A stretch of 64,000 nucleotides of DNA. Origin: Candidatus Moraniibacteriota bacterium. GTDB lineage: Bacteria; Patescibacteriota; Minisyncoccia; Moranbacterales; UBA1568. How positions within the stretch are numbered: the first letter of the stretch is position 1; every line of letters begins with the position of its first letter. This document shows, piece by piece, positions 1-64,000 of this stretch. A program made the position numbers and the translations under genes. The notes under the pieces are model-generated. The model was not told the DNA's origin, made no database searches, and saw only the letters and a program-made list of their open reading frames with translations. Location: contig JBPOHW010000005.1 in NCBI GenBank assembly GCA_052035095.1, forward strand, positions 30,269 to 94,268. Reading direction: 5' to 3'.

Positions 1-936
1 ACAGCTTGTCGCATTGGTGACAACGCTCCAGCTGAGGATAGAGGAAGCGTCGGAGGTAATGCTTGTTGGATTGGCTGTAAAGGTGAAGGTGGGGGCGGAA
101 GTGCCACCAATGAGCACATCGCCATTTTCCATATTGCCAGTTGCGGGAGTGCCAGAGGCAGAGTCTGTGTATACCTCCATTTCATCCCAATAAACGTGAT
201 TTACAGCATCATGAACACGTGTTCCAGCGACACCTGACCAGTTAGACCCAAGGTAAAGAGGCGCATCCGTTACACCGGAGACATCATATGTTGCCACATC
301 TCTAATGAGAGCATCGTTGATCCAAATGCGATGCAAGTTTGTTGCCCTATTGAAGTACATCTCAAGTTTCGTCCAAGCGGAACGAGAGAGCGATCCCATA
401 TACCACTGATGATTTCCCGGAGTTGGAGTATCATGTATCCAGCCCACCCAAGCAGGATCTGTTCCGGGATTTACTTGTTCCATACCCAAGTATGCCTCAT
501 ATCCAGACAGGCTAAAAAATCGCAATAACTTTGGTCCAGTATTATCTCCACCCGCACCCGTTGACGTCATGTTGGGAGATACCCGAATATACACCCGAAA
601 AAAGAGTTCATTTCCGGAAACAGAAGGGAACGCCATGGTTTCATAACTCGCCGGGTCATTCCATTCAACCGTACCATTCCAATTGCACTGAGCTATTCGG
701 CTCCCCGATTGTGGAGCAGCACCTCCATCCCCCGGCGACGCAACAACCGTGCATCTATTTCGAAGATCAACTTGCCTCCACAAGCTCGTATTCCCACTTT
801 CAAATCCATCATAAAATACCCGAGTCGCCGCCATCACATTGTATGGGATCGCGGTTAGAGAAGCCACGCAAAACAACGCAAAAACCAAAAGAAAAGCAGG
901 GGTGATGAATCTTCTCTGATACAGCTGGTTTTTCAT
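1..936 (-). CDS. Secreted hypothetical protein, N-terminal part only (ORF runs off the window start)
   Basis: Manual minus-strand translation from the ATG at 936: MKNQLYQRRFITPAFLLVFALFCVASLTA... (signal peptide), then a Thr/Ser/Asn-rich domain. Open frame continues to position 1. Not in the ORF track because no stop lies in the window. Confidence 0.5.
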   Translation of the reverse strand, partial: MKNQLYQRRFITPAFLLVFALFCVASLTAIPYNVMAATRVFYDGFESGNTSLWRQVDLRNRCTVVASPGDGGAAPQSGSRIAQCNWNGTVEWNDPASYETMAFPSVSGNELFFRVYIRVSPNMTSTGAGGDNTGPKLLRFFSLSGYEAYLGMEQVNPGTDPAWVGWIHDTPTPGNHQWYMGSLSRSAWTKLEMYFNRATNLHRIWINDALIRDVATYDVSGVTDAPLYLGSNWSGVAGTRVHDAVNHVYWDEMEVYTDSASGTPATGNMENGDVLIGGTSAPTFTFTANPTSITSDASSILSWSVVTNATSC

Positions 937-1001
937 ACGCAAGGTATTATTTTTTTGTTTAAAAAAACTAACGAAACACACTTTCAAAGAAAAATTATAC
1001 C

Positions 1002-2315
1002 TCAATCAGAGACAGCGACAGTGAATGGTTTCCGCTTCCACTCCTCCGACTGACGACAGAGCAGTTCGCGCGCGCGCGACGGTTCCGCCATTACAATTTC
1101 GACCGCCTTTTCAAGTCGCATTCCTTGGGAACCTTTGAGAAGCGCGATATCGCCCTCGCGAAGCGAAGCCGCGAGCTGCGTTCCAAGCGACTCGGGATCC
1201 AAAAACCAGTGCACCTGCTCACTCGGGAAGCCCGATCGCTCCAGAGTTTCCTTCGCCAAAAGCATTGCTTTCCCAAGAAGAAACACCTCCTGAACATCGC
1301 ACCCCTTGAGCCACTCTGCGACCGCTCGGTGCGAAAATTCACTTTCAGCGCCCAGCTCAAGCATATCGCCGAGCGCCGCGAGACGTCGAACCCCGCCGAG
1401 ACTCCCCAGCGTCTTGAGCGCGGCCTCCAAAGATTTCGGCGAAGCGTTATACGTATCGTCAACAATGAGCGAGCGATGCACCCCTTCAAAAAGCCGCATC
1501 CTGCCGGGGAGCGAACGAAAATTCCGAAGCGCCTCCGCCACCTCGAGCGGATTCATCTTGAAATGAATACCGACCGCGGCGGCGGCGAGCGCCGCTCCGA
1601 TATGATGCTCGGCAATCACATTCGGCAGACGGACGGGAATACTCTTTCCCTCATATTCCATCTTGAAACTCGTCCCGATCGGCGCGCCCACCGTATCGCG
1701 AAAAAATGAAATATGCGTCGCCCGCACATCCGCCGCTTCGTCAAAGCCGTACGACAAGACCGTCGCTTTCGTTTTGTCGCGAAATTTCATCACGCGCGGC
1801 TCATCCACGTTCAAGACGGCGAGTCCGTTTTTCGGAAGCCCGGTAATAAGTTTTCCTTTTTCGCGCGAAACCACCGACACCGTTTTGAAAAACTCGAGGT
1901 GACTCGTTGAAATGGCGGTCAAAACTCCGACCGTCGGCGACAGGAACCCGAGGAGATAGTCCATATCCCCCACGCGATCAATGCCGAGCTCTAACACAAG
2001 CATCTCCGGATATCGACTTCGCGGGAGAAGAAGCGTCGCGAGACATCGAAAGGGAGCGCACGCGAGACGAAGCTTCGAGTTTCCGGACGACGATGATCCG
2101 AGAATCGCGAGCGGAACACCGATTTCGTTATTGAAGTTTCCCGGACTCTCCCTCACGCGAAACCGTGCCGAGAGAACCGTCGCAATCGCCTCCTTGGTCG
2201 AACTCTTTCCGACCGACCCGGTAATCCCGATAACGATCGGTCGATGCCGCCGCAAAACAAGTATCGCCATCAGGCGAAGCGCCGACTCTAGAAAACGCAC
2301 AAGAAAAGATTTCAT
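1002..2315 (-). CDS. murF: UDP-N-acetylmuramoyl-tripeptide--D-alanyl-D-alanine ligase (MurF)
   Basis: GITGSVGKSSTKE Mur-ligase P-loop and DDTYNASP motif. Last gene of the mraZ-rsmH-ftsL-ftsI-murF cluster. Confidence 0.85.
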   Translation of the reverse strand: MKSFLVRFLESALRLMAILVLRRHRPIVIGITGSVGKSSTKEAIATVLSARFRVRESPGNFNNEIGVPLAILGSSSSGNSKLRLACAPFRCLATLLLPRSRYPEMLVLELGIDRVGDMDYLLGFLSPTVGVLTAISTSHLEFFKTVSVVSREKGKLITGLPKNGLAVLNVDEPRVMKFRDKTKATVLSYGFDEAADVRATHISFFRDTVGAPIGTSFKMEYEGKSIPVRLPNVIAEHHIGAALAAAAVGIHFKMNPLEVAEALRNFRSLPGRMRLFEGVHRSLIVDDTYNASPKSLEAALKTLGSLGGVRRLAALGDMLELGAESEFSHRAVAEWLKGCDVQEVFLLGKAMLLAKETLERSGFPSEQVHWFLDPESLGTQLAASLREGDIALLKGSQGMRLEKAVEIVMAEPSRARELLCRQSEEWKRKPFTVAVSD

Positions 2316-2364
2316 ACCGAAAAGACAAAAAAGTATTCGCTCGCTACTCTCTACTTGCTACTCT

Positions 2365-4152
2365 CTACTGACGCCTCATTGCCTCCGTCGGCTCGATGCG
2401 GGCGTATTCGAGCAGAAACTTCATCACCTTGCCAAAGGTCGGCGCGGCGCTCGACTCCGCCCAGACGACATCCTTGGGGTTATCAATCTTTACCAAAACG
2501 GCGAACTTGGGATCGGAGAGTGGCGCGTAACCGACAAACGACCCGATATTCATTCCCTCTTCATATCCTTTTTCGCCGCGTTTCGCAACCTGCGCCGTCC
2601 CGGTTTTTCCGACCACCTCATACCCGGGCACATCGGCGCGCTTCCCGTGACCGTTCACGACAACATTCCGGAGCATAGCCCCCATCGCGCGCGCCGTCCC
2701 TTCGCTCACTACCGACCGAATCTCTTCGGGAGCAACTTCTTCGACACGTCCATCGGAAAGAATCATTCGTCGCACAATTCTCGGTTTCATCAGAACGCCG
2801 CCATTCGCGATCGCCGCGTAGGCATTCACCATTTGAAGCGGCGTAGCGGTAATACCCTGCCCGAAGGAAGCGGTATAGAATTCGATGGAGCGCTTCGTGT
2901 TTGCGAGATTTTTGATGTTTCCCGCCGCCTCCGCCGGAAGCGCCACGCCCGTCTTCTCCCCGAAACCGAAGCGTTTCAAGTACTCTCGAAACCGCTCATT
3001 CCCAACCTGCCGCTCGACGAATATGACGCCGGTATTGATGGATTCCTCCAAAACTCGCGTCATACTTGATCGACCATACACCTTCTCCTCGGCGTTCTTG
3101 ATAACATAGCCCCCTTCCTTCACCATTCCCGTATCGACATACTCGGTCGCCGCATTCACTTTCCCATCTTCGATACCAATCGCCATCGTCACCGGCTTCA
3201 TAATGGATCCGGGTTCATACGAAAGACTCACCGCCGGATTCAAGAACGATTCGGGATTCTCCACTTTCGAATACTCGTTCGGATTGAAATTGGGAAAAGA
3301 CGCGAGCGCGAGAATACTTCCCGTTTTCGGCTCCAGCACGAGAATCGTCCCGCCATCCGCGTGAAATCCCTCCACCGCTTCCTTCAAAATCTTCTCCACC
3401 TCATACTGAATCACCCGCTCAAGGGTGAGGACGATATTCGCCCCATGTTCGGGCGGAGCGAAAATTTTTCCCGAAAGCGGAATCCACCGTCCGCTCGCGT
3501 CGCGTTCATTGGAGAGGGATCCATGCTCTCCTTTGAGCGAAGTCTCAAACGACGCTTCAACTCCGTAGCGTCCGGCAAACGCATCTTCCTTCATCCCGAC
3601 GAATCCGACCGTCTGCGCGGCAAGATGCTCGCCCGGATAATACCGATACGTCTCCGGCAACAGAGAAACACCCTCCAAATTAAGCTCGCGCATACGCGAA
3701 ACTTCTTCATCCGAAAGTCGCCGCTTCAAAATTTCAAACGGATCGTTTTCCTTGGAAAGTTTCTCGAGAATAAATGACGAATCAAGCGAGAGCGCCGACT
3801 CGAGGTGGCGAACCGTTTGCGCGCGATCGCGAATATCCGCCGGCACGGCATAGGCGAGGAAGTACTCGCGATTCACCGCGACGGGATACAGGTCATTCGC
3901 GTCGCTCAGAAAAATTTCTCCGCGGTCCGAAGGAAGCTCTCTCGAAACATTCTGCTGCTCTTCCGCGAGCGCGAGAGAAATATCGCGTCGCACGACTTGA
4001 AGCACAAAAAGTCTCGCGACGAGCGCGAGAGAAAGACAAAAAATAAAAAGCACGAGAGCGGAAATCCTCCAGTGCTTCCGAGGAGAAGCTGCCTTCGCGC
4101 GTTTTTGAGCAGTTTTCCGCATGAACATTACGGCATAAGTTCCAATATCCAA
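2365..4152 (-). CDS. ftsI: Peptidoglycan D,D-transpeptidase FtsI (class B PBP, division-type)
   Basis: N-terminal TM anchor, dimerisation domain, and SIMKP (SxxK) and KTGTAQ transpeptidase motifs. Sits in dcw cluster context after ftsL. Confidence 0.85.
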   Translation of the reverse strand: MDIGTYAVMFMRKTAQKRAKAASPRKHWRISALVLFIFCLSLALVARLFVLQVVRRDISLALAEEQQNVSRELPSDRGEIFLSDANDLYPVAVNREYFLAYAVPADIRDRAQTVRHLESALSLDSSFILEKLSKENDPFEILKRRLSDEEVSRMRELNLEGVSLLPETYRYYPGEHLAAQTVGFVGMKEDAFAGRYGVEASFETSLKGEHGSLSNERDASGRWIPLSGKIFAPPEHGANIVLTLERVIQYEVEKILKEAVEGFHADGGTILVLEPKTGSILALASFPNFNPNEYSKVENPESFLNPAVSLSYEPGSIMKPVTMAIGIEDGKVNAATEYVDTGMVKEGGYVIKNAEEKVYGRSSMTRVLEESINTGVIFVERQVGNERFREYLKRFGFGEKTGVALPAEAAGNIKNLANTKRSIEFYTASFGQGITATPLQMVNAYAAIANGGVLMKPRIVRRMILSDGRVEEVAPEEIRSVVSEGTARAMGAMLRNVVVNGHGKRADVPGYEVVGKTGTAQVAKRGEKGYEEGMNIGSFVGYAPLSDPKFAVLVKIDNPKDVVWAESSAAPTFGKVMKFLLEYARIEPTEAMRRQ

Positions 4153-4250
4153 ACTCCAATTTCCAAATAAATTTCAATATTCAAAATAGTAGAAACATTC
4201 TCGCTTGATATTTGTGATTTGAAATTTATTTGGAACTTGTGATTTTGAAT

Positions 4251-4604
4251 TTATTTCCCGTAGGCAACCGTACCCGGCTCTTCAAGGGAAATCGCTCCCT
4301 CAATCGGCTTCATATCAAGGCAACTACTCGCTTCTTCCAGACCATAGAGCGATCGGAGCTCCGCCTCTCGTATGCGGAGCCGTTGCGATTCATTCGAAAG
4401 CTCGATCATCCGTTTCTCGACGGCGCGCATAGAATACCCCGCGACCGCGTTCCGGTTCACCGAGAAGAGATACCCGACCACCGCAACAAAAAGACTGAGG
4501 CAGGCAAGTATCTTTGCAATTCGCAGTCGCCCCCCCGACCCTAATGTCTCCGCCTCGTCACGATGAGGCGCGCACCCTCGCATTGTCATATGTTTCCGGT
4601 ACAT
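4251..4604 (-). CDS. ftsL: FtsL-like cell division protein (small bitopic coiled-coil protein)
   Basis: 117 aa with a single TM helix (ILACLSLFVAVVGYLF) followed by a coiled coil. Located between rsmH and ftsI, the canonical ftsL position. Confidence 0.6.
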   Translation of the reverse strand: MYRKHMTMRGCAPHRDEAETLGSGGRLRIAKILACLSLFVAVVGYLFSVNRNAVAGYSMRAVEKRMIELSNESQRLRIREAELRSLYGLEEASSCLDMKPIEGAISLEEPGTVAYGK

Positions 4605-4731
4605 CGCGTTGTTGTTTTTATTTTAGACTTCGCGGCGGTCAGCTCTCAGCAATCAGCCTCCAGCAATTGACCTTATTCATTACTCCCCGCCCGCACCCCG
4701 ATTCATCGGGGAGCGATGCGGGCAGGCCTGT

Positions 4732-5703
4732 TCATTGCCCCTTTTTCCCTGATATCCTCTCCGCTATTCGAAGCTTGGCGCTTCGCGCTCGCGGATTTTC
4801 CCGTGTTTCTCTATCGCTCGGGACAATCGCTCGCTTCGTAATAATATTGAGCCGCACCTTCCTTCCGCACCGGCAGACCGGAAATTCACGTGGACAGACG
4901 CATCCCCTGGCGTCTTCCGCAAATATCCGCTTCACCGTTCTCTCCTCGCCGGAGTGGAACGAAAGTACCGCTATTCTCCCGTCTTCCTTCAAAAGCCCGA
5001 TCGCGTCATACAAAAATTTTTCCAGTGATGCTCGCTCATGATTAACCGCAATGCGAAGCGCCTGAAATATCTTGGTTGCCGGATGAATCGAGGCGCGCCG
5101 ATCGCGCGAAACGCTTTTCACAAAATCCGCAAATTCGGTCGTTGTCTCAAATGTTCGCTCCTTCCTCCGCGTTCCAATCGCCCTCGCCATTCTTCCGGCA
5201 TCGCGCACATCCCCGTATTCTCGAAATATCTCGGCAAGCGCCCCCTCGCTCCAGGTATTGACTATCTTCCCCGCCGTCTCGCCATCACTTTGATCAAGTC
5301 GCATATCGAGCGGCCCTTCGCGAAGGAATGAAAACCCGCGCGCCGGATCGTCGAGCTGATCGGATGAGAATCCCAGATCGGCAACAATACCGGAAACGGA
5401 TGAGATACCCCGATCTCGAAGCGCTTCCCCGATATCCGAAAACTGCCGGTGGATGAGCGCAACGCTCCCATCACGAAGTCCGTTCAGAGAATCTCTCTCA
5501 TGCTCGAGGCGATCCCGGAAGCGAACGATCGCCGTCTCATCCGCGTCAAACGCAAAGAGTCGACCGTCCGGCAAAATCCGCTTCAATATGCCGAGCGCGT
5601 GTCCGCCTCCCCCCAGAGTGGCGTCCACTATCGTATCTCCTTTGTTAAGGTTCAACCCCTCAATCACCTCGGACAGCATCACCGGAATATGGATCGTAGA
5701 CAT
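4732..5703 (-). CDS. rsmH: 16S rRNA (cytosine1402-N4)-methyltransferase RsmH (MraW)
   Basis: MSTIHIPVMLSEVIEGL...DATLGGGGHA SAM-binding signature typical of RsmH. Immediately downstream of mraZ. Confidence 0.9.
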   Translation of the reverse strand: MSTIHIPVMLSEVIEGLNLNKGDTIVDATLGGGGHALGILKRILPDGRLFAFDADETAIVRFRDRLEHERDSLNGLRDGSVALIHRQFSDIGEALRDRGISSVSGIVADLGFSSDQLDDPARGFSFLREGPLDMRLDQSDGETAGKIVNTWSEGALAEIFREYGDVRDAGRMARAIGTRRKERTFETTTEFADFVKSVSRDRRASIHPATKIFQALRIAVNHERASLEKFLYDAIGLLKEDGRIAVLSFHSGEERTVKRIFAEDARGCVCPREFPVCRCGRKVRLNIITKRAIVPSDRETRENPRARSAKLRIAERISGKKGQ

Positions 5704-5815
5704 AACAGAGTACGGAAAGCTAATTTCAAATAATAAATTTCAAGTTTTAAAATAATTTTTGAATTTCAAAAATTTAGAATCATTTTGCATTTTTCATTTT
5801 ACATTTTGCATTTCC

Positions 5816-6250
5816 CTAGTACGCTCCCATCTTCCCCAATTCTTCCGCGATTCGTTCGGAGTTTCCTTCGGCATCCTGCTTGTAGTGTTTCCACTTCGTC
5901 TCATCCCACACCTCAAGCCGATTCCAGAGTCCGGCGACAATCACATCCTTCGACAATCCGGCATAATCCTTGAGGGCATCCGGTATGAGGATTCGTCCCT
6001 GACTGTCCACCTCGGTATCGAAGGCTCCCGCAAGCATCAGCCGCACAAAGCTCCGCGTCCCCCCCTCGCCGATCGGCATCGAACCGAGCTTCTCCGCGAG
6101 CGCCTCCCATGTTTTCATCGGATAGACAAAGAGGCACTGATCGAGCCCGCGCGTCACCACCACCCGACTCCCCAATTCGCCGCGTACCTTTGATGGAAGC
6201 GAGAGTCGTTTTTTCGTATCGATACTGTGGGTATACTCGCCGATGAACAT
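5816..6250 (-). CDS. mraZ: Transcriptional regulator MraZ
   Basis: MFIGEYTHSIDTKKRLSLPSKVR... tandem MraZ/SpoVT-AbrB-like halves. The ORF-track ORF (to 6406) has an unsupported N-terminal extension; the start is placed at the internal MFIGEY Met (ATG at 6248-6250). Confidence 0.85.
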   Translation of the reverse strand: MFIGEYTHSIDTKKRLSLPSKVRGELGSRVVVTRGLDQCLFVYPMKTWEALAEKLGSMPIGEGGTRSFVRLMLAGAFDTEVDSQGRILIPDALKDYAGLSKDVIVAGLWNRLEVWDETKWKHYKQDAEGNSERIAEELGKMGAY

Positions 6251-6270
6251 ACCATTTTTCTCAAAGACCT

Positions 6271-6300
6271 CCACTCTGCCCCACTCTCTTCCACTCTGTC
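6271..6300 (-). promoter_or_regulatory. Putative MraZ operator: three direct GTGG(A/G) repeats at 10-bp spacing, 20-50 bp upstream of the mraZ start
   Basis: Minus-strand read: AGAGTGGAAG AGAGTGGGGC AGAGTGGAGG. Matches the known MraZ box architecture (direct GTGGG-type repeats with 10-bp periodicity). Confidence 0.55.
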
Positions 6301-6487
6301 CCCATTTTATTCCACTTGCTTCCCTTGTGTCAAATATCGCGAAACAAAAAAGAAAAGCCCTCCATATCGGCTCTCTTTTAGCGGAAGAATCTTGACATTT
6401 CAGCAAAAATACGTTATACAGAAATGATTCTCGCCGACAGCATCAGCGAGAAGAAGCTGTCCTTGAACAATTCAAAGGAGCGCTGAA

Positions 6488-6748
6488 GTGACCACCAGTA
6501 CCTTGACGCTTGCTGCATTAATTCCAAGCCTCATACTCAATGTAGGGCTTCTGTATCTTTATTTCCGCTCTCAGAGAGATATGAAAAAACTCAGGGAGAG
6601 CTATCACCGAGCCATATTTGAACTCGAGAAAATGAGGTCCGATGTTCGCAGAGAATTACAGAACATTCTCGAAAACCTCCAGAAACATCGGGAAGGTGTC
6701 GAAACCCTTCTCAAAACCCTGCAATCCGAAGATGAGGTGAAAAAATGA
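6488..6748 (+). CDS. Small membrane-anchored coiled-coil protein (hypothetical)
   Basis: N-terminal TM helix, then a heptad-rich charged segment. Its stop overlaps the start of the GGDEF gene (6745), so it is likely co-transcribed. Confidence 0.4.
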   Translation: MTTSTLTLAALIPSLILNVGLLYLYFRSQRDMKKLRESYHRAIFELEKMRSDVRRELQNILENLQKHREGVETLLKTLQSEDEVKK

Positions 6749-7437
6749 TTGATCTACAACCAGGCGCTCTTAGGGAAAATCTGACACGCCAGATAAACCA
6801 ACTCAAAGAGGAGAACGAGAGGCTCAAAGAAAAAGTTCAGGAGCTCGAGCTCCTCGTCACGGAAGATCCGCTCACAGGTGTGCTCAATAGGAGGGGGCTC
6901 AATGACGCATGGGGACGCGTTGAATCGTTCCTCAGCAGAAATAAAGAAGCCCTCTGTACCCTCCTCTTTTTTGATGTCGATCATTTCAAGAGGATAAACG
7001 ACGAGCTTGGCCATGAAATGGGAGATATAGCACTCACCTTCTTGGCGCGAGCACTCGTCACCTCAGTACGACCGGGAGATATCGTAGCGCGACTCGGCGG
7101 CGATGAATTCACGGTCATTCTGGTTGGGAGCTCAATAAAACAGGCTTTCGGTCGCCTATTCCAGATAGAGGAACACTTCTCAATGTGGCTCCGGAACGCC
7201 CTAATGTCGAAGCATGGAAATATCCCGCCGGAAATACGCATCAGTACCTCGTGCGGCATCAGAGAGTTCTCCAATGGAGAATTCGAGAAATGGTGGAGAG
7301 GCGATAAAACTGAATCAACTCTCCTAGAGAGGATACTCTCTGAGGCGGATACATGTCTCCGCCAAGCGAAACAAGCAGGAAAGGGACAGATCTGCTGGAA
7401 AGAGGAGCGGGAATTCAAGTATCGCGTATATCTCTAA
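6745..7437 (+). CDS. Diguanylate cyclase (GGDEF domain protein)
   Basis: N-terminal coiled coil, then LTGVLNRRGL...FFDVDHFKRINDELGH...RLGGDEF: a complete GGDEF domain with an intact GGDEF motif. Confidence 0.8.
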   Translation: MIDLQPGALRENLTRQINQLKEENERLKEKVQELELLVTEDPLTGVLNRRGLNDAWGRVESFLSRNKEALCTLLFFDVDHFKRINDELGHEMGDIALTFLARALVTSVRPGDIVARLGGDEFTVILVGSSIKQAFGRLFQIEEHFSMWLRNALMSKHGNIPPEIRISTSCGIREFSNGEFEKWWRGDKTESTLLERILSEADTCLRQAKQAGKGQICWKEEREFKYRVYL

Positions 7438-7443
7438 AACCAA

Positions 7444-7475
7444 ACGGGACGACACCAGTCGTCCCGTTTTCATTT
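7444..7475. terminator. Bidirectional rho-independent terminator between convergent GGDEF and pepA genes
   Basis: ACGGGACGAC-ACCA-GTCGTCCCGT perfect 10-bp stem followed by TTTTCATTT. The complement strand is also followed by a T-rich run. Confidence 0.6.
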
Positions 7476-7555
7476 CCTTTCTTCTCTGTTCATTGTTTCC
7501 TGCTCACTCTTCACTACTCTCTACTCATTACTCATTCCTCATTCTTCGCTCCTCC

Positions 7556-8965
7556 CTACAATTCCTCCGCAATCTTGAGGAGGAGTCGCACCGGCGCGCC
7601 GGCGGCGCCCTTCCCGAGGTACTCGCCTTCGACAGCGGTCATCCGCGGCGCCATATCGATATGCGCCCACATATAGTCGGTCGCGAATTGCGCGAGAAAC
7701 GCCGCCGCCGTGATGGCGCCGCCCCACCTGGTCCGTCCGATATTTGCCACGTCGCCAAACGTCCCCTTCACTTCCTCGTCATATTCTTCCCACAAAGGGA
7801 GCGGCCACACATAGTCACCAGACATTTCTCCAAGCTCGCGCAGTTTGGTTTCGAGCGCCTGGTCGCGCGTAAAAATCGCCGAGGCGCGCTCGCCAAGCGC
7901 CACGAGCGAGGCACCCGTCAGGGTCGCCACATCAATGACGAGCCTCGGCGCGTAGCGCTTGGCATAGTGGAGGGCGTCCGCGAGAATAATCCGCCCCTCG
8001 GCATCGGTATTCAAGACTTCGATCGTCTTCCCGCTCATCGAGCGGAGGACATCTCCCGGTCGATAGCTCGACCCGGACGGCATATTCTCGACCGCGGGCA
8101 CGAGCGCCACGAGATTTTTTTTCACCCCGAGGCGCGCCACGAGAGAGAGCGTATGAATCACCGCGGCGCCCCCGGACATATCCATATTCATTCCGAGTAT
8201 CGCGTCCGACGGTTTCAAGTTGATGCCGCCCGTATCAAACGTGACCCCCTTCCCGACAAACACCATCGGCGCTTCATTTTTCTTACCTCCTTGATATTCC
8301 ATGATGATAAACTTCGGCGGAATCTCCGATCCCTTCCCGACTCCCAAGATGCCTCCCATCTTGAGCTTTTTCATATCGGCTTCCTCGAGAATTTTCACGC
8401 GAATATGCTTTCCCTTCGCGACACGACGCGCCTCATCCGCGAGCGTTTGCGGCGTCACGTCACCTCCGGGCAGATTCGCGAGCCGCCGGCAGGCATTCAC
8501 TTCTTCACCGATGATTCGCCCGCGCTCCACGCCGTCTCGAAACGATTTCGACGCCCCGAGAATCGCGACATTCTCAACAAATGCAAATCCCTCCGGCGGT
8601 TTTGTCAAAAATTCCGTAAACTGAAAATTCGCCATCTCGAAATTGGTCGCGAGAATTTCGCCGAGGTTTCGATCGGATATGTCGAGATCCGAAAAATGGA
8701 AATCCGCCACATTAACAACGACGTTCTTCGCCCGCTTCGTCTTCGCGCGCGCGATCGCGCGCCGCGCAAGCAGGATGAGCTTCCTCCGCGTCATTTTTTC
8801 GGACTCCGAAACCCCGAGAAGTATTTCCACTCCGCCCGCATCATTCCTCACTACCTCATCTTCTTTCGCCCTCGCAATTCGTATCCGAACGCCTCCCGCA
8901 TTCTTCGTTTCCTCTTTCGGAAATACATATTTCATAGACTTCACACTAAAGAATATGGACTGCAA
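7556..8965 (-). CDS. pepA: Leucyl aminopeptidase (M17 family, PepA)
   Basis: NTDAEGRIILADAL M17 signature, plus VGKGVTFDTGG and surrounding catalytic-domain conservation. Confidence 0.85.
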   Translation of the reverse strand: MQSIFFSVKSMKYVFPKEETKNAGGVRIRIARAKEDEVVRNDAGGVEILLGVSESEKMTRRKLILLARRAIARAKTKRAKNVVVNVADFHFSDLDISDRNLGEILATNFEMANFQFTEFLTKPPEGFAFVENVAILGASKSFRDGVERGRIIGEEVNACRRLANLPGGDVTPQTLADEARRVAKGKHIRVKILEEADMKKLKMGGILGVGKGSEIPPKFIIMEYQGGKKNEAPMVFVGKGVTFDTGGINLKPSDAILGMNMDMSGGAAVIHTLSLVARLGVKKNLVALVPAVENMPSGSSYRPGDVLRSMSGKTIEVLNTDAEGRIILADALHYAKRYAPRLVIDVATLTGASLVALGERASAIFTRDQALETKLRELGEMSGDYVWPLPLWEEYDEEVKGTFGDVANIGRTRWGGAITAAAFLAQFATDYMWAHIDMAPRMTAVEGEYLGKGAAGAPVRLLLKIAEEL

Positions 8966-9040
8966 ATGTAAACGGTATCAGAAAAAAGGTATTTTTAAAA
9001 GCCCTGGGATTTCCAAGGCTTCTTATGCATTTGTGACCTG

Positions 9041-9361
9041 TTAGGTCGATTTTTCTTTTGAGGAACCTAAGTAGAGACAAATATACTCAGCTATTTTTCG
9101 GCATACAGCATCAAGGAGTGTAAAGCCAAGCTCTTGTAGAGCCACTCGGACTTCCTCAAGGCTCCCTACTGCAACGACACTTTCGGAAACTACTTCATAG
9201 TTTCCATACCCCCCATCTTCCAATCGAACTATTTCAATACTCGCATTGTCATCGGGTTTCAAAAGTCTCCCGACCCCAATATACGAAGTATTCGAAGGAT
9301 TGAGACCTCCTCCGACATCCACCACCTCTCCATCCTCAGACAAAAGAGTAAGACCGCACAT
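9041..9361 (-). CDS. Hypothetical small protein in a low-GC pocket
   Basis: 106-aa ORF in an AT-rich 600-bp stretch between pepA and csoR. No recognisable motif. Confidence 0.25.
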   Translation of the reverse strand: MCGLTLLSEDGEVVDVGGGLNPSNTSYIGVGRLLKPDDNASIEIVRLEDGGYGNYEVVSESVVAVGSLEEVRVALQELGFTLLDAVCRKIAEYICLYLGSSKEKST

Positions 9362-9558
9362 AAAATCTCTATTTCCCCATGTCGAATTGTTAAGGTTCTT
9401 CCCTTTCCGTTTTCTCCTCGACCAACATATTGACGCAAAAACGAACTCGTGTCAATACGACCCGTCAAAAATACCGATGGGATCCACATCGCTTCAAAAT
9501 GTTTGCGGTTATAGGAGCAAAACCTTGACAAGCATTCCTCGCGTGATAGTATAACCAC

Positions 9559-9576
9559 ATACCTCCCCCAGAGGTA
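9559..9576 (+). promoter_or_regulatory. Putative CsoR/RcnR-type operator (TACC-TCCCCCAG-AGGTA, a G/C-tract palindrome) about 30 bp upstream of csoR
   Basis: ATACCTCCCCCAGAGGTA is an inverted repeat of TACCTC/GAGGTA flanking a C5 tract. It resembles the TAC-N-G/C-tract-N-GTA operators described for CsoR/RcnR. A TAGTATAAC -10-like hexamer lies just upstream. Confidence 0.5.
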
Positions 9577-9604
9577 CAAGGATACCGTTCATCACGAAAC
9601 AGCT

Positions 9605-9883
9605 ATGCTCAATCAAGAGAACAAGAAAAAGATCACCATCGGTCTCAAGAAAGCATCGAGCCTTATTTCCAAGGTGATCGAAATGGTAGAAAAAGATCGC
9701 TACTGCATCGAGGTTATGCAGCAGAACCTCGCCGTAATAGGGCTCCTCCGATCGGCGCATGAAGAGCTTATGGCGAATCACCTCGATACGTGCTTCCGAT
9801 CAGCGCTCGTCTCCGGAAACAAAAAAAAGAAAGAGGCGATGGTCGAGGAAATACTCAAAGTAAACCGCTTCTACAATAAATAA
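9605..9883 (+). CDS. csoR: CsoR/RcnR-family metal-sensing transcriptional repressor
   Basis: IEMVEKDRYCIEVMQQNLAVIGLLRSAHEELMANHLDTCF is the characteristic DUF156 helix bundle with the conserved Cys and His metal ligands. Confidence 0.8.
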   Translation: MLNQENKKKITIGLKKASSLISKVIEMVEKDRYCIEVMQQNLAVIGLLRSAHEELMANHLDTCFRSALVSGNKKKKEAMVEEILKVNRFYNK

Positions 9884-9903
9884 TCCGCTCGTATCGCGCC
9901 CAT

Positions 9904-10560
9904 ATGGAACAAAACAAAAAAGATACCGATTCATGTTGCGCTGTTGTCGAAAAGAAAAAAACGAGCGGGATAGCGTTTGGTATTCTCTCCGGTCTCCTTC
10001 CGCATTCGTTCTGCGTCGCTTTTTTCGTCTTCTCAATCGTCGGCATAACGGCGGCGAGCGCCTTCTTCCGACAGTTTCTCCTCATCCCAAATCTCTTCCT
10101 CTGGCTCGTCGCGCTCTCGATCGCCCTTACCACTCTTTCCGCGATCATATTCCTCAAAAAAACCGACTGCCTCTGTTTTCCGGGAATCCGACGCAAATGG
10201 CGATACCTCTCCAGCCTTTACGGGACAGCCATCCTGACCAATCTCCTTCTCTTCTTTGTGATTTTCCCGCTCGCGACAAACGCCAATTTCTCACGAAATG
10301 AAAACGAAACGCCCGCTCACGCGAAATCCGGCACGCGTGCCGGTGAATCAAGGGCGACGACCGCGATCACGGTAGACATTCCCTGCTCGGGACACGCCCC
10401 GCTCGTCGCGGATGAAATTCGAAAGAATTTCCCATTCACTTCCGTCACCTTCACGCTGCCAAACCGATTCGAAATAACCTATAACCCCTTCGACACTTCT
10501 CCCGAAAAGATCCTCTCACTCGATCTCTTCAAGACATATCCGGCCCGAAAGACTCTTTAG
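9904..10560 (+). CDS. Membrane protein with MerT-like Cys-Cys TM region and C-terminal HMA-like (heavy-metal-associated-like) domain; putative metal transporter
   Basis: DSCCAVVEKK at the entry to TM1, four predicted TM helices, then TAITVDIPCSGHAPLVADEIRKN...VTFTL, a ferredoxin-like HMA-type fold with CSGH replacing the canonical CxxC. Directly downstream of csoR. Confidence 0.5.
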   Translation: MEQNKKDTDSCCAVVEKKKTSGIAFGILSGLLPHSFCVAFFVFSIVGITAASAFFRQFLLIPNLFLWLVALSIALTTLSAIIFLKKTDCLCFPGIRRKWRYLSSLYGTAILTNLLLFFVIFPLATNANFSRNENETPAHAKSGTRAGESRATTAITVDIPCSGHAPLVADEIRKNFPFTSVTFTLPNRFEITYNPFDTSPEKILSLDLFKTYPARKTL

Positions 10561-10649
10561 CGCCACTTTCCCACACGAAACCACTCCGAGAGTCTCCGTC
10601 GCGAAGGAGCGCTCATCGGGCGGCGATATAATTCATTAAGCGTCATACT

Positions 10650-10772
10650 ATGACAGAAGATGCAAGCCCCTGCGTCTGCAACTGCGGATGCCAAGGGAGT
10701 AAGAAATGCGCCTGCGGTCCGCAATGCACATGCGCCGAAAAATGCGCCTGCGAATGCACCCAGGAAGCCTAG
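10650..10772 (+). CDS. Metallothionein-like cysteine-rich peptide (40 aa, 11 Cys)
   Basis: Manual translation: MTEDASPCVCNCGCQGSKKCACGPQCTCAEKCACECTQEA*. It has CxC repeats throughout, lies between the CsoR-regulated membrane protein and a strong terminator, and was below the ORF-track length cutoff. Confidence 0.6.
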   Translation: MTEDASPCVCNCGCQGSKKCACGPQCTCAEKCACECTQEA

Positions 10773-10784
10773 CCAAAAAAAGAA

Positions 10785-10816
10785 AACACCGCCCGAAAAA
10801 AGCGGTGTTTTTTCAT
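10785..10816 (+). terminator. Rho-independent terminator ending the csoR-metallothionein unit
   Basis: ACACCGC-CCGAAAAAA-GCGGTGT stem-loop followed by TTTTTT. Confidence 0.65.
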
Positions 10817-10820
10817 CGAA

Positions 10821-10909
10821 GGCGGAGAGGCAGGGATTCGAACCCTGGAAGGGGTTTCCCCCTTAACACATTAGCAGTGTGCTGCTTTCAGCCACTCAGC
10901 CACCTCTCC
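10821..10909 (-). tRNA. tRNA-Ser (anticodon GCT), long variable arm, 3' CC encoded (no A)
   Basis: Manually folded: acceptor GGAGAGG/CCTCTCC, D-arm GCT-GAGTGGCTGAA-AGC, anticodon stem GCACA/TGTGT with loop CUGCUAA, long variable arm, T-arm CAGGG-TTCGAAT-CCCTG. The ORF-track ORF containing 'ERQGFEPW' is read-through of this tRNA. Confidence 0.85.
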
Positions 10910-11248
10910 TATTTCAGCTCTCAGTCGTCAGCTTTCGGCTTTCAGAAGAAGAGCTTCGTGATTGCCAGTGTATCATTGTGAAACACTCATTGGCAAGATA
11001 GGTTTTGAGGTATCTCGACCGGACAGATCCGGGCGTATCATTGGCAATGAGCGACCCTTGCAGAGATGGGAAAAATATGCTACACTCGCGGCAGTAGTAA
11101 GTTTCTCATCAGGTTTCTGGCGGAATCCCCTCCGATAATCGGGGTGGACGTTCTAAGGGCGAGATTTTCGAGCTTTTAGGGAAAGCGGGAGCAAACAGAG
11201 GAGAAGGTCGGCTTACTCGCGTTATTCTCTCAAAGAGAACGAAATTCT

Positions 11249-11566
11249 ATGGCACAGAAGCTCTACGTCGGAAACCTCTCGTATGGTACGACGGACGACA
11301 GCCTTCGCGACGCGTTCGCGCAGGCCGGTTCCGTTGCATCGGCGACCGTTATCACCGACCGCGCTACCGGCCGTTCGAAAGGCTTCGGCTTTGTCGAAAT
11401 GGCATCGGATGCGGATGCTGAAAAAGCAATCGCCATGTGGAACGGAAAGGATCTCGATGGTCGCACCCTCGTCGTGAACGAGGCGCGTCCGTTTGAACCC
11501 CGACCGCGCCAAGGCGGAAACGGCGGCGGATACTCCGACGGCGGCAACAACCGACGGGACTGGTAA
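11249..11566 (+). CDS. RRM-type glycine-rich RNA-binding protein
   Basis: LYVGNLSY (RNP-2) and KGFGFVEM (RNP-1) motifs, with a Gly-rich C-terminal tail. Confidence 0.85.
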   Translation: MAQKLYVGNLSYGTTDDSLRDAFAQAGSVASATVITDRATGRSKGFGFVEMASDADAEKAIAMWNGKDLDGRTLVVNEARPFEPRPRQGGNGGGYSDGGNNRRDW

Positions 11567-11593
11567 TTCTCTCCCGAAGTGTTGTGCGAAAAA

Positions 11594-11622
11594 CTCTCCC
11601 GAGCAATCGGGAGAGTTTTTTT
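11594..11622 (+). terminator. Rho-independent terminator after the RRM protein gene
   Basis: CTCTCCCGA-GCAA-TCGGGAGAG followed by TTTTTTTG. Confidence 0.65.
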
Positions 11623-11648
11623 GTATAAAAATCAATCAGTCCCATCGA

Positions 11649-11768
11649 GGACTTCCTCACTTTGATGCAGTTCGAGGAAAAACCAAGCACTGAAACGAGG
11701 TGTATGAGACATACTCCGAGTGAGGAGCGCAGGTTTTGACGAAGAAATGCGCAAAGTGAGGAAGTCCC
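11649..11768. repeat. Divergent copy (C) of the ~130-150-bp terminal-inverted-repeat element family (see 36621 and 60626)
   Basis: Shares internal blocks ATGCAGTTCGAGGAAAA and TTTTGACGAAGAAATGCGC with copies A and B. Its terminal inverted repeat is GGACTTCCTCACTTTG...CAAAGTGAGGAAGTCC, different in sequence from A/B but still perfectly self-complementary (compensatory changes). Confidence 0.6.
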
Positions 11769-11772
11769 ACCA

Positions 11773-12951
11773 TCAATAAATCACAATCGGAGTGCCTATG
11801 TCCGCCCACTCAAAGACTCGTTTCGCGGGACCGATGCCAAGACGGACGCAACCGTGCGACACGGGAATACCCAAATGATTCGTACCCTCTTTGTAGCCAC
11901 CGGGCCACTCGGGAAGCTCGTGAATGCCAAACTTCCCGCCGGGCACGATCGCCATCCAGTATGGCATATAGAGCCCATAGGTTTTGGACCAGGCGCGCGG
12001 CGTCTTGTTATGAATCGAAAATGTTCCCGTGGGCGTATCCATTCCTCGTTTTCCGGAAGAAATCATAAACGCGTCAAGTGCCGTCCCGTTTTCGAAAATC
12101 GTCATAACCTGACTCGAAATATTGACATCGATATACTTCCCCGTCGTTATCGCGGGATCCGTATAGCGCTTGGCCTCAAGGAGACGCGTCGGAAAATCCT
12201 TCGCCCACGCGGAGGGCTTGGGAGGGAGCGTTTCAAAACTTCCTTCATATATTTTTGCAAACGAATCATCACTCCCCTCGCGATGACGCGCGCGGACGAC
12301 GAGCGTATACCGCTTCCCCGACTGAATATCGCTCGGAAGAATACGAAATTCCGATTTCTCGGGATCGATTTCATAGACGATCGCTCCCGCGTCATTAAAA
12401 GAAAATTCGAGAAAAGAATCTTTTGCCGGCCGATCAAGCGTTACGACAACCGGATCCTCGGCGCCGAGAAGCACGTCTCTCGCGCCATCCTCGGGGGAAA
12501 CCGACGCGACCGAAGGCGGCGCCCATGTTTCAAAAACAAGCGTCGTCTCGGGAATCATTCCCAACCATCGCGTCTTCCCAGCGGGAAGCGACACCGTATA
12601 GCGCGTCCCAAATTCCCATTGAGACTTCGGTCGAATAAGAAGCTTCATGTCGTCATCCTTCCATTCAAAACTCATGTCGGCGGACGGGCTGACACGAATC
12701 CCCTCGACGAACCCTTCCGTCTTCACGGAAGAAAGAAAAACAATGCCGATCGCGCTCTCGGACTTCACATTCCCCACGGTCGTCAAATCAAGCTCCGGCC
12801 GCGTTTCGGTGATACGCGCGTAGGAACGAAATCCGTACACAAATCCCGCCGAAAGAAACAAGAGCACTATAGAAAGCGGGAGCGCGCTCCACCTTGTCCG
12901 CCCCTTACTCGCCCCTACCTTCCTCGCCCTCGATGAAAAATTGAAGTGCAT
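11773..12951 (-). CDS. L,D-transpeptidase (YkuD domain) with N-terminal TM anchor and Ig-like domains
   Basis: C-terminal HELPEWPGGYKEGTNHLGIPVSHGCVRL is the L,D-transpeptidase catalytic His/Cys motif. Confidence 0.8.
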   Translation of the reverse strand: MHFNFSSRARKVGASKGRTRWSALPLSIVLLFLSAGFVYGFRSYARITETRPELDLTTVGNVKSESAIGIVFLSSVKTEGFVEGIRVSPSADMSFEWKDDDMKLLIRPKSQWEFGTRYTVSLPAGKTRWLGMIPETTLVFETWAPPSVASVSPEDGARDVLLGAEDPVVVTLDRPAKDSFLEFSFNDAGAIVYEIDPEKSEFRILPSDIQSGKRYTLVVRARHREGSDDSFAKIYEGSFETLPPKPSAWAKDFPTRLLEAKRYTDPAITTGKYIDVNISSQVMTIFENGTALDAFMISSGKRGMDTPTGTFSIHNKTPRAWSKTYGLYMPYWMAIVPGGKFGIHELPEWPGGYKEGTNHLGIPVSHGCVRLGIGPAKRVFEWADIGTPIVIY

Positions 12952-13062
12952 GTATTTTTGTTTTTTTCATTGTAGCATCAAACGCTCACCCTGAAAAAAC
13001 GAGCGCGATTCAAAACACTCCGTACTCATTCTTCAAAGAAAGTTTCAGCGACAAAATCCCGA

Positions 13063-14553
13063 TTATGCGCCAGTTTTTTCGGCGATTTGAGAATCGTTGC
13101 TCCGCAGCGGCGGGAAGATAACCGTTTCTCTCACGGAGCGATTCAGAAGGATGGCAAAGAAACGCTCGCTCATACCAAAGCCGCACGCCGGCGGCATTCC
13201 GTATTCAAGAGCCTCGATGAAATCTTCATCAAGCTGTTGCGCTTCGGCGTCACCCTCGGCGCGGAGTTTCATTTGTTCTTCGAAGCGCGCACGCTGATCG
13301 ATCGGATCATTGAGCTCGGCAAAACCGTTGCCGAGTTCGCTCGCGCAGGCGACCGGCTGGAAACGAAGGACTTTGCGTGGAAATTTGGAATCGCGTTTCG
13401 CGAGGGGCGACACTTCAATCGGATGCCCGACCAAAAAACATGGCTGAATGAGCTTCTTGCGCACGGTTTTTTTGTAGATCGTGTCGATCATTCGTCCCTT
13501 GCCGTATGACGCTTCGTATGCGATGTTCAATTCATCGGCTTTTTCCTTCAACATTTGGACGGAAACATCTCCTGACAAATCAATACCGGTTTCCTGTTTG
13601 AATGCCGTGAAGTAGTCCACAACCTCAAAAGGCTTCTCCCAGCGGATCGTCTCATCATTCCATTTCGTTTCGAGACCCCCCGTAACGCGCCCGACAATCT
13701 GCCGAAAGAGCCGCTCCACCATATCCATTCCGGTTTTCATATCGGTATACGCCGAGTAGAATTCCATATGATCGAATTCTTGCAAATGCTCGCGATCGAT
13801 ACCTTCGTTCCGGAATACGCGCCCGATTTCAAAAACGCGCTCATATCCGCCGACCAAGAGACGCTTGAGTGGTAGCTCGAGCGAAATACGAAGATAGAAG
13901 TCCCGGTCGAGCGCATTATGATGCGTCACAAACGGCTCCGCCTCGGCGCCGCCCGGGATATGCTCCAAAACCGGCGTCTGCACCTCGAGAAATGTTTCCT
14001 CGGAAAGAAAGTTTCGAATCGTCTGCCAAAAAACATTCTTCTTGCGGAAGAGTTCCCGCGTTTCGGAGTTCGTCGCGAGATCGAGGTAGCGCCGCCGCAA
14101 CAATTCTTCTTCGTCTTTGAGCCCATAAAATTCCGACGGCATCGGACGAAGCGACTTCGAGAGCATCCGCCAACTCGACACTTCAAGCGTCTTCTCGTTT
14201 TGCTTCGTCAGAAAGAGCGTCCCCGTCACTTCAACAAAATCGCCGATATCCACTCCTTCGAGAAACGTCGCGAAAAGATCGTCCGAGAGCGCGCCCTTCT
14301 TCACGAAGACCTGCACCTTCCCGCTCTCGTCTTCAATGTGCGCGAAGGCGATTTTCCCCATCGTGCGAAGCGATCGCACCCGTCCCACGAGCGATACGGA
14401 TTTCTTTTCACTCGAAAGCGCGTCAAAATTCGAAAACACTTCCGCGTTCGTCCCGGTCCGAAACGAAACCTCCGGATACGCCTCACCGAATTCTTTTTTC
14501 ACTCGCTCGAGTTTTTCTCTCCGTGCCGAAAGTATGTCTTCACGCATAGGCAT
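13063..14553 (-). CDS. lysS: Lysyl-tRNA synthetase (class II)
   Basis: FLEVQTPVL, GGAEAEPFVTHHNALD, FRNEGID (motif 2) and class II motif 3 are present. The ORF-track start (14661) adds a hydrophobic extension that overlaps a repeat motif; the start is placed at the internal MPM. Confidence 0.85.
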   Translation of the reverse strand: MPMREDILSARREKLERVKKEFGEAYPEVSFRTGTNAEVFSNFDALSSEKKSVSLVGRVRSLRTMGKIAFAHIEDESGKVQVFVKKGALSDDLFATFLEGVDIGDFVEVTGTLFLTKQNEKTLEVSSWRMLSKSLRPMPSEFYGLKDEEELLRRRYLDLATNSETRELFRKKNVFWQTIRNFLSEETFLEVQTPVLEHIPGGAEAEPFVTHHNALDRDFYLRISLELPLKRLLVGGYERVFEIGRVFRNEGIDREHLQEFDHMEFYSAYTDMKTGMDMVERLFRQIVGRVTGGLETKWNDETIRWEKPFEVVDYFTAFKQETGIDLSGDVSVQMLKEKADELNIAYEASYGKGRMIDTIYKKTVRKKLIQPCFLVGHPIEVSPLAKRDSKFPRKVLRFQPVACASELGNGFAELNDPIDQRARFEEQMKLRAEGDAEAQQLDEDFIEALEYGMPPACGFGMSERFFAILLNRSVRETVIFPPLRSNDSQIAEKTGA

Positions 14554-14723
14554 GCCAACTGCCGACTGACAACTGACAACCGTCAGCAGCCAACCGGCAA
14601 CAGAAAACAAGAAACAAAAAATGTATGCCTCCACTCTAGCGAATTTTGAAACTTGTCGCAAGAAAACACCCCTCCAAAAAATGAAGGGGTGCTACAGGTC
14701 ACTTGCAAACCGATTTTCAGTCC

Positions 14724-15041
14724 CTAAGGAACTAAACGGCAAAAATCTTTACCGAAACGAAGAAAACTACCGAGAGATGCAATTTTGTCCCAAAAATCCG
14801 CCGCCTGATGCTTTCCAAAATCCCTCAATGCTTGAACGGCATCTTCCGTAAATACAACAAATCCATCTACATTTTCCGTTCCAGTCCATACTCCACCAGG
14901 TTCCACATCCTTCTCAGGAAGTGGGATTTCGACACCTATCCACTGCTCCCGTATCTCTTTTGGCGCAAAACCTGGAGGAGTTGATACTATTCGTATCTTC
15001 CTTCTTTCCTCCGCACAACATCTTGACTCTTTTTTAGCCAT
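14724..15041 (-). CDS. Hypothetical small protein (low-GC pocket)
   Basis: 105-aa ORF, MAKKESRCCAEERRKIRIV..., with no recognisable domain. Local AT-richness contrasts with its neighbours. Confidence 0.3.
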   Translation of the reverse strand: MAKKESRCCAEERRKIRIVSTPPGFAPKEIREQWIGVEIPLPEKDVEPGGVWTGTENVDGFVVFTEDAVQALRDFGKHQAADFWDKIASLGSFLRFGKDFCRLVP

Positions 15042-15094
15042 GATACCTCACCTCGCTGGAAACCAAACAAAAAACAAAGAACAGAAGAATCCTT

Positions 15095-15550
15095 CTACTC
15101 CACTCCCAAAATTTCGTATTCCATACTACCGGCGGGCGTGTCGACGGAAATGCGGGCGCCTTTCTCTTTGTTGAGAAACGCTTTGCCGAGCGGCGACTCG
15201 TGGGAAATTTTTCCGGCCGCGGGATCCACTTCATTGGAACCGACAATTGTAAACGCCATTTCCCTGCCGCGAAGGAGCGCTCGGACGGTCGAACCGATTT
15301 GCACGCCGGAGGAGCGATTATTGTGCTTGGCAACCACCGCCTCTTTGAGCGATGCCTCGAGCTCGGCGATACGCGACTCATTCTCCGCCTGCTCTCGCTT
15401 CGCCTCGCTGTACTCGGCATTTTCGGACAGATCCCCTTGCTCCTTCGCCTCTTTGATGGCGGCGGCGATACGCTGGCGCACGGTGATGCGCCGCTCTTCA
15501 AGCTCCTCTTGGAGTTTTTTCAGTCCGTCTTTGGTCAATATTTTCGTCAT
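15095..15550 (-). CDS. greA: Transcription elongation factor GreA
   Basis: Full-length match to the GreA coiled-coil N-domain (DLSENAEY) plus the FKBP-like C-domain. Confidence 0.9.
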   Translation of the reverse strand: MTKILTKDGLKKLQEELEERRITVRQRIAAAIKEAKEQGDLSENAEYSEAKREQAENESRIAELEASLKEAVVAKHNNRSSGVQIGSTVRALLRGREMAFTIVGSNEVDPAAGKISHESPLGKAFLNKEKGARISVDTPAGSMEYEILGVE

Positions 15551-15657
15551 AGTGAAGCGCTACCTGATTATGTTTTGTTTCAAAGAAACGCAATGCTCCC
15601 TATGATACAGAGGTGGTTTGGGCTTGTCAATACTCGATTTGTCAAGAGAACCAGTCA

Positions 15658-17550
15658 TTATTTGAGAGCATCCTTTCCATGCCCTTCCGAAAAGTACCAT
15701 TCGTAAATATCATGCGTCACCGGAACGGCATTGTAGGTTTCGTCCTTGGATTGACCCTCGACCAAGACGAGGAGCGCGATTGACGGATGCTCATAGGGAG
15801 CAAACGAAGAAAACCATCCATGCGTTCTTTCCTCACTGCCAAACTGCGCCGTCCCCGTCTTCCCGGCAACCGGCACCGGGAGGCTGGAGAGTGACTGCGC
15901 CGTCCCTTCGGTCACGGTCATACGCATCCCTTCGCGAACCGCCCTTGCTATCGACGGCTCGACAATGCGATCCCGCACCATCTCCGATGAGAGTGTCTTC
16001 GTCTCGCCGGTATGAAAACGAACCTGCCCCACAATTCTCGGTTTCCACAAAACGCCGCCATTTGCAATGGCCGCCGTCGCGGAAGCCACCTGCATCGGCG
16101 TCGCAAGGACAAACCCCTGACCGATTGAGGCATGATACGTGTCCCCGATATACCAGCGTTCGCCCACTTTTTCCTTTTTCCATTCCGACGTCGGCAAAAA
16201 ACCAGCCCTCTCACCGGGAATATCAATGCCAGTTTTCGATCCGAAACCGAAACGAGCTTCATATTCGTTTATTTTTTCCATACCGAGTCCGCGAACCGCG
16301 CCGTACCCGCCACCGATACTGTAGAAATATACGTCGCTCGAAACGGCGATCGCGCGCCGAATATCCGTAAAACCATGCACTTTCCAATCGCCGAAGGAAA
16401 AGCTCCCAACGGTGATTCCGCCGCGACTCTCGATACTCGTCCGTTCCGTAACAACACCTTCCGCAAGCGCCGCTCCCGCAAGAAACGGCTTTATGGTGGA
16501 GCCAGGCGGGTATTCGCCGGCAATCACACGATTGAAAAGCGGAAGCGACGGATCATTGATAATCTCCGCGTAGCTCGAGGCGTCGATGCCTTTGGCGAAA
16601 AGATTGTTATCAAAAGACGGGATACTCACAAGCGAGAGGACGCTCCCGTCATTGGGGTCAATCGCGATCGCCGCCCCCGCCTTCAACCCTTTTGCCTCCA
16701 ATGCCGAACGGAGCGTATCGAATATTTTTTTCTGAAGTTCCGCGTCGATATTCAAAATGAGATCGTTCCCCGGCTCCGGTTCAAAAATCCCAAGCTCTTT
16801 CTTGACAACGCCTCGCGAATCCACCTCCACCCGATCAGCGCCTCGCTTCCCGCGCAGTACCGACTCATAACTCTTTTCCAACCCCTGTTTCCCAATCGAA
16901 TCAATCGGGAGATACTCGGGATGCTCTTCAAGCTCTTCCTTTCGGATCTTCCCTTCATATCCCAAGATGTGCGAGAAGATAAGGCTATCCTCATACTCTC
17001 GAACCGCCGATTTCTCAATCAAAATGCCGGGAAACTCCGCGGAACGGCTCAAAAAAAGAAGCGCTTCATCCTGTGAAAGCGACGTTTTCAAGACAATCGG
17101 AAGAGACAGTATATCGGAAGCGCATACCGAATGCTCCGATTCGATCGAATCGAAAGGGACAATCGCGTGAAGATTTGTAAGAAGCGCTCGACATTCGTCT
17201 TCGGATTTGGGAAGTCCCGCCGGCACGGCAACGAGCTCCATACTCGGAACATTGCGCACCAATTGTCGACCGTATCGATCGAAGATAAGACCGCGCGGCG
17301 CCGGAAGAAGCACGCTCCGCACGCTGTTTCGAACGGCAATCTCGCGATAATACTCCCCCTGAACCACATTCAAAAAGAAGACCCGCGCGCCAAACAAGAC
17401 CAAGACGACAACAAAAAGAAAGCGAAACCATGTCGCCCCGAAACGGTTGATCGGAAATTCAAGGCGCGCCGCGTCCTTTTCCGTCACCGTAAGCACCGCG
17501 TCGTCAATTTCCATCCCGCGATACTTCGTCCGATTGCCAAAGAAAGACAT
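15658..17550 (-). CDS. mrdA: Penicillin-binding protein 2 (class B PBP, elongation-type; MrdA-like)
   Basis: N-terminal TM anchor, and STIKP (SxxK), SxD and KTGTAQ transpeptidase motifs. It is the second class B PBP in the window; the other is ftsI. Confidence 0.8.
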   Translation of the reverse strand: MSFFGNRTKYRGMEIDDAVLTVTEKDAARLEFPINRFGATWFRFLFVVVLVLFGARVFFLNVVQGEYYREIAVRNSVRSVLLPAPRGLIFDRYGRQLVRNVPSMELVAVPAGLPKSEDECRALLTNLHAIVPFDSIESEHSVCASDILSLPIVLKTSLSQDEALLFLSRSAEFPGILIEKSAVREYEDSLIFSHILGYEGKIRKEELEEHPEYLPIDSIGKQGLEKSYESVLRGKRGADRVEVDSRGVVKKELGIFEPEPGNDLILNIDAELQKKIFDTLRSALEAKGLKAGAAIAIDPNDGSVLSLVSIPSFDNNLFAKGIDASSYAEIINDPSLPLFNRVIAGEYPPGSTIKPFLAGAALAEGVVTERTSIESRGGITVGSFSFGDWKVHGFTDIRRAIAVSSDVYFYSIGGGYGAVRGLGMEKINEYEARFGFGSKTGIDIPGERAGFLPTSEWKKEKVGERWYIGDTYHASIGQGFVLATPMQVASATAAIANGGVLWKPRIVGQVRFHTGETKTLSSEMVRDRIVEPSIARAVREGMRMTVTEGTAQSLSSLPVPVAGKTGTAQFGSEERTHGWFSSFAPYEHPSIALLVLVEGQSKDETYNAVPVTHDIYEWYFSEGHGKDALK

Positions 17551-17590
17551 AGGGTCGGATATTCAAGAGACCAAAGCGCCTCATTATACC

Positions 17591-19258
17591 CTATTTTTTC
17601 TCGATACTCCACCGGCCGCCTTCATCTCCCTTTTTCTCCGCGATCATTCCGATCGCGCCCAACCACACCCAGACAAAGCCCAAAAGAATGCCGGAATTAA
17701 AGAAATTAAAAACAGTCAAACCGACCCACGAGGTCAAGAAGAAAACGGCAACCGCGCGACTCGAAAACGCATCCTCTCCTCCGAGATGTCTCCCAAAAGA
17801 TGTTCGGAGCGCGAAAAACGGGACGCACAGCCAGAAGAGCGCAAACGCAATGAGACTGATCATACCGCCGCCGAGCCATACTTCGAGAAACGCGTTGCTT
17901 GCGTTGAGCGCTGATCCGCGATCGTCCGTCCCGAGAATATCGCCGATACTCCCCCACCCGATCCCGAAGAGCCAATGTTCCCTCAACGTCTCAAACGTTT
18001 TTTCTCGAATGACACGACGCGCTTCGATACTCGGATCGAGACGAAGGACGGTTGAGATGAATTTTCCGGCATTTTTTTCCGCCTCGATGTCTTCCAATCG
18101 AATATGCCGGCAATCATACGGAGAAAGCTCCGCGACATCCCCTATTCTTTCCGGCAGAGAAATCGGCGTCGCGCAGGAAACGGTTATTTCTTGCACTCCC
18201 GAAACCGTACTGCCGGCGCGGCTCCCGATGTCAAAAGTCGTGAGCCGAAACGCCCACACGGCAAAAAGCGCGAGCAAAAATGAAGCAAATACCGCCGTAC
18301 TCCCCTTCGCGAACAGTTTCCACCGCCACTCGCGCGGATTCCATGAATACTTTCCCACGAGAAGAAGCTTCAAAAACAAAAGCGCGGAAAAGGCGAACCC
18401 CACCCACGCACTCCGCGCGACCGTGAGGAGAAGCCCAAGGAGAAGCGTTAAAAATGAGAAATGCAAAATGAAAAATTTAAAAAAGGAATACAAAGAAGAT
18501 TTTTCGAAATTTTTCATTGTGCATTTTTCATTTTGCATTTCCCCATTTATTTTCAAAGAACCTCTCTCAAGGAGAAAAAACATCAAAGAGAGGAAAATGC
18601 TTGATGAAAAGATAAGGAACATCCCGAGCCAATCCGGTTCGGGGAAAAAAGCGTTGGGACGTCCCGGCATCACCTCAAACGAGGAAAGTCCCGCCGTAAA
18701 TCGAACACTCTGCCACAGGGCAAACAAAGCCGTGAGTACCGAGGGAACGACGAGGAAAAGAAGCGCGCGGCGAGCGTCACGCGCCTCCCCAAAAAATTGC
18801 CGCGAAAGAAAATAGAGCGCGACAAAAGAAAGCGCGACTACCGCTTGCTTGCTCGCGCCCGCGGAATCCGACGCGGAAGCGATCGAAAAAAATCCGCCGA
18901 GCGCGAAGAGAAGCGGGAGTACGTCAAACCATCGGAACTTTACTGGAGAAAACGAGAGTCGTCGAAACAGAAAACGCAAAAAAATCGCGAGAAGTATATT
19001 CGCGCCAAGCAATTGATACGGTCGGAGAGAGAACGGGATCGAATCCGGCGAAAGGTTCACCATCTCAAACGGGAGAAGCGAGAGAAATATCAGAAACGCC
19101 CACCCGGGACGATAGAGCGCAAAAAGAAATGAAAGCGCGACAAAAAACCAAACATCAATCTCGCCGAGCGGAAACAATTCCGAGTTTCCAAAAACAAGGA
19201 AGAAGAGATTGAGAAATACGGCGCCCGAAAGGAGCGCGATCGGAACCATGCGAATCAT
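17591..19258 (-). CDS. O-antigen ligase/Wzy-like polytopic membrane protein
   Basis: About 12 TM helices and TVARSAWVGFAFSALLF (the RSAW-G loop typical of the Wzy_C/O-antigen ligase family). It contains an in-frame AT-rich insertion at about 18470-18545 (see findings). Confidence 0.5.
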   Translation of the reverse strand: MIRMVPIALLSGAVFLNLFFLVFGNSELFPLGEIDVWFFVALSFLFALYRPGWAFLIFLSLLPFEMVNLSPDSIPFSLRPYQLLGANILLAIFLRFLFRRLSFSPVKFRWFDVLPLLFALGGFFSIASASDSAGASKQAVVALSFVALYFLSRQFFGEARDARRALLFLVVPSVLTALFALWQSVRFTAGLSSFEVMPGRPNAFFPEPDWLGMFLIFSSSIFLSLMFFLLERGSLKINGEMQNEKCTMKNFEKSSLYSFFKFFILHFSFLTLLLGLLLTVARSAWVGFAFSALLFLKLLLVGKYSWNPREWRWKLFAKGSTAVFASFLLALFAVWAFRLTTFDIGSRAGSTVSGVQEITVSCATPISLPERIGDVAELSPYDCRHIRLEDIEAEKNAGKFISTVLRLDPSIEARRVIREKTFETLREHWLFGIGWGSIGDILGTDDRGSALNASNAFLEVWLGGGMISLIAFALFWLCVPFFALRTSFGRHLGGEDAFSSRAVAVFFLTSWVGLTVFNFFNSGILLGFVWVWLGAIGMIAEKKGDEGGRWSIEKK

Positions 19259-20418
19259 AGATGTCCCTCCCCGACAGCCGAGCGGAGGAGTTTATCGGAA
19301 AAATGATGCCACGAAAAACGCTCGACCCGCTCCTTCCCGCGCTTCGCGAGCAACTCGCGCAGTTCTCGATTCGACAGTATATTTCGAACTACCATGGCAA
19401 TATCATCGGTATCATCCGGATGGCAATAGAGCGCCGCGTCTCCACCCACTTCCGGAAGCGACGATGTCTTCGATGTAACGACCGGCGTTCCGACACTCAT
19501 CGCCTCCAACACGGGGAGCCCGAATCCTTCATACCGCGACGGAAACAAAAAGACCCGCGCGTTCACGTAGAGCGCCGGCAATTCTCTCTGCGGCACAAAA
19601 CCGAGAAGACGCACAAATCGTGTCAGGTCAAGTTCCCTCACAAGTCTCTCGACATCCGTAACGAGCGGCGCGAGCTCCGGCATGAGCTTCCCTGAAATAA
19701 CAAGGGGCGGAATGGCGGGCGTCATATGGTCGGACTTCTCCCGATCAAGGAGCTTGCGATACGCGCGAAGCACGCCTTCGGCATTCTTCCGCACCTCGAG
19801 CCCGCCGCCGTGGTAGAGATAGCCGGGCGAGAGGTGGTATTTTTGCATCACTTCGGCGCTTCGTTCATCGGTAACACGCCGCTTGAAAATCGGATCGACA
19901 TCGGGACGATTGATCGAAATACGAGAGGGCGGAATACCGAGGTGCTGTACGAGATCCTTCTCGGTCCGCGACGATACGGCGTAGATCTTGTCTGCCTGCC
20001 GGATACCGCGCTCAATACTCCTCCAGTCAAGTCGCTTCCGCCAATTGTTTTGATATTCCGGAAAGAGCTTCGGAATAATATCGTGTACCACCATCAGGTG
20101 ACGGATATTTTTTGGCATCACGGTCGCCGACTGAGAGAGGCTGATAAAAGCATCGCACCCGTCGCGCTTCGCCGCTTCCGGCAAAAGGAAACGCTCCCAC
20201 CAGAGTTTCCGCACCAAATCATCTCGCCGCCACGGCGGCAAAAACGCCCGACGCTCGAAGTGCCGCGGAATACCGAGTTCATCGGGTATCTCTTCTTCCG
20301 AATACAAGACAAACTCCGCCCGCGAACTCTCTCCGACGCTCCGCAAAAAATGAAGCGTCACCTGCCCGATCCCCGTATAGGGCTTCCGCACAAACGACGC
20401 ATTGATGCCGATACGCAT
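19255..20418 (-). CDS. Glycosyltransferase family 1 (GT4-type)
   Basis: [20 protein letters not shown] motif of GT-B retaining glycosyltransferases. Confidence 0.8.
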
Positions 20419-20521
20419 AGAACTGTGTTAATCTCCCTCTATTGTAGCACGGAAAGAAAGAAAAAGGGGATGCATCATTCTTGTAGAGACATAAAATTTT
20501 ACGTCTCTATAGAATCGCCTC

Positions 20522-21040
20522 TCATTTCTCTAACACCAAAAACGAATAGCGGAATCCGTCCGATTCTCCATCTTCTCGTCTGACGGTTTTTGGAAAGAGC
20601 GATTCGTATTCCGGAAAGAAGACGTCACCCGAGAAGTTCCCATAAACAAGTGTGAGGTAGAGCCGATCGGCACGTGAAAGCGCCTCTCGATACACCATCC
20701 CGCCCCCAATCACAAACACTTCCTCGCTCCCCGGAAAATCCCTTGCCTTTTGCAGGGCATCTTCGAGCGAAAAAGCAACGATAACGCCAATCGGCGCCTC
20801 CCACGGCGTGTCAGTGAGCACGATATTCGTCCGCCCGGGGAGCGCGCGCCCGATCGAGAGAAAGGTGTTCTTCCCCATAACAATCGGATGCCCCATCGTG
20901 AGCGCCTTGAACTGTTTCAAATCCTCTGAAATATGCCACGGTAATTTCCCGTGATCGCCAATCACTCGATTCCCCTCGCCAATCGCGACGATGATACTGA
21001 TTTTTCTCGGACTCATAAACAAAAATGCGAAGTGCGTCAA
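20522..21040 (-). CDS. folA: Dihydrofolate reductase
   Basis: ISIIVAIGEGNRVIGDHGKLPWHISEDLKQFKALTMGHPIVMGKNTF matches the DHFR N-terminal signature. The likely start is the internal Met (MSPRK). Confidence 0.85.
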   Translation of the reverse strand: MTHFAFLFMSPRKISIIVAIGEGNRVIGDHGKLPWHISEDLKQFKALTMGHPIVMGKNTFLSIGRALPGRTNIVLTDTPWEAPIGVIVAFSLEDALQKARDFPGSEEVFVIGGGMVYREALSRADRLYLTLVYGNFSGDVFFPEYESLFPKTVRREDGESDGFRYSFLVLEK

Positions 21041-22054
21041 TTATTTTTTCTCAAATCCGCCTATATTGGCAATTTCGGCGCGAATAGCCGGGTGCGGATC
21101 ATATCCCTCAAGAGAAAAATCTTCAAAGACGAAATCATCTATCTCTTTTCGCCCTGAATTCAATATCAAATTCGGAAATGGTCTTGGCTTTCGAGAAAGT
21201 TGCTCATGAACTTGATCAAAATGATTGCTATAAATATGGGCATCACCGATATTATGAACGAAATCTCCCACTTTCAATCCCGTTACTTGCGCCACCATTC
21301 GAAGAAGAAGTGAGTAACTTGCTATGTTAAACGGAAGGCCAAGAAACGTATCGGCACTCCTCTGATAAAGCCCCAAATTCAAAACTCCATCGCCCGTTAC
21401 GGCAAACTGAAACGTTGTATGACAAAATGGAGGCACTTCATTTGCGTTTCCAGGAGACGCCATTGCATAAATAAAATCCGGATTCCATGCCGACACAACA
21501 TACGACTTTCGAAAAGGCTTGTCCCGGAGTCCCTCAATTAACCATCCGAGTTGGTCTATCTTTCGTCCGTCACTTGCCGGCCATCGGCGCCACATCTTGC
21601 CATACGCCATAATAAGATCGCCCCATTCCTTTACAAACGGACTTTCTTCTGGTTCCAACTTTATCTTTTCAATAAACTCGTCCTGCTCCATATCGGGCAA
21701 GCTCCGATCACGACAAAGTTTGTGATATCGTTTCCATGCCCACTCATCCCAAATATGAACATCTCGATCAACGAGATACTTGATATTTGTATCTCCGCGC
21801 AAAAACCAAAGGAGCTCATGAAGAATGCCTCGAAAGAAAACTTTTTTTGTTGTTAATAGAGGAAAATATTCCCCGACATGAAACCGCATAGAATATCCGA
21901 ATATCGATCGAATAATTGGCGGTTTTTGCCCCTTTTTTCTGTACTGTTCAAAAATTTCCGGCGTGAAAAACACATCTTTATCCGTCCCCCCGTCAAGAAT
22001 ACTTTGCAAAAGATCAAGATACTGATACTCCGGATGTTTCTTTCGTGTTGCCAT
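21041..22054 (-). CDS. thyA: Thymidylate synthase ThyA (long-insert type)
   Basis: HELLWFLRGDTN, PPFCHTTFQFAV (catalytic Cys) and DAHIYSNH motifs. At 337 aa it is longer than E. coli ThyA because of an internal insertion. Confidence 0.85.
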   Translation of the reverse strand: MATRKKHPEYQYLDLLQSILDGGTDKDVFFTPEIFEQYRKKGQKPPIIRSIFGYSMRFHVGEYFPLLTTKKVFFRGILHELLWFLRGDTNIKYLVDRDVHIWDEWAWKRYHKLCRDRSLPDMEQDEFIEKIKLEPEESPFVKEWGDLIMAYGKMWRRWPASDGRKIDQLGWLIEGLRDKPFRKSYVVSAWNPDFIYAMASPGNANEVPPFCHTTFQFAVTGDGVLNLGLYQRSADTFLGLPFNIASYSLLLRMVAQVTGLKVGDFVHNIGDAHIYSNHFDQVHEQLSRKPRPFPNLILNSGRKEIDDFVFEDFSLEGYDPHPAIRAEIANIGGFEKK

Positions 22055-22064
22055 AGGCGTTTTG

Positions 22065-22649
22065 CTACTTTTTAGAAGTCTTCTTTTTCACACCGAGTTT
22101 CTTCGTTTTCTTTGGAAGTGCGAAATTTTTCTTCCAATTGTCGCCACTGAAGCGACCGGTTTTCTCGTAGTCCGTCGACACGGGCGACGAGAGCTCGGAA
22201 AAAGTTAGTTGTGCAATCGGCATTCCTGGACGAAGCACAATAGGGACGATATTGAGATTCGAAAGTTCGAGAGTAATATTCAAGAAGTGCCCCGGATTCA
22301 CGATACCGGCGGTATTATGAACCACGAGCCCGATGCGCGCCAGACTGCTCTTCCCCGACAATTGGATGAGATATTTCTTAGATCCCACGAAGTCGCGCAC
22401 CATTCCCAAAACGGTCGTCCGCGGGTGAAGCACGAAATATTCGCCGTCCTTCACCTCCACTTCATGTGTATTGGCAAAAAGCCCCTTCACCGGATCGATG
22501 AATTCCGTCGTATGCTGATCCGTCACGACAAATTTGTTTCCCAAGAGCACGTCATAGCTTGCCGGTTGAATACGTTTTCGATCAAAGTCCCTCAAAACAA
22601 CATCTCCCGATTCAATCGCTTTCACAATATCCCGATCAGAAAGATACAT
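22065..22649 (-). CDS. dcd: dCTP deaminase (Dcd family) with lysine-rich C-terminal tail
   Basis: MYLSDRDI N-terminus and a dUTPase-like fold (GYDVLLG-type motifs). The start is placed at MYLSD. It has an unusual KKTKKLGVKKKTSKK C-terminus. Confidence 0.75.
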   Translation of the reverse strand: MYLSDRDIVKAIESGDVVLRDFDRKRIQPASYDVLLGNKFVVTDQHTTEFIDPVKGLFANTHEVEVKDGEYFVLHPRTTVLGMVRDFVGSKKYLIQLSGKSSLARIGLVVHNTAGIVNPGHFLNITLELSNLNIVPIVLRPGMPIAQLTFSELSSPVSTDYEKTGRFSGDNWKKNFALPKKTKKLGVKKKTSKK

Positions 22650-22680
22650 AGTCGTTTCATAGCAAATTACTCTGGAATCT

Positions 22681-22785
22681 TCTCTCATGAACGCCGAGAC
22701 CGCGAAAAATAATTTTTCTCAAGCTTGCTCCGATAGAGAGGAGCATGTGAGAAAAAATATTTTTCGTGGTCGAGGCAACTTTCAA
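22681..22785. repeat. Copy 1 of a ~110-125-bp palindromic intergenic repeat family (3 copies)
   Basis: TCTCTCATGAACGCCGAGACCGCGAAAAATAATTTTTCTC-AAGCTTGCTCCGATAGAGAGGAGCATGTGAG-AAAAAATATTTTTCGTGGTCGAGGCAACT. It has a long outer stem plus an inner GC hairpin. Compensatory changes in the outer stem (CCGCG/CGTGG here versus CTGCA/TGCAG in copy 2) preserve pairing. Confidence 0.7.
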
Positions 22786-22812
22786 GGGAGGGGAAATAAA
22801 AGTAATTTCGTT

Positions 22813-23490
22813 TCAGTCAATAACAAAAATATTTTCGGTTCCGTAATACTCCGGCCAATGTGCATTGTAGTGCGCAAACATCCGCTCCAATCTCTCCTGT
22901 GGCAATTCTTCAACGCCCAATTTTTTCATAAAGTCCAAAAGCTCTCGTTTCGCGCCCTCCGCTTCATGCGCCTCGTGTACTATTTTTTCGAATTCCGCCA
23001 CATATCCATACCCGGCGTTTCGATCAAGACACACGGAAATGTTTCCCGCGGCGTACTCCTCCCGATCGCGCGACCACTTTGCTTGATATTCAAATCCGGA
23101 TTTGAGTAAGACAGCATCAAGCTCGTCAAGCGAAAGCTCTGGAACCTCCTCTTCAAATTCCATTCGAGAAATACCATTCGAACTCGTTGTATCATCAATG
23201 GACGCCTTCACTACCAAAAGTACCTTCCCATCCGACTGCCGCGTTCGCACGGAGTGATTTTTTCCCTCACTCACGATTCGATGGAAAGACTTTTTCTTCT
23301 CGCCAGAAAAATGAGGCTCCATATTTTTCAAAAATTCCTTCCAATCGCCACCCGTAAAATAGTGGTTGAGCTGCGAAGTCGTCCGAACAAGCTTTGCCGA
23401 TTCGGGAAGTTGCGCGAGCCTCTCCCGTAACGCATCCGCCTTCTCTTTCTCTCCCAAAAGACTTTTTATCTCAATTTCAAAATGTGCCAT
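22813..23490 (-). CDS. CYTH-domain protein (CyaB/thiamine-triphosphatase-like)
   Basis: The N-terminal EIEIKSLL matches the CYTH ExExK signature, within a roughly 220-aa triphosphate-tunnel fold. Confidence 0.55.
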   Translation of the reverse strand: MAHFEIEIKSLLGEKEKADALRERLAQLPESAKLVRTTSQLNHYFTGGDWKEFLKNMEPHFSGEKKKSFHRIVSEGKNHSVRTRQSDGKVLLVVKASIDDTTSSNGISRMEFEEEVPELSLDELDAVLLKSGFEYQAKWSRDREEYAAGNISVCLDRNAGYGYVAEFEKIVHEAHEAEGAKRELLDFMKKLGVEELPQERLERMFAHYNAHWPEYYGTENIFVID

Positions 23491-23640
23491 AAGCAGACAA
23501 CCTTACAGATTACCCCCTCCCCCAGCCCGACCAGTATACACCAAAAACCGCTCCGGAAACACCGGGACGGTTTCTCAAAATATGCAAGGAAATCACAACC
23601 ACCCCAACCATCTACAATTTGTAGACAATTGGGAAGTCCC

Positions 23641-24540
23641 CTACTCCCTTCCCTTTCCCATACGCTCAAACGCGCGGAGGACTTCGAGGGGGACGGCGAA
23701 GACGACGGTATTGGACTGATCGGAAGAAATATCATTGATCGAGTGGAGCGTTCGAAGGTGCAACGATCCGTCATTTTTCGCCAATATACCCGCCGCTTTC
23801 GAGATATTTTCCGCGGCGATGACTTCGCCCTCCGCCTTGATGATGACGGCGCGCCGTTCGCGCTCGGCTTCCGCTTGTTTTCCGATAACGCGCTTCATTT
23901 CTTCGGGGAGTGTTACGTCTTTGAGCTCCACCGAATTCACCTTGACGCCCCACGCATCCGTCGCCTGATCCACAATGCCGCGAATCTTCTCGGCGATCGC
24001 GTCACGATTGGAGAGGAGCTCGTCCAAATCCACTTCACCGACGACATTGCGCATCGTCGTTTGCGCGAGTTGGGAAACCGCGTAGAAAAAATTCTCCACT
24101 TCGATAATCGCTTTTTCCGCGTGTGAAATTTTGTAGTAGATGACCGCGTTTACCGTGACGGAAATATTATCCTTGGTAATCGCCTCCTGATCCGGCACGT
24201 CGACGGCGCGCACCCGCATATCCACTTTCTGATACGACTGAAAAATGGGAACGACGAGTCGCCATCCCGGCTCCATCGTGCCGGTAAATTTCCCGATCGT
24301 AAACTTCACTCCGCGTTCATACTGATTGATCTGCCGAATCGAAATCAATACGACACCAACGACAAGAACCAACACAACCATGATTGGATCCATACGCGTG
24401 GCAAAAAAAGTTAAAAGTTCAAGCAAAGGTCTCCCAAAGAAAAGGAGTGTGAACAGAACGATCACCGGAACCTTGTATCGTTCCAAATCTTTCAATTTGG
24501 CTTTGATTACTTCCTCGTCAAAAGGCGGTTTCGGTTTCAT
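23641..24540 (-). CDS. SPFH/band-7 (stomatin/HflC-like) membrane protein
   Basis: N-terminal TM segment, then an SPFH core (VPIFQSYQKVDMRVRAVDVPDQEAITKDNISVTVNAVIYYKI...) and a coiled-coil tail. Confidence 0.75.
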   Translation of the reverse strand: MKPKPPFDEEVIKAKLKDLERYKVPVIVLFTLLFFGRPLLELLTFFATRMDPIMVVLVLVVGVVLISIRQINQYERGVKFTIGKFTGTMEPGWRLVVPIFQSYQKVDMRVRAVDVPDQEAITKDNISVTVNAVIYYKISHAEKAIIEVENFFYAVSQLAQTTMRNVVGEVDLDELLSNRDAIAEKIRGIVDQATDAWGVKVNSVELKDVTLPEEMKRVIGKQAEAERERRAVIIKAEGEVIAAENISKAAGILAKNDGSLHLRTLHSINDISSDQSNTVVFAVPLEVLRAFERMGKGRE

Positions 24541-24549
24541 ATCACGATA

Positions 24550-25836
24550 TCATTTCACTTTTTCTCGCATCACTTCGAGCGCCCGATCAAGCTGGGGATC
24601 GCGATCGGCGTCATAATCTTCGTCCGTGCGATCCACCTCGATATCGGGAGCGATTCCTTCTTTGTTGATCTGATGACCGTTCGGGGTAAGCCACCGCGCG
24701 ACCGTCACCTTGAGCGAGGTATCCTTGGTAACCTTGACCAGTTCCTGCACCGAGCCCTTGCCGAAAGATTTCTTACCAAGGAGCGTCACGTCGTCCCGAT
24801 TCTCCCGAAGCGCCGCCGAGAGAATTTCCGCGGCGCTCGCCGAACCCTCATTGATCAACACCACGATCGGGACGGTTCTCAAGAGCTCCCCGTTTTTGAC
24901 ATCGTAGGTACGGAGAAGCTCTCGATTCCCTTTTCCATCCTCTTCAATCGCCACCGTCTTTCCCTTGGGGAGGAAAAAGCTCCCGATATCCACCGTCGCG
25001 TCAAGGCGACCACCGGAATTGTTGCGGAGATCAATTACAACGCCGCGTGGCGGACGAGCATGGAGCGTGTCCACGGCGCGCTTCACTTCATTCGCCGTCT
25101 CATCACCGAATTGATTGATTTTGAGAATCAAGATCTCGCCGTCCTTCCAATCGAGTTTAACGCTTTTTACGGTAATGGTATCGCGAACAACAATGAAGTC
25201 TCGCGTTTCTTGTTCGCCCTGACGAAAAATGGTGAGCTTCACTTCCGTCTCCTTCTTGCCGCGCATTTTTTTGACAGCAACGTCGACATTCATTCCCTCG
25301 GTGCTTTCATCGTTTATCTTTACCACCTTGTCGCCAGAACGAAGCCCGGCACGTTCCGCCGGCATATCTTCAAGCGGCGCTATTATGGTAAGCATTTTAT
25401 CTTTCATGCCGACCTCGGCCCCAATTCCCTCGAAGCTCCCCGCGAGTTCCTCATCAAAGAGCGTGTTTTCTTCCGGATCAAAAAAGGTGGTATAGGGATC
25501 GTCGGTCGCCGCAAGCATTCCCTTGATCGCGCCATAGAACAACGCGGTTCCATCAAGCTTTTCGCGATCGACAAATCGCTCATGCAAAAGATCCCAGGTC
25601 TTCCAAAAAATACTCATATCGGGATGCTCCGCGTTTTTTTCGGAAGAAGAAAAGAGCGTCGAAGACGGCAAAGAAAAACCCCGCGCGGCATCCCCTTCCG
25701 TTTTTCCCCGTTCAACACCCGCGAAATACGCGATAACGACCAAAAATGTGATCGCAAAAAGCGTAATAAACGAGTGTCGCTTTTTTTGGCGCCCCATCCC
25801 TGTTTTGTTTTCAACTTCTTGTGGCGTCATTTCCAT
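24550..25836 (-). CDS. Carboxyl-terminal processing protease (S41 family, CtpA-like)
   Basis: PDZ domain (GLRSGDKVVKIND) and S41 catalytic region (LINEGSASAAEILSAALRENRDDVTLLGKKSFGKGSVQ). Confidence 0.85.
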   Translation of the reverse strand: MEMTPQEVENKTGMGRQKKRHSFITLFAITFLVVIAYFAGVERGKTEGDAARGFSLPSSTLFSSSEKNAEHPDMSIFWKTWDLLHERFVDREKLDGTALFYGAIKGMLAATDDPYTTFFDPEENTLFDEELAGSFEGIGAEVGMKDKMLTIIAPLEDMPAERAGLRSGDKVVKINDESTEGMNVDVAVKKMRGKKETEVKLTIFRQGEQETRDFIVVRDTITVKSVKLDWKDGEILILKINQFGDETANEVKRAVDTLHARPPRGVVIDLRNNSGGRLDATVDIGSFFLPKGKTVAIEEDGKGNRELLRTYDVKNGELLRTVPIVVLINEGSASAAEILSAALRENRDDVTLLGKKSFGKGSVQELVKVTKDTSLKVTVARWLTPNGHQINKEGIAPDIEVDRTDEDYDADRDPQLDRALEVMREKVK

Positions 25837-25927
25837 AGAATATGTTACTTGCCCACCCCGTAAAGACTCCGAACCTCAAAAGAACTCTCGAAAAATAGTT
25901 CCCTAAAACCGAATTATCTTGAAGACT

Positions 25928-26035
25928 TCTATCATGCGCGCCGAGACTGCAAAAAATAATTTTTCGAAAGCTTGCTCCGAGCCCAACGAGGAGCATGTGA
26001 GAAAAATTATTTTTTGCAGTCGAGGCAACTCACAA
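25928..26035. repeat. Copy 2 of the palindromic intergenic repeat family
   Basis: TCTATCATGCGCGCCGAGACTGCAAAAAATAATTTTTCGAAAGCTTGCTCCGAGCCCAACGAGGAGCATGTGAGAAAAATTATTTTTTGCAGTCGAGGCAACTCACAAGG. It has a perfect roughly 21-bp outer stem. Confidence 0.7.
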
Positions 26036-26072
26036 GGTAGCAGAGAGATTAGGCACATTGGTACAGAACCCT

Positions 26073-27272
26073 CTAGGGAAGCTTTTTGAAAAACTCGTGA
26101 ATTCGATCGTAATTGTCACCCTTGGGAAGGAGAATATAGCCGGCGGCACCGGTATCTTGCGGCGCGTAAAGCAGTCCATTTTCGGAATTGTCCACCACGA
26201 CATCCTCCGAAAGCTTCACATCTTTATTCTCGAGGTAGAGATCGAAAAACTGTTTCAGTTCCCATGCTTCCATATCGGTTCGCGCGTTATCACCCAAGCT
26301 GTCAAGCATCGCGTTTACCTTGCCAAAATCCGAAAGCGTCCCGAGACTCAAGGCTTTCTCCTGAAGCGCCTGGAGAATCGAGTGTTGTCGTTTCGCCCGT
26401 TCGAAATCGTTCGACGTCACGCGCGCCCGCGCGTAACAGAGCGCTCGCTCGCCATTCAGAACGCTCGTCCCAGCGGGGAGATCAAAGACGCCGCCGCACT
26501 CGACATCCTTATTATAACAGAGCGGGTACGATTCAACGATTCGGCGCCGTCCGCTCGGTGTCGTCACATATTTGTGCTCGTATTGAAGCGGGCTCGTCGG
26601 CACCGTAAACACATTCGGATCGCAAACGTGTGGCTCTCGAAACTGAAGCGGCTCGGTAAACGGCGCGTCAAGCGTCACCGATACCCCACCCACCGCGTCC
26701 ACGAGCTCCTCGAATCCTTTAAAATCAATCGACGCAGCATAGTGAATCGGGACGCCCGTCACCTCGGAAAGAATTGTCTTCATCGCCTCGAGTCCCTGCC
26801 CATCGCCTTTTTGTTCGCCGTAATGATGGACCGCGTTGATCTTCTGTTTGTCCGACGTGCCGGGAACGGTCACGTAGAGATCGCGCGGAATGGAAACGAG
26901 CGACGCGCGCGCCGTATCGTTCTCATCCTTTTTCGGATGAAAGGATAACACCATAATCGTATCGGCGAGAAGGCCGCCGCCCTCGACTCCTTTCCCTCGC
27001 ATACCGAGAAGCACCATATTGATCCGCCCCTCCTCCTCGCCGGCGAGTTTCTTATCGACACCCGGCAATGAATTCACGATATTTGAAAAAATGCTCCCAT
27101 TTGGCGCGATACGCTGCACCAAAGAACCCGCCTTCCAAAACGCCACTCCTCCGAGAATCAGAAGAACGACAACTATGCCGATCATCCATTTAGCAAGACG
27201 ACGCTTTTTGGGTTCGGCTTTTTTTGACGGTTGGAAAAGAGGCGGTTTGGCAATCGGTTCGAAAGAAGTCAT
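26073..27272 (-). CDS. LytR-CpsA-Psr (LCP) family protein
   Basis: TM anchor, then INMVLLGMRGKG...ADTIMVLSF...SIPRDLYV LCP-domain motifs. Confidence 0.8.
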   Translation of the reverse strand: MTSFEPIAKPPLFQPSKKAEPKKRRLAKWMIGIVVVLLILGGVAFWKAGSLVQRIAPNGSIFSNIVNSLPGVDKKLAGEEEGRINMVLLGMRGKGVEGGGLLADTIMVLSFHPKKDENDTARASLVSIPRDLYVTVPGTSDKQKINAVHHYGEQKGDGQGLEAMKTILSEVTGVPIHYAASIDFKGFEELVDAVGGVSVTLDAPFTEPLQFREPHVCDPNVFTVPTSPLQYEHKYVTTPSGRRRIVESYPLCYNKDVECGGVFDLPAGTSVLNGERALCYARARVTSNDFERAKRQHSILQALQEKALSLGTLSDFGKVNAMLDSLGDNARTDMEAWELKQFFDLYLENKDVKLSEDVVVDNSENGLLYAPQDTGAAGYILLPKGDNYDRIHEFFKKLP

Positions 27273-27302
27273 ACGCGCGAAGAAAAAAATAAACTCGAAA
27301 AG

Positions 27303-28469
27303 TCACGAAACTGTCTTTTTATGAAAACATATTTTCTCATATGAAGCAAGAAGGCTTCTCGCGCTCTGTTCCCACGAAAAGAAACGTGCCCGAACAAGTC
27401 CCTTTTGGATAAGCGTCTCGCGAATCGATCCGGAAAGGCACGCCGTTCGAAGCGCGGCGGAAAACGCCTCCGCATCATCCGTCGAGACAAATAGTGCCGC
27501 GTCCCCTCCCGCCTCCCGAAGCGCCGGGATATCCGAAGCGACGACCGGTACATCTTGACTCATCGCTTCGAGTATCGGGATGCCGAATCCTTCATAGCGC
27601 GAAGGAAATATGAAGGCTCTGGCAAAAGCAAAAACCCATGGGAGATCCTGCTGATCGACAAATCCCGGAAACACCACCGCAGACTCGAGGTCAAGGCACC
27701 GCAGTGCCTCGTCAATCTCAGGATCACTATGGTGCCCCGTTCGATTCCCCACCAAAACCAGTCCGAGCTCGGAATCTTCCGCTCGAATTTGAGCAAACGC
27801 CTTAAGGAGAGCGGGAATGTTTTTTCGCGGTTGAAGCGTCCCGACATACAAGAGAAATGTTTTCGGCAGATGATATTTCTTCCGAATCGACTCGCGACTT
27901 TCCGAGTCCATCGCGCGCTCTTCAAAAAATTCCGGAGCCACCGCATTGTACACGACCGATATTTTCTCTTTCAGGTCGCCATAATACCGAATAATTTCTT
28001 GTTTGGTAAATTCCGACGGCGCAACAATGAGATCGGCGCGCCGGAGACTGTGAGGAATGAGCATGTTCAAGAACAGTCGATCGAGAGGCGCGATATACTC
28101 CGGAAACGCGCAAAAGGAAACGTCATGAATATGCGTCACCACTTTTGTCCTTTTCGGCACAAAAAACGGCACGATATATTGCGTGTGATAGATATCAATC
28201 GCGTTTTTTCGGAGATATCGCGGCACATACCACACATTCCAGTCGAATTTGTTGTTCGCCGGAAGCGTCACGAAACGAACATTCTTTCTCCCGACAATAC
28301 CAAGGCGCTTTTCGATATCGCGAAGCGCCTCATCGGACCGCTCTTCAAGAAACAAAAAGTATTCATTCTCCGAATCCAACTTCACCAACTCGCGAACGAG
28401 ATTCAAAAACACCACCTCGTCCCCGGTGCGTCGCTTCCCGATATTTCGAATGTCAATGCCAATGTTCAT
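27303..28469 (-). CDS. Glycosyltransferase family 1 (GT4-type)
   Basis: EGFGIPILEAMSQDVPVVASD motif. Confidence 0.8.
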   Translation of the reverse strand: MNIGIDIRNIGKRRTGDEVVFLNLVRELVKLDSENEYFLFLEERSDEALRDIEKRLGIVGRKNVRFVTLPANNKFDWNVWYVPRYLRKNAIDIYHTQYIVPFFVPKRTKVVTHIHDVSFCAFPEYIAPLDRLFLNMLIPHSLRRADLIVAPSEFTKQEIIRYYGDLKEKISVVYNAVAPEFFEERAMDSESRESIRKKYHLPKTFLLYVGTLQPRKNIPALLKAFAQIRAEDSELGLVLVGNRTGHHSDPEIDEALRCLDLESAVVFPGFVDQQDLPWVFAFARAFIFPSRYEGFGIPILEAMSQDVPVVASDIPALREAGGDAALFVSTDDAEAFSAALRTACLSGSIRETLIQKGLVRARFFSWEQSARSLLASYEKICFHKKTVS

Positions 28470-28537
28470 AGAAAGAGATGTACGGCTTTACACGTTGCCC
28501 GTGATCAAAAATCTTGTATCGTATCCATTTCGCTAAA

Positions 28538-28690
28538 CAACCACCCTACCCTTCGGGCACCCCTCCACCGGAGGGGAATTTTTTGCGCATTCATTCCCCT
28601 CCGGTGGAGGGGCGAGGGGGTGGTAGCTCTCCGGTGGAGGGGGTAGGGGGTGGTAACTCTGCGATGAAGGCAGTGGCTCCCCATTTCTCA
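28538..28690. repeat. G/C-rich palindromic + tandem 30-bp repeat block (copy A of 3), left boundary of AT-rich island
   Basis: CCCTTCGGGCACCCCTCCACCGGAGGGGAAT...ATTCCCCTCCGGTGGAGGGG inverted repeat, followed by tandem CCGGTGGAGGGG(C/G)(G/T)AGGGGGTGGTA(G/A)CTCT units. The same architecture recurs at 31118-31300 and 31738-31935. Confidence 0.7.
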
Positions 28691-28696
28691 TGCCGA

Positions 28697-31056
28697 TTAC
28701 TTTTGCAGTTCCGCCATGTTTACCGATCGCTTGCTGATTTTGATCATTTCCTCGTCGTGTGAAACACAAATTATCGTAGTGTCCGGATATTTCTCGTTTA
28801 TCTCACTGATAATTTTCCTTACTTCGGTTGCAGCTTGCGAATCGAGGCTTGCCGTCGGTTCATCAAGCAACATGATCTTTGCCCCTTTAACCAAAGTGCG
28901 CGCTACGCCAATCCTTACCCTCTCACCTCCCGATAAATTTTTTACTTCTTCGTCGAGTCTGCCAATAAATTTTTCCAAATGCAAATCTTCCAATACTTTC
29001 TTTATTTTTTCATAGCTTATTTCTTCTTTCGACCACAGCAAAATATTTTCACGCAATGTCATTTCATCAAAAATTTGCGGATTTTGGTTGCAGTAAGACA
29101 TGACTGAATAGATCGATTTTTTGCCGTATTTTTTTATGTTGTCATTCTTAACTCCGCCTATTTCTATTTCACCGCCACCCGGCTTATATAGACCAACTAA
29201 ATTTCGGAGCAGTGTCGATTTTCCAATTCCAGATGCTCCCGATATAGCCAAGAATTCTCCCTGCTTAATATTCATGCTTATACCGCGCAAAATATTTTTA
29301 TAGCGAAGATTTTTTATAGAAATATCAAAATTTTCCAATTCGGAAATCGGTACGCGTTCCTTTTCTTTTTCACCTTCCGGCAAATCCAGTTTTTCGTATT
29401 TTCCAAAAATTTCGTCCATCCGTTGTATATCCTGAATATAACGAGAAAATCTATTGAAATAAAGACTTACCAATTCTTGAACCGGGTAATTTAGCATGCC
29501 AGAATAAGTGATATTTGACAAAATAGCTCCACCGGAAATCATGCCGACCGCTTGAAGCGCGCCACCTACGCCAGCCGCCACGACGGTTGAAACATCAAAA
29601 GGAATCCTCCTTATCAAATCCATCTTCGTTTCTTCGACAAATCTCCCCAACGAAAGAGTATCTATTCTGTCCATCTGCCTTTTTACATCGGCGGCAATGA
29701 TCGGCGTTTCAGACGAAGTTTTAATTTCTTCAAATCCACTCTTTATCGATCCGAGACGCGTCTCTATTTTTCCCCCTCTCGTCTTTCTTTTTCATACATC
29801 GGCCAGACTTCATTATTCTGTTTTTTCGCGACTCTATACATAACAGGCAGGCTTCCAGCGCCAATTGCACCAAGAACAGGATTTATTTTCATCAAAAATG
29901 CGAGAGACATGGCTATTCCCGCTAAAGTCGGAGCAAATTCTGAAAGAGTGTCTCGTAAAATTCCCTCTGTCGCGTTTTTGCCCCTTTCCAAAGTCGCATA
30001 AATTTCGCCCAATGGTTTTTCGTGTATAAATTCAAATTCTTGAAAAAACAACGAATTGGTTATCCGTTCGTTAATTTGATGATTAATTTCATTCATCACC
30101 TTAGCCAGTTCGATTTTACTCTTCGCATCAATAAGCACTGATACCTTGTTGAGTCCGAGAAATTCCAAAAACACGGCGACATTGAACCTATCTTGCACGA
30201 TTATGTCTTGAAATAATGACGGGGCGAAACTTTCCAAACCTTTTGACGCTAAATGTCCAAGAGAAATTTTTGCTATCGCTCCTTTTTTCTCACCCAACTC
30301 ATACTCGTTCCAAAGCCGCGTGATTGTTTCAACGAGAACTCTCGGCGAATAATTTTCATCCTCGCCTTTGTCAGATCGTATAAGATCTACTAAAATTTCA
30401 ACCTCAACCTTGTCCAATGGATATCGATTTTGTAGGTCTTTTACCAACTCGGCTTTTTGTTTTCGTTGTTCCTTTTCGTCGATCTCGCCGTCTTCATCAA
30501 TCATTTTGTCCTTGTAAAAATCAGCGATATCTTTTTCCAACGACTTTGTGTTCATCACGTTCCCGATTGAATCAAAAAGCAGCCAGCATTGAGCACGTAA
30601 TTCTTCAGTATCTTCTTCAGTAAGAGATGATTCTCTTTTGTTTCGTATCTCGCTGACTAGATTCTCAATCCAGTCTTCAATAGCGCAGGAAAACTCTTCA
30701 CTATTAACATTAACAAATTCTCTGTGCGGATGCTCTTCTGATTTTTTGGCTTTCTCGTTAAAACCCTTCAAGATTTGTTTGTATTCGGTCACCAGTTCTG
30801 GCGCGATGAGTTCGCTCAACAACTTCATTTTTTCTTGTTCCTCCAAGGTCGGTTTTTCAACAGAGATCTTCTCTTGGATTGATAAACGTAAAGACAACCA
30901 ATGATCCTTGAGCGTCATCGGTCTTCCCTCTGTTTCGTCATGTTCTTCAAGAGTAAGCGGTTCCGCTTTTGCAGATTCTTTCTCTCGCTCAATTTCTCCT
31001 TTGATTGGCCTAAAAAAATCACTTTCTTTCATAGTTGTGAAACATAAAACAACCAC
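28697..31056 (-). pseudogene. Atypical ABC exporter (N-terminal ~330-aa charged domain + partial TMD + NBD) interrupted by a frameshift at a G5A5 homopolymer run (~29765-29792)
   Basis: The downstream ORF has TMD helices 5-6 plus an NBD (Walker A ISGASGIGKST, signature LSGGERVRIG, Walker B IMLLDEPTASLD). The upstream ORF (29764..31056) ends in a TMD segment homologous to ABC-exporter ICL1/TM3-4. The downstream frame stays open back to 29792 and overlaps the upstream stop (29764-29766). A single-base indel in GAGGGGGAAAAA would fuse them. Confidence 0.5.
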
Positions 31057-31117
31057 CCCACCCCTTGAGAACTATTTCATACAGGAAGTTATCATCCCAC
31101 ACTTTAAACACTCCTCC

Positions 31118-31300
31118 ATGCGAGAGACCACCCCACCCTTCGGGCACCCCTCCACCGGAGGGGAATCATCCCCGTTCCAATTCCCCTCCGGTGGAGGGGG
31201 TAGGGGGTGGTAGTTCTCTAGCAGAGGGGGTAGGGAGTGGTTTAATAGGCGAGGGGGTGGTAGCTCTGCGGTAGAGGGAACAATAAGCGTTAGCCCCCTC
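31118..31300. repeat. G/C-rich palindromic + tandem repeat block (copy B)
   Basis: Same core as 28538-28690: CCACCCCACCCTTCGGGCACCCCTCCACCGGAGGGGAATCATCCCCGTTCCAATTCCCCTCCGGTGGAGGGGGTAGGGGGTGGTAGTTCTCT, followed by degenerate tandem units. Confidence 0.7.
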
Positions 31301-31307
31301 TGTAAGA

Positions 31308-31673
31308 TCATACCTTCCCATTTTGAAACGCCGAATGTTTCCCGAGCCATTCCATAACATTCGGGAGATTTTTTTTCACCTCCCAATCATCGATATGAAT
31401 AACGGTAAGACCGAGTCCCTCAAGAAACAAATCCCGTTCTCGGTCGTATTCTTGTTTGTCATCATGGCTACTCCCATCAATTTCTATAACCACCATTGCG
31501 TTAGAACAAAAGAAATCGACGATGTAGTGTCCGATAATTTTCTGCCGATCAAAATCGAGCCCCCTGAATTGACCATTTCTTATCTGTTGCCAAAAGAGCA
31601 CCTCTGAAAGATTTCCCGATTTTCTCAATTCTCTCGCGCGTTCTTTGAGTTTCGGATTGTAAGGAAGGGACAT
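31308..31673 (-). CDS. DUF559-type (Vsr/PD-(D/E)xK-like) endonuclease-domain protein
   Basis: MSLPYNPKLKERARELRKSGNLSEVLFWQQIR...IIGHYIVDFFCSNAMVVIEIDGSSHDDKQEYDRERDLFLEGLGLTVIHIDDWEV is the classic DUF559 sequence pattern. The ORF-track N-terminal extension is translation of the repeat block. Confidence 0.7.
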   Translation of the reverse strand: MSLPYNPKLKERARELRKSGNLSEVLFWQQIRNGQFRGLDFDRQKIIGHYIVDFFCSNAMVVIEIDGSSHDDKQEYDRERDLFLEGLGLTVIHIDDWEVKKNLPNVMEWLGKHSAFQNGKV

Positions 31674-31737
31674 GAAGTTTCGCGTATGACGAAAAACTAT
31701 CACGTCTTTCGGGCACTCATCAATACGAGAGACCACT

Positions 31738-31935
31738 CCACTCTTTGGGTGCCCCTCCATACGGGAAGGTACCACCCCGCCCTTCGGGCACCCCTCCACC
31801 GGAGGGGAATCATCCCCGCTCCAATTCCCCTCCGGTGGAGGGGCAAGGGGGTGGTAACTCTCCGGTGAAGGGGCAAGGGGGTGGTTGTCCCGTGTTGGAG
31901 GGGGTAGGGGGTGGTAGCTCTGTAGTGAAGAAGCG
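31738..31935. repeat. G/C-rich palindromic + tandem repeat block (copy C), right boundary of AT-rich island
   Basis: CCACCCCGCCCTTCGGGCACCCCTCCACCGGAGGGGAATCATCCCCGCTCCAATTCCCCTCCGGTGGAGGGGCAAGGGGGTGGTAACTCT, then at least three tandem 30-bp units. Confidence 0.7.
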
Positions 31936-32068
31936 ATTCGACAAAATCGAGGGGATACCATATTCCGAAGTTCATACGAATCAACCGTAAAATCAATCCA
32001 TCCACCTCTTCATCTTATCCTATTTTTCTTCGTGTCTCAATGCGGAAAGAATTTTATCACAATTCTTC

Positions 32069-32608
32069 TCACCTCCGTCCGACATTCGTTCGTTCAAAGA
32101 GATCGAGATATCGCTCAAAAATCATAGTGAGATGAAACATCGCTACGAAAAGCAGCAAAGAAAAAAGCATCGACCATGGAATCGCCGACCAATTCATATC
32201 GGAAACATACGAAAGAAACATCGAAACATCACGCGCACGAAAAGAAAGAAAAAGAACATCGGTCATCCGCGCGAAAAATTCAAACACCCACACGCCGATA
32301 CCGAAGAGAAAAAGTCGTTCCATCCTGTATCCGAACAAAAATTGTCGCGCCATCAAACCAAACACGGCTGAGGCGAGCGCCAGTTCAAAAGAAGCGCCTC
32401 CAATCCTCGAAAAAACGATTGAGTCAAGAAAGACGCCACCGACGACTGCCCATTTCCACGAAAACGCGAATCCCTTGAGAAGGGTGAGCGATACAATGAC
32501 TGAAAGAAATATCGGGGGCGGAAACTGCGGGAAAAGTACCGTGAAAAACGACGCATCCGCAATTGCGGCAGAGACGAGAAATGCGCTGCGAAAGAGGATC
32601 GGTTTCAT
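32069..32608 (-). CDS. mreD: Rod shape-determining protein MreD (putative)
   Basis: 179-aa polytopic membrane protein immediately downstream of and overlapping mreC. Position and size fit MreD; sequence similarity is weak. Confidence 0.55.
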   Translation of the reverse strand: MKPILFRSAFLVSAAIADASFFTVLFPQFPPPIFLSVIVSLTLLKGFAFSWKWAVVGGVFLDSIVFSRIGGASFELALASAVFGLMARQFLFGYRMERLFLFGIGVWVFEFFARMTDVLFLSFRARDVSMFLSYVSDMNWSAIPWSMLFSLLLFVAMFHLTMIFERYLDLFERTNVGRR

Positions 32609-33420
32609 GATTTCGTACCGATAATGACGGACACAAAACGCACCCGATCAAAACGGACAGGGGAAGCGATCGTTGCATATTGAAACAATCTATCAGACGA
32701 AGACTCTACCTTTGTAATCGTCCCGATAAAGAGTCCTCTCGGCACTTCCCCGCCCAAGCCCGAGGTAATCACCTCATCTCCTTCGCGAAGCGTTTCGGAC
32801 TGGAGTACCATATCGAGAGCCAACCCCAAGCCGTATTCTCCGCGCACGACGCCGCGCGCCTCGGTCGCTCCGGCAACCGCATTCACCGCGCTCGCCGAAT
32901 CCGAAAGAAGAAGCACGCGAGACGCAAGCGGAGTCGTTTCAATGACGCGACCGATCAATGTCCCCTTCCCGACCACCACCGCCATACCCTTCCGAATCCC
33001 GGCGAGTTCTCCCACATTGAGAAGGATCGCCCCTCCCGACGACACATCGTCTCGCCCCATCACCTCTGCCGCCTTCAATTCAAATTGGGCGTACGGCGCA
33101 AGTCCCCGTTCCGTCCGAAGCGCCGCATTTTCCCGCGACACATCGGCGAGAGCCGCCACTTCCGCCTTGAGATCGATATTTTCTTCAAGAAGACGTTCGT
33201 TTTCCCGTTTCAATCGACCAATCGACCCGAGAAACGATCCGATTCGTCCCGCATGGTATCCAAAAAATGAACCGACATTTTGAAACGGAAATGTCACCGT
33301 CCCCACCGCCGTTCGAAGCGAAAATGCCACAAACGGCGGGTTCCACAAAAACACCGCGACGCATCCGAGCAGAATGAGTATGAGTTTCCCAAATTTGTTG
33401 TTCCAAATAAAACGAATCAT
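32605..33420 (-). CDS. mreC: Rod shape-determining protein MreC
   Basis: N-terminal TM segment, a coiled coil (ENERLLEENIDLKAEVAAL) and a C-terminal beta domain. Located between mreB and mreD. Confidence 0.8.
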   Translation of the reverse strand: MIRFIWNNKFGKLILILLGCVAVFLWNPPFVAFSLRTAVGTVTFPFQNVGSFFGYHAGRIGSFLGSIGRLKRENERLLEENIDLKAEVAALADVSRENAALRTERGLAPYAQFELKAAEVMGRDDVSSGGAILLNVGELAGIRKGMAVVVGKGTLIGRVIETTPLASRVLLLSDSASAVNAVAGATEARGVVRGEYGLGLALDMVLQSETLREGDEVITSGLGGEVPRGLFIGTITKVESSSDRLFQYATIASPVRFDRVRFVSVIIGTKS

Positions 33421-33577
33421 GAAGAAGAAAGATAAAAGAAAATTCCAAATCCAAAATCACAATTTCCAAATAAGCACCAAATCACAAACATAAAACGAAG
33501 TAGGTAAGACCATTTTGAACATTGAGATTTGAATTTTATTTGGAACTTACAATTTTTAATTTGATAGTTTATCCCCT

Positions 33578-34687
33578 CTATCGGAGGGGGGTCCCTCGTT
33601 GGTCCTCGACCAGCACTTCCTTAAGCCGCTCCATATCTTCGAGGACAACGCCCGTACCGCGTACCACCGCAGTCAAAGGATCCTCCATCATACGGACGGG
33701 AATGCCGGTTTGATTGGCGAGAAATCGATCAAACCCGCGAATCATACTTCCGCCGCCCGCCAGAATAATGCCCCGCTGAAAAATATCAGAAAGAAGTTCG
33801 GGCGGCGTTTCCTCTATAATCGTCTTGATGTTATTGACAATAATGCGGATCGAATGCGAAAGCGCCTCGCGAATATGTTCGTCGGTCGCGATGATCTCTT
33901 TGGGCAATCCGCTCACCAAATCGCGTCCGCGTATGGGATAGGTCATCGGCTCTCGAAGCGTATAGGCGCTCCCGATGGAAATTTTCACTTCTTCAGCGGT
34001 CTTTTCCCCGATAAGAAGATTGAATGAATCTCGCGCGTACCGGACGATGTCCTCGTTCATTTCGTCACCCGCGATACGAAGACTCCGCGATACAACGACG
34101 CCGCCCAAAGAAATAACGGCAATCTCCGTCGTCCCGCCACCGATATCGACGACCATGTTGCCGGACGCCTCGATAACCGGGAGTCGCGCGCCAATCGCCG
34201 CCGCCATCGGCTCGTCGATGAGGAACGCTTCGCGCGCTCCGGCATTCATCGTCGCTTCAATGACCGCGCGCCGTTCCACTTCGGTCACTCCCGAGGGAAC
34301 TCCCACCAAAACGCGCGGTCGCCGCAAAAACGCAAGATTGGTATCATGCACTTTATTGATAAAAAACCGGAGCATTTGTTGGGTCACGTCGAAGTCGCTC
34401 ACGACACCATCAACCAAAGGTCGTGTCGCCACAATATGCCCGGGCGTCTTCCCTACCATACGTTTGGCATCGCGTCCGATCGCGAGAATTTGCCCGGTCC
34501 GTTGATTCACCGCCACAACCGACGGCTCATTGATGACAATCCCCTTCCCGCGCACATAGACCAGCGTATTCGCCGTTCCCAAATCAATACCGATATCCTG
34601 CGAAAATCGCCCGAATACCATATCGGAAAATTGTTTCCGATACCGCCTGTATTGATGCGCAAATGAATTCGGTGAATGTGATTCCAT
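33578..34687 (-). CDS. mreB: Rod shape-determining protein MreB (actin homologue)
   Basis: IGIDLGTANTLVYVRGKGIVINEPSVVAV and downstream actin-fold motifs. The true start is probably the internal Met near 34621 (MVFGRFSQDIGIDLG). Confidence 0.9.
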   Translation of the reverse strand: MESHSPNSFAHQYRRYRKQFSDMVFGRFSQDIGIDLGTANTLVYVRGKGIVINEPSVVAVNQRTGQILAIGRDAKRMVGKTPGHIVATRPLVDGVVSDFDVTQQMLRFFINKVHDTNLAFLRRPRVLVGVPSGVTEVERRAVIEATMNAGAREAFLIDEPMAAAIGARLPVIEASGNMVVDIGGGTTEIAVISLGGVVVSRSLRIAGDEMNEDIVRYARDSFNLLIGEKTAEEVKISIGSAYTLREPMTYPIRGRDLVSGLPKEIIATDEHIREALSHSIRIIVNNIKTIIEETPPELLSDIFQRGIILAGGGSMIRGFDRFLANQTGIPVRMMEDPLTAVVRGTGVVLEDMERLKEVLVEDQRGTPLR

Positions 34688-34821
34688 ACAAACGCAAAAA
34701 AATCGGAAGAGTCATTCCTTCACCAAGACTACCAAGAAACCCCCCAAGGAGCAAGAAAATTCGCACGGGCAACACTTCCCGTGCGAATTTCAAAATCCAC
34801 GAAAAACTCAGTCTCCCGGCT

Positions 34822-36147
34822 TCACGGCGTGAGACGTTTGACGTCTCTCGGAAAGAGGACAGCCTGTTTGATGGTGGGAAGTCCCAAGAGTTGCTGAATG
34901 GTGCGCTCCGATCCCCAGCCCCACCCGCCGTGCGGCGGGCAACCATACCGAAAGGTGTCGAGATAATTCGAGAAATCCTCCGGATTCATCCCGCGCTTCT
35001 TGATCGACTCCACCATTTTTTTGTATTCATGAATACGCTGTCCGCCAGTCGCGAGTTCCAGCCCGCGAAAGAGGAGGTCGAAGCTTTCCGTAAAGTGCGG
35101 ATCGGCGCCCGGCAAAGTATAAAACGGCCGAATGGCGGTCGGATAATGCGTCAAGAAGACAAAATCCGATCCAAATTCGCGCTTCACATACTCGCAAATC
35201 ATCCGCTCGCCCTCGGGATCGATGTCGATTTCCCCGCCTTCCATTTTCTTCCCGAATTCTTTTTCAAGAATTTGAAGCGCTTCCGTCAGCTTCATGCGCG
35301 GGATAGCGACTCTTTTGGGAGCCTCGGCGCCCCACAATTCAAGCTCTTCTTTTCCTCGTTCGCCTATTTTTTCAAACACGTCAAAAATGATGCTTTCGAG
35401 CTCGTTCATCACGTCACCGACGCCTTCAATAAACGCCATCTCGGCATCAAGACTCACGTATTCGTTCACGTGGCGCGTCGTAAAGTGCGGCTCGGCGCGA
35501 AACACCGGTCCAATCTCGAAAACTCGCTCAAACACACTTGCCCCCGCCTCCTTATAAAATTGCGGACTCTGCGCGAGAAACGCATCGCGATCAAAATATT
35601 TGATCTTGAAAAAGTTGGCGCCGCCTTCGGTCGCGGCATTCACCACCTTTGGCGTCTTCACCTCGAGAAAACCGCGCGACCGAAGCGCGTCGGCATACGC
35701 GGATACCAGTATGCCATAAAGCCGAAAAATCGCCTGAACTTTTCGATTGCGGAGCGAAAAAATGCGATTGTTGAGAAGTGTATCAAGATGAAGTTCCTCA
35801 AGACCGCCCTCAGCTATTTCAAATGGGAGCGGACTTTCGGGAGCGGAAAGAATGATGAGTTCTTCAACTTCCACTTCGATACTCCCCAGGGTATCGGCGC
35901 GCTCGGCGCCACCCGGACGAGATTTCACCACACCGATCGCCTCGATGATACACTCATTCCGGCACTCGCGCGCCGCCTCATACGCCGCGCTATGATCGGG
36001 TATTACCACCAGTTGAACCGTACCGCTTCGATCGCGAACATCGAGAAATAAAATTTTCCCGTGGTCGCGACGCATATTCACCCATCCTTTCAGGCGAACC
36101 CGTTCCCCTTTCGCACGCAACGCTTCGACAATCAGTGTTCGTTCCAT
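34822..36147 (-). CDS. aspS: Aspartyl-tRNA synthetase, archaeal/eukaryal type (AspRS2-like; possibly non-discriminating)
   Basis: 441 aa with an N-terminal OB fold, FLEVKTPKVVNAATEGGANFFKIKYFDRDAFLAQSPQFYKE (the ATEGGA motif is typical of archaeal-type AspRS, versus SDCEGAGE in AsnRS), FRAE motif 2 and GGWGWGSER motif 3. Confidence 0.7.
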   Translation of the reverse strand: MERTLIVEALRAKGERVRLKGWVNMRRDHGKILFLDVRDRSGTVQLVVIPDHSAAYEAARECRNECIIEAIGVVKSRPGGAERADTLGSIEVEVEELIILSAPESPLPFEIAEGGLEELHLDTLLNNRIFSLRNRKVQAIFRLYGILVSAYADALRSRGFLEVKTPKVVNAATEGGANFFKIKYFDRDAFLAQSPQFYKEAGASVFERVFEIGPVFRAEPHFTTRHVNEYVSLDAEMAFIEGVGDVMNELESIIFDVFEKIGERGKEELELWGAEAPKRVAIPRMKLTEALQILEKEFGKKMEGGEIDIDPEGERMICEYVKREFGSDFVFLTHYPTAIRPFYTLPGADPHFTESFDLLFRGLELATGGQRIHEYKKMVESIKKRGMNPEDFSNYLDTFRYGCPPHGGWGWGSERTIQQLLGLPTIKQAVLFPRDVKRLTP

Positions 36148-36156
36148 AACTTCTTG

Positions 36157-36600
36157 TTACTGATTATTCCCTCCGGGATTTTCATCCGCTTGCAAATGCT
36201 CAATTTCATCACTCTGCCGCGATCCGGGTTGTTTCAGAAAACGAGAAACTTCTTCGACAAGTTGCGACGGCGAAAACTCAGACTTCGAAATAAAGCCGTT
36301 CGCGCCAAGACGCAGCGCCTTTTCCCGATCCTCTCGCTCATTCAAATTGCTAAACATGACGATTTTCAAATCGGGAGCATACCCGCTTTTGGGATTTCGA
36401 ATCTGCTCCAACACTTCCATACCGCCCATCTCGGGAAGGACGATGTCAAGAAGAACGATATCAAACGGCTCAACCCGCAAAATATCAAGTACCGCCTTTC
36501 CGGAAACCGCGATACGAACATCGAAACCGGCGGCAACGAATTTCCGTTCATACATCTCCGATATCATCGGGTCATCTTCAACCAAGAGTACCTTTGACAT
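36157..36600 (-). CDS. Single-domain response regulator (CheY-like receiver)
   Basis: MSKVLLVEDDPMISEMYERKF...FDIVLLDIVLPEMGGMEVLEQIR...KIVMFSNL is a receiver domain with the phospho-acceptor Asp context. The start is placed at MSKVLL (ATG 36598-36600); the ORF-track extension reads through the upstream repeat. Confidence 0.8.
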   Translation of the reverse strand: MSKVLLVEDDPMISEMYERKFVAAGFDVRIAVSGKAVLDILRVEPFDIVLLDIVLPEMGGMEVLEQIRNPKSGYAPDLKIVMFSNLNEREDREKALRLGANGFISKSEFSPSQLVEEVSRFLKQPGSRQSDEIEHLQADENPGGNNQ

Positions 36601-36620
36601 AGATGTTTTCTTAAATAATC

Positions 36621-36749
36621 TAGGACTTACGCGTTTGAGTGCAGTTCGAGGAAAATGCGAGGAACAGAGTAAACTGTATGCGCCATACAGCGTCCCCGCC
36701 GAGGCGGGGGAACATTTGACGAAGAAATTCGCCAAACGCGTAAGTCCTA
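36621..36749. repeat. Copy A of a ~130-150-bp element with 17-bp perfect terminal inverted repeats (TAGGACTTACGCGTTTG...CAAACGCGTAAGTCCTA), flanked by TA
   Basis: TAGGACTTACGCGTTTGAGTGCAGTTCGAGGAAAATGCGAGGAAC...GTCCCCGCCGAGGCGGGGGAACATTTGACGAAGAAATTCGCCAAACGCGTAAGTCCTA. It is near-identical to 60626-60773 and related to 11649-11768, and sits in the 5' leader of the response-regulator gene. Confidence 0.75.
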
Positions 36750-36752
36750 TAA

Positions 36753-37541
36753 TCAACGGAATTTCCACTTCCACATATATCGTACCCACGACCGTATATG
36801 CTCGCGCGCGAGGCGACTCGTAAAAGGCGCCACAAACCAACGTGATCGAGCGCTCCCTCTCGCGTGATCGTGTATGACAACCGCTTCCGGCAAGTATACC
36901 ACTCGAAGACCACTCCGCCACGCCCGACGGCACAGATCGGTATCTTCAAAATACATAAAGAAGCGCTCATCAAACCCGCCCACCCGCCGATAAAAATCCG
37001 CTCGTATCATAAGGCACGACCCGATCATCCAGTCGACATCGCGAATCGTCTCGTGATCGAAGTCGGTCATAAGATACCGCCCGAGATACGCCGGCACAAG
37101 ACGCCCGAGCGATGTCCGACGTACAATCGGCGTCCACACTTTCGGAAACCGAAGGCAGGAATATTGAAGCGTCCCGTCGGGATTCAAGAGTTTCGGCCCC
37201 ATAATGCCGATATCCTCACGCTCCTTCATACCCAAAAAAAGAAGTCGGACAGCATCGGGACGAACCAAGGTGTCGGGATTCAGAATAAGGAAAAACTTCC
37301 CCGTCGCCCGCTCGGCGCCCCGATTGTTCCCGCCCCCCATTCCGAGATTCTTTCCGCTTGAAAGGAACACTGCCTCCGGAAACTCCCTCTCGAAAGAAGT
37401 ATCAAAATCAGCCGTCTCGCTATTGTCAACCACGATCGTTTCATGCGATACTCCCGAGAAATCGGCTTTCCGAAGAGAACAAAGACACCGCCGAGTTTTC
37501 TCTCGGCTTCGATAGTTAACCAGAATGATACTCACGTCCAT
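36753..37541 (-). CDS. Glycosyltransferase family 2
   Basis: MDVSIILVNYRSREKTRRCL...VVDNSE...DTD...DED are GT-A (DXD) motifs. The ORF-track N-terminal 69 aa are antisense read-through of tRNA-Arg and are discarded; the start is the ATG at 37539-37541. Confidence 0.8.
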   Translation of the reverse strand: MDVSIILVNYRSREKTRRCLCSLRKADFSGVSHETIVVDNSETADFDTSFEREFPEAVFLSSGKNLGMGGGNNRGAERATGKFFLILNPDTLVRPDAVRLLFLGMKEREDIGIMGPKLLNPDGTLQYSCLRFPKVWTPIVRRTSLGRLVPAYLGRYLMTDFDHETIRDVDWMIGSCLMIRADFYRRVGGFDERFFMYFEDTDLCRRAWRSGLRVVYLPEAVVIHDHARGSARSRWFVAPFTSRLAREHIRSWVRYMWKWKFR

Positions 37542-37633
37542 ACACCGGAAATACCGAAAAATACCAGTTTCCCCATTTCCCCAGTGTACAATACTCGCAA
37601 AAAAAAGTATACTGCCTGACGAAGAAGGCACAC

Positions 37634-37706
37634 GTCTCTGTAGCTCAGTGGATAGAGCGTCTGGTTCCGGTCCAGAAGGCCGCAGGTCCGATTCCTGCCA
37701 GGGACA
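37634..37706 (+). tRNA. tRNA-Arg (anticodon CCG)
   Basis: Manually folded: acceptor GTCTCTG/CAGGGAC (one G-U pair), D-arm GCTC-AGTGGATA-GAGC, anticodon stem TCTGG/CCAGA with loop UUCCGGU, variable AGGCC, T-arm GCAGG-TCCGATT-CCTGC, discriminator A. No CCA encoded. Confidence 0.85.
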
Positions 37707-37710
37707 CACA

Positions 37711-37737
37711 CAAAAAGCGAGTTCGACTCGCTTTTTA
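37711..37737 (+). terminator. Rho-independent terminator immediately after tRNA-Arg
   Basis: AAAAAGCGAG-TTCGA-CTCGCTTTTTAT. Confidence 0.65.
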
Positions 37738-37760
37738 TATTCGCACAAACAAAACTTCGA

Positions 37761-39407
37761 TCATCCTTTCTTCACGGGGAAATCGACGGAAAAGGTGGAG
37801 CCTTTGTTGATGCCTTCGGAGAAAACGGAAATGGTTCCGCCCTGAGCTTCCATCATGCTCTTTCCCACATAGAGCCCGAGCCCGGTACCATTGGCATAGA
37901 GCTTCCCGCTCTCCTCGCCGCGGGTAAACTTCACAAAGAGCCGCGGAATCGCTTCGGGCGCTATGCCGACGCCCGTATCCGAAACCGAGATACGAACCAT
38001 GTTTGACACACGCTCCACTCGAACGCGGACACTCCCCTTCGGCGTATATTTGATCGCGTTATCTATCAAGTTCGACACCACTTCGAACGATTTCTTGCGA
38101 TCGATCCACACCGGCGGCAACGCCTCCCCTTCGGGACACTCAAAGGAAAGCTCAAGCCCCTTCTTCTTGGCGGCAATTGCAAACGTATCGCGAAGTTCAT
38201 TCAAGAATTCACATAAATTCACTTCCGTATATTCATAGACGAGTCGCCCCGCCTCCATACGAGAAATATTGAGAAGATCTTCAACCAAGTGAATAATACG
38301 CTCATTGGACGTATAAATTTTTTTGAGAATATCGGCGATACCGGCGGGCACCGCGCCATATGACCCCTCAAGAAGAAGCGAGACGAATCCCTTGATGGCG
38401 GTAAGCGGCGTCCGCAACTGATGCGACGCAATCGAGATAAATTCCGTTTTCGATTGGTCGAGCCGCTTCAACTCCACGTTCGCCGCCGCGAGCTTGTCCG
38501 TCACCACCTGCAACTCCTCCTTCCGCCGAATTTCATTCTTCACCGACCGGATGAGCAATATCCCGAATCCGATGGATAGAAGAAAGGTAACCGAAGTCAA
38601 AATATAATTGGTCGTTGTCTTGATGAAAAAAAGCTGAGCGCCGATAAGAACCGAAAGCCCAATCACCAACGCCTGCGCAGCAAGAAGCTTAATATTGAAT
38701 ATCTGGTATCGGACAATGAGATACGCCAAAAGCCCCATAAAAACCGGCATGCCGAAGAGTCCGTATTGGAGATATTCCCAATGCTCGGTAACACTTCCCA
38801 AAATATTCATCCCGGAAAAAGAGAGAAGAAAGAAAATTGAACCAACGGAAAGAAGCACCACCTTCTTTCTCTCTTCTCCGGAAGAATGAGCTATTTTATA
38901 AAGAAGAAATCCGAGAAGCCAGAGAAAAAAGAATACTTCGAGAAAATAGAAGTAGTATATGATCGGTCCCTGCGTCGCCTCGCAAACGGCCACATCAAAA
39001 CCCTTCAAATTAATACCCGTTGGAATCAACGCTAAAAATGGAAGAAAGAGGAAAGCGACAAACATTTTCCATCGAAGCAACACATCGCGCTTTTCCAAGA
39101 AGAGATACACGAAGTACAGCGTAAACACCGAAACGAAATTTTCAAGAATGTTAACAAACGACCACACAAACATAATGAAGCGACTGTCATTATTTGTCCA
39201 AAGTACAAGGTCTGAAAGCGCCCAAAAAGTAAAAAAAATAGATACGAAAAGAAGAGACTGAGCGGAAATATCACGACCCTTCATCCAAACAAAAAATCCG
39301 AGAAACAATGAAACAAGAATTGCCGGGAAATGTGAATAATACAAAAGTGGATGTGCTTCTTCTGAAAATATAAAAAACAAAGGATCTGAAATGTCTGTAC
39401 AGAACAT
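37761..39407 (-). CDS. Sensor histidine kinase with large N-terminal polytopic membrane domain
   Basis: About 8 TM helices, then HisKA (SHQLRTPLTAIKGF, phospho-His) and HATPase_c (GTGLGLYVGKSMMEAQGG) motifs. Confidence 0.85.
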   Translation of the reverse strand: MFCTDISDPLFFIFSEEAHPLLYYSHFPAILVSLFLGFFVWMKGRDISAQSLLFVSIFFTFWALSDLVLWTNNDSRFIMFVWSFVNILENFVSVFTLYFVYLFLEKRDVLLRWKMFVAFLFLPFLALIPTGINLKGFDVAVCEATQGPIIYYFYFLEVFFFLWLLGFLLYKIAHSSGEERKKVVLLSVGSIFFLLSFSGMNILGSVTEHWEYLQYGLFGMPVFMGLLAYLIVRYQIFNIKLLAAQALVIGLSVLIGAQLFFIKTTTNYILTSVTFLLSIGFGILLIRSVKNEIRRKEELQVVTDKLAAANVELKRLDQSKTEFISIASHQLRTPLTAIKGFVSLLLEGSYGAVPAGIADILKKIYTSNERIIHLVEDLLNISRMEAGRLVYEYTEVNLCEFLNELRDTFAIAAKKKGLELSFECPEGEALPPVWIDRKKSFEVVSNLIDNAIKYTPKGSVRVRVERVSNMVRISVSDTGVGIAPEAIPRLFVKFTRGEESGKLYANGTGLGLYVGKSMMEAQGGTISVFSEGINKGSTFSVDFPVKKG

Positions 39408-39493
39408 AAAAGAAATTTTTATTCCCTCCTCGGGGTCATTTTAACATAAAACAAGTATCCCTGCTCTAAAAGGCCAACTTCAAAGGAAAATAT

Positions 39494-40429
39494 CTACAAT
39501 AAGTAAACTCCAAAAGCAACAACTGCTATAGAACATATTTTAACACATAAACCGCGAAATTGATCTCGATATATTTTTTGTACAAACAGTGTCTGAAAAC
39601 GAAAAATCCACAAAAATACTATCAATAGAGCGCTAAACAACATCACAAAAGCCGGAATCAGGGTTTCCAAGACCGCAACAAAAGACGGTGAAGAGGAAAG
39701 GGAGAGCGCTCGTTGCGAACACAAAAATCCGAGAAGCGCCAGCCCTTCGCTTATCAAAAACACAAACCAATATCGTCGCGCCAGCTGAAACACTTTTGCA
39801 TTTCGTACTTTCACCGCCCACACAAGCGGCGCCACCAAAAATGCACCGAGTGAGAAAAGGAGATATCCGCTCCAAAATCCACCTTCTCCGACCAACTCAT
39901 ACGCGTGGGATTGAATTACCATACTTGCGGCAAGAGAGATATTCGCAAACAACATAGTCCCGGCGATAGACCAAAATCCTTCCGCGCGAATCGATGAGTC
40001 CATTGAAAGAAAAAATCCGCCGAGAAAAGCGACAAAAATTCCAACATACTGAATCCATTCAAGCCGTTCCCCAAGCGTGACCCATGAAAAAACCGGAACG
40101 AGGGGAAGTGAAAGCGTCCACAGTACCTGCGCCAGCGAGACATCGTTCTTTTGAAAGAGGGCTTTAAAATAAAAGTAGAAAGCCCCCATATAGAGGAAGC
40201 CCCCAAGAAGAAAAAGAACAAAAGGAAACATCGGAAGAAGCTGAAATTCCAAGATACCGAAAGGAACGGCAATCCATGGAACGATCTGAAAAAAACTCGA
40301 CAACAAAAGACCGTCAAGCGGTCCATCATAGATATCCTCAACAAAATACACGTCAATCAAATTGACAATCGCCCACAAGGCCGGCGCGCACAGCGCCAAG
40401 AGAAACCAATTATCCCAGAGAAAGTGCAT
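39494..40429 (-). CDS. Polytopic membrane protein, function unknown (first gene of AT-rich island)
   Basis: 311 aa with about 9 predicted TM helices and no diagnostic motif. Lower GC than the backbone. Confidence 0.4.
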   Translation of the reverse strand: MHFLWDNWFLLALCAPALWAIVNLIDVYFVEDIYDGPLDGLLLSSFFQIVPWIAVPFGILEFQLLPMFPFVLFLLGGFLYMGAFYFYFKALFQKNDVSLAQVLWTLSLPLVPVFSWVTLGERLEWIQYVGIFVAFLGGFFLSMDSSIRAEGFWSIAGTMLFANISLAASMVIQSHAYELVGEGGFWSGYLLFSLGAFLVAPLVWAVKVRNAKVFQLARRYWFVFLISEGLALLGFLCSQRALSLSSSPSFVAVLETLIPAFVMLFSALLIVFLWIFRFQTLFVQKIYRDQFRGLCVKICSIAVVAFGVYLL

Positions 40430-40486
40430 ATCGAAGGTAATCAGTAAAAAACAAAACTAAAACTATTTATAAAAATCAATTGTTTT

Positions 40487-40942
40487 TTACTTTTCCTGTA
40501 TGTTCAAGATTCTCTCTTGCACCCTATCGAGCTCCTCATCAGATACCTTTGGCCCTTCAACTGTTGTAATATAGCCAAGATATTCTGGATGAAATTCAAA
40601 GTGCTTGCTCCAGATATTCGTCTCATCCGCAAGATTTCCATGAAGCGGATACAGCTTTGCATGAACATAGGCAACGCCGGTACCCTCAAATACCATAGCA
40701 ACACGAGACACGCCAAGTGCTTTTTCAAGAATTTTTGCCACCGTTCTCGCCGCACCAAGCAAACCTTGATAGTCATTCTCCTTTAAGTCAAATACGTAGT
40801 TCCCAACATCACTCTTTGGAATCACGACAGTTACTCCAATGGTATTGGGAAATGGCGTCAAAAAAGCAAGGTAGTCATTATCTTCCCATACCTTCCACGA
40901 TTTCAATTCTCCAGAGAGAATTCTTTCAAAGAGAGTGCTCAT
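40487..40942 (-). CDS. HIT-superfamily-like protein with degenerate histidine triad
   Basis: The N-terminal FERILSGEL...WEDNDYLAFLTPFPNTIGVTVVIPK matches the HIT fold (IFCKII..E.P..V.ED....AF.DI.P.APGH.LVIPK). The HxHxHxx triad position reads VHAKLYP, with only one His retained. Confidence 0.45.
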   Translation of the reverse strand: MSTLFERILSGELKSWKVWEDNDYLAFLTPFPNTIGVTVVIPKSDVGNYVFDLKENDYQGLLGAARTVAKILEKALGVSRVAMVFEGTGVAYVHAKLYPLHGNLADETNIWSKHFEFHPEYLGYITTVEGPKVSDEELDRVQERILNIQEK

Positions 40943-40983
40943 AAACTCGATTAGCTCAATTCAGAAAGCGCTTTTTCCGCATG

Positions 40984-42393
40984 CTATTTCTTTCGCTTCT
41001 CAATCCAAACCTGTCGTAGCGTTTCATCGGATAACTCGCTCGGAGCGCCCATAAGCAAATCTTTTGCCTCGCCTGTTTTTGGAAATGCGATTACTTCACG
41101 AATACTTTCTTCACCAAGAATAGTAGAGATAAGCCGATCCATTCCAAGCCCCGTTCCAGCGTGCGGTGGAACCCCAAGAGAAAATGCACGAAGTATATGA
41201 CCAAATTTATTCTGTATTTCCTCTTCCCTAAGTCCGATCGACTCAAATATGGTTTTTTGTAGCCCTGCATCATGTATACGAACACTGCCAGAACTAATTT
41301 CATACCCATTCAGAACAAGATCAAACGCCGTGGAACGAACCGAGAGCGGATCGCTTTTTATTCGAGATATATCTTCGTCGAGCGGCATGGTAAATGGGTG
41401 ATGCGCGGATGAAATTCCAGTCTTCGAAGTGCTATCTTCTTCAAAAAGCGGAAACTCCGTCACCCAACAAAATGCCAACGTGTCACTATCTTTTTTCTCT
41501 CGCATATCCGGTTTGTCACACCCATAATTCTTCATAGAATCCGCATAGGTCATTTTTGGAAACGGCGTAGAAAGAATTTTCTTGTTCGGAAATATCTTCG
41601 AAACAAGCGCTATCATAGAATCCTCAACCATTTTCATCACATCACCCTCATCAACAAAAGACATCTCAATGTCAAATTGAGTAAATTCCGGCTGACGATC
41701 CTGTCGCTGATCCTCATCTCGAAAGCACCGTGCCACCTGAAAATATTTCCCCATACCGGAGACCATGAGAAGTTGTTTGAACTGTTGTGGAGATTGCGGA
41801 AGAACATAAAACTGTCCATGATGAATTCTCGAAGGAACGATAAATTCTCGAGCACCCTCCGGAGTTCCCTTAGTAAGGATAGGTGTCTCCACCTCACAAA
41901 ATCCATTCTCGCTGTAGTAATTCCGAAGAAAGAGCATTGTTTCATGGCGAGACCGGATATTTCTTTGCATTCGATCCGATCGGAGATCAAGATATCGGTG
42001 TTTCATGCGAAGAGACTCGTCTATCGCATTCGTGTCATCGTCAACGGAAAATGGAAGCGCTGTCGCAGGCGAAAAAATATGAAGAGTTTCAGCGACAAGT
42101 TCTCTGTCACCGAGAGGCTGATTTGGATTTATGAGATTTTTTTGTCGCTCAACGACGGTTCCGGAAACTTGTATGACCGACTCGAGGGAAATCTTCTTTA
42201 TTTGTTCAAATGTTTCTCCGGTACACACAACCTGAATTTTCCCCGAAGGGTCACGAAGATCACAAAAAGCAACCTTTCCGTGCAGTCGGAGGTTGTGTAC
42301 CCACCCAGAAAGAATAGTCTTTTTTCCGACACGTTCCCGACTCTCAGCTATAGAGCAATCATTCTTTCTATAGGTTTTCATAATGGTTTCCAT
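40984..42393 (-). CDS. aspS: Aspartyl-tRNA synthetase, bacterial type lacking the GAD insertion domain
   Basis: 469 aa with an N-terminal OB fold, RYLDLR, QSPQQFKQLLMVSG, FRDEDQRQDRQPEFTQFDIEMSF (motif 2), bacterial-specific LAFCWVTEFPLFEE and AHHPFTMP, GGSVRIHD and GLGMDRL (motif 3). There is no roughly 100-aa GAD domain. Its start overlaps the stop of the upstream fusion gene. Confidence 0.8.
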   Translation of the reverse strand: METIMKTYRKNDCSIAESRERVGKKTILSGWVHNLRLHGKVAFCDLRDPSGKIQVVCTGETFEQIKKISLESVIQVSGTVVERQKNLINPNQPLGDRELVAETLHIFSPATALPFSVDDDTNAIDESLRMKHRYLDLRSDRMQRNIRSRHETMLFLRNYYSENGFCEVETPILTKGTPEGAREFIVPSRIHHGQFYVLPQSPQQFKQLLMVSGMGKYFQVARCFRDEDQRQDRQPEFTQFDIEMSFVDEGDVMKMVEDSMIALVSKIFPNKKILSTPFPKMTYADSMKNYGCDKPDMREKKDSDTLAFCWVTEFPLFEEDSTSKTGISSAHHPFTMPLDEDISRIKSDPLSVRSTAFDLVLNGYEISSGSVRIHDAGLQKTIFESIGLREEEIQNKFGHILRAFSLGVPPHAGTGLGMDRLISTILGEESIREVIAFPKTGEAKDLLMGAPSELSDETLRQVWIEKRKK

Positions 42394-44381
42394 TAAGGAA
42401 TAATATGTGTCTGGCTTCTTGGAAATAGAACTACGTCTTCAACGGTATTATACCCAAGTAATTTCGCAACAACCCGATCAATTCCAAGACAAAAACCGCC
42501 GTGCGAAACCGGCGTCTTGAAGTAATCGAGATAAAACTGAAAGTTTTCAGGATTTACTCCTGACATCTTCATTCTTTCAACAATACGAGAAGCATCGGTT
42601 TCTCGTACGGCGCCAGAACAAATTTCCCAGCCCCTATAAATAATATCAAAGGACTCTGTATAGTGCTCGTCCACCTCTTTCGTATAAAACTTTTTCGTGA
42701 GATTCGGATAATGAACAATCGCAAAAATATCCCAGCTACGATTTTCTTTTAAGAAATTTGCCAATTCGTATTCCCTGCTATAACCAAGATCATCCCCGTA
42801 CGAATATTCAGTATCAACATGAGCTGTCACTATCTCAAATACCTCGTCATAACTTATGGATTGTATTTCCTTCGCAATAACATTTTCTTGCGCAATAAGT
42901 TGCCCTTCCAATAATCTCTCCGAGGAAAAATTCAGTATTTCTCCAGCAACAGCAAGTAGAGCATTGATTCCTTCATTTTTCTTCAGTTGCATTTCAACAT
43001 CAAGCCCCCATGCTTCTGATAAATGCCTTGCAGTAGGACTCGTCTCCTCACGCCAAAATGGTCCATACTCAAAAACGCGCCTCATCCCAGACAGAACAAG
43101 CATTTGCTTATACATCTGATTAGACTGTCGCAAAAAAAGTTTTCTTTCATACCATTGAACAGAGAACAATTCCTCACTTGCATTGTTTCTCGGTGGGTCA
43201 GTTGATATTGGTACTACATACGGAGTATGCACTTCCGTATAAACCTCCTTTTCTTGCAGATAATCTCGGAAGCCCTTTTCAAAAACGCTTCTCAAAAAAG
43301 CAACGTGCGCTAAATTTTTATTGAGCCTCTTCTTGCTCAATTCTAAGTTTAAGCCGACCTCCACACTTATCAACTCTTTTTCTATAGCACGATACACCTC
43401 ACCGACACGTTCTCTTATAATCTCATTTGCCTTTTCAATTTGAGCAACTCGATCCCTATATCGTTGAGCAGTCAGTTTTTTTATGGTCGCTATTGAATAG
43501 ATAGACGCGCTTTTGTTCAAAGATGCAAGCAAAATCGTATTCTGAGGGTTTCCAACATCGATAATTTTTGGTATATGGAACAACTTATTTATTTTCTCTG
43601 ACTCTTCATAAGAAAGAACATCCGAAAGACAGAAGAAAACGGCATCGTACTCGCCTATTTTATCGAGATACTCACTAAATTCGACTCTGGCTCTTGCCAC
43701 TCCGGTTTCAACCAATTTATTTGCTCGAGACTCTGTCCTATTTGTAACATCAATAGATTCAAAACCTTTTTCATGTAAAACATGTGCAATGAGGCTCCCC
43801 ATAGCTCCACATCCGACAATCAGAATGCACTGAGACTGATCGCCATTTACATTTTGAAGCAACTCAACCGCTTGTCGACCGACTGAAACGTTTCCAATCC
43901 CTATCATTGTTTGTTCTTTTACGGAAAGCGCTACTCTTTTGGCTGAACGAAAAAGAACCTCCATTACCGGACCAGAGGCTTTAAATTTTTTACTGCTCGT
44001 CAAAGCAAATCGAACCTGTCCAAGTACTTGACCATCCCCAATGGTCACGCTCTTTAATCCGGAAGACACTTGCAAGAGATGCTCGACACATTTGTATTCA
44101 CGGTAAAGGGCGATGTCAGATCCGCCGAAGCCATCTGGAGAGATACTAACTAATCTCCACGTTTTTACAATTTTTTCCAAATCAAAAACCCCCCAGACAA
44201 AAATCTCCGTGCAATTACATTTTTGCAAAATGACTACCTCCTCTACACAGGGGAGTTTCTTAAATTCACTATATCCCCGCGAAATATCTTTAATATTACA
44301 GGCATTGACGATATCCTGAGTGTTATTATTTAGACTTATTGAAATACAATAAAGGTCTCTTTTTTGCAAAGTTTTCCCCAT
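42393..44381 (-). CDS. Fusion protein: glutamyl-tRNA reductase (HemA/GluTR)-like N-terminal half + class IIb aminoacyl-tRNA-synthetase-like catalytic core (AspRS/AsnRS/AsnA-type, no anticodon-binding domain)
   Basis: N-half: VVILQKCNCTEIFVW (GluTR catalytic-Cys motif TCNRTELY, with Arg replaced by Cys), VEHLLQVSSGLKSVTIGDGQVLGQVRFAL (versus GluTR [23 protein letters not shown]), ILIVGCGAMGSLIAHVL...NRTESRANKLV (NADPH Rossmann domain, versus LLVGAGET...ANRTRERAQ) and KIIDVGNPQN (versus DIAVPRD). C-half: EVHTPYVV...RQSNQMYKQMLVLSG, YGPFWREETSPTARHLSEAWGLDVEM (motif 2), SFDIIYRGWEICSGAVRE and GGFCLGIDRVVAKLLG (motif 3). Confidence 0.7.
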   Translation of the reverse strand: MGKTLQKRDLYCISISLNNNTQDIVNACNIKDISRGYSEFKKLPCVEEVVILQKCNCTEIFVWGVFDLEKIVKTWRLVSISPDGFGGSDIALYREYKCVEHLLQVSSGLKSVTIGDGQVLGQVRFALTSSKKFKASGPVMEVLFRSAKRVALSVKEQTMIGIGNVSVGRQAVELLQNVNGDQSQCILIVGCGAMGSLIAHVLHEKGFESIDVTNRTESRANKLVETGVARARVEFSEYLDKIGEYDAVFFCLSDVLSYEESEKINKLFHIPKIIDVGNPQNTILLASLNKSASIYSIATIKKLTAQRYRDRVAQIEKANEIIRERVGEVYRAIEKELISVEVGLNLELSKKRLNKNLAHVAFLRSVFEKGFRDYLQEKEVYTEVHTPYVVPISTDPPRNNASEELFSVQWYERKLFLRQSNQMYKQMLVLSGMRRVFEYGPFWREETSPTARHLSEAWGLDVEMQLKKNEGINALLAVAGEILNFSSERLLEGQLIAQENVIAKEIQSISYDEVFEIVTAHVDTEYSYGDDLGYSREYELANFLKENRSWDIFAIVHYPNLTKKFYTKEVDEHYTESFDIIYRGWEICSGAVRETDASRIVERMKMSGVNPENFQFYLDYFKTPVSHGGFCLGIDRVVAKLLGYNTVEDVVLFPRSQTHIIP

Positions 44382-44551
44382 ACAACAAAAAAAATTCAGT
44401 AAGCAACCGACAAAAAGAAGTTATCAGGAAAGTAAACGAAAGACAAGTGCAGGCTTCTTCACTACGAAATTGCAAGACATCAGAACATCCATCCCCATCG
44501 TTTCAGCCGTTTGCTATCCTTTCTTTATAAATAGCTCCCTGATATAGGAAA

Positions 44552-45877
44552 TTAGGAAACCCATCCCCATTTTTGTAACAAAGGAAGCTCTTTTTCTGCA
44601 AATTGAACGCCGATATCTGTTCGGTAAAACATCTTCGGAACAATAATCTTTTCAACAATGCAATATACCTCTCCCCTTGCTTTTTCTATAGAATCTCCAA
44701 ATCCGGTAACGTAGAGTATAAACCCGTTGCTTCCGGAAATATAGTAATTCTTTCCCTCAGTTCCTCTATCCTTGGAAATTTCTTCAAAATGAACTCGACT
44801 TCGTTCCTCATGAGAAAGTGGGCAACTAAAGAAAACTCTCACACCTTTTGATGAATATATCGATGATATACCTTCATAGGGAAATGGTGGCGCCGCTACA
44901 GAGACAACTACGCCAAATCCGTGTTTATACTTCAAATCATACGATTTTCCATCCGCCACGGCACTCAAAAATTCCGTCCATGGGGAAAGATGGATTTCCG
45001 CTTGCAGCTGAGTGGAGGGACAACCAAGTCGCGAGGTAACCTCAAGCGGATACAGAGCCTTTTTATCAAGGATGCAATTTATGTCAATATCGCCTCTAAA
45101 ATCAATTTTCTGAAGATATGATTTCATCTTGGCAAGCGTCTGACAAAAAAGCTGGTTATTTTCATTATCGGTATACCACATCACCGTTCCCATTTCTCCG
45201 GTTTTCGGTCCGATACCATCGTTAAAAAGACTTTTGTGCTCAACATTGATTTCGATTGGTCCCACCCAATCCTTTCCATTAAAATAACGAGCAACCCCAA
45301 CCTCTATTCCCATCACCTTTTTCTGCAGGTCGATATCTTGAATTCCAACCTCATCATATTTTTTCAACACACTCAAAACATCCTCCCCATCATCAACTTT
45401 TCCAACATAATTAAGCGAACTTTGGTGACTATTCTGCTTTATCACCCACTGGCCCGGATGTTTTTTTAAAAATGCTATCGCCTTTTTCGGGCTCTCAAAA
45501 CGAAACGACGGGAGTATGGCAATCCCGCATTCCTCTAAAATTTTTTGTCCGTACTCGCGATTTTTTTCGAGACGATCTCCAAACGCGCTTCCGCCAAAAA
45601 CGCGGTAGCCTTCTTTTCGCAGGCGATCCTGTTCTCGACCAAACCCGACATCGTCAAAAACAATAAGCCCCTTCTTCCCCACCCATTCAAGCTCTTTTTT
45701 CCAGTCATTCGTCTTTTTGACCATACCATCGAGACATTCGCGCCGCTTCGGATCGCGAATATACATTTTCACGTCATTCCCCTCGCCCTTCAGGCGAACA
45801 CACAGATCCGCCCCAATTAATTCCCCCGAAACAAAGAGTATCCGCATAAAACAAAAAAGATAATTCCTCTCAATCAA
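44552..45877 (-). CDS. PurD-like ATP-grasp ligase (glycinamide-ribonucleotide-synthetase family fold)
   Basis: MRILFVSGELIG (PurD-type N-domain start), ATP-grasp core, GPKTGEMGTV (versus PurD GPNTGGMGA) and a C-terminal GFGDSIEKARGEVY (versus PurD GDTLEEAR..AY). The likely start is the internal MRILF Met. Confidence 0.6.
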   Translation of the reverse strand: MIERNYLFCFMRILFVSGELIGADLCVRLKGEGNDVKMYIRDPKRRECLDGMVKKTNDWKKELEWVGKKGLIVFDDVGFGREQDRLRKEGYRVFGGSAFGDRLEKNREYGQKILEECGIAILPSFRFESPKKAIAFLKKHPGQWVIKQNSHQSSLNYVGKVDDGEDVLSVLKKYDEVGIQDIDLQKKVMGIEVGVARYFNGKDWVGPIEINVEHKSLFNDGIGPKTGEMGTVMWYTDNENNQLFCQTLAKMKSYLQKIDFRGDIDINCILDKKALYPLEVTSRLGCPSTQLQAEIHLSPWTEFLSAVADGKSYDLKYKHGFGVVVSVAAPPFPYEGISSIYSSKGVRVFFSCPLSHEERSRVHFEEISKDRGTEGKNYYISGSNGFILYVTGFGDSIEKARGEVYCIVEKIIVPKMFYRTDIGVQFAEKELPLLQKWGWVS

Positions 45878-46099
45878 ACATCAAAATCAAACTCAAAATA
45901 TAGTTTCTAAAGTAAACTTGAATTTATACCATAAAATGATTTACGCGTCAATATTAAAAGTCAAAGAAAACGGACAAAAATGTCCGCTTGAAAAGAAACT
46001 CCATATTTTATGCTCGAAAAATACCCTTTCAATGGGGGAAAATGGGGTTTTCATATCGGAAAATACATCCGGAAAAACATCAACGATGGTCGGAGCTCT

Positions 46100-46798
46100 C
46101 TATTCGATTCCTTCATTCACTTCTTTTGTCGCCTCCATATCGCCCTTTTCGGGCTCGGTCACACTCCCCTCTCCTTCTTGAGGAAGCTCGCCCTCAAGAG
46201 GACTTGCGTCTTCCTCATTCGCCGTCTCATCTCCTTCACTCTCATTCATTTCTTCCGGCTCCACATCATTCGACGGGACAAACCCCGGACCAACGCAGGA
46301 CTCGCCCTCCGGCACGGTTTCATCGTCGCACATCGTTTCAGTGCAGTCCGCTTCGTCCGACCGGCACGACAGATCGGCGCAAGTTGGATCTTCGAGCGAA
46401 CCAAACGCGCACACCTCCGGAAAGGCGGATGCCTTCCGCTCGACGATTTTGTAATACGCCGTTTCAATAGGAGTGTCCCCTTCTCCGCAGACGCCGTCCT
46501 CGGTCTCGCAAATATCGCGCGCGAAACACGCCGACACAGCCGGATCGCAGACGGTCTCCAGCGTCACCGCGTAGTTTCGAGCCACAAATATCCGATAATA
46601 GGTCGCTCCGACCGAAAGAAAAATCGCCACGAAGAAAACCACGAAAAACCACCGAGACGAAAACGATCGTCGCCCACCGATTCCTTCTTCTGCCTTGATC
46701 ACTTTACCATCCATAAAACATCGCTCTGCAATGAAAAGCTTCGACTTTTTCAGTATACCAGAAAGTGCGTACAATAAAAAATACAACTTTTTTCGCAA
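46100..46798 (-). CDS. Membrane-anchored cysteine-rich, highly acidic protein (hypothetical)
   Basis: TM helix (WFFVVFFVAIFLSVGATYY), an extracytoplasmic segment with 12 Cys (CDPAVSACFARDICETEDGVCGEGD...CAFGSLEDPTCADLSCRSDEADCTETMCDD) and a D/E-rich tail. Confidence 0.45.
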   Translation of the reverse strand: MRKKLYFLLYALSGILKKSKLFIAERCFMDGKVIKAEEGIGGRRSFSSRWFFVVFFVAIFLSVGATYYRIFVARNYAVTLETVCDPAVSACFARDICETEDGVCGEGDTPIETAYYKIVERKASAFPEVCAFGSLEDPTCADLSCRSDEADCTETMCDDETVPEGESCVGPGFVPSNDVEPEEMNESEGDETANEEDASPLEGELPQEGEGSVTEPEKGDMEATKEVNEGIE

Positions 46799-46921
46799 AC
46801 CTTTTCGCTTTCATTTCTTTCGCTGTAACAAAAAATCAAGTCCTGCGAAAATAAAAAACGGCGGGAAGAGTATTGAAGCATAATATGCTCTCACTCTTCA
46901 TCCGCCGCGCAAGCCACTCGA

Positions 46922-47392
46922 TCAACGAGTGTCCTCAGACCACTCACAATAGGAAAGCTGATCTTCTCTCACCCCCGGAAAAAGCCCCTCCGCGTTAAGC
47001 CTCCCAAGAGGAAAACGGGGCGCGTCACTTCCTTCAACCGTCCGAATGACATCCTGTCCTGCAAAATAGCACCTCCTCGCATACTCGGTGATGAGCTCCG
47101 AAATCGGAACAAGATGGTTTTCTTGCACGGAAACCGGCGATACAAAGGGGAGGGTAGCAGGCGTCACCAAAGCCCGTCCTGGATCCAGTCTGTGGAAACA
47201 ATATGAACCTGTCGGAATTTTCACAACTTCTTGAAACGGTCGCAAGGGATACCACCATCCATCCTCACGCATTTCCTCCAAAGTAAACTTTCGACGAACG
47301 AGCACGCCATCCGGAGGAAGATACACGAAAAGCTCATCCCCAATATCTATCTCTCTCGGTTGCCCCGGAACCGTAAAGCACATCTTCTTCAT
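46922..47392 (-). CDS. Hypothetical protein
   Basis: 156-aa ORF on the coding strand of the gene train. No recognisable motif. Confidence 0.35.
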   Translation of the reverse strand: MKKMCFTVPGQPREIDIGDELFVYLPPDGVLVRRKFTLEEMREDGWWYPLRPFQEVVKIPTGSYCFHRLDPGRALVTPATLPFVSPVSVQENHLVPISELITEYARRCYFAGQDVIRTVEGSDAPRFPLGRLNAEGLFPGVREDQLSYCEWSEDTR

Positions 47393-47514
47393 CGCTACCT
47401 CCTACCTATTTCTGAATCCTGAAAGGTACTCAATTTTTCACTCAAGAGAATAGCACATCCTTTTCCCGATTGGAAGAGTTGCCCCCACCCTTACCCGAGG
47501 AGAGCACACCTCTT

Positions 47515-48573
47515 TCACAATCCGTTTGCCGATTTGTTGCGTTGATGTTCCTCGAAGGTCTTCGCGAAAAAGGTCTCGCCGGTTTGGGGATTGTTGAGAA
47601 AAAAGTAGAAATCATTCGCAATCGGAAAGAGCGCCGCGCGAAGCGAGACAAGTCCGGGATTGCCAATCGGTCCCGGCGGAAGCCCCGTATTGATATAAGT
47701 ATTGTACGGGGAATCCGTACGCGTTTCTTCAAACGAAAGCTGGGGCTTGTTGGTACCCAAAACAAACTGCACCGTCGCGCAGCTCTCGAGCGCGTGATTA
47801 TCGGCGAGACGCCGCCAAAAAAGATCACTCACCATCTTTCGATCACGTTCGATTACTTCAACGCTTTGATTCGCCGTCCCAATTTCCCTTTCCAGAATAC
47901 TCGCGAGAATAACCACATCAAAAACGCTTTTTCCTTGCCGAGCAGCTTCCTGCCGGAGATCGTCTCCGAAACGCGTCTCAAAATTTCGAAGCATCTTCTC
48001 GAGAATGTCCCGCGGCGTCGCATCCAGACGAAAGGTATACGTATCCGGAAAGAGAAATCCTTCAAGCGAGGCGTCGATCGGCACGCTCGAGAGTATCGGG
48101 TACGTCACCCTCCAGTCGGGAGACGGGTCATTAACAAGTGCCAGCCATCCTTCACCATCAAACCGATTTGCCGAAAGCCGCGCCGCCATTTTCTTCGCGT
48201 CCCATCCTTCGGGAAACGTGAGTTTCACTTCCATCGGCTTCCCCTCTTCCGAAAGAAGAGTCACGACCACTTCTGGCGCCGAAAGTTTCCCGGGAATCAC
48301 GAAATCCCCAACATGAACCTTCCCACGAAGCCCGCCTCGCCACGCGCTCCAGAGGAAATACCACCGCGATACAACGAGTCGCTCGCTTTCAAGTCGCTTC
48401 GCGATGGAAGTAATGTCCTCGCCCGCTTCGATATGAAAAACTTTTTCCCCCACAAACGTACTCTTCGCCATCTTCGACTGATACAGAAAAATACCGGCGC
48501 CAACGCCGGCAACAACGAGTACAACAAAAAATGCAAAAAATATTTTTTTTAACATGAATTGATCATTGAACAT
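47515..48573 (-). CDS. mltG: Endolytic murein transglycosylase MltG (YceG family)
   Basis: N-terminal TM anchor, YceG-domain motifs (FPEGW, LFPDTYTF) and a C-terminal GLPPGPIGNPG. Confidence 0.85.
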   Translation of the reverse strand: MFNDQFMLKKIFFAFFVVLVVAGVGAGIFLYQSKMAKSTFVGEKVFHIEAGEDITSIAKRLESERLVVSRWYFLWSAWRGGLRGKVHVGDFVIPGKLSAPEVVVTLLSEEGKPMEVKLTFPEGWDAKKMAARLSANRFDGEGWLALVNDPSPDWRVTYPILSSVPIDASLEGFLFPDTYTFRLDATPRDILEKMLRNFETRFGDDLRQEAARQGKSVFDVVILASILEREIGTANQSVEVIERDRKMVSDLFWRRLADNHALESCATVQFVLGTNKPQLSFEETRTDSPYNTYINTGLPPGPIGNPGLVSLRAALFPIANDFYFFLNNPQTGETFFAKTFEEHQRNKSANGL

Positions 48574-48591
48574 TGATAATTGTTCATTGAA

Positions 48592-49032
48592 TCAAATTCC
48601 CATCACCTGCACGATGACATCGCGTTTCCGCGCGCCGTCAAACTCGACCGCGAAAATACTCTGAAGGGATGAAAGAATAAGATCGCCTCGCTCAATAAGA
48701 ATATTTTCACTCGACCCCATAAGGAGCGCCTTGCAGTGAGAATGCCCGTTGCTTCGACCGTCCGAAGGACATTCTTTGCGAATTTCAAAAAGATCGTGTG
48801 AATAATGATCGTCAACCGGCGCCACTTTGTAGAGCACACGCATAAAATCCTGAAGGAGGAGCGGCTCATTGTGATTGATGACGACGCCCATCGTCGTATG
48901 CGGCACAAAAATCGTCACCTGCCCCTGTCGAATCCCCGATTCCTTCACGATATCTCGAACACGATCCGTAATATCGACAAAGTCGATCTGCGTCCGACTC
49001 TCAAAGGGAAGCAATTGTTTGTGTATTCTCAT
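48592..49032 (-). CDS. YjbQ/UPF0047 family protein (secondary thiamine-phosphate synthase-like)
   Basis: 146 aa, VTIFVPHTTMGVVINHNEPLLLQDFMRVL...HSHCKALLMGSSENILIERGDLILSSLQSIFAVEFDGARKRDVIVQVMG. Matches the UPF0047 pattern (conserved His cluster, 'GxxQxIxLxExDG' C-terminus). Confidence 0.6.
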   Translation of the reverse strand: MRIHKQLLPFESRTQIDFVDITDRVRDIVKESGIRQGQVTIFVPHTTMGVVINHNEPLLLQDFMRVLYKVAPVDDHYSHDLFEIRKECPSDGRSNGHSHCKALLMGSSENILIERGDLILSSLQSIFAVEFDGARKRDVIVQVMGI

Positions 49033-49054
49033 AATCCCTCCGTTTTATTAGAAC

Positions 49055-49369
49055 TTACACGTTTGAAAGCACCTCCTTAAGCGCCCCTTTTTTTTGAACC
49101 CCTGAAAACTCCTTTACCACTTTCCCGCCCTTAAAAATTTTGAGACTCGGAATAGACATAATGCCATATTCTGACGCCATCTTGGGATTCTCATCCACAT
49201 CAAGTTTCCCCACTTTGGCTTTTCCTTTCATTTCTTCCGCCACTTCATCAATGATCGGACCCATCATCTGGCACGGTCCGCACCACGGCGCCCAAAAATC
49301 AACAAGAACCGGCTGGTCACTCTTCAAAACTTCGCTGTCGAAATTACTATCGGTAAATGTAAGCGCCAT
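49055..49369 (-). CDS. trxA: Thioredoxin
   Basis: MALTFTDSNFDSEVLKSDQPVLVDFWAPWCGPCQMMGPIIDEV is the canonical WCGPC active site. The start is placed at the ATG at 49367-49369; the ORF-track extension is unsupported. Confidence 0.9.
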   Translation of the reverse strand: MALTFTDSNFDSEVLKSDQPVLVDFWAPWCGPCQMMGPIIDEVAEEMKGKAKVGKLDVDENPKMASEYGIMSIPSLKIFKGGKVVKEFSGVQKKGALKEVLSNV

Positions 49370-49403
49370 AAAAATAAAATTAGGAATGAGGAATTGCAAA
49401 GCC

Positions 49404-49694
49404 CTACTTCTCCGTACCGAGAATATCGCCGCCCTTGCCGTTGCCGCCCAAGAAATCCGAGAGCTCGTGCGCGAAGGTACTGTCGTGTTTGCCGATCCAG
49501 GCGAGAAGCATCGCCGCATGCTCTTTCTCCTCGTCGCGATTGTGTTCGAGAATCCCGCGAAGCTCTTCGTCGGTCGCCACGTCCGCGCGCTCATTATACC
49601 ACGCAACCGCCTCAAGCTCTTCCTTCAGAGAATCAATCGCCCGCGTCATATCCACCACCTCGGGACTCAACTGTTCTCTATTTTCGTACAACAT
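49404..49694 (-). CDS. Encapsulated-ferritin-like (EncFtn family) ferritin-like protein, orphan (no encapsulin shell gene adjacent)
   Basis: EELEAVAWYNERADVATDEELRGILEHNRDEEKEHAAMLLAWIGK closely matches the EncFtn di-iron helix pair (EELEAVDWY...AHNRDEEKEHAAM). The start is placed at MLYENRE; the ORF-track N-terminus reads into the upstream repeat. It has a Gly-rich C-terminal tail (GGNGKGGDILGTEK). Confidence 0.6.
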   Translation of the reverse strand: MLYENREQLSPEVVDMTRAIDSLKEELEAVAWYNERADVATDEELRGILEHNRDEEKEHAAMLLAWIGKHDSTFAHELSDFLGGNGKGGDILGTEK

Positions 49695-49745
49695 AGAAAG
49701 AATATTAATGGTTAACACCAAAACACCCTGAAATCTTCTATCATG

Positions 49746-49858
49746 CACGCCGAGACTGCAATCCCGCCTTGGCGGGACGAAAGTTTGCTCCGAGCCCAAC
49801 GAGGAGCATGTGAGAAAAATTATTTTTTGCGGTCGAGGCAACTCACAAGATAGCAGAG
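49746..49858. repeat. Copy 3 of the palindromic intergenic repeat family (variant 5' arm carrying its own CCCGCC-TT-GGCGGG hairpin)
   Basis: TCTATCATGCACGCCGAGACTGCAATCCCGCCTTGGCGGGACGAAAGTTTGCTCCGAGCCCAACGAGGAGCATGTGAGAAAAATTATTTTTTGCGGTCGAGGCAACTCACAAGA. Confidence 0.7.
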
Positions 49859-49962
49859 ATTAAAGTAAGTTGGTATAGCATCCCTTCATTACAGGTATTG
49901 TAGCATACGTCGAATAAATCAAAAACGCGCACCGTAGAGACACAAAATCTTTCGTCTCTACC

Positions 49963-51870
49963 CTAATTTTCACCCTTCCGCAGTACTTCGAGAAACGCCT
50001 TTGGCGGGATGGTAACGCCACCGATCGCTCGCATTTTTTTCTTGCCTTTTTTCTGTTTTTCGAGTAGCTTCCGTTTTCGCGTCACATCGCCGCCATAAAG
50101 CTTTGCGATGACATCCTTCCGAAACGCCGAGATTGTTTCGCGCGCGATCACTTTGCCACCGATCGCCGCTTGAATCGCCACCGCAAAATTGTGTCGAGGA
50201 ATGACGCTCTTTAGCTTTTCAACCGTCACCTTCCCTTCGGAATACGCCTCGCGCTTCGGCACCATACGCGAGAACGCGTCAACTGGCTCATCCGCCACGA
50301 TAATATCAAGTCGCACCACATCCGAAACCCGATACCCGATGGGGTCATAATTCATCGACGCGAATCCCGACGAAACACTCTTCAGTCGATCATGAAAATT
50401 CACGATCACATCCATAAGCGGCGCCTCAAAAGAAAGCAAGATGCGCTCTTCGTCGAGATACTCGGTATTCTTGTACTCCGCCCGAATAGATGATCCCAAA
50501 TCGAGAATCGCACCCAAGTACGAAGCGGGCGCGACTACCTTGAGATCCACATAGGGTTCATAGATCGCCTCAATCGAAGCGGGATCAGGCATATCCATCG
50601 GAGAATACATCGGGAGGCGACCCTCCTTGCCACGCTGTTCGATTTCATAGACAACCGACGGCGTCGTAATGGTCGGGGTCAAAGAAAACTCCCGTTCAAG
50701 CCGCGCCTGCACGATTTCTAGGTGAAGGAGCCCCAAAAAACCACACCGAAATCCGCGACCGAGCGCGGCGTTACTCTCCGGTTCAAACGCGAACGCGGCA
50801 TCATTGAGTTTCAATTTTTCCAGAGCGTCGCGCATTTCGGTATAGTCGTCGCCGTCAACCGGATAAAGATTTGCGTACACCATCGGTTTCACGTCTTTGT
50901 ATCCGGGAAGCGGTTCGACGGATCCGGCATCCACCCGTTTCGGATTTCGATCGCTCCGAACGGAAAGTGTCACCGTATCACCGACACGACACGAGGCGAC
51001 ATCCTTTTGTCCCGTCGCGATATAGCCGATATCGCCCGCAGAAAGCTCGTCCGTCGACACAAGCTCCGGCTTCATCATCCCGACTTCAATGGCGATACTC
51101 TCGGTCTCCGTCGCCATCATACGAAGCATATTCTCCCGCCGAACCGATCCATCCACAATGCGCACATAAGCGACCACGCCCTTGTACGTATTGTACGCCG
51201 AGTCAAAAATGAGCGCGCGAAGCGGGGCATCTTCCCTTCCTGTAGGCGCCGGCACCCGTTCAATGACCGCGCGGAGAATTTCGGAAACACCAATCCCCGT
51301 TTTTCCCGACGCGAGAAGAATATCGTCTTCGCGACACCCGAGAATATGTAGAATTTCCTTTTTCGTTTTCTCGACATTCGCCGCCGGCAAATCGATTTTG
51401 TTCACAACCGGAATAATCGCGAGCCCCTCTTCAATCGCCAGGTACAAGTTAGCAAGCGTTTGCGCCTGCACACCTTTGGTCGCGTCCACCAAGAGTATCG
51501 CCCCCTCAACCGCTGCCAAGGATCGCGACACCTCATAATGAAAATCCACATGCCCGGGCGTATCGATGAGATTCATGATGTACTCGCCACTTTCAACCGA
51601 CAACTCACCGCTATCAGCTGTTCGCCTCAAACTGTTCATTGTCAGTTGTTTGTTGTCAGTCGTTTGTCGGTACCCATACTTCATCCGAACCGGTTGAAGC
51701 TTGATCGTGATGCCTCGTTCGCGCTCCAAGTCCATCTGATCGAGGAGCTGTTCCTTCATTTTTCGCGCCTCGACCGTCCCCGTCATTTCCAAAAGCCGAT
51801 CGGCCAAGGTCGACTTCCCGTGATCAATATGCGCGATAATGCAAAAGTTTCTTATAAACCGTTGATCCAT
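49963..51870 (-). CDS. lepA: Elongation factor 4 (LepA) with a ~25-aa in-frame insertion in the G domain
   Basis: IRNFCIIAHIDHGKSTL (G1), DTPGHVDF (G3), NKID (G4) and LepA-specific C-terminal domains. The start is at MDQRF (ATG 51868-51870). The insertion YRQTTDNKQLTMNSLRRTADSGELSV lies between the beta-strand ending MKYG and NLIDTPGH and is absent from E. coli LepA. Confidence 0.85.
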   Translation of the reverse strand: MDQRFIRNFCIIAHIDHGKSTLADRLLEMTGTVEARKMKEQLLDQMDLERERGITIKLQPVRMKYGYRQTTDNKQLTMNSLRRTADSGELSVESGEYIMNLIDTPGHVDFHYEVSRSLAAVEGAILLVDATKGVQAQTLANLYLAIEEGLAIIPVVNKIDLPAANVEKTKKEILHILGCREDDILLASGKTGIGVSEILRAVIERVPAPTGREDAPLRALIFDSAYNTYKGVVAYVRIVDGSVRRENMLRMMATETESIAIEVGMMKPELVSTDELSAGDIGYIATGQKDVASCRVGDTVTLSVRSDRNPKRVDAGSVEPLPGYKDVKPMVYANLYPVDGDDYTEMRDALEKLKLNDAAFAFEPESNAALGRGFRCGFLGLLHLEIVQARLEREFSLTPTITTPSVVYEIEQRGKEGRLPMYSPMDMPDPASIEAIYEPYVDLKVVAPASYLGAILDLGSSIRAEYKNTEYLDEERILLSFEAPLMDVIVNFHDRLKSVSSGFASMNYDPIGYRVSDVVRLDIIVADEPVDAFSRMVPKREAYSEGKVTVEKLKSVIPRHNFAVAIQAAIGGKVIARETISAFRKDVIAKLYGGDVTRKRKLLEKQKKGKKKMRAIGGVTIPPKAFLEVLRKGEN

Positions 51871-52223
51871 AATTTCCTTCCAATTCAAAATAAAAAGAAG
51901 CCCCCTCAAAAGCTCCTTTACGGTAGTATAAACCCAAAGAAAAGGCAATCTGGCATTATTGGAGTCTATAACTAAACCCGTGCCCAAAAAAAACAACCAT
52001 CTATGCCCTATACGAAGTCAAAACATTGAGTCCTGCCTCCCTCAAAAAAATACTCCTCGTTTTGGAGGATATAGAACTCTCGAGCGAACTCACAGTGCCA
52101 TACATATGAGATACTTAAAAAGTCGCAAAAAAAGGGCAACTTTTCAACAGTGCCAGGGCTATAGGACGAAATCAGAATATATTTGTCTACTGCCATAGTA
52201 CCACAAACCAACAGAATGAGCGC

Positions 52224-52252
52224 TTGACAGGCTTATTTTCCCCGTATACACT
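52224..52252 (+). promoter_or_regulatory. Candidate sigma70-type promoter for the M23 peptidase gene (TTGACA-N17-TACACT)
   Basis: TTGACAggcttattttccccgtaTACACT lies about 100 bp upstream of the ATG at 52355. An AGAGGA Shine-Dalgarno sits 9 bp before the start. Confidence 0.4.
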
Positions 52253-52354
52253 CGAAACCGTACCTTAACAAACCGAGAACGCGCCGAAAAGGTCACTCAA
52301 AATGTGCGGGTACATGCGTTTTTTTTGCCAACCACCCTCGAAGAGGATCATTTC

Positions 52355-53677
52355 ATGAAACGCTTCACAGTGATTGCAACATGCCTCTCTGTTTACATAA
52401 GTCTCCCTGTAGAAACATTTGCATTCAATGGTCCGAATATCCCAAGGGAGGTGCCCTTTACGGAAAATGATGTGACGTACACGTCGTATATCCAAACCTG
52501 GCACCCATGGTACAACCAGAGCTATATCTGCTATTTCCCCGCTAATCTCGACCCTGATCAGATGCCTGTTATCGCGAACTATAATCAGGGTCCTCCATAT
52601 CAGCATGCGTGGATCATACTCAATCCCGCCTCTTCTTCCCAAGCCTGGGATAGTACCGCCTATCATAGTAACGCCTTGTGTTATTGGCGTTATGGCTATA
52701 ACTGGCTCACCCCATTCGTTCCAACGCAGGTTGTCAATCCGGCGACATACACATGGTTTGATTGGCACTACTCGGGACCTGCCGGATACGATATCCGTGA
52801 AGACCTGATTCGAGTATACGGAGGCGTGGATCTCAAGGTGAACTTCTCCTACAACTGGGATGGGCAGTTCAATCTGCCGAACCTCTCATCTGGGGATTAT
52901 GTTTTGCAGAGTGATCCCGTTGCCACACCACTCAGTTTCCCGCTTAGCGGTTATACGGCGTATACGGCTTCAGTGTCATCAGTGATGGATCATTCAATGA
53001 CGACTCCGTATACGAAAGATGGGACAGTGTCAGCCTTCAATGGTGAAGAAGGAAATGTCGATAATGGATGCTGGTGCTATTCGACGAGTTCTGCTTGTAA
53101 CTCAAGTAATTACACGAGTTGTTTCGCTGCTGGGTTTAAAAACTTAGAAGAAACCGGTTTCCTAAGTGGCGTCATTGCTTATGATGACCAGTATCTCTAC
53201 TACGATGGTCACCCTGGATATGACTATCCCGCTACTTTGGGAACGGATATTCATGCTCCAGCCGACGGCACTCTTTGTGTTGCTACCACTCATACAGCAC
53301 AACGAAACCCGGCGAATGTATGGCGCGATGAATCTCATTGTCCATTGCCATCGGTAGTGACCACAAGATGGCTGGATTCCGATGGGTATAACACTTTCTA
53401 CATCTTCCATGAAGGGTTGCACGTCAATGGGTCTACAAATGACTACATGACGGTCTTCCTTCACAGCAATGATCTGGAAAGTACAGTTCGAGGTAATATT
53501 CAGCAATACGGATACACTCAAGTTTCAAGGAACCAGCATATTGCTGAAGTGGGTGATGTAGGTGCCCCTGGCGCATACCATGTACATCTCGAGGTGTACA
53601 AGAAAAATGGCGAGAACTGGGATCGCGTCGATCCCTATGGCGACGGAACCAACAACATTCTGTGGGAGCGGAATTAA
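52355..53677 (+). CDS. Secreted M23-family metallopeptidase (lysostaphin/LytM-like) with large N-terminal Tyr/Trp-rich domain
   Basis: Signal peptide (MKRFTVIATCLSVYISLPVETFA). C-terminal M23 motifs YDGHPGYDYPA (HxxxD) and AYHVHLEVY (HxH). In a low-GC stretch on the opposite strand from the gene train. Confidence 0.75.
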   Translation: MKRFTVIATCLSVYISLPVETFAFNGPNIPREVPFTENDVTYTSYIQTWHPWYNQSYICYFPANLDPDQMPVIANYNQGPPYQHAWIILNPASSSQAWDSTAYHSNALCYWRYGYNWLTPFVPTQVVNPATYTWFDWHYSGPAGYDIREDLIRVYGGVDLKVNFSYNWDGQFNLPNLSSGDYVLQSDPVATPLSFPLSGYTAYTASVSSVMDHSMTTPYTKDGTVSAFNGEEGNVDNGCWCYSTSSACNSSNYTSCFAAGFKNLEETGFLSGVIAYDDQYLYYDGHPGYDYPATLGTDIHAPADGTLCVATTHTAQRNPANVWRDESHCPLPSVVTTRWLDSDGYNTFYIFHEGLHVNGSTNDYMTVFLHSNDLESTVRGNIQQYGYTQVSRNQHIAEVGDVGAPGAYHVHLEVYKKNGENWDRVDPYGDGTNNILWERN

Positions 53678-53712
53678 CTTCCCGTCTAAACGGCAACGTC
53701 CGTAAACTAAAA

Positions 53713-53747
53713 CCCCTGTCAGGAAATCTGGCAGGGGTTTTTATTTT
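53713..53747. terminator. Bidirectional rho-independent terminator between convergent genes
   Basis: CCCCTGTCAG-GAAAT-CTGGCAGGGG followed by TTTTTATTTT. Confidence 0.65.
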
Positions 53748-53770
53748 GAGATAACTTTAAACCTATGCAA

Positions 53771-54652
53771 TCAGTGACCTGAAGAGAGTGCAAATGTTTG
53801 TACAAGTTCTTTTAAATTTTCAAAAGAGGCGCGTATTTTTTCAGCAGTCTTACCGGTTCGATACCACGCGATAATACCACACGCCTTATCCACATTGTAA
53901 GCATTTCCACCGCGACATTCTGGGGTATTGACATATCCTCGCAACTCAATTTCTTCTGGAGTATCGGCATAGGGAACAAAGGCTGCACCAATCCAAACAA
54001 GTTTATCTTTATATCGAGCTGTATATGTTGGACCCTCTAATGAGGTATTTAGGCTATTAAATAAAGAAGGATCAGATATAAACTTTACACCTGATTTGTT
54101 GACAACCAAAACATTATCATTTTGAATTTTAGGTTGTATGGTTGAGATTGTTACAGAATCTCCTTTAAAGTTGCAAACCTTGCTAGGATTATTTGGGATG
54201 TTTAAATCCAATAATTTAATTTCCAAATTAATTGGTGCGCTAGAGAATTTAAGGACAACATTATATAATCCCCATTGATATTTTTTCGTTAAATTAATCA
54301 TCATCGGAAGAGGAACTTCACAAGGAGGGAGGCTAATGCTATTTCTGTTGCCATTTTCAACTACAACAGCTCCCCAGTCAGCCGGATAGTCAAACGATAA
54401 TCCTAGATCTTTATTTTGATATGTTTTCCAACTTTCAATCGGTTCAGCAACAACAGGGGTGTTTTTTTCACTCGAATCTATAATGGGCGGTGCCGAATTT
54501 TCTTTCGTCCGTGGCGTATTTTGAACACCAGCTCTATCAATGAGTCTTCCACATTGATAGCTCACCACAAGAGCAACTCCCAAAAACAGAACTACAGCCA
54601 TACCAATCCACAAAACTTTCTTTTGAGTTTTCTCCATAAGGCATATTTTCAA
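53771..54652 (-). CDS. Membrane-anchored hypothetical protein (low-GC)
   Basis: N-terminal TM helix (VLWIGMAVVLFLGVALVV), then a roughly 250-aa Asn/Ser-rich extracytoplasmic region. No known motif. Confidence 0.4.
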   Translation of the reverse strand: MKICLMEKTQKKVLWIGMAVVLFLGVALVVSYQCGRLIDRAGVQNTPRTKENSAPPIIDSSEKNTPVVAEPIESWKTYQNKDLGLSFDYPADWGAVVVENGNRNSISLPPCEVPLPMMINLTKKYQWGLYNVVLKFSSAPINLEIKLLDLNIPNNPSKVCNFKGDSVTISTIQPKIQNDNVLVVNKSGVKFISDPSLFNSLNTSLEGPTYTARYKDKLVWIGAAFVPYADTPEEIELRGYVNTPECRGGNAYNVDKACGIIAWYRTGKTAEKIRASFENLKELVQTFALSSGH

Positions 54653-54712
54653 CGAATGATTACACTGGGGATTATTGCAAATATCTTCAAGATTGTAAAA
54701 CTTTTTTTTGAC

Positions 54713-56404
54713 TTATACTCCCCCGAGCGACGACTCTTCCTCGGCCTCTTTTAAAACCTGCGGCTGTTTTAAGACGCGAGAAACAATGAAGCGCCACACT
54801 TGTTCAAGCTCCTCAATCTTCAGAATCCACGCGGAAGCAATAAAAGCCGCGATACCAAAAAGTCCGGCAAGTACCAACTCAAGAAACACTTCGACAAACG
54901 TATCAAGCTCGACATTGCCGAGTCCGAAAAAAAACTTCACCGACTGCACGGCGAGAAGCGCGCACAGAGAGGCGAGTACCATCTTGGACACCGCCGTAAA
55001 GAAAGACTGGTCGCTCCATACTCCGACTCGCTTTCGCAGAAAGAAAAAGAGGAGAAGCGCATTTACAATGCTCGCAACAGAGAAGGAAAGCGCGAGCGAA
55101 AGGGGTCCCCATGCCTCTATATATGCGACCAACACGGCTATATGAATCACCTCCGAAAAAAGGGCGAGAAAGAGCGGCGTCTTGGTGTCTTGAAGTGAAA
55201 AGAATGCCCTCGCGAAGAGAGGAATCAAACTCTGCGCGAACAGACTCGCGGAGAGGATGCCCAGAATTTCAAAAGTAAGCGTCGTATCCTCCCAATCAAA
55301 CGCTCCCGTCCCCAAAATGACGCGGACAATCTGCGCGCGGAGCGCTATTATCATAAAACTTGCCGGGAGCACAAAAAACAAAACTTGTCGCGATGTTTTG
55401 ATCAGTATTTCCAAAAACCGGCGGCGATCATCCTTGGCGACAAATCCGGAAAGCGCCGGAAAGGCGGCAAGTGAGAAAGCAACACCAAAGAGTCCCAAAG
55501 GGACACTTTGAATATTATTGGCGAGCGTGAAGGCGGCAAGCGTCCCCGGCGCCAAGAAGGAGGCGAACATCGTCACTACGAGAAAACTCACCTGACCCAC
55601 CGCGATACCGAGGGATCGTGGCACCATCAGACGGATAACTCGCCACACTTCTCTATTTGCACAAGAAAACGCGCCGAATGAAATTCGAAAGCCCGCTTTT
55701 CGGACGCTCGGATACTGAACAAGCGCGTGAAGCGCCGTCCCGAGCACTACGCCGATCGCGAGTCCCGAAGGACCGAAGAACTTCGAGAAAAATACAGCGC
55801 CGAGAATTATGCCGACATTGTAGAAGAGCGGAGCGAGTGAAAAAACAATGAAATTTCGAAACGATACCAAAACACTCCCAAAAACAGCGCTCATACCGAG
55901 AAAAATCGGTCCGATGAGCATAATCCGCATAAGATTCATGGAGAGCTCTTGTTTCTCGGAAGAAAATCCGGAAACGATGAAGTTCATAATCGGCTCCGCA
56001 AAAACAAAAGCGAGAAGCGCCGTGCAACCCAAGACGCATACAACCAGCACAAAAACGCCGCTCGCCAAATCCCACGCGGATCGCCCTCCGTTCCTTTCGC
56101 GAAGCTCCGTAAATACGGGAACAAAAGCCGCCGAAAGAGCACCGGCGACAAGAAGCCCGTAAAGAAAATCCGGGATGCGAAAGGCGGCATAGTAGGCATC
56201 GAGCACATCGCCCGCGCCAAATGTCCCCGCAAGAATGCGGTCCCGAACAAATCCCAGCAGTCGACTCGCCACCCCAAAGAGAGCGATCACGAGCGCCGCG
56301 CCCCCCACCGTCGTGTTTTCCCTTCCGTGAAACATCGAGCAGGTGCGTGAAAACATTCGACAAAGAATCCCCCTCATACAAAAGTCAAGAAAACCAAAAA
56401 GCAA
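54713..56404 (-). CDS. murJ: Lipid II flippase MurJ (MviN)
   Basis: LGFVRDRILAGTFGAGDVLDAYYAAFRIPDFLYGLL MurJ N-terminal signature and about 14 TM helices. The true start is probably an internal Met near 56335. Confidence 0.8.
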   Translation of the reverse strand: MLFGFLDFCMRGILCRMFSRTCSMFHGRENTTVGGAALVIALFGVASRLLGFVRDRILAGTFGAGDVLDAYYAAFRIPDFLYGLLVAGALSAAFVPVFTELRERNGGRSAWDLASGVFVLVVCVLGCTALLAFVFAEPIMNFIVSGFSSEKQELSMNLMRIMLIGPIFLGMSAVFGSVLVSFRNFIVFSLAPLFYNVGIILGAVFFSKFFGPSGLAIGVVLGTALHALVQYPSVRKAGFRISFGAFSCANREVWRVIRLMVPRSLGIAVGQVSFLVVTMFASFLAPGTLAAFTLANNIQSVPLGLFGVAFSLAAFPALSGFVAKDDRRRFLEILIKTSRQVLFFVLPASFMIIALRAQIVRVILGTGAFDWEDTTLTFEILGILSASLFAQSLIPLFARAFFSLQDTKTPLFLALFSEVIHIAVLVAYIEAWGPLSLALSFSVASIVNALLLFFFLRKRVGVWSDQSFFTAVSKMVLASLCALLAVQSVKFFFGLGNVELDTFVEVFLELVLAGLFGIAAFIASAWILKIEELEQVWRFIVSRVLKQPQVLKEAEEESSLGGV

Positions 56405-56413
56405 CGATATTTT

Positions 56414-58726
56414 TCAAGGTTTCTCGGAAAAAAGAAGCCCAACGAAACGGTCGAATACCAGATCGGTTTTCAGACACCGTCCACCGTCACACGGTATCAG
56501 ATTCTCGTCCGATTGCCAAACAGAACGGAAGCGATCCGGAAACGACACACGCAAGGACAGCGCGCTCCCTCGCGATCCGGATTGCTTCTGAAAAACCATC
56601 GAATACGCATCGAGGGAATTTTCAAAACTTCCGGGATCCACGCGGAACGGGAGAAGATACGTATAGGTCACCGTCACCGTTTCTCCGGGACTCACATAGA
56701 CCCAGTTTCCAAAGACCGTTTTGCCTGAATCTTCGGAAATGCGCGTTCCGGAAGTGGGATCAATACGCGTTCCATTTTCCTCGCGCGCGACATCGGGATC
56801 TCGAGAAAATCGAAGCGCCGAATAATCAAGTGGCGGCAAAACCGTTTCCCGCGTGTGCCCGTCGGCCGACAAGAGAACCGATCCGAGCGGTACATACACC
56901 CGCATATAGTCGGCATTCACCTTGTCCCACCACTCTCGTCCCGTGTTTCCCCCGCGATGCGTCCGCTGTATCACGATCGTATCAATGATACTGCCATCAC
57001 CCTGAATATCCGCTCGGTGGGTAATCGCTTCATCGAGAATGCCGTCCGTTTTGTATCCGTTAATATTCGAATGAATGACACTCGCGTAATCGCGACTCGC
57101 GAAAAGCACCTCCCCCGACCAGCCGACATCGGAAATAAGGCGTTGCATATCGGCATTTCGCGAATAAAACAGGATGTGCTTCTCGGAAAGTCCCGACTCG
57201 ATCGAGGCAAGCGCTTTCCCGAAGGCTCCGGGCGGCGCCTCCTCGCCAAAAACGCGTTCAAGCACTATCGGCGCCAAGTCGGAGAGAATTTGCTTGGGTT
57301 TGTTTTCTTTTTTGTCATACGCCACCTCGACTTGATACTGTATGGTTTCCAGAAAATTCTGCTCGTCAACAGTCGCTCCGTATTTTTCCATCGCGATGGG
57401 TCCCGTAATCGAAAGAAATCGCTTCAACACTTCCGGCGTAAAAGCAATGACGCCATCAACCGTCGGACCGCCGGTCTTCTCATAGAAGTGAATCGCCTTC
57501 TCGGCAGAGAGAGGAAAATCCGGAAACCAATTGCTGTCATGAAGGCTCCACCCCGCGCTAATTTTTTGAATGGGAAGCGGTGGAACGATATCCTCGTGAA
57601 TCTGCCCGTCGGGATTAAAGATGCCGTCCACAAAAAATTTCCGCACACGTCCGTTATTCACATCAAGGAAAGCATAGCTTCCGATAAAACCGCCGGTCGC
57701 CCGCAACTCTTGATTGTTTTGAAAGAGGAAGAGAAATTTTCTCGAACCGTTTCCGCCCAACATATCCGAAAAAATATCGCCATGCTCGAGAAAAAGCCGT
57801 AAACCCGAAATCGCTTCCGGCAAAGCTGTTTTGAGCTGAAGAAATTTGGCACGCTTGTCTTCGGGAAGATCGGAAACCGCTACTTTTCCGAGATTCCCCG
57901 CCGCCAAGGAAAGGAGTCGCTCGGCTTCCGCCGCGTCGGCGCGCACCGATCGAAACACATCAAGAAACGAAATATTTTCGCCGTTTTCCAGAGGATTCCC
58001 CAGCGAAGCGATACGGCTTCCGATTCTCGAAAATATTTCACCCGCGATCGCGATATCGGACGCCGCGTCAAGGAGATATTTCCCCGAAGAAAGTCGGGAG
58101 ACGAACGGGATGAACTGCGCCACATCGAACATTGATTCATTCCATCCGTCAAAAAAATCGGAAGCGGTCGAAAATGAAACGGAAGCTTCTCGAAAGAGGC
58201 GTCCGGACGATTCGAAATCTCGCCGCTTCGCTTCCTCAATCGCCTGAGAAATTTCTCCATATCCTTCGGTACTCGCGCCAAGCACTCGCGCTTTCATATC
58301 CATTCCTTTTTCAAAAAGCCGAACGCCAAACCACGCGGATCCGAGCAAGAAAAAAGCGAGCGCGATCGCCACCCCGTAACGTTTCCCGTTTCCCTCTTCC
58401 GAAAAAAACGAACACCGAGAAGCGAGTGCAAACCACCAGGAAGCCAAACGATCTCGAAAAGAAGTTTGTAAAAACACCGAGCGATCCGAAATCGAATCGC
58501 GCGAAACATCTGTCACAAGTTCAGGGTGTTCTTCTTTCTCGGGTTCAAATGAAGAAATGGGAGAGAAAGAGGCGATCGGTGAAAAAGTCTTTTGCTCCTC
58601 TTGAGGCGACTTTGGTTTCGAAGCATCGGAAAACTCGGGCGGCAAACTCACTCTTTTTCGCACCGAACGAATATCCGTCATCCGACGGATCGGTTTCTTT
58701 TGAAAAGAAGTCGGGGAAGCGCGCAT
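56414..58726 (-). CDS. DUF4012 domain-containing envelope protein
   Basis: 770 aa with a TM anchor and KFLFLFQNNQELRATGGFIGSYAFLDVNNGRV (the hallmark NN.ELR.TGGFIGS motif of DUF4012). Sits among glycosyltransferase and flippase genes. Confidence 0.6.
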   Translation of the reverse strand: MRASPTSFQKKPIRRMTDIRSVRKRVSLPPEFSDASKPKSPQEEQKTFSPIASFSPISSFEPEKEEHPELVTDVSRDSISDRSVFLQTSFRDRLASWWFALASRCSFFSEEGNGKRYGVAIALAFFLLGSAWFGVRLFEKGMDMKARVLGASTEGYGEISQAIEEAKRRDFESSGRLFREASVSFSTASDFFDGWNESMFDVAQFIPFVSRLSSGKYLLDAASDIAIAGEIFSRIGSRIASLGNPLENGENISFLDVFRSVRADAAEAERLLSLAAGNLGKVAVSDLPEDKRAKFLQLKTALPEAISGLRLFLEHGDIFSDMLGGNGSRKFLFLFQNNQELRATGGFIGSYAFLDVNNGRVRKFFVDGIFNPDGQIHEDIVPPLPIQKISAGWSLHDSNWFPDFPLSAEKAIHFYEKTGGPTVDGVIAFTPEVLKRFLSITGPIAMEKYGATVDEQNFLETIQYQVEVAYDKKENKPKQILSDLAPIVLERVFGEEAPPGAFGKALASIESGLSEKHILFYSRNADMQRLISDVGWSGEVLFASRDYASVIHSNINGYKTDGILDEAITHRADIQGDGSIIDTIVIQRTHRGGNTGREWWDKVNADYMRVYVPLGSVLLSADGHTRETVLPPLDYSALRFSRDPDVAREENGTRIDPTSGTRISEDSGKTVFGNWVYVSPGETVTVTYTYLLPFRVDPGSFENSLDAYSMVFQKQSGSRGSALSLRVSFPDRFRSVWQSDENLIPCDGGRCLKTDLVFDRFVGLLFSEKP

Positions 58727-58738
58727 GATATTGCCAAT

Positions 58739-59902
58739 TTATGATTTCATTCCGGCTTCGCGATATACATCAAGTGTTTTTTGTCCCATAACCTCCCAAG
58801 AAAAAGTCGAGGCACGCTCGTATCCCTTGTGACGAAAATGTTCCCGAAGCGACTCATCATTCCAGAGTGAGAGAAGTGCGTTTCGGAGCGCGCCAGGTCG
58901 AGCGGGATCAAAAAATAAGGCGGCATCGCCGAGCACCTCCGGAAATGCGGCGGACGAGGCGGCGAGAACCGGCGACCCCTTCGTCATCGCCTCAAGAGGC
59001 GGAAGCCCGAAGCCTTCGTAGAGCGACGGAAAAACCGAGAGACGCGCGTACCGATAGAGCGCATCGAGTTCCTCATCCGAAACGATACCCGCAAATATCA
59101 CGGACGAAAGTCCCTTCGATCGCGCGAATTTCGCCAAGCGTCGATAAAAATAGTCATCCCGACCAACCAAAACAATCCGCGCCTCACGATCCGGAAAATT
59201 CATAAATGCGAGAAGAAGCGCCTCGAGATTTTTGTGTGGATACGCGTTTCCCACATAGAGCGCGTACGGTCTTAGTATACCACGGGACGCCCTCGTCGAT
59301 TCGGAAATCGTCAAGCCGAGCCGCTGGAAAAGTTCAGCTCTTCGCGATCGCGGCAGCAGAAAACAAAACGGATGCGTCGCCTCGTACGTGACGGAAATTT
59401 TGTCGGCGGGAAGCACGTATCGGTTGAGAATATCGCGTTTGGTATATTCCGAAACCGTAATGACACGCTTGGAGCGTGAAAGCGCGTTTCGAATGACGAA
59501 GCGATACGCGAGAAATTTCAGCTTATAGAAAAAGGGGCTGAGGGTCGTCGCGCGAAGCGTCGGAAAACGCAAGAGTATGAGATCGTGCACCGTCACCACA
59601 AAAGGACGTCGATAGAAAATCGGCACATTGAAGTGCGGAAAATGTACGAGATCGCACCGTTCCCGAAAGAGCGTTCGAGGAAACAAAAATTGCTCCTCAA
59701 ATGAATACCATCGAAAATCCGCGAGCACCTTCCGAAATCGCGGATTCTTGGGTTCGTACTGATCGAAATTTTCCCGACGAAGGAATACGACATAGTCATT
59801 CTCCGTATCAAGCGCCTCAAGAGTTCGGATCAACTCCGTCGTATACCGCCCGAGCCCCTTCCCCAGCGGCCCATAAAACCGCGCGTCAATGCCGATGTTC
59901 AT
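58739..59902 (-). CDS. Glycosyltransferase family 1 (GT4-type)
   Basis: EGFGLPPLEAMTKGSPVLAASSAAFPEVLGDAALFFD. The start is placed at MNIGIDARFYGP (ATG 59900-59902). Confidence 0.8.
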   Translation of the reverse strand: MNIGIDARFYGPLGKGLGRYTTELIRTLEALDTENDYVVFLRRENFDQYEPKNPRFRKVLADFRWYSFEEQFLFPRTLFRERCDLVHFPHFNVPIFYRRPFVVTVHDLILLRFPTLRATTLSPFFYKLKFLAYRFVIRNALSRSKRVITVSEYTKRDILNRYVLPADKISVTYEATHPFCFLLPRSRRAELFQRLGLTISESTRASRGILRPYALYVGNAYPHKNLEALLLAFMNFPDREARIVLVGRDDYFYRRLAKFARSKGLSSVIFAGIVSDEELDALYRYARLSVFPSLYEGFGLPPLEAMTKGSPVLAASSAAFPEVLGDAALFFDPARPGALRNALLSLWNDESLREHFRHKGYERASTFSWEVMGQKTLDVYREAGMKS

Positions 59903-59907
59903 AAAAT

Positions 59908-60612
59908 CTATTCCCCTTTCTTCCCTTCTTTTTTCTTGGCTTCGATGTGTTCCTGCTCGATCGAGTAGAGGAAGAGCGCTTGCGCGGCGAGCGCTTTGAA
60001 AATTTCCGGATCTTCGATAACACCGTTCTTTTTTCGAAGCACGATAAAGGCGAGGCATCCTTTCATTCGTTTCGAGGAACGAATGATGACATACTCCCCT
60101 TCACGTAACACCGTTTCGTTTCGCTTGGCAAGCTCGGAATATTTAAGTACCGGACATCGTTTTCCGCGAACATCGAATTTTTTGGCGACATTTCCCGAGC
60201 GAACATCCACGACGCACAAGAAAAACGTATCCGTTTTCCCGAGAAGCGAGAGCGCCTCCAGGATGGATTCATAGAGCTCCGTAAGTCGTTCCGGCGTGAC
60301 GGACGACGTCTCCGGAAGCCCCAGGGCGATATTTTTGACGATCTCCATTTTGCGATTGATTTCCGCGATATAGGAATACGAATCGGCGAGATCGCGGGAA
60401 ACTCGAGAAGCTTCTTTTTGGATTTTCACTTTTTCGCGAAGCTGGAAACGAAGCTGATTCTCTTTCCACAAATAAATCAGCAATCCAATCGCCCCCACGA
60501 AGAAAATAAGGATGGATTCTTGATCATCCTCCAAAAGAAAGAGTCGGTCGCCGCTCACAACTTTCGGTATGATGACAATAAGAACAAAAAGAGAAAGGTA
60601 GATCCAGTACAT
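59908..60612 (-). CDS. Membrane-anchored hypothetical protein
   Basis: Two N-terminal TM helices, then a roughly 170-aa cytoplasmic domain with no recognisable motif. Confidence 0.4.
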   Translation of the reverse strand: MYWIYLSLFVLIVIIPKVVSGDRLFLLEDDQESILIFFVGAIGLLIYLWKENQLRFQLREKVKIQKEASRVSRDLADSYSYIAEINRKMEIVKNIALGLPETSSVTPERLTELYESILEALSLLGKTDTFFLCVVDVRSGNVAKKFDVRGKRCPVLKYSELAKRNETVLREGEYVIIRSSKRMKGCLAFIVLRKKNGVIEDPEIFKALAAQALFLYSIEQEHIEAKKKEGKKGE

Positions 60613-60625
60613 GATTGATATAATT

Positions 60626-60773
60626 TAGGACTTACGCGTTTGAGTGCAGTTCGAGGAAAATGCGAGGAACGGAATGAATTGTTTGGGAAACAATTCATTG
60701 TATGCGCCATACAGTGTCCCCGCCGAGGCGGGGGAGCATTTGACGAAGAAATGCGCCAAACGCGTAAGTCCTA
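60626..60773. repeat. Copy B of the terminal-inverted-repeat element (17-bp perfect TIRs, TA-flanked), with an extra internal palindrome
   Basis: TAGGACTTACGCGTTTGAGTGCAGTTCGAGGAAAATGCGAGGAACGGAATGAATTGTTTGGGAAACAATTCATTGTATGCGCCATACAGTGTCCCCGCCGAGGCGGGGGAGCATTTGACGAAGAAATGCGCCAAACGCGTAAGTCCTA. Sits between the galU stop and the next gene. Confidence 0.75.
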
Positions 60774-60777
60774 ATCG

Positions 60778-61656
60778 TTAAAGATCAAGTTTTTTTAAGT
60801 ATTCACGAAGACGCGATCCGGTTTCGGGATGCTTGAGACCGAAATGAACGGTTGTCTTGAGGAAGTTGAATTTATCGCCCGTATCGAACCACTCTCCTTC
60901 AAGAAGGCGCCCATGAATCGGCTTTCCCTCGCGGAGCATACGGTTAAAGGCGTCAACCAATCGTATCTCTCCCGATTCTCCTTCGGTCATCGTCGAAAGC
61001 GTCCGGAAGACATCGTACGTCAAAATATACTTTCCGGGCGCGACCACGGTACTCGGCGCCTCCTCAACGCTCGGCTTCTCCACGATGGCGCGAACGCGAA
61101 TATCGCGATCATTCAAGAAGTCTCCCGCGACCACGCCAAACTTTGACACTTCTTCGCGCGGAATATCCGTCAGTCCGATAATCGGTGTCTGATATTCATA
61201 GTATGCCTCCATAAGCTGGGCGGATGCCGGCGTCCCGCTGTCATAAATACAGTCGCCAAAAATAACAAGAACACTTTCATCATCGTCCACCAAATGCGAT
61301 GCCTGAAAAAGCGCGTGCCCATCTCCCAGAGGAATCGGTTGCCGGACATAGGAAAACTTCGCAAGCCCTGAAATCTTTTGCACCGCCTCGAGAAGATCGA
61401 GCTTGTTTTTCTCAACGAGCGTATCTTCAAGTTCATACGACACATCGAAATGATCTTCGATCGCGCGCTTGCCGCGCCCCGTCACGAAAATGATTTCCTC
61501 AATGCCGGACGCAATCGCCTCTTCAACCAAATACTGCACCACCGGCTTGTCAACGATCGGGAGCATCTCTTTCGGTTGCGCCTTCGTCGCCGGCAAAAAC
61601 CTCGTCCCAAACCCCGCGACCGGCAATATCGCCTTCTTGATTTTTGTGTGTTTCAT
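60778..61656 (-). CDS. galU: UTP--glucose-1-phosphate uridylyltransferase (GalU)
   Basis: KAILPVAGFGTRFLPATKAQPKEMLPIVDKPVVQY is the nucleotidyltransferase signature of GalU. Confidence 0.85.
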   Translation of the reverse strand: MKHTKIKKAILPVAGFGTRFLPATKAQPKEMLPIVDKPVVQYLVEEAIASGIEEIIFVTGRGKRAIEDHFDVSYELEDTLVEKNKLDLLEAVQKISGLAKFSYVRQPIPLGDGHALFQASHLVDDDESVLVIFGDCIYDSGTPASAQLMEAYYEYQTPIIGLTDIPREEVSKFGVVAGDFLNDRDIRVRAIVEKPSVEEAPSTVVAPGKYILTYDVFRTLSTMTEGESGEIRLVDAFNRMLREGKPIHGRLLEGEWFDTGDKFNFLKTTVHFGLKHPETGSRLREYLKKLDL

Positions 61657-61681
61657 AAGTTTTCTCTTGCAAAATCAAGAT

Positions 61682-61930
61682 TTACAAAATCCCAGAAACA
61701 ATGAAAAAAATAGCCACGAAAAATAATAGCACCGAGATAGAAACTCTATATCTTCTTTTATCAATATCACCGTAGAAGGAATCAGAAAAAAACACACTCC
61801 ACCAAAATCCACCACCAAGAAAAAATTTCTTCACTCTCGCCCAAAATGATTGAGACAGAAAGAAAAGTAGCAATGAGAAAAAACAAAGAGATCCTCCGAT
61901 AACCAACGAAACAATCTTAAAACTATTCAT
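61682..61930 (-). CDS. Small membrane protein (hypothetical)
   Basis: 82 aa with two predicted TM helices. Confidence 0.35.
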   Translation of the reverse strand: MNSFKIVSLVIGGSLCFFSLLLFFLSQSFWARVKKFFLGGGFWWSVFFSDSFYGDIDKRRYRVSISVLLFFVAIFFIVSGIL

Positions 61931-61963
61931 ATAATTTCATAATTCAAAGAAAGATTACCGCAC

Positions 61964-63208
61964 TTATCGATACAAGGGAAACTTCTTACAGAGTGCCGAC
62001 ACTTCTTTGCGAAGTGACTTCAAAATTTTTGCGTCGCCTTTTGAGCGGAGCGTCGCGTCCATCCACCCGGCGATTTTCTTCACTTCTTTTTCCTTCATAC
62101 CGCGCGTCGTAAGCGCGGGAACGCCGATACGGATGCCGGAGGGATCCATGGGACTGCGCGCGTCATCGGGAATGACGTTCTTGTTGAGCGTGATACCGAT
62201 TGCGTCGAGGAGCGTTTCCGCCTCTTTCCCGCCGATACCGAGCGTCCCGAAAACATCCACCAAAATCATATGATTGTCCGTTCCGCCGAAAAGAATCGCG
62301 TACCCGCGGCTCCGGAACTCCCCCTCGAGCATCCGCGCGTTTTTCAAAATTTGCGCCGCGTATTTTTTGAACGGAGGTCGAAGCGCCTCCTGAAACGCCA
62401 CCGCTTTCGCCGCGATGATATTCATATGGGGTCCTCCTTGTATTCCAGGGAACACCGCTTTGTCAATGTCCTTCGCAAACTTTTCGCGACACAGGATCAT
62501 CCCGCCTCGAGGACCGCGCAGCGTCTTGTGTGTCGTCGTTGTCACGACATCAAAGTACTCGACCGGGTTGGGCACGACGCCGCCCGCGACAAGCCCCGCG
62601 ATATGCGCCATATCCATCATCGTGATCGCGCCCACCTTCTTCCCGATCGCAGTGAATTTTTTGTAATCGATCTGACGCGTGTACGAAGAAAATCCCGCAA
62701 GCAACAATTTCGGCTTTTCTTTCTGCGCGAGCGAGAGCAATTTCGCGTAATCAATAGTTCCGTCCGCTTCCGTCTTGTACCGGACGAATCGGAACACCTT
62801 TGAAGAGAACGTCACCGGATGTCCGTGCGTCAAGTGCCCTCCGTGTGAAAGATCCATCCCGAGTATCGTATCCCCGGGCGCGAGGAGCGCCGCGTAGGCG
62901 GACATATTCGCCGAGGCGCCCGAAAGCAACTGAACATTCGCGTGTTCCGCCCCGAAGAGTTTCTTCGCTCGCTCGATCGCGAGCGTCTCCACGATATCGG
63001 TAAACTGTTGCCCGCCATAGTAGCGACGCCCCGGATACCCCTCGGAATACTTGTTGGTAAAAACCGTCCCCAAGGCCTCAATAACCGCGGGAGAAGCGTA
63101 GTTTTCCGACGCAATCATTTCAAGTCCTTCCTCCTGTCGATTCATCTCCCCCATTATCGCCGCCATCACCTTCCCATCCGTCTTTTTGACCGCCGCATAT
63201 CGAAACAT
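61964..63208 (-). CDS. glyA: Serine hydroxymethyltransferase
   Basis: LEMIASENYASPAVIEALGTVFTNKYSEGYPGRRYYGG and the PLP-lysine region (TTTTHKTLRGPRGG). Confidence 0.9.
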   Translation of the reverse strand: MFRYAAVKKTDGKVMAAIMGEMNRQEEGLEMIASENYASPAVIEALGTVFTNKYSEGYPGRRYYGGQQFTDIVETLAIERAKKLFGAEHANVQLLSGASANMSAYAALLAPGDTILGMDLSHGGHLTHGHPVTFSSKVFRFVRYKTEADGTIDYAKLLSLAQKEKPKLLLAGFSSYTRQIDYKKFTAIGKKVGAITMMDMAHIAGLVAGGVVPNPVEYFDVVTTTTHKTLRGPRGGMILCREKFAKDIDKAVFPGIQGGPHMNIIAAKAVAFQEALRPPFKKYAAQILKNARMLEGEFRSRGYAILFGGTDNHMILVDVFGTLGIGGKEAETLLDAIGITLNKNVIPDDARSPMDPSGIRIGVPALTTRGMKEKEVKKIAGWMDATLRSKGDAKILKSLRKEVSALCKKFPLYR

Positions 63209-63699
63209 AGTCTCTGTGTCTCAAAGGTTACGCGTGTCCCCAGAGTATACCAAAGTGTCCAGAAAAATCCAGGATATGTATGCGTTCACCAATATTTCCA
63301 TTCCCTCATCAAAAAAAATGAAAAAACCCATCACCTTTCGGAAATGGGCATAACACAGAATAAAATTTCACCGACACCGACGATTGAGAATACTGTTCGC
63401 TCTCGCCCAGTGATCCGTTGGATATCCCTTCCTCTCGAGACCAAGGAGGCGGAGGAAGCATCTCGCATATTCCTTGGGATACTCCTCGCGGCAAATCGTA
63501 AGACCGCGGCAGAATTCTTCAATCGCCATACGCATCCCTCCCGTATTCATAAAAGGAATGGCGACAAAGAACATGTCAAGACATCCATTTATCACAAGGC
63601 GATGACCTACAGAGAGCGTGTTCATATCGAATTCCTCGCCCGTTTTCGGGCTTTGAAACTTCGGGTTTCCCTTGTTAAAAAACGAGTTCCCTCTCCGCT

Positions 63700-63740
63700 A
63701 GGAATCTAACAAAAAACAGGGAAAGAATCAATATTCTTTC
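63700..63740 (-). terminator. Rho-independent terminator downstream of ndk
   Basis: Minus strand: GGGAAAGAAT-ATTG-ATTCTTTCCC, a perfect 10-bp stem followed by TGTTTTTTGTT. Confidence 0.6.
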
Positions 63741-63778
63741 CCTGCCCTCTTGCAGTTGAAATTCTCGAACGAAGGGCG

Positions 63779-64000
63779 CTACTCCACAATCCCGTCCAGG
63801 TTCACATCGTAGAGAATCGCCTCCTGAATGTGCCGGTATGACAAAAGCTCACTCGGTGAAAACCAAATCGGAATCTCTTTCTCGGCTTCCGAGGGCTCGC
63901 CCGAAGCATGGATGAGGTTCCTGATAGAGCGGCTATCGGCATCGGCAAGACCGTAGGAATCAATCGTGAAGTCCCCACGAATCGTCCCGACATCGCTCCC
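63779..64000 (-). CDS. ndk: Nucleoside diphosphate kinase, C-terminal part (N-terminus beyond window end)
   Basis: Manual minus-strand translation: ...GSDVGTIRGDFTIDSYGLADADSRSIRNLIHASGEPSEAEKEIPIWFSPSELLSYRH...IVE*. It matches the Ndk TIRGDF and NxxHGSD(S) region and the WF C-terminus. Not in the ORF track (no start in window). Confidence 0.7.
   Translation of the reverse strand, partial: GSDVGTIRGDFTIDSYGLADADSRSIRNLIHASGEPSEAEKEIPIWFSPSELLSYRHIQEAILYDVNLDGIVE

Follow-up and report, generated by a model that had tools for sequence, protein, structure and literature searches.

A reductase-synthetase fusion beside an apparently imported aspartyl-tRNA synthetase in Moranbacteria hints at a route from activated aspartate to an aldehyde

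Bacterial-type and archaeal-type aspartyl-tRNA synthetases (AspRSs) occur together in one genome in Thermus thermophilus and Deinococcus radiodurans, where the bacterial AspRS1 discriminates and the archaeal-type AspRS2 is non-discriminating and acts with GatCAB (PMC4206432, PMC2330236). In GluTR (HemA), the catalytic cysteine has a role in thioester formation (PMC3778395). Other systems relevant for comparison are the class IIb cores without the N-terminal OB anticodon-binding domain, such as archaeal asparagine synthetase A (AsnA) and EpmA/GenX, and the extra aminoacyl-tRNA synthetases of biosynthetic clusters (supply or self-resistance, tRNA-dependent natural products). The locus described here resembles each of these in part and differs from each.

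The window, that is, the whole stretch of 64,000 nucleotides that was analysed, belongs to the chromosome of a tiny, uncultured member of the Patescibacteria (Candidatus Moranbacteria/Moraniibacteriota). The relevant features are the following:

34822..36147, minus strand: archaeal/eukaryal-type AspRS, 441 aa (NF003483, TIGR00458, 1B8A/1N9W alignment)
39494..40429, minus strand: EamA-family transporter (PF00892, 35 bits); backbone, borders the insertion site
40487..40942, minus strand: HIT-like protein, 151 aa (PF01230, 23.4 bits)
40984..42393, minus strand: bacterial, CPR-type GAD-less AspRS, 469 aa (NF001750, TIGR00459)
42393..44381, minus strand: fusion protein, 662 aa (Pfam, AF2, Foldseek)
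ca 42396..43325, minus strand: anticodon-less archaeal-type AspRS catalytic core of the fusion (tRNA-synt_2, 5e-51)
ca 43326..43493, minus strand: long helix of the fusion, 56 residues (AF2 helix, residues 297-352)
ca 43494..43886, minus strand: NADPH Rossmann domain of the fusion (Shikimate_DH, 8e-14)
ca 43887..44381, minus strand: GluTR-like catalytic domain of the fusion (GlutR_N, 2e-21)
44217..44219, minus strand: codon of Cys55 of the fusion, in the GluTR-like domain
44552..45877, minus strand: PurD-like ATP-grasp ligase (GARS_C and GARS_A matches); backbone, the other border of the insertion site

A first-pass annotation of this DNA had claimed two AspRSs of different evolutionary types in the one window, and the models bear this out. 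Both open reading frames that it named are present on the minus strand, with the archaeal-type motif ATEGGA and the bacterial signature AHHPFTMP that it quoted, and both proteins pass the curated cut-offs of their own type. The archaeal-type enzyme reaches 508.8 bits against NF003483 (cut-off 353) and 402.1 bits against TIGR00458 (cut-off 368.4), and the bacterial-type one 602.5 bits against NF001750 (cut-off 443) and 566.3 bits against TIGR00459 (cut-off 373.85). The pairwise identity of the two is 28%, which means that they are not recent duplicates, and by motif and model check neither of them is an AsnRS. For the archaeal-type enzyme this identity was rejected, the score of 257 bits being far under the 414 of the AsnRS models. 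The remark that no AsnRS is visible also stands, since none was found among the ca 40 larger minus-strand open reading frames scanned with Pfam or NCBIfam; the same scan found no GatCAB, and besides the two AspRSs the sole class IIb enzyme was a LysRS (13063..14661).

The archaeal-type enzyme aligns over its full length with the T. kodakarensis AspRS (1B8A) and the T. thermophilus AspRS2 (1N9W), with ca 345-350 bits (345 for the latter). Its 80 orthologous loci (55-85% identity) have the synteny response-regulator/aspS(/mreB) in common, and the identity of its homologs, which carry the name Candidatus Moranbacteria aspartate--tRNA(Asn) ligase, declines smoothly from 88% to 59%. Because of this smooth series and the conserved synteny, the sequences identify it with good confidence as the lineage's own, vertically inherited AspRS, and it is presumably the one that carries out the translational charging. 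It may be non-discriminating and work with GatCAB, on which the anticodon-domain positions offer no more than a weak hint.

The bacterial-type enzyme retains the complete set of AspRS active-site motifs and 149 of the 156 columns that are conserved at 93% or more in 113 ordinary CPR AspRSs. It is thus predicted to be catalytically intact and of the ordinary GAD-less CPR form. The absence of the GAD insertion domain, to which the first-pass annotation had drawn attention, is real, as the Pfam scan gives no match to PF02938 and the bacterial AspRS model matches in two stretches that skip the insertion, but it is not special: GAD-less AspRSs of 440-479 aa are found in more than 100 ordinary CPR clusters, and for Patescibacteria (CPR) an AspRS of ca 460 aa without this domain is the norm. 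The start of the gene overlaps the stop codon of the fusion or lies at most 12 nt away; the true start may be the ATG at 42381, 12 nt downstream, which would give a protein of 465 aa, like P0020.

The AT-rich block in which this gene had been placed is also real, with a GC3 of 0.35-0.46 across 39494..45877 compared to 0.51-0.61 in the flanks. However, it does not give the extent of the island, which is smaller, because the ATP-grasp and EamA genes within the block are backbone. The EamA gene has orthologs at the equivalent place in L025 (72%), L107 (91% DNA identity), L024 and L083, and in L024 and L083 the ATP-grasp gene directly adjoins it, while L066 and L075 have the ATP-grasp gene and lack the module. 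(The ATP-grasp protein itself scores 95 bits against TIGR00877, compared to a cut-off of 288.) Since the two genes adjoin in L024, the insertion can be defined: the bacterial-type AspRS, the fusion and the HIT-like gene have been inserted between them. The HIT-like gene, whose histidine triad is degenerate (YVHAKLY), is in the inserted segment of the window's strain only, being absent from the conspecific L107 and from L024.

That the bacterial-type copy is island-borne, as had been claimed, agrees with its distribution. At the 80 related loci with the archaeal-type gene (0.99 Mb, 34 of them with at least 8.3 kb upstream), neither a bacterial AspRS nor the fusion was found (0/80), and the close relatives L024 and L025 are without the bacterial copy. 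Its homologs run from 98 to 68% identity and then go straight to 57% or below in other CPR phyla. These comparisons argue strongly that the gene is foreign and was acquired horizontally along with the adjacent fusion gene. Thermus and Deinococcus have the same combination of types. Here the archaeal-type enzyme is ancestral and syntenic and the bacterial-type one is the imported extra, which moreover has no GAD domain, like other CPR AspRSs, and is coupled to a reductase fusion.

We now consider the fusion, the C-terminal half of which is a third AspRS-like catalytic core in the window, missed by the first-pass annotation. The AF2 model (pLDDT 83.8) is matched by Foldseek to AspRS (3NEL, 8e-24) and to GluTR (1GPJ, 5e-18), and supports an architecture of two lobes joined by a long helix. 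The N-terminal part is, judging from its motifs, GluTR-like, and apparently keeps both the cysteine that forms the thioester and the site for NADPH. Namely, the nucleophilic cysteine lies in a C-N motif aligned with the GluTR active site (1GPJ, 4N7R), including the catalytic cysteine of the Arabidopsis enzyme, and a conserved Ser...G-[DE]-x-Q motif, a Rossmann domain with GxGxxG and NRT, and a long 'spinal' helix are also shared. K-C-N and G-D-x-Q-V are invariant in the fusion family (35/35), which retains GxGxxG and NR as well. There are also differences. The score of 155 bits is under the HemA cut-off of 209.55, K-C-N-[ACSG] replaces the [ST]-C-N-R of GluTR, so that the canonical CNR motif has lost its arginine, G-D-x-Q replaces G-E-x-Q, an AspRS core takes the place of the lost dimerisation domain (PF00745), and the family occurs in CPR bacteria in neighbourhoods without tetrapyrrole genes.

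The C-terminal part is predicted to be the entire catalytic core of an archaeal-type AspRS, in which every residue that binds Asp or ATP is conserved; the core arginines R593, R636 and R444 are found in 35, 34 and 31 of the 35 family members, respectively. The flipping loop has been rebuilt, with TDPP as its invariant motif, and QSPQ is changed to QSNQ. Like AsnA and EpmA/GenX, the core has no N-terminal OB domain and conserves motifs 2 and 3. However, it is far closer to archaeal AspRS (169 bits for 3NEL, 237.9 for NF003483) than to AsnA (35-53 bits for the archaeal structures 3P8T and 1NNH, 101 for NF005052). It also differs from the anticodon-less class IIb paralogs in being covalently joined to a thioester reductase. 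A literature search on the fusion found no paper, and this combination of a GluTR-like domain and a synthetase core is a rare, undescribed enzyme.

The link between the bacterial-type copy and the fusion, which had been noticed in this window, extends well beyond it. In 14 of its 17 distinct contexts the fusion is accompanied by a flanking AspRS, the exceptions being L001, L010 and L017, and the flanking AspRSs fall nearly all within two clades (bootstrap 99 and 97), the window's copy being in clade A (bootstrap 99). The same adjacency is found in several phyla of the CPR and with AspRSs of two independent clades, a recurrence far beyond chance. An SDR gene lies between the two in 10 of the 17 contexts, and at the SDR-less loci L008 and L017 an Fe-alcohol dehydrogenase (Fe-ADH) is found in its place. 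In the 64-kb window no SDR, Fe-ADH or amidohydrolase partner was found, and no fusion module was found to contain a dedicated tRNA. The tie between AspRS and fusion is not absolute, however. In the conspecific strain L107 (97-98% DNA identity) the fusion has given way to an unrelated cassette of six genes and the same AspRS is still there, and in L104 the AspRS is intact and the fusion disrupted, so the AspRS can persist alone at least in the short term. P0025, which also falls in clade A, has a non-module context.

The apparently imported AspRS beside the fusion hints at a new route from activated aspartate to an aldehyde. We propose, at about an even chance, that the pair makes an amino aldehyde by reducing activated aspartate, in the form of Asp-tRNA or Asp-AMP. 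Aspartate would be activated as Asp-tRNA(Asp) by the full-length AspRS of the module and/or as Asp-AMP by the fusion core, the acyl group would be transferred to Cys55, and NADPH would reduce the thioester, giving an amino aldehyde derived from aspartate. Most other versions of the module have an adjacent SDR or Fe-ADH, which could reduce this further to the amino alcohol. The AspRS of the module would then feed a side pathway, instead of or besides translation. Several points count against this proposal. With a complete Asp-activating core of its own, the fusion has no obvious need of a second AspRS. The persistence of the AspRS in L107 and L104, the lack of an SDR, Fe-ADH or amidohydrolase partner in the window, the lack of a dedicated tRNA in the modules and the place of P0025 in clade A speak against it as well.

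Another option, which we consider unlikely, is that the fusion, aided by the SDR or Fe-ADH at loci that have one, produces an inhibitor of AspRS, perhaps a stable mimic of aspartyl adenylate like an aspartol adenylate formed by the anticodon-less core, and that the adjacent full-length AspRS is the producer's insensitive replacement. Such replacement enzymes are known for producers of mupirocin, albomycin, borrelidin or agrocin 84. The classic pattern is a small gene cluster of variable content that holds a second copy of the target synthetase and adjoins an exporter, here EamA, and a foreign second synthetase accompanied by an exporter and tailoring enzymes is what the locus shares with biosynthetic clusters, although we know of none that couples AspRS to a GluTR-like reductase. 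The AspRS outlasts the loss or breakage of the fusion, like orphan immunity genes, in the clade B AspRSs the amino-acid pocket has undergone fixed substitutions (HHPFT to HNPFS, I373N, Q379L), the TDPP and QSNQ changes of the fusion core occur with its binding residues kept, and some versions of the locus contain HIT-like, GNAT and S66-peptidase genes. However, the clade A copy of the window, with its 149 of 156 conserved columns, has an unchanged pocket without resistance-type substitutions, and the archaeal-type AspRS of the host would need protection too. The degenerate HIT triad also speaks against this option, the S66 protein is LdcA-like and has a genuine Ddl as its neighbour, in keeping with housekeeping of the cell wall, and no inhibitor is known.

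It is also conceivable, but improbable, that the fusion is a tRNA-independent aspartate reductase, in which the aspartyl adenylate of the core (alpha, or beta as in AsnA) passes directly to Cys55 and is reduced as in carboxylic-acid reductase, the neighbouring AspRS being merely co-regulated. With beta-activation the product would be aspartate-4-semialdehyde, or homoserine with the SDR or Fe-ADH, bypassing aspartokinase and ASA dehydrogenase. A core without an anticodon-binding domain that keeps every adenylation residue is consistent with this, as are the precedent of archaeal AsnA acting on free aspartate, the three contexts without an adjacent AspRS, and the fact that the commonest extra partner is an alcohol dehydrogenase. 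On the other hand, the full-length AspRS in 14 of 17 contexts, with clades of its own, is left unexplained, the core is nearer to AspRS than to the AsnA models, and GluTR-type domains have, to our knowledge, aminoacyl-tRNAs as their sole known substrates.

Finally, ordinary translation with two AspRSs, the bacterial-type one discriminating for tRNA(Asp) and the archaeal-type one non-discriminating and serving GatCAB, with the adjacency to the fusion incidental, would fit the apparently full functionality of both enzymes, the type combination seen in Thermus and Deinococcus (PMC4206432, PMC2330236), the persistence of the AspRS in L107 and the lack of an AsnRS among the scanned open reading frames of the window, but it is quite improbable given the recurrent adjacency and the recent insertion of a copy whose absence from the relatives means that the lineage manages on the archaeal-type enzyme alone.

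The two aspartyl-tRNA synthetases (AspRS) encoded in the window are of different types, as had been proposed in the first-pass annotation, and the bacterial-type one lies next to a reductase fusion that is itself half AspRS, a point absent from that annotation. The genes relevant to the discussion are the following:

13063..14661, LysRS, the third class IIb gene of the window
34822..36147, minus strand, archaeal-type AspRS of 441 aa (ORF1)
39494..40429, minus strand, EamA gene
40487..40942, minus strand, HIT-like gene
40984..42393, minus strand, bacterial-type AspRS of 469 aa (ORF2)
42393..44381, minus strand, fusion of 662 aa (GluTR-like domain, NADPH domain, helix and AspRS-like core)
44552..45877, minus strand, PurD-like ATP-grasp gene

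Both synthetases score above the curated cut-offs of their own type. ORF1 reaches 508.8 bits with the NCBIfam model for archaeal/eukaryal-type AspRS (NF003483, cut-off 353) and 402.1 with TIGR00458 (cut-off 368.4), and it stays below the cut-offs of the other classes, that is, AsnRS (257 vs 414), bacterial AspRS (211 vs 443) and likewise LysRS. It consists of an OB anticodon-binding domain (PF01336, residues 17-100) and a class IIb core (PF00152, residues 122-435) with no GAD insertion, has the C-terminal FPRD..L.P motif of archaeal-type AspRS, and can be aligned over its full length with T. kodakarensis AspRS (350 bits to 1B8A) and T. thermophilus AspRS2 (345 bits to 1N9W). The scores of ORF2 are 602.5 bits with NF001750 (cut-off 443) and 566.3 with TIGR00459 (cut-off 373.85), and the bacterial signatures reported for it earlier are confirmed by alignments to the solved bacterial AspRSs 6WOM and 6HHV, in which QSPQ, FRDED..RQPEFTQ, HHPFT, GSVRIHD and PPH.G.G.DR are all present. 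The identity between the two is 28%, which rejects recent duplication, and neither of them is an AsnRS, since both fall far under the AsnRS model cut-offs and the third class IIb gene encodes LysRS. The genes of the window are nearly all on the minus strand, and the ~40 larger minus-strand ORFs scanned in the 64 kb include no AsnRS, in agreement with the earlier reading, and no Gat subunit.

ORF1 is identical to the database protein P0287, and its homologs form an unbroken identity gradient from 88% down to 59%, many of them carrying the name aspartate--tRNA(Asn) ligase and coming from Candidatus Moranbacteria or Moraniibacteriota. A metagenome scan gave 80 orthologous loci (55-85% identity); in 48 of these, aspS is preceded by a response-regulator gene, and in some it is followed by mreB/mreC. 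Judged from the sequences, ORF1 is the organism's native AspRS, and for annotation purposes the archaeal-type enzyme is the native one in Moranbacteria. In the alignment, ORF1 has N24 and T87 at the positions of W26 and K85 of the T. kodakarensis enzyme, which have been described as determinants of tRNA discrimination; these residues are compatible with, and no proof of, relaxed tRNA recognition. At the position of W26, T. thermophilus AspRS2 has a His.

ORF2, identical to the database protein P0407, has a different distribution. Among the matches listed, a few close relatives at 98-68% identity are followed by a jump to 57% or less, where the proteins come from other CPR (Patescibacteria) phyla, namely Magasanikbacteria, Sungbacteria, Berkelbacteria and Parcubacteria. 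The earlier observation that ORF2 lacks the GAD domain is correct, as there is no PF02938 match and the match to the bacterial AspRS model is split into two stretches around GAD. The notion that this loss marks a specialised enzyme was, however, rejected. The best 120 AspRS clusters for ORF2 are also GAD-less (422-479 aa), and among them are proteins from several CPR phyla that carry the name aspartate--tRNA ligase; a GAD-less AspRS of ~460 aa is thus the ordinary CPR form, typical of the lineage, and should be annotated as normal.

The AT-richness described around ORF2 is real, with GC3 of 0.35-0.46 over 39494..45877 compared to 0.51-0.61 in the flanks. The idea of an island holds in so far as ORF2 is inserted, but the island does not span the entire AT-rich block. 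At L024, a related locus with an 85% identical ORF1, the ATP-grasp and EamA genes are directly side by side, whereas in the window the fusion, ORF2 and the HIT-like gene stand between them, and the insertion is therefore at most 40431..44551. By this synteny, the ATP-grasp and EamA genes are backbone despite their AT-richness. A bacterial-type AspRS or a fusion was found in none of the 80 Moranbacteria-like loci (0.99 Mb in total, 34 of them reaching at least 8.3 kb upstream). The bacterial-type AspRS is also missing from L024 and from L025, another locus with an 85% identical ORF1; the insertion site is strain-variable. Among the matches listed (120 per search), the conspecific strain is the only one common to the ORF1-type and ORF2-type searches, which is weak evidence on how often genomes combine the two types. 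Upstream of its EamA ortholog, L025 encodes a radical-SAM enzyme and, as a separate protein of 377 aa, a class IIb aaRS core (L025:204-2483), and neither fusion nor bacterial AspRS.

The conspecific strain, L107, has a backbone of 97-98% DNA identity, an identical ORF1 and an ORF2 that differs at 8 of 465 residues. ORF2 is at the same site there, but a 6.3-kb cassette (L107:4044-9940, corresponding to 42391..44867 of the window) takes the place of the fusion, and the HIT-like gene is absent. The cassette encodes an HD hydrolase, a methyltransferase, a 388-aa protein with a faint AlaRS-core match, an LdcA-like S66 peptidase, a 377-aa protein that is an anticodon-less AsnRS/AsnA-like core, and a genuine Ddl. 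In the Moraniibacteriota assembly L104 (L104:5058-6780), the fusion gene is broken into two ORFs, one of 226 aa that holds GlutR_N and one of 323 aa that holds the core. Compared with the sister assembly L105 (L105:3714-5702), in which the fusion is whole, ~270 bp of the sequence for the NADPH domain are gone; the AspRS of L104 is intact and identical to that of L105. The insertion site is a hot spot that varies between strains and in which aaRS paralogs are frequent.

We now turn our attention to the fusion itself. Its Pfam matches are GlutR_N (2e-21), an NADP Rossmann domain (8e-14) and the class IIb aaRS core (5e-51), which occupies residues 354-662. In the AlphaFold model (mean pLDDT 83.8), a 56-residue helix (297-352) links the Rossmann domain to the core, and Foldseek retrieves archaeal AspRS 3NEL (8e-24) and GluTR 1GPJ (5e-18). 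Each of the 50 listed chains covers about half of the model (query-normalised TM-score at most 0.43), so none of them spans both halves. The part of T. kodakarensis AspRS 3NEL that aligns with the core begins at residue 137 and reaches the C-terminus; it comprises the entire catalytic domain but not the OB domain, and the fusion has no match to PF01336. The core scores best with archaeal AspRS (237.9 bits), followed by AsnRS (139.7) and AsnA (101). A class IIb core without an OB domain resembles asparagine synthetase A, but the fusion core is not a member of that family, its 101 bits comparing with a cut-off of 368 for the AsnA models (NF005052-55). By alignment, the core retains the Asp- and ATP-binding residues of AspRS, the counterparts of Q195, K198, R217, D233, E235 and R489 of the E. 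coli enzyme, while an invariant TDPP motif stands where AspRS has its flipping loop, and QSNQ is found in place of QSPQ.

The N-terminal half resembles GluTR/HemA in having a nucleophilic Cys in a C-N motif and an NADPH-binding domain. It differs in that the Arg of C-N-R and the G-E-x-Q-I motif are missing, the GluTR dimerisation domain PF00745 has no match, and the score with the HemA model TIGR01035 (155 bits) is under the cut-off of 209.55. In the alignment to Arabidopsis GluTR (stCNRmEiyv vs qkCNCtEifv), Cys55 takes the position of the catalytic Cys; the thioester mechanism of GluTR has been described (PMC3778395, PMC10144233). In all 35 full-length members of the fusion family, K54-C55-N56, G115-D116-x-Q118-V119, G190/G192 and R593 are invariant, and R636 (34/35), R444 (31/35), Q419, S420 and Q422 are nearly so; the NADPH-site motifs GxGxxG and NR[TS] are conserved. 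The canonical active-site motif of GluTR is [ST]-C-N-R, the Arg of which reportedly binds the side-chain carboxylate of glutamate in the M. kandleri structure. In the 35 fusion members, the residue following C-N is C, A, S or G and never R, and the second motif is G-D-x-Q-V instead of the canonical G-E-x-Q-I.

The fusion family is rare, with only 12 clusters among 5.8 billion proteins in a word-indexed search and ~35 full-length representatives among 1.84 billion in an exhaustive one. Its halves are also found as standalone proteins (GluTR-like ones of ~340-460 aa and cores of ~310-340 aa, in the set of search matches P0163, P0167-P0169, P0171, P0173 and P0175), some of which may be contig-end fragments, and the same set contains a 914-aa protein with a fusion-type core at its C-terminus. 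The literature searched contains no description of a fusion of a GluTR-like domain with an AspRS core or of its AspRS/SDR module, and nothing relevant on GAD-less CPR AspRS or on GluTR homologs in natural-product pathways.

When 17 distinct genomic contexts of the fusion are compared, a full-length AspRS flanks it in 14, being of the GAD-less CPR type in 13 and GAD-containing in one (L004). A short-chain dehydrogenase (SDR) lies between the two in 10 contexts, and an iron-type alcohol dehydrogenase (Fe-ADH) is found immediately upstream in the SDR-less loci L008 and L017. Amidohydro_2 occurs in 5 contexts and an M17 peptidase in 2. None of the 20 loci inspected has a tRNA gene within its module. 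In the window, ORF2 follows the fusion so closely that its first ATG overlaps the fusion's stop codon; counted to an alternative ATG, the gap is 12 nt. The tie between ORF2 and the reductase fusion suggested previously is thus recurrent, although not strict: the module AspRS can outlive the fusion, which is replaced in L107 and broken in L104, and L106 has such an AspRS outside any module. In a neighbour-joining tree of the flanking AspRSs with 113 ordinary CPR AspRSs, the former fall into clade A (bootstrap 99; the window, L006, L008 and P0020-P0026, with L106 as the member outside a module) and clade B (bootstrap 97; nine SDR-type modules), which never cluster together. Each fusion subgroup pairs with the AspRSs of one clade, KCNC-type fusions with those of clade A and KCNA-type fusions with those of clade B. 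As a separate observation, the divergent fusion of L004 (L004:5788-13034) and L005 has many neighbouring ORFs without family match and is flanked by the GAD-containing AspRS, a ThiF-family protein and an M29 peptidase; a further archaeal-type AspRS core, of 341 aa and with a score of 274 bits to NF003483, is also present there.

Three features point to a reductive pathway that passes through an aldehyde: an alcohol dehydrogenase recurs in the modules, the Cys and NADPH sites are intact, and the substrate motif is altered. On the simplest reading, aspartate would first be activated, as Asp-tRNA(Asp) by the module AspRS, as Asp-AMP by the fusion core, or both, and the acyl group would next be transferred to Cys55 of the fusion. 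Reduction of the thioester by NADPH would then yield an amino aldehyde, which in most module versions may be converted to the alcohol by the SDR or by Fe-ADH as its non-homologous stand-in. We tentatively propose, with confidence well short of even, that the fusion founds another class of aminoacyl-tRNA reductases besides GluTR, being an 'aspartyl-tRNA reductase' that carries an AspRS-derived core in the same chain and is supplied by a dedicated AspRS. More broadly, the module can be described as a variant of two known kinds, the GluTR-type thioester reductases and the pathways of aaRS paralogs, and there is a realistic chance that it carries out a new tRNA-dependent reaction. Its product could be an aspartyl-adenylate mimic that targets AspRS in host cells or in neighbouring ones.

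GluTR, whose known role is in the synthesis of haem and chlorophyll, is to our knowledge the only enzyme that reduces an aminoacyl-tRNA. If the proposal is right, tRNA-dependent (or adenylate-dependent) amino-acid reduction would be extended to aspartate in bacteria that make no tetrapyrroles, Patescibacteria would convert aspartate into an amino aldehyde or amino alcohol by a tRNA-dependent route of a new kind, and a new non-translational job would be added for aaRS paralogs. The module, with its two or three genes, is compact and amenable to direct in vitro work.

Another option is that the module AspRS is a self-resistance copy, which we consider unlikely. That the AspRS survives the loss of the fusion fits a resistance or immunity role about as well as a supply role. 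However, of the 156 columns of the alignment in which ordinary CPR AspRSs show at least 93% conservation, the clade A enzymes, including ORF2, keep 149, so that ORF2 looks like a normal AspRS, and ligand-pocket substitutions relative to housekeeping orthologs are not found in this clade. They are seen only in clade B, the SDR-type modules elsewhere (for example L002:7850-9238 and L011:7693-9078), where 109 of the 156 columns are kept and fixed changes occur at otherwise invariant positions: HHPFT to HNPFS, I373N, Q379L, and also at K175, G176 and E183 (ORF2 numbering). For clade B, these substitutions suggest altered binding of a substrate or inhibitor. Immunity of the microcin-C kind, considered for the HIT, S66 and GNAT neighbours, is retained only within the self-resistance alternative, because the histidine triad of the HIT-like protein is degenerate (YVHAKLY vs HxHxHxx) and the S66 protein is LdcA-like and stands beside the genuine Ddl.

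A tRNA-independent aspartate reductase was also considered and seems rather unlikely.

Genomes with AspRSs of both types have been described before (PMC4206432, PMC2330236). A Thermus-like pair of discriminating and non-discriminating enzymes is a decidedly unlikely explanation here: the persistence of the AspRS after fusion loss would fit an ordinary translational function roughly as well as a supply role, but in a Thermus/Deinococcus-type system with GatCAB both genes would be stable, lineage-wide parts of the translation apparatus, while the bacterial-type copy of the window is a strain-variable insertion with no counterpart in the 80 related loci, L024 or L025. A second AspRS should thus not automatically be annotated as one half of such a pair.

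Finally, some further features of the window should be mentioned. A scan for promoters and terminators was uninformative, with promoter-like sites at chance level. Other AT-rich patches indicate that the chromosome is compositionally mosaic:

21041..22054, thymidylate synthase
28697..31056, ABC ATPase and a 430-aa ORF without family match
53771..54652, a 293-aa ORF without family match (GC3 0.28)

The M17 (leucyl) aminopeptidase at 7556..8965 (minus strand) is 46% identical to the M17 enzyme directly downstream of the SDR-type modules in L002 and L013. A tRNA-Arg(CCG) gene at 37634..37707 (plus strand) lies within the 5' end of a long GT2 ORF (36753..37748). The start of this glycosyltransferase is therefore probably further downstream, as in the 262-aa versions of L104 and L107, and the tRNA gene is conserved in the related loci L006, L024 and L025.

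Follow-up and report, generated by a model that had tools for sequence, protein, structure and literature searches.

The window analyzed here, a 64-kb stretch of 64,000 nucleotides from a CPR (Moraniibacteriota, Patescibacteria) genome with 50% GC, carries three related repeats, designated A, B, and C, each of which lies between genes. The AspRS encoded in the window is identical to one from a 234-kb JGI metagenome contig, and its best named relatives belong to Candidatus Moranbacteria/Moraniibacteriota. The minus strand, which encodes 38 of the 48 ORFs of at least 150 amino acids in the window and is opposite a plus strand rich in C over its entire length, is probably the leading strand. Copy A (36621..36749, plus strand, 129 nt including its terminal TA...TA) is located between the stop codon of a glycosyltransferase gene (36753-36755, minus strand) and the ATG of a response regulator gene, also on the minus strand, 20 nt upstream of this ATG. 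The response regulator is not the orphan that the original prediction had made of it, as a histidine kinase gene is found ~1.2 kb upstream, within a gene cluster conserved in relatives. Copy B (60626..60773, plus strand, 148 nt) occupies the gap that separates the galU stop codon (60778-60780) from the ATG of the neighboring gene, likewise on the minus strand. Copy C (11647..11769, plus strand, 123 nt, with terminal GA...CA) is situated between an RRM-protein gene with its terminator on the plus strand and the stop codon of a YkuD L,D-transpeptidase gene (11773-11775) on the minus strand, and its placement between convergent genes beside a terminator had thus been read correctly. Two of the three copies lie within 1 kb of the only two tRNAs in the window; a linkage to tRNAs was considered and set aside, most of the 60 family loci having no tRNA nearby.

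A covariance model derived from the wider family and run over the 64-kb window with filters off matched A, B, and C alone, at 101.7, 94.9, and 112.5 bits, respectively, the next-best match in the window reaching 13. The repeats are therefore real and, as first described, A and B are near-identical; the coordinates initially assigned to A and B were exact, whereas those of C (11649-11768) stopped short of its true ends. All three copies align over their whole length on the plus strand, measure 123 to 148 nt, and fold into a single long hairpin each, with folding z-scores of -6.7, -8.9, and -9.8. The ORFs that cross them are spurious.

The terminal inverted repeat of A is a perfect one of 17 bp, its arms forming the terminal stem P1: TAGGACTTACGCGTTTG on the 5′ side (36621..36637, plus strand; from the fold and family covariation) and CAAACGCGTAAGTCCTA on the 3′ side (36733..36749, plus strand; from the fold). 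Copy C has a perfect inverted repeat of 16 bp with another sequence, GGACTTCCTCACTTTG/CAAAGTGAGGAAGTCC, such that its terminal stem differs from that of A and B and is fully compensated. Different yet complementary ends had already been noted for C, and this compensation generalizes to the family. The inner blocks, likewise noted as shared, are the same in all three copies and absent from the rest of the window. In A, the 5′ block GCAGTTCGAGGAAAA (36641..36655, plus strand) comprises P2, a G, the UUC of P3, a GA loop, a G, a second GA loop, and the start of P4, and the 3′ block TTTGACGAAGAAAT (36715..36728, plus strand) comprises the end of P4, a GA loop, a C, a GAA loop, the GAA of P3, an A, and P2. 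The claim that the internal hairpins were kept in every copy held for the apical one, CTGTATG...CATACAG in A (36674..36690, plus strand), which is the GUA...UAC hairpin of the family (helix 5) and the only hairpin common to A, B, and C. It failed for the GC hairpin CCCCGCC-GAG-GCGGGGG (36694..36710 in A, plus strand), an expansion specific to A and B that is missing from C and from the family consensus. Copy B corresponds to A apart from a few substitutions and an added nested mini-hairpin of 19 nt; alignment of the copies places this mini-hairpin, GAATGAATTGTTTGGGAAACAATTCATT, which A does not have, at 60673..60699 (plus strand), and another Moraniibacteriota MAG (L010) carries the same insert in an element of type C.

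Insertion sites and target duplications

The site of copy B is empty in seven contigs from other samples (L107-L111, L113, and L114) and filled in two (the window and L112). All of the empty-site contigs encode an identical GalU, and because one aligned contig shares 97-98% nucleotide identity with the window in the flanks, B is a strain-level insertion polymorphism. The empty site reads ...CTTTAACGATTATATCAATCATG..., with galU and the following gene only 14 nt apart, and its comparison with the filled site gives a net insertion of 151 nt, not the simple TA duplication that had been anticipated for an empty site. Copy A is absent from relatives with the same gene order and an 84-87% identical AspRS, in which the spacer between the glycosyltransferase and response regulator genes measures 74-282 nt and contains no element; these spacers are too diverged for the exact empty site of A to be aligned.

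Direct-repeat comparison of the flanks revealed 5-bp target-site duplications. Copy A is framed by TAATC (36616..36620 and 36750..36754), its boundaries reading TAATC/TAGGAC...GTCCTA/TAATC, and copy C by CCATC (11642..11646 and 11770..11774), with boundaries CCATC/GAGGAC...GTCCCA/CCATC. Copy B has ATCGT on the right (60774..60778) and a left copy reduced to ATT (60623-60625), which fits its net insertion of 151 nt. This left duplication, imperfect and 3 nt long rather than 5, is a detail that counts against a mobile-element account. In each window copy, the right-hand pentamer shares bases with the stop codon of the neighboring gene on the minus strand (the glycosyltransferase gene for A, galU for B, and the YkuD gene for C).

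Across 34 family copies with GGAC-type ends, the 5-bp direct repeats outside the terminal dinucleotide were perfect in 13 and matched at four of five positions in 5 more, compared with chance expectations of 0.2% and 4%, respectively, obtained from mismatched partners. Perfect repeats were confined to offset 2, with none at offsets 0, 1, 3, or 4 in these 34 copies. A generic finder of stem ends and duplications, intended for all subfamilies, produced too much noise, since AT-rich flanks pair with one another. Of 37 copies, 29 have TA immediately before GGAC and 28 have it immediately after GTCC. Since the duplication lies outside it, this TA belongs to the element as its terminal dinucleotide, where it adds two base pairs to the stem, and is not a flanking duplication as had been supposed; copy C has GA and CA in its place. 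The targets are AT-rich with W at position -3, and both flanks show W-TA and AT-richness alone, without any asymmetric target motif. Near-identical copies are present within single genomes. Thus, A, B, and C are recently mobile non-autonomous insertions, and the repeats have the general attributes of MITEs: they are short, non-coding, multicopy, and dispersed, with terminal inverted repeats, a duplication of fixed length, and, for copy B, an empty-site polymorphism.

The MITE-like character that had been proposed is accordingly upheld by the empty site of B, the duplications, and the absence of A from relatives, but the proposed Tc1/IS630 affiliation is not. That these are ordinary Tc1/IS630-type MITEs, with GGAC...GTCC set at a duplicated TA and inverted repeats recognized by an IS630-family transposase, is scarcely credible: the likeness to Tc1/IS630-derived MITEs in the TA at both ends, the perfect inverted repeats, and the small size is set against a variable, AT-rich 5-bp duplication that leaves the TA inside the element and never gives a 5/5 match at offset 0, a net insertion of 151 nt rather than 146 nt for B, the perfect CCATC duplication around the GA and CA ends of C, inverted repeats whose sequence varies between subfamilies around a conserved interior, and the lack of a DDE_3 or HTH transposase domain among the 40 largest ORFs of the window. 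Tn3-derived TIMEs, which have ~38-bp inverted repeats beginning with GGGG and ending with TAAG, resemble the hairpin family in their 5-bp duplication, AT-rich targets, non-autonomy, and composition of essentially two joined ends; they differ from it in their termini, which in the hairpin family read TAGGAC..., TAGAAC..., and similar, with no GGGG...TAAG inverted repeat.

Breadth of the family and its conserved core

A split pattern of 22 bases, derived from the two core blocks and run on one-genome-per-species contigs, matched 97 genome stretches, where ~2 were expected by chance according to our estimate and ~7 look coding or fortuitous. The covariance-model search yielded 110 copies in 591 kb of related loci. 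By record label, the hosts within Patescibacteria include Moraniibacteriota, Magasanikbacteria, Campbellbacteria, Saccharibacteria, Gracilibacteria, Peribacteria, and others. Cultured Bacillota are represented by Halalkalibacter, Alkalihalobacillus, Anaerobacillus, Heyndrickxia, Paenisporosarcina, and Clostridium, and Gammaproteobacteria by two Pseudohongiellaceae MAGs. Further MAGs are labeled as Bdellovibrionales, Micavibrio, and Myxococcota, with at least one Bdellovibrionales label being doubtful, as the gyrB concerned shares 79% nucleotide identity with that of a Moraniibacteriota MAG. Both the A/B and the C types of terminal stem recur in other genomes. None of the copies matched an Rfam 15 family, even at E<=10, blastn against phage and plasmid collections returned no matches, and a pattern scan of IMG/VR gave only two matches, both of them fortuitous and in coding sequence. 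A literature search found no description of the hairpin family, which is previously uncatalogued and spread over several bacterial phyla. Several contigs end inside a copy, and the repeats therefore appear to break CPR assemblies.

From the outside inward, the fold consists of the terminal stem P1 (16-20 bp, any sequence) and a small loop, a 3-bp P2 (GC, AU, CG, or UA), an unpaired G, and a central asymmetric module made up of P3 (UUC/GAA), a GA/GAA loop, a single G=C pair, and a GA/GA loop, followed by P4 (AAAnnn/nnnUUU), a variable bulged middle, and the apical NNGUA...UACNN hairpin. The asymmetric core, GUUCGAGGAAA/UUGACGAAGAA, is near-invariant across phyla: in 19 copies that had not been ascertained by the pattern, it was 85% identical to the consensus, compared with 52% elsewhere. 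Its two arms differ as duplex DNA, and on the transcribed strand its purine-rich loops do not vary. The terminal stem can have any sequence but is always base-paired and constant in length, the modal distance from GGAC to GTCC being 119 nt irrespective of stem sequence. Conserved termini would be expected if a classical transposase were at work; here the termini vary by subfamily and the interior is invariant, an arrangement that weighs against a mobile-element account.

In an alignment of 109 distinct sequences fitted to the covariance model, 90.5% of cells were paired, compared with 62.5% after shuffling and 36-46% with slid partners, and 25 of the 28 pairs covaried through double changes. 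An independent MAFFT/RNAalifold run gave the same outer helices. The CGAAGAA of the core matches the bulged strand of the H. marismortui Kt-7. A Kt-7-like kink-turn core, which would have a C-stem, a 3-nt bulge, and tandem sheared G.A/A.G pairs with an invariant A at position 2b, was rejected, however, in that the would-be 2b A (column 165) is Watson-Crick paired to column 30; because this pair compensates (U-A to A-U, G-C) in three loci with compensatory P3 changes (L062, L044, and L008), the kink-turn register is excluded.

Strand asymmetry and orientation

With RNA parameters, the sense strand, the one reading GTTCGAGGAAA, forms a more stable fold than its complement in 109 of 112 copies, and with DNA parameters it does so in 110 of 112; G-U pairs outnumber A-C mismatches by 134 to 74. 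Part of this asymmetry derives from the shared core, so the copies do not count as independent evidence. Nevertheless, the fold of one strand is what is conserved. Of 79 dispersed copies, 63 have their sense strand on whichever strand is locally C-rich (63:16, p about 1e-7), with a split of 48:13 where the absolute skew exceeds 0.05. When skew and the coding-strand majority conflict, skew predicts the orientation by 18 to 4, and a residual skew of about -0.06 is left after the coding-strand effect has been separated. The rule holds in every class of flanking-gene arrangement except divergent pairs, in young near-identical families (e.g., 8 of 10 copies in a Myxococcota-labeled MAG), and for all three copies in a complete Campbellbacteria genome; in the window, the better-folding strand is on the plus strand in three of three copies. 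The bias may reflect insertion coupled to the direction of replication. Alternatively, copies with the stabler hairpin on the lagging-strand template may be preferentially lost, by analogy with quasi-palindromes, for which preferential loss in this orientation is known behavior.

Selection on the fold of one strand, together with an orientation that follows skew rather than coding strand and does so in young families as well, could suggest a relative of single-stranded DNA transposons (REP/REPIN with RAYT, or an IS200/IS605-derived palindrome), the folded strand of which would be moved at replication forks by an HUH enzyme. REP/REPIN-RAYT and IS200/IS605-derived elements are indeed alike in being selected as folded single strands and oriented by replication direction. 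HUH-type transposition of the IS200/IS605 and REP kind is not known to leave a target duplication, however, whereas the hairpin family has a fixed one of 5 bp. Those elements also have conserved REP or subterminal hairpins, whereas the terminal sequence varies here and lacks the GTAG REP motif, and no Y1 or RAYT gene was seen near any copy. The polarity is opposite to the IS608 precedent, with the folding strand on the C-rich strand, i.e., the leading-strand template. Taken together, such a relationship is highly improbable.

A role as a cis-regulatory or small structured RNA for neighboring genes, whether as a response regulator leader, a terminator, or a stabilizer hairpin, is very unlikely. 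The strong fold with its covariation, the position of A shortly before the response regulator ATG, that of C by a terminator, and, elsewhere, the sense copies co-transcribed in rRNA operons would all be in keeping with it. However, the strand that folds better runs antisense to the genes on either side of A and of B, as well as to the one abutting C. The relatives with the 84-87% identical AspRS lack A, so that the earlier placement of A in the 5′ leader of the response regulator was misleading, and B is missing from closely related strains. In addition, the genes beside the copies are unrelated, no U-tract follows the hairpin, and the search of Rfam identified no family. Neither the element nor its flank appears to supply a promoter for the sense strand, -10-like boxes being no commoner upstream of its 5′ side than on the corresponding antisense side. 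Because the well-folding strand is antisense to the minus-strand gene whose stop codon is touched in three of three cases, we infer that the window copies are passive insertions and not regulators of adjacent genes. Dispersed copies in general tend to be antisense to neighboring genes. A structured-RNA role, which had been offered as an alternative to a MITE, is thus unsupported for the window copies; for the family there may be one, a possibility kept because the copies in rRNA operons are all in sense orientation.

Stable-RNA operons and the mode of mobilization

In Bacillota, nearly all copies are located within an rRNA operon or, in Paenisporosarcina, just past the 5S gene, often with several per operon; only the Lederbergia and Heyndrickxia copies (L005, L091) lie outside rRNA operons. 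Within these operons, every copy has the same orientation as the rRNA. For most Bacillota operon copies, a distance of 3-10 nt separates the 3′ end of the stem from the 5′ terminus of 23S, 5S, or a tRNA; in Halalkalibacter, one copy abuts 23S and another 5S. Two Gracilibacteria (CPR) have the element directly next to the 16S 5′ end. Paenisporosarcina has tandem units, in which the element is fused to a partial 5S-like sequence, after the true 5S gene. The orientation of the operon copies with respect to replication is the opposite of the dispersed rule, which suggests an RNA-level constraint or function in rRNA operons, perhaps that of a portable processing hairpin. Sense copies abutting mature rRNA and tRNA ends are also an observation that the mobile-element account leaves aside, and they suggest an added RNA-level role.

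It is conceivable, though rather doubtful, that the hairpin is primarily an RNA processing module sited directly in front of mature stable RNAs, where it would act as a small self-cleaving motif or as an asymmetric-loop site of the RNase III type; the dispersed CPR copies would be a mobilized offshoot of it, with the sense orientation selected against in mRNAs. In its fuller form, to which we would give only tentative credence, the core and the ruler-length stem would be a portable module for RNA or single-strand processing common to phyla, setting the 5′ ends of 16S, 23S, 5S, and tRNA by an RNase III-type cut or by self-cleavage, and it would have turned into a selfish repeat in CPR and other genomes, with spread and survival that are strand-specific relative to replication. 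Such a module is compatible with mobility. The uniform sense orientation in stable-RNA operons, the ends that mostly fall 3-10 nt before a mature 5′ end (23S, 5S, or tRNA in Bacillota; 16S in Gracilibacteria), the invariant purine-rich loops on the transcribed strand, and the antisense tendency of the dispersed copies are all consistent with this. By analogy from the literature, hairpins in rRNA-operon spacers and intervening sequences and phage T7-type RNase III processing hairpins, which have an asymmetric internal loop, are also long, irregular, co-transcribed structures that end by a mature terminus and are sporadically distributed; the hairpin family differs in that its module, a putative processing signal, is also a dispersed mobile repeat in other genomes. 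On the other side, no Rfam ribozyme or leader is similar to it, the orientation of dispersed copies tracks GC skew better than the direction of neighboring genes, the rRNA-operon copies are partly inherited and therefore not independent, and the window copies are plainly insertions.

We consider it likely that A, B, and C are non-autonomous mobile DNA elements, MITEs in the broad sense, that are mobilized in trans. No transposase Pfam domain was found in the 40 largest ORFs of the window. All-against-all clustering of ORFs within 2.5 kb of the copies identified no recurring neighbor protein, only syntenic housekeeping genes. The family loci contained neither unpaired 5′ or 3′ core blocks nor a split element with cargo that could represent an autonomous version, and no cognate autonomous element with matching ends was present in the 64-kb window or in ~590 kb of loci. 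Solitary matches resembling the terminal inverted repeat at window positions 49051 and 40789 look like chance and were discarded.

This non-autonomous element is an imperfect palindrome of 119-150 nt that, as we envisage it, integrates into AT-rich duplex DNA by a 5-bp staggered cut and is mobilized in trans by an enzyme encoded outside the window. In the compact Moraniibacteriota genome, its landing sites are very short intergenic spacers, at a stop codon. Source copies would be selected for the one-strand fold and the core and not for the sequence of the inverted repeats as duplex. Given selection of this kind, recognition probably acts on a single strand in its folded form, or on a hairpin or cruciform. 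The mode of integration is deduced only from the fixed 5-bp duplication, which points to DDE-type strand transfer into duplex DNA.

The closest formal counterparts are hairpin MITEs, such as the Correia elements of Neisseria, RUP of S. pneumoniae, ERIC of enterobacteria, and bcr1 of the B. cereus group, the last having been reported with 5-bp flanking repeats. Each of these families occurs within a single genus or species group and has conserved termini rather than a conserved interior. They are like the hairpin family in being non-coding, 100-160 bp long, intergenic, and non-autonomous, with terminal inverted repeats, a target duplication, and long hairpins when transcribed. Unlike them, the hairpin family spans phyla and combines a free terminal stem and a near-invariant interior with a replication-strand bias and sites 5′ of mature rRNA and tRNA.

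By themselves, the three repeats of the window tell an ordinary MITE story with one correction, namely a duplication of 5 bp in place of TA. What matters is the family, a hairpin of ~120 nt with a near-invariant asymmetric core in Patescibacteria, Bacillota, and Proteobacteria, whose pattern of conservation, free at the ends and fixed in the interior, is the inverse of that of a normal MITE and whose orientation is biased 4:1 relative to the replication strand. Its points of interest are the invariant core within free paired stems, the strand rule, and the recurrent siting 5′ of mature rRNA and tRNA. If the processing-module reading were true, the family would be a bacterial analogue of the SINE-like elements that arise from functional RNAs, and possibly a new class of processing signal or ribozyme. 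If the core is the recognition site of a conserved enzyme or a processing signal, it would offer a handle on the mobilization of structure-defined elements and on pre-rRNA maturation in poorly studied lineages.

Internal hairpins and 5S-linked units

Optional mini-hairpins were found at one identical internal site in copies of the hairpin element whose terminal stems differ. The mini-hairpin of copy B (window 60673-60699), GAATGAATTGTTTGGGAAACAATTCATT, is common to this copy, which has type A ends, and to the copy at locus L010, which has type C ends; a second one, GCCTGCCTGCCGGTAGGCAGG, was found in three other copies (L007, L026, and L057). The sharing of mini-hairpins across differing terminal stems suggests that one insertion nested in another, or that subfamilies of the element recombined. 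In the Patescibacteria STA_36 copies (L031, L065, L066, and L094), an additional hairpin of about 40 nt splits the 3' arm of the terminal stem, and the interrupted arm picks up again about 50 nt past the near-invariant core.

In Paenisporosarcina (L058, L060, L073, and L088), tandem units (e.g., at L060:194-410) were located 3' of the terminator of the true 5S gene. In each unit, the hairpin element is joined to a 5S-like sequence, of which the 3' two-thirds are present, and a terminator follows. The units resemble 5S pseudogenes or chimeric paralogues of 5S.

Neighbouring genes and orientation

Two Pseudohongiellaceae MAGs (L012 and L054) each carry one sense copy, 96 nt 3' of a gene encoding a 191-aa protein with an HNH motif. 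The gene-element layout is alike in both (L012:1306-2101), and no HNH-motif neighbour was seen at the other loci. The spacer upstream of gyrB holds a copy in both L027 (3201-3331) and L057 (2584-2734), two related genomes (gyrB, 79% nucleotide identity), with the copies in opposite orientations. Either the two insertions arose independently at a hot spot, or a copy was inverted in place between its stem arms. This comparison at gyrB also suggests that the L057 MAG is mislabelled as 'Bdellovibrionales'. The Bacillota copies outside rRNA operons (L005:7290-7414 and L091; Lederbergia and Heyndrickxia) are flanked by an mgtE-like gene on one side and a cation/H+ antiporter gene on the other and lie antisense to both; being on the C-rich strand, they obey the rule for dispersed copies.

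Other repeats and a second indel in the window

A 306-nt segment between the SHMT gene and galU (window 61657-61966), carrying an 82-aa hydrophobic ORF, is present in the window and some strains (L107 and L111) but missing from a 97% identical JGI contig (L108 and L109); it is a second strain-level indel. A separate family of about 150 bp, presumably the first repeat family of the original prediction, has three copies (22643-22796, 25890-26046, and 49713-49859; 63-96% identical). G-rich 30-bp tandem repeats, reading CTCCGGTGGAGGGG[C/T]AGGGGGTGGTAG..., form three blocks (28540-28699, 31127-31278, and 31771-31932), two of which flank a gene (31311-31961) encoding a DUF559 (Vsr-like endonuclease domain) protein. 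Several intergenic regions (4137-4252, 5722-5816, 33440-33562, and 18509-18543) contain recurring low-complexity repeats that are AT-rich (TTGAAATTT/CAAATTT-like).

Apparent effect of the element on assemblies

Short metagenome contigs, including L112, L115, L100, and many JAYRSG01 contigs, terminate within copies of the hairpin element. The element thus appears to fragment the assembly of these CPR genomes.

Follow-up and report, generated by a model that had tools for sequence, protein, structure and literature searches.

The low-GC tract of the DNA analysed here, a stretch of 64,000 nucleotides referred to as the window and part of a Patescibacteria (CPR) genome, is a recombination-prone, strain-variable cassette slot, bordered by a conserved PurD-like gene on one side and a histidine kinase gene on the other. 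Our preferred reading, which falls a little short of an even chance, is that this swap-prone slot holds a rare bifunctional aspartyl-(tRNA) reductase that is coupled to a CPR AspRS and would yield aspartate semialdehyde. The observations behind it are the domain architecture of the candidate enzyme, its conserved catalytic residues, its gene linkage and the exchange of sequence between strains.

The earlier note had described five genes that share a strand and are separated by small gaps; they lie on the minus strand of the tract, and the labels were confirmed for all five. They encode an EamA/DMT permease of 311 aa (39494..40429; Pfam EamA, 2e-8), a HIT-family protein of 151 aa (40487..40942; Pfam HIT, 9.7e-5), a bacterial-type AspRS of 469 aa without the GAD insertion (40984..42393; 465 aa if translation starts at the second ATG), a 662-aa fusion of a GluTR-like reductase to an AspRS core (42393..44381), and a PurD-like ATP-grasp protein whose true start gives 431 aa (44552..45847). 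The start of the AspRS gene overlaps the stop of the fusion gene in the junction TAATG and, as judged from this overlap, the fusion and the ordinary CPR AspRS are translationally coupled.

The fusion protein was matched by the Pfam families GlutR_N (2e-21), Shikimate_DH (8e-14) and tRNA-synt_2 (5e-51), and by the NCBIfam model for archaeal AspRS (NF003483) with 238 bits, under the cutoff of 353. A GluTR-type catalytic domain (aa 1-160; 43902..44381, minus strand like all parts of the gene) is followed by an NAD(P)H-binding Rossmann domain (aa 180-295; 43497..43844), recognised by Shikimate_DH and other NAD-binding Pfam families. A long 'spinal' helix (aa 297-378; 43248..43493), which is built as H297-352 and H355-378 in the AF2 model, links the reductase to the synthetase part and occupies the place where GluTR runs on into its dimerisation domain. 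The remainder is a class IIb aaRS catalytic core with motifs 1-3 (aa 380-662; 42396..43244), as aligned to the T. kodakarensis AspRS 3nel/1b8a. The AF2 model has a pLDDT of 83.8, with uncertain interdomain geometry (pTM 0.56). A Foldseek search with this model returned AspRS 3nel/1b8a (E 8e-24) and GluTR 1gpj (E 5e-18 over 379 columns), and the reductase part also gave a profile match to 1gpj (130 bits).

Neither PF00745 (GlutR_dimer) nor the OB-fold anticodon-binding domain PF01336 was matched in the fusion in Pfam searches; the true GluTR matches P0014 and P0017 do carry PF00745. The core match sets in at position 135 of 438 in the NF003483 model; in solved AspRS chains, the best matches set in at residues 131-132 when searched by profile and at 139 when searched by single sequence. 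On these sequence and model data, the fusion is best described as a GluTR-like reductase joined to an archaeal-type AspRS core that has neither an anticodon domain nor the GluTR dimerisation domain. The core scores higher with archaeal AspRS (232 bits) than with AsnRS (140 bits) and archaeal AsnA/AS-AR (71 bits), and is only 31% identical to the genome's own archaeal-type, non-discriminating AspRS, a protein of 441 aa encoded beside MreB in the conserved backbone (34822..36147, minus strand; NF003483, 509 bits against the cutoff of 353; GC3 0.58). Two family assignments were rejected, namely HemA (TIGR01035, 155 bits against a cutoff of 209.55, with no PF00745 and no heme-gene context) and AsnA/AS-AR (NF005052, 101 bits against a cutoff of 368, and the AS-AR score of 71 bits).

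The catalytic Cys55 (codon at 44217-44219) lies in the motif QKCNCTE, and C55-N56 does not vary when the fusions are aligned with the true GluTRs P0014, P0017 and P0018. Also common to both are the motif GDxQVxxQ and the Rossmann residues G190 and G192 (GxGxxG), N214-R215 and D275, which are invariant, and the fusion motif GLKSVTIGDGQVLGQ matches GluTR GLDSxxLGExQILGQ. The Arg of GluTR TCNR, which we take to bind the gamma-carboxylate of glutamate, is replaced by Cys in the clade of the window and by Ala in other clades, and the Thr before the Cys is a nearly invariant Lys in the fusions. Loss of this Arg together with a new conserved Lys/His would fit a shorter acidic substrate.

When aligned to AspRS 3nel/1b8a, the core contains QSNQMYKQ (QSPQLYKQ in AspRS), FWREE..RHLSEAWGLDVE, EICSGAVRE and HGGFCLGIDR, and its AspRS-motif columns are invariant over 13 family members. 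Invariant in the core are the motif 2 Arg, the motif 3 Arg and the Mg/ATP Glu residues, as well as the predicted binders of the Asp side chain, i.e., the Lys of QSxQxYKQ, the Asp of LDVE and the Arg of SGAxRE. Family members down to 28-33% identity with the window protein keep these ATP- and Asp-binding residues, which argues for retained catalysis. A five-residue insertion after motif 1 with conserved STDPPR, in the loop that presumably gates acceptor access in AspRS, is specific to the family, and motif 3 of the core contains a conserved Cys.

The fusion architecture is very rare and undescribed: the family comprises about 26 full-length and about 6 near-full-length 50% clusters among 1.84 billion, and no literature on the architecture was found. 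Of 32 fusion loci, 26 have AspRS next to the fusion, with at least three gene arrangements represented, and these two genes form the conserved unit; five to six loci have no AspRS nearby (L001, L009, L016 and L040, with L049 cut by a contig end). This adjacency could partly reflect shared locus ancestry within clades, because AspRS is a housekeeping gene and is kept in a fusion-less sister strain. The AspRS of the window (NF001750, 602 bits with a cutoff of 443, the match falling into two parts on either side of the missing GAD insertion) is of the GAD-less form that is standard in Patescibacteria. A YdfG-like SDR (199 bits) accompanies the fusion and AspRS in 21 of the 32 loci, and an Amidohydro_2 protein does so in nine. 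An NAD(P)H alcohol/aldehyde oxidoreductase from one of two unrelated families is found beside the fusion in at least 22 loci, the SDR in 21 and an Fe-ADH in L006 and L031. Neither the SDR nor the Amidohydro_2 partner was found within 64 kb in the clade of the window. Heme-pathway and GSA-aminomutase genes were likewise not found in the 64-kb window, nor were heme-pathway genes in the 32 related loci.

From these features we infer substrate, tRNA use, regiochemistry, product and physiological role. An AspRS-type site would use ATP to activate aspartate, which would then travel as an aspartyl ester of tRNA(Asp); the neighbouring full AspRS, the fused core or both would make this ester. By analogy with glutamyl-tRNA reductase, attack by Cys55 in the GluTR-like domain would turn the ester into an acyl-thioester, and reduction of the latter with NADPH would give an aspartate semialdehyde. 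The likeliest product would be the alpha (1-) semialdehyde, 3-amino-4-oxobutanoate, because both halves are alpha-carboxyl enzymes, alpha being preferred over beta only by this similarity. In most other lineages, the aldehyde is probably reduced in turn by the YdfG-type SDR or Fe-ADH encoded alongside, and the Amidohydro_2 enzyme would process the product; the window instead has the DMT permease and the HIT protein, a possible aminoacyl-adenylate hydrolase. More tentatively, the fusion may be a second natural aminoacyl-tRNA reductase after GluTR, with a built-in synthetase core, that serves a tRNA-dependent conversion of aspartate to a C4 amino-aldehyde or amino-alcohol in the CPR and is carried on a strain-exchanged accessory cassette. 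Under this wider proposal, which we consider possible but doubtful, aspartate 1-semialdehyde could lead to 3-amino-4-hydroxybutanoate or 4-amino-3-oxobutanoate derivatives; activation of the beta-carboxyl group instead would provide an aspartokinase/Asd-independent route to aspartate-4-semialdehyde and homoserine.

The fused core may not charge tRNA itself, since it has no anticodon-binding domain, and a second, apparently active adenylation site is hard to explain if the neighbouring AspRS supplies Asp-tRNA. The protein might be a tRNA-independent amino-acid reductase, in which the core makes aspartyl-AMP and the acyl group is passed directly to Cys55 or another conserved Cys and reduced by NADPH, much as in carboxylic acid reductases and Lys2 but with aaRS and GluTR parts and no carrier domain. 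We regard this as unlikely, although it is the strongest of the alternatives. The tRNA-independent AsnA/AS-AR and the amino acid:carrier-protein ligases also have cores without an anticodon-binding domain, and there is a precedent for the transfer to thiols, as canonical AspRS aminoacylates CoA, pantetheine and Cys with Asp (PMC5370406). Further points in its favour are the STDPPR insertion in the loop after motif 1, the conserved motif 3 Cys and the fact that no dedicated tRNA gene was found beside the fusion. However, GluTR homologues are not known to act on anything other than aminoacyl-tRNA. Moreover, in the AF2 model a helix of ~80 residues separates the domains that house the two active sites, so that a swinging carrier seems necessary, and the strong linkage to a complete AspRS would be left unexplained.

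Alternatively, the synthetase-like half could be mainly structural, replacing the GluTR dimerisation domain and perhaps docking the tRNA of a divergent aminoacyl-tRNA reductase, whose substrate tRNA would be charged by a different enzyme and possibly still be Glu-tRNA. The core sits exactly at the place of that domain, class II cores dimerise via motif 1, which is conserved here, and a complete AspRS is adjacent. Such a role is nevertheless improbable in view of the invariant ATP and Asp residues of the core, the loss of the glutamate-binding Arg of GluTR and the lack of heme or GSA-aminomutase genes nearby.

The aspartyl-(tRNA) reductase reading also places the gene in an exchanged slot, and here the base composition is relevant. 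A lower-GC island of about 6.5 kb, as previously noted, was borne out: GC is 0.417 over 39408-45900 and 0.500 in the remaining window, which is 4.6 SD under the other 6.5-kb windows (non-overlapping; mean 0.500, sd 0.018, minimum 0.462). The backbone, which had been called GC-rich, has about 50% GC, and the edges of the tract lie inside the two bordering genes instead of just after the histidine kinase gene and at the end of the ATP-grasp gene. The tract starts at ~38,650, within the 5' membrane part of the histidine kinase gene, and ends at ~45,550, within the PurD-like gene, whose first 300 bp have a GC of 0.50. The checks that had been proposed, i.e., sliding GC, tetranucleotide deviation and codon usage against the backbone, all set the tract apart. 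GC3 is.455 for EamA,.408 for HIT,.389 for AspRS,.354 for the fusion and.410 for the PurD-like gene, lower than the backbone median of.566 (n=40; Mann-Whitney p=4e-4), and the synonymous-codon distance of the five genes is raised (p=0.03). The tetranucleotide distance, typically 75-125, reaches its window maximum of 182 at 42-45 kb, with the peak at the fusion gene. The composition of the tract is thus foreign to the host backbone. Smaller low-GC patches occur elsewhere in the window (21-22 kb, 28.7-31 kb and 53.8-54.7 kb).

The fusion is missing from L029, a near-identical sister strain with a backbone 92-98% identical to that of the window and a 100% identical archaeal-type AspRS. Based on blastn collinearity and sliding identity, a strain-variable segment was delimited at 42393..45550 (GC 0.399), where the sister strain holds a different 6.3-kb cassette in place of the fusion and the 3' three-quarters of the PurD-like gene, whose identity falls from 97-100% to ~60% at ~45,550. 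The 0.55-kb HIT insert (40430-40985) is absent from L029, L023 and L007. These exchange breakpoints inside conserved genes suggest homologous recombination. Of the horizontal acquisition proposed in the earlier note, exchange between strains stands for the variable segment and the HIT insert, but not for AspRS and EamA, which are shared with the sister strain (98 and 90% identical, respectively).

The note had seen in the five genes a single module, gained by horizontal transfer, for the modification of a small molecule or cell-wall amino acid by adenylate or tRNA chemistry. Its aminoacyl-adenylate theme is indeed shared by the fusion, AspRS and HIT. GC3 is low in each of the five genes, which lie on one strand, the order PurD-like-fusion-AspRS(-EamA) recurs within the window's own clade (L023, L024, L026), and cell-wall genes are abundant around the locus and in the alternative cassettes of relatives (Ddl, LdcA, Fmt-like). 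A single module is hardly probable, however, as the block was never found as a unit outside that clade among the 32 fusion loci, and fusion-less strains carry PurD-like, AspRS and EamA at this very site. AspRS and the PurD-like gene are ubiquitous in Patescibacteria, the latter with 2033 homologues there. It is a resident gene that occurs at the same site in the fusion-less L027 and L029, with its 3' three-quarters in the exchanged segment, and its allele similarity does not track the presence of the fusion, since it is 86% identical to that of L027 and 79% to that of the fusion-bearing L024. An assignment as true PurD was ruled out (TIGR00877, 95 bits against a cutoff of 288); GARS_C and, under its cutoff, GARS_A were matched in Pfam, and GARS_N was not. 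EamA shares 90% identity with its counterpart in the fusion-less sister strain but only 30% with that of the fusion-bearing L007, and is a resident slot gene unspecific to the fusion. HIT is a separate indel. Its motif YVHAKLY, aligned with HLHVHVF of the matching PDB HIT proteins 3p0t and 7mqw, keeps only the central His of the histidine triad HxHxHxx (degenerate YVHAK); the same subfamily occurs beside a distant fusion in L038 (41% identity, HVHIKLY).

A local mutational or expression bias in an ordinary set of native genes, without any transfer, is highly improbable. In its favour, the homologous slots of relatives are low in GC whatever their genes, AspRS and EamA show backbone-level identity in the sister strain, and no integrase or transposase ORFs, flanking repeats or tRNA insertion site were found around the island (the tRNA-Arg at 37634-37707, which adjoins the histidine kinase gene as it does in L007 and L027, lies off its edges). 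Against it, 42393-45550 is replaced and HIT is an indel within a 92-98% identical backbone, the composition of the fusion and AspRS pair is native in the 33%-GC genome L006, and tetranucleotide usage deviates too.

Among known systems, GluTR (HemA, EC 1.2.1.70; PDB 1gpj, 4n7r) shares with the fusion the Cys-Asn nucleophile motif, GxxSxxxG(E/D)xQ(I/V)xxQ, the NADPH Rossmann domain and the long helix. The fusion differs in the absence of PF00745, a score under the hemA cutoff, the replaced Arg and Thr of TCNR, the attached aaRS core and the lack of tetrapyrrole context. Archaeal/eukaryotic-type AspRS (PDB 3nel, 1b8a, 1n9w) is the best sequence and fold match of the core (29-31% identity), with class IIb motifs 1-3 and the ATP, Mg and Asp residues in common, whereas the core lacks the N-terminal OB domain, scores under the cutoff and has the STDPPR insertion, QSNQ for QSPQ and the motif 3 Cys. 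Archaeal AS-AR (PDB 1nnh, 3p8t) and AsnA likewise consist of an AspRS/AsnRS-derived core that acts on aspartate without an anticodon-binding domain or a need for tRNA charging, but their similarity is far weaker (71 vs 232 bits), and AsnA has no reductase domain, activates the beta-carboxyl group and transfers it to ammonia (PMC5370406). Carboxylic acid reductases and Lys2 (A-T-R) follow the logic proposed here, from ATP adenylation via a thioester to NADPH reduction to the aldehyde, with unrelated folds (ANL adenylation domain, phosphopantetheinyl carrier, SDR-type R domain) and a carrier domain that the fusion lacks. In LysX, a LysRS that keeps its anticodon-binding domain is fused to MprF. 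Although the consumers differ, being a lipid aminoacyl transferase in LysX and a hydroxylamine seryl transferase in VlmL/VlmA, neither with a reduction step, both systems resemble the arrangement proposed for the fusion in that an aaRS, in VlmL/VlmA a dedicated SerRS paired with a tRNA-dependent enzyme (PMC5370406), is fused or adjacent to a non-translational consumer of aminoacyl-tRNA.

The stretch from 39408 to 45900 has a GC content of 0.417, compared with 0.500 for the remainder of the window; across 6.5-kb windows the mean GC was 0.500 with a standard deviation of 0.018, and none besides this island fell below 0.462. The drop extends to synonymous sites. The GC3 values of the five island genes, encoding EamA (39494-40429), HIT (40487-40942), AspRS (40984-42393), a fusion protein (42393-44381) and a PurD-like ATP-grasp protein (44552-45847), were.455,.408,.389,.354 and.410, respectively, lower than the backbone median of.566 (Mann-Whitney p = 4e-4). 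Their synonymous-codon distance was raised (p = 0.03), and tetranucleotide deviation reached its window maximum over the fusion gene. The low-GC island proposed in the earlier note is thus borne out by sliding GC, GC3, codon and tetranucleotide statistics, and Pfam and NCBIfam agree with its gene labels on a common minus strand. However, the backbone it called GC-rich is about 50% GC, and the limits had to be shifted: sliding GC falls from ~0.50-0.55 to 0.35-0.45 over roughly 38.65-45.55 kb, with the tract beginning within the histidine kinase gene and ending within the PurD-like gene. Low GC3 was also found in a gene pair at 28697-31056 (0.39-0.40; an ABC-transporter ATPase and a 430-aa protein without Pfam or NCBIfam match), likewise a tetranucleotide outlier, and in thymidylate synthase (ThyA, 21041-22054; 0.38, well under the backbone), which adjoins a dCTP deaminase gene.

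A near-identical sister strain (L029), in which the locus lies on a 234-kb JGI contig, is essentially the same species as the window strain. Their archaeal-type AspRS proteins are 100% identical, LepA, Trx, YjbQ, MltG and the histidine kinase are 94-98% identical, and the DNA is collinear at 92-98% identity except for three segments. The first, window 42393 to ~45550, holds the fusion gene and the 3' three-quarters of the PurD-like gene. L029 carries 6.3 kb instead, comprising a divergent PurD-like 3' part and a cassette (L029 11318-17214) of HD hydrolase, methyltransferase, a 388-aa ORF that weakly resembles an AlaRS core, LD-carboxypeptidase, an AsnRS/AsnA-like core of 377 aa lacking the anticodon domain, and Ddl. 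This cassette is another pairing of aaRS-core paralogues with cell-wall enzymes. The second segment (40430-40985, the HIT gene) is missing in L029, as is the third, an unrelated insert at 51,950-54,712. The latter 2.8-kb stretch looks like a second strain-specific insert and contains an M23-peptidase-like ORF (52304-53677, plus strand) and a minus-strand gene without family match (53771-54652), whose GC3 of 0.28 is the lowest in the window. AspRS (98%) and EamA (90%) are common to both strains. In the relative L027, the same slot is occupied by PurD-like (86%), Ddl, an orf and an Fmt-like gene, while the fusion, the short AspRS and EamA are all missing.

The GC island is real and in part strain-variable. 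The left breakpoint of the exchanged segment lies inside the PurD-like gene, where identity between the two strains drops from 97-100% to ~60%, and the right one coincides with the AspRS start. Since the breakpoints are located within conserved genes, homologous recombination is the simplest account of cassette exchange. Insertion at tRNA-Arg or by a mobile element was rejected, as searches revealed neither an integrase nor flanking repeats nor a tRNA target. The window contains only tRNA-Arg(CCG) and tRNA-Ser genes, and no Rfam family was detected in the island. The tRNA-Arg(CCG) gene (37634-37707) is flanked by the kinase and glycosyltransferase genes; in L007, another related locus, and in L027 it is also found just beyond the kinase gene, either within the called glycosyltransferase gene or at its start, and is thus a backbone feature and not an island insertion site. 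The cassettes of the window strain, L029 and L027 have GC3 values of.34-.48 versus.54-.64 for their backbones. In a 33%-GC genome (L006) the fusion and AspRS pair has native composition, consistent with an origin in Patescibacteria of lower GC. In L007, the place between AspRS and EamA that HIT occupies in the window has a 34-aa remnant matching the PurD-like C-terminus (3692-3793, 56% identity), which may be the scar of an older rearrangement in the slot.

The fusion protein, together with its AspRS, SDR and amidohydrolase partnership, is the point of interest of this locus. Its 662 residues, as annotated with Pfam and NCBIfam, begin with GlutR_N and an NADPH-binding Rossmann domain, which a helix of ~80 residues connects to a class IIb aaRS core. 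Compared with GluTR, this core takes the place of the dimerisation domain, while compared with AspRS it lacks the anticodon-binding OB domain. The AF2 model (pLDDT 83.8) matched archaeal AspRS (3nel/1b8a, E 8e-24) and GluTR (1gpj, E 5e-18) in Foldseek. We aligned 13 members of the family, which share only 28-33% identity with the window protein, together with true GluTRs. Cys55-Asn56, GxGxxG, NR and a G(D/E)xQ motif are invariant across fusions and true GluTRs. The Arg of the GluTR TCNR motif, which reportedly binds the glutamate gamma-carboxylate in the M. kandleri structure, is replaced in the fusion, and the Lys preceding Cys and the Lys/His in GL(K/H)S are new. On the synthetase side, the arginines of motifs 2 and 3 are invariant, as are the acidic residues that bind Mg/ATP and those that bind aspartate in AspRS. 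Bit scores place the core much closer to AspRS (232) than to AsnRS (140) or archaeal AsnA (71). Two features are specific to the family, an insertion of 5 residues (STDPPR) that follows motif 1 and a Cys within motif 3.

The fusion is rare and found almost only in Patescibacteria. A word search of 5.8 billion proteins returned 12 clusters, and ~26 full-length and ~6 near-full-length representatives, in addition to fragments and some stand-alone halves, were present among 1.84 billion 50% clusters; 14 loci were found among 185,579 species genomes, together with 21 metagenome loci. Most of the relatives are Patescibacteria (CPR) MAGs (Kaiserbacteria, Azambacteria, Parcubacteria, Saccharibacteria). 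No curated family model covering the fusion was found, and full-text searches returned nothing relevant on the fusion, on an aspartyl-tRNA reductase or on CPR aaRS paralogues. Two variant forms, a homologue with an in-frame TAA after codon 87 (L006 9647-11638 and L031) and one encoded as two ORFs, a reductase of 383 aa and a synthetase core of 274 aa (L019 7639-9647 and L020), could represent pseudogenes, errors in sequencing or true two-gene arrangements. A recoded stop (code 25) in the L006 homologue was rejected, as the in-frame stop is TAA.

To count partners, proteins of the window and reference proteins were mapped onto every locus retrieved, yielding 32 distinct loci with a fusion. A CPR AspRS adjoins the fusion in 26 of them, and a GAD-type AspRS in L004; in the window, the TAA stop of the fusion overlaps the ATG of AspRS. 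A YdfG-like SDR (199 bits to NF007829) was present in 21/32 loci, substituted by Fe-ADH in L006 and L031, and Amidohydro_2 in 9/32. The gene orders observed were AspRS-SDR-fusion, fusion-AspRS with convergent SDR-Amidohydro_2, FeADH-fusion-AspRS-Amidohydro_2, and PurD-like-fusion-AspRS. PurD-like and EamA are, among fusion loci, confined to the window's own clade, and outside that clade the five genes that the earlier note took for one horizontally acquired module do not recur as a unit. Their acquisition as a single module is not supported either, as AspRS and EamA are shared with the fusion-less L029 and HIT is a separate difference. Homologues of Ddl, SDR, Fe-ADH and Amidohydro_2 were absent from the 64-kb window. 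Stand-alone AspRS/AsnA-like cores without anticodon domain occur near some fusion genes (L004 12237-13034, L011 4512-5303, L042 6806-7906); the L004 and L011 proteins share 63% identity with one another and 38-40% with the fusion's core.

The PurD-like protein is highly conserved across Patescibacteria, most of which are not known to make purines de novo; its family gave 2033 hits, >110 of them at 53-67% identity and nearly all from this group. It scored far under the PurD cutoff and had no GARS_N match. As a Patescibacteria-wide family that occupies the same slot in the fusion-less L027 and shares its 5' part with L029, it was rejected as a module member. The 469-aa AspRS scored 602 against a cutoff of 443 for bacterial AspRS, in two stretches bridging the missing GAD insertion. 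More than 100 AspRSs of ~460 aa with 52-57% identity to it are found in Patescibacteria MAGs, indicating that the GAD-less form is standard for the phylum; a module-specific paralogue was rejected accordingly, the gene being kept in L029. A neighbour-joining tree of AspRS sequences addressed whether the fusion-linked enzymes form a dedicated paralogue; its "generic" set consisted of top hits to the window protein and was therefore biased toward it. A second, archaeal-type non-discriminating AspRS (509 bits, cutoff 353) lies beside MreB in the backbone; two types per genome, bacterial and archaeal-type, are familiar from Thermus and Deinococcus (cf., in part, PMC4206432). The HIT protein belongs to an HxHxK subfamily also adjoining the fusion in L038 (4154-4591) and present on a near-identical 4.3-kb contig. 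Its members share a C-terminal extension and a degenerate triad, with the third His changed to Lys (YVHAK in the window, HVHIK in L038). Hint enzymes hydrolyze aminoacyl-AMP made by aaRSs and, by analogy, the HIT protein may hydrolyze stray aspartyl-adenylate.

A complete AspRS and an aldehyde/alcohol oxidoreductase are the persistent neighbours of the fusion. The reading with the best support, tentative and given a little less than even confidence, is that the fusion reduces activated aspartate to an aspartate semialdehyde, with tRNA(Asp) as carrier. It would join two alpha-carboxyl enzymes, a site that adenylates Asp and an NADPH-dependent reductase that acts on an aminoacyl ester by forming a thioester; reduction would proceed through a Cys55 thioester, and tRNA(Asp) would swing as acyl carrier between the two sites. 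The main rival, a tRNA-independent reaction like that of carboxylic-acid reductases, is plausible on chemical grounds, since AspRS is able to aminoacylate thiols (PMC5370406). The idea of a tRNA dedicated to the fusion was dropped, since no tRNA gene was consistently near it in the 31 fusion-bearing loci scanned (33 loci with L027 and L029, which lack the fusion).

The window is a cell-envelope gene neighbourhood, with MraZ, MraW, two PBP2-type transpeptidases, a Mur ligase, an L,D-transpeptidase, LytR, MreB/C, MltG, MurJ and glycosyltransferases. Lying in a strain-variable slot beside cell-wall genes, the fusion may be the sign of an accessory trait in which strains living side by side differ. 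Its near-exclusive hosts, the Patescibacteria, have a reduced and poorly understood metabolism. A tRNA-independent fusion would be an amino-acid reductase built out of translation parts. If tRNA(Asp) is the carrier, an aspartate-retuned GluTR paralogue on an AspRS core would widen tRNA-dependent metabolism beyond translation, heme, cell-wall and lipid aminoacylation. To our knowledge, GluTR is the sole enzyme that reduces an aminoacyl-tRNA, and the fusion, judged by its sequence, appears to be a new variation on aminoacyl-tRNA reductase and aaRS-paralogue chemistry.
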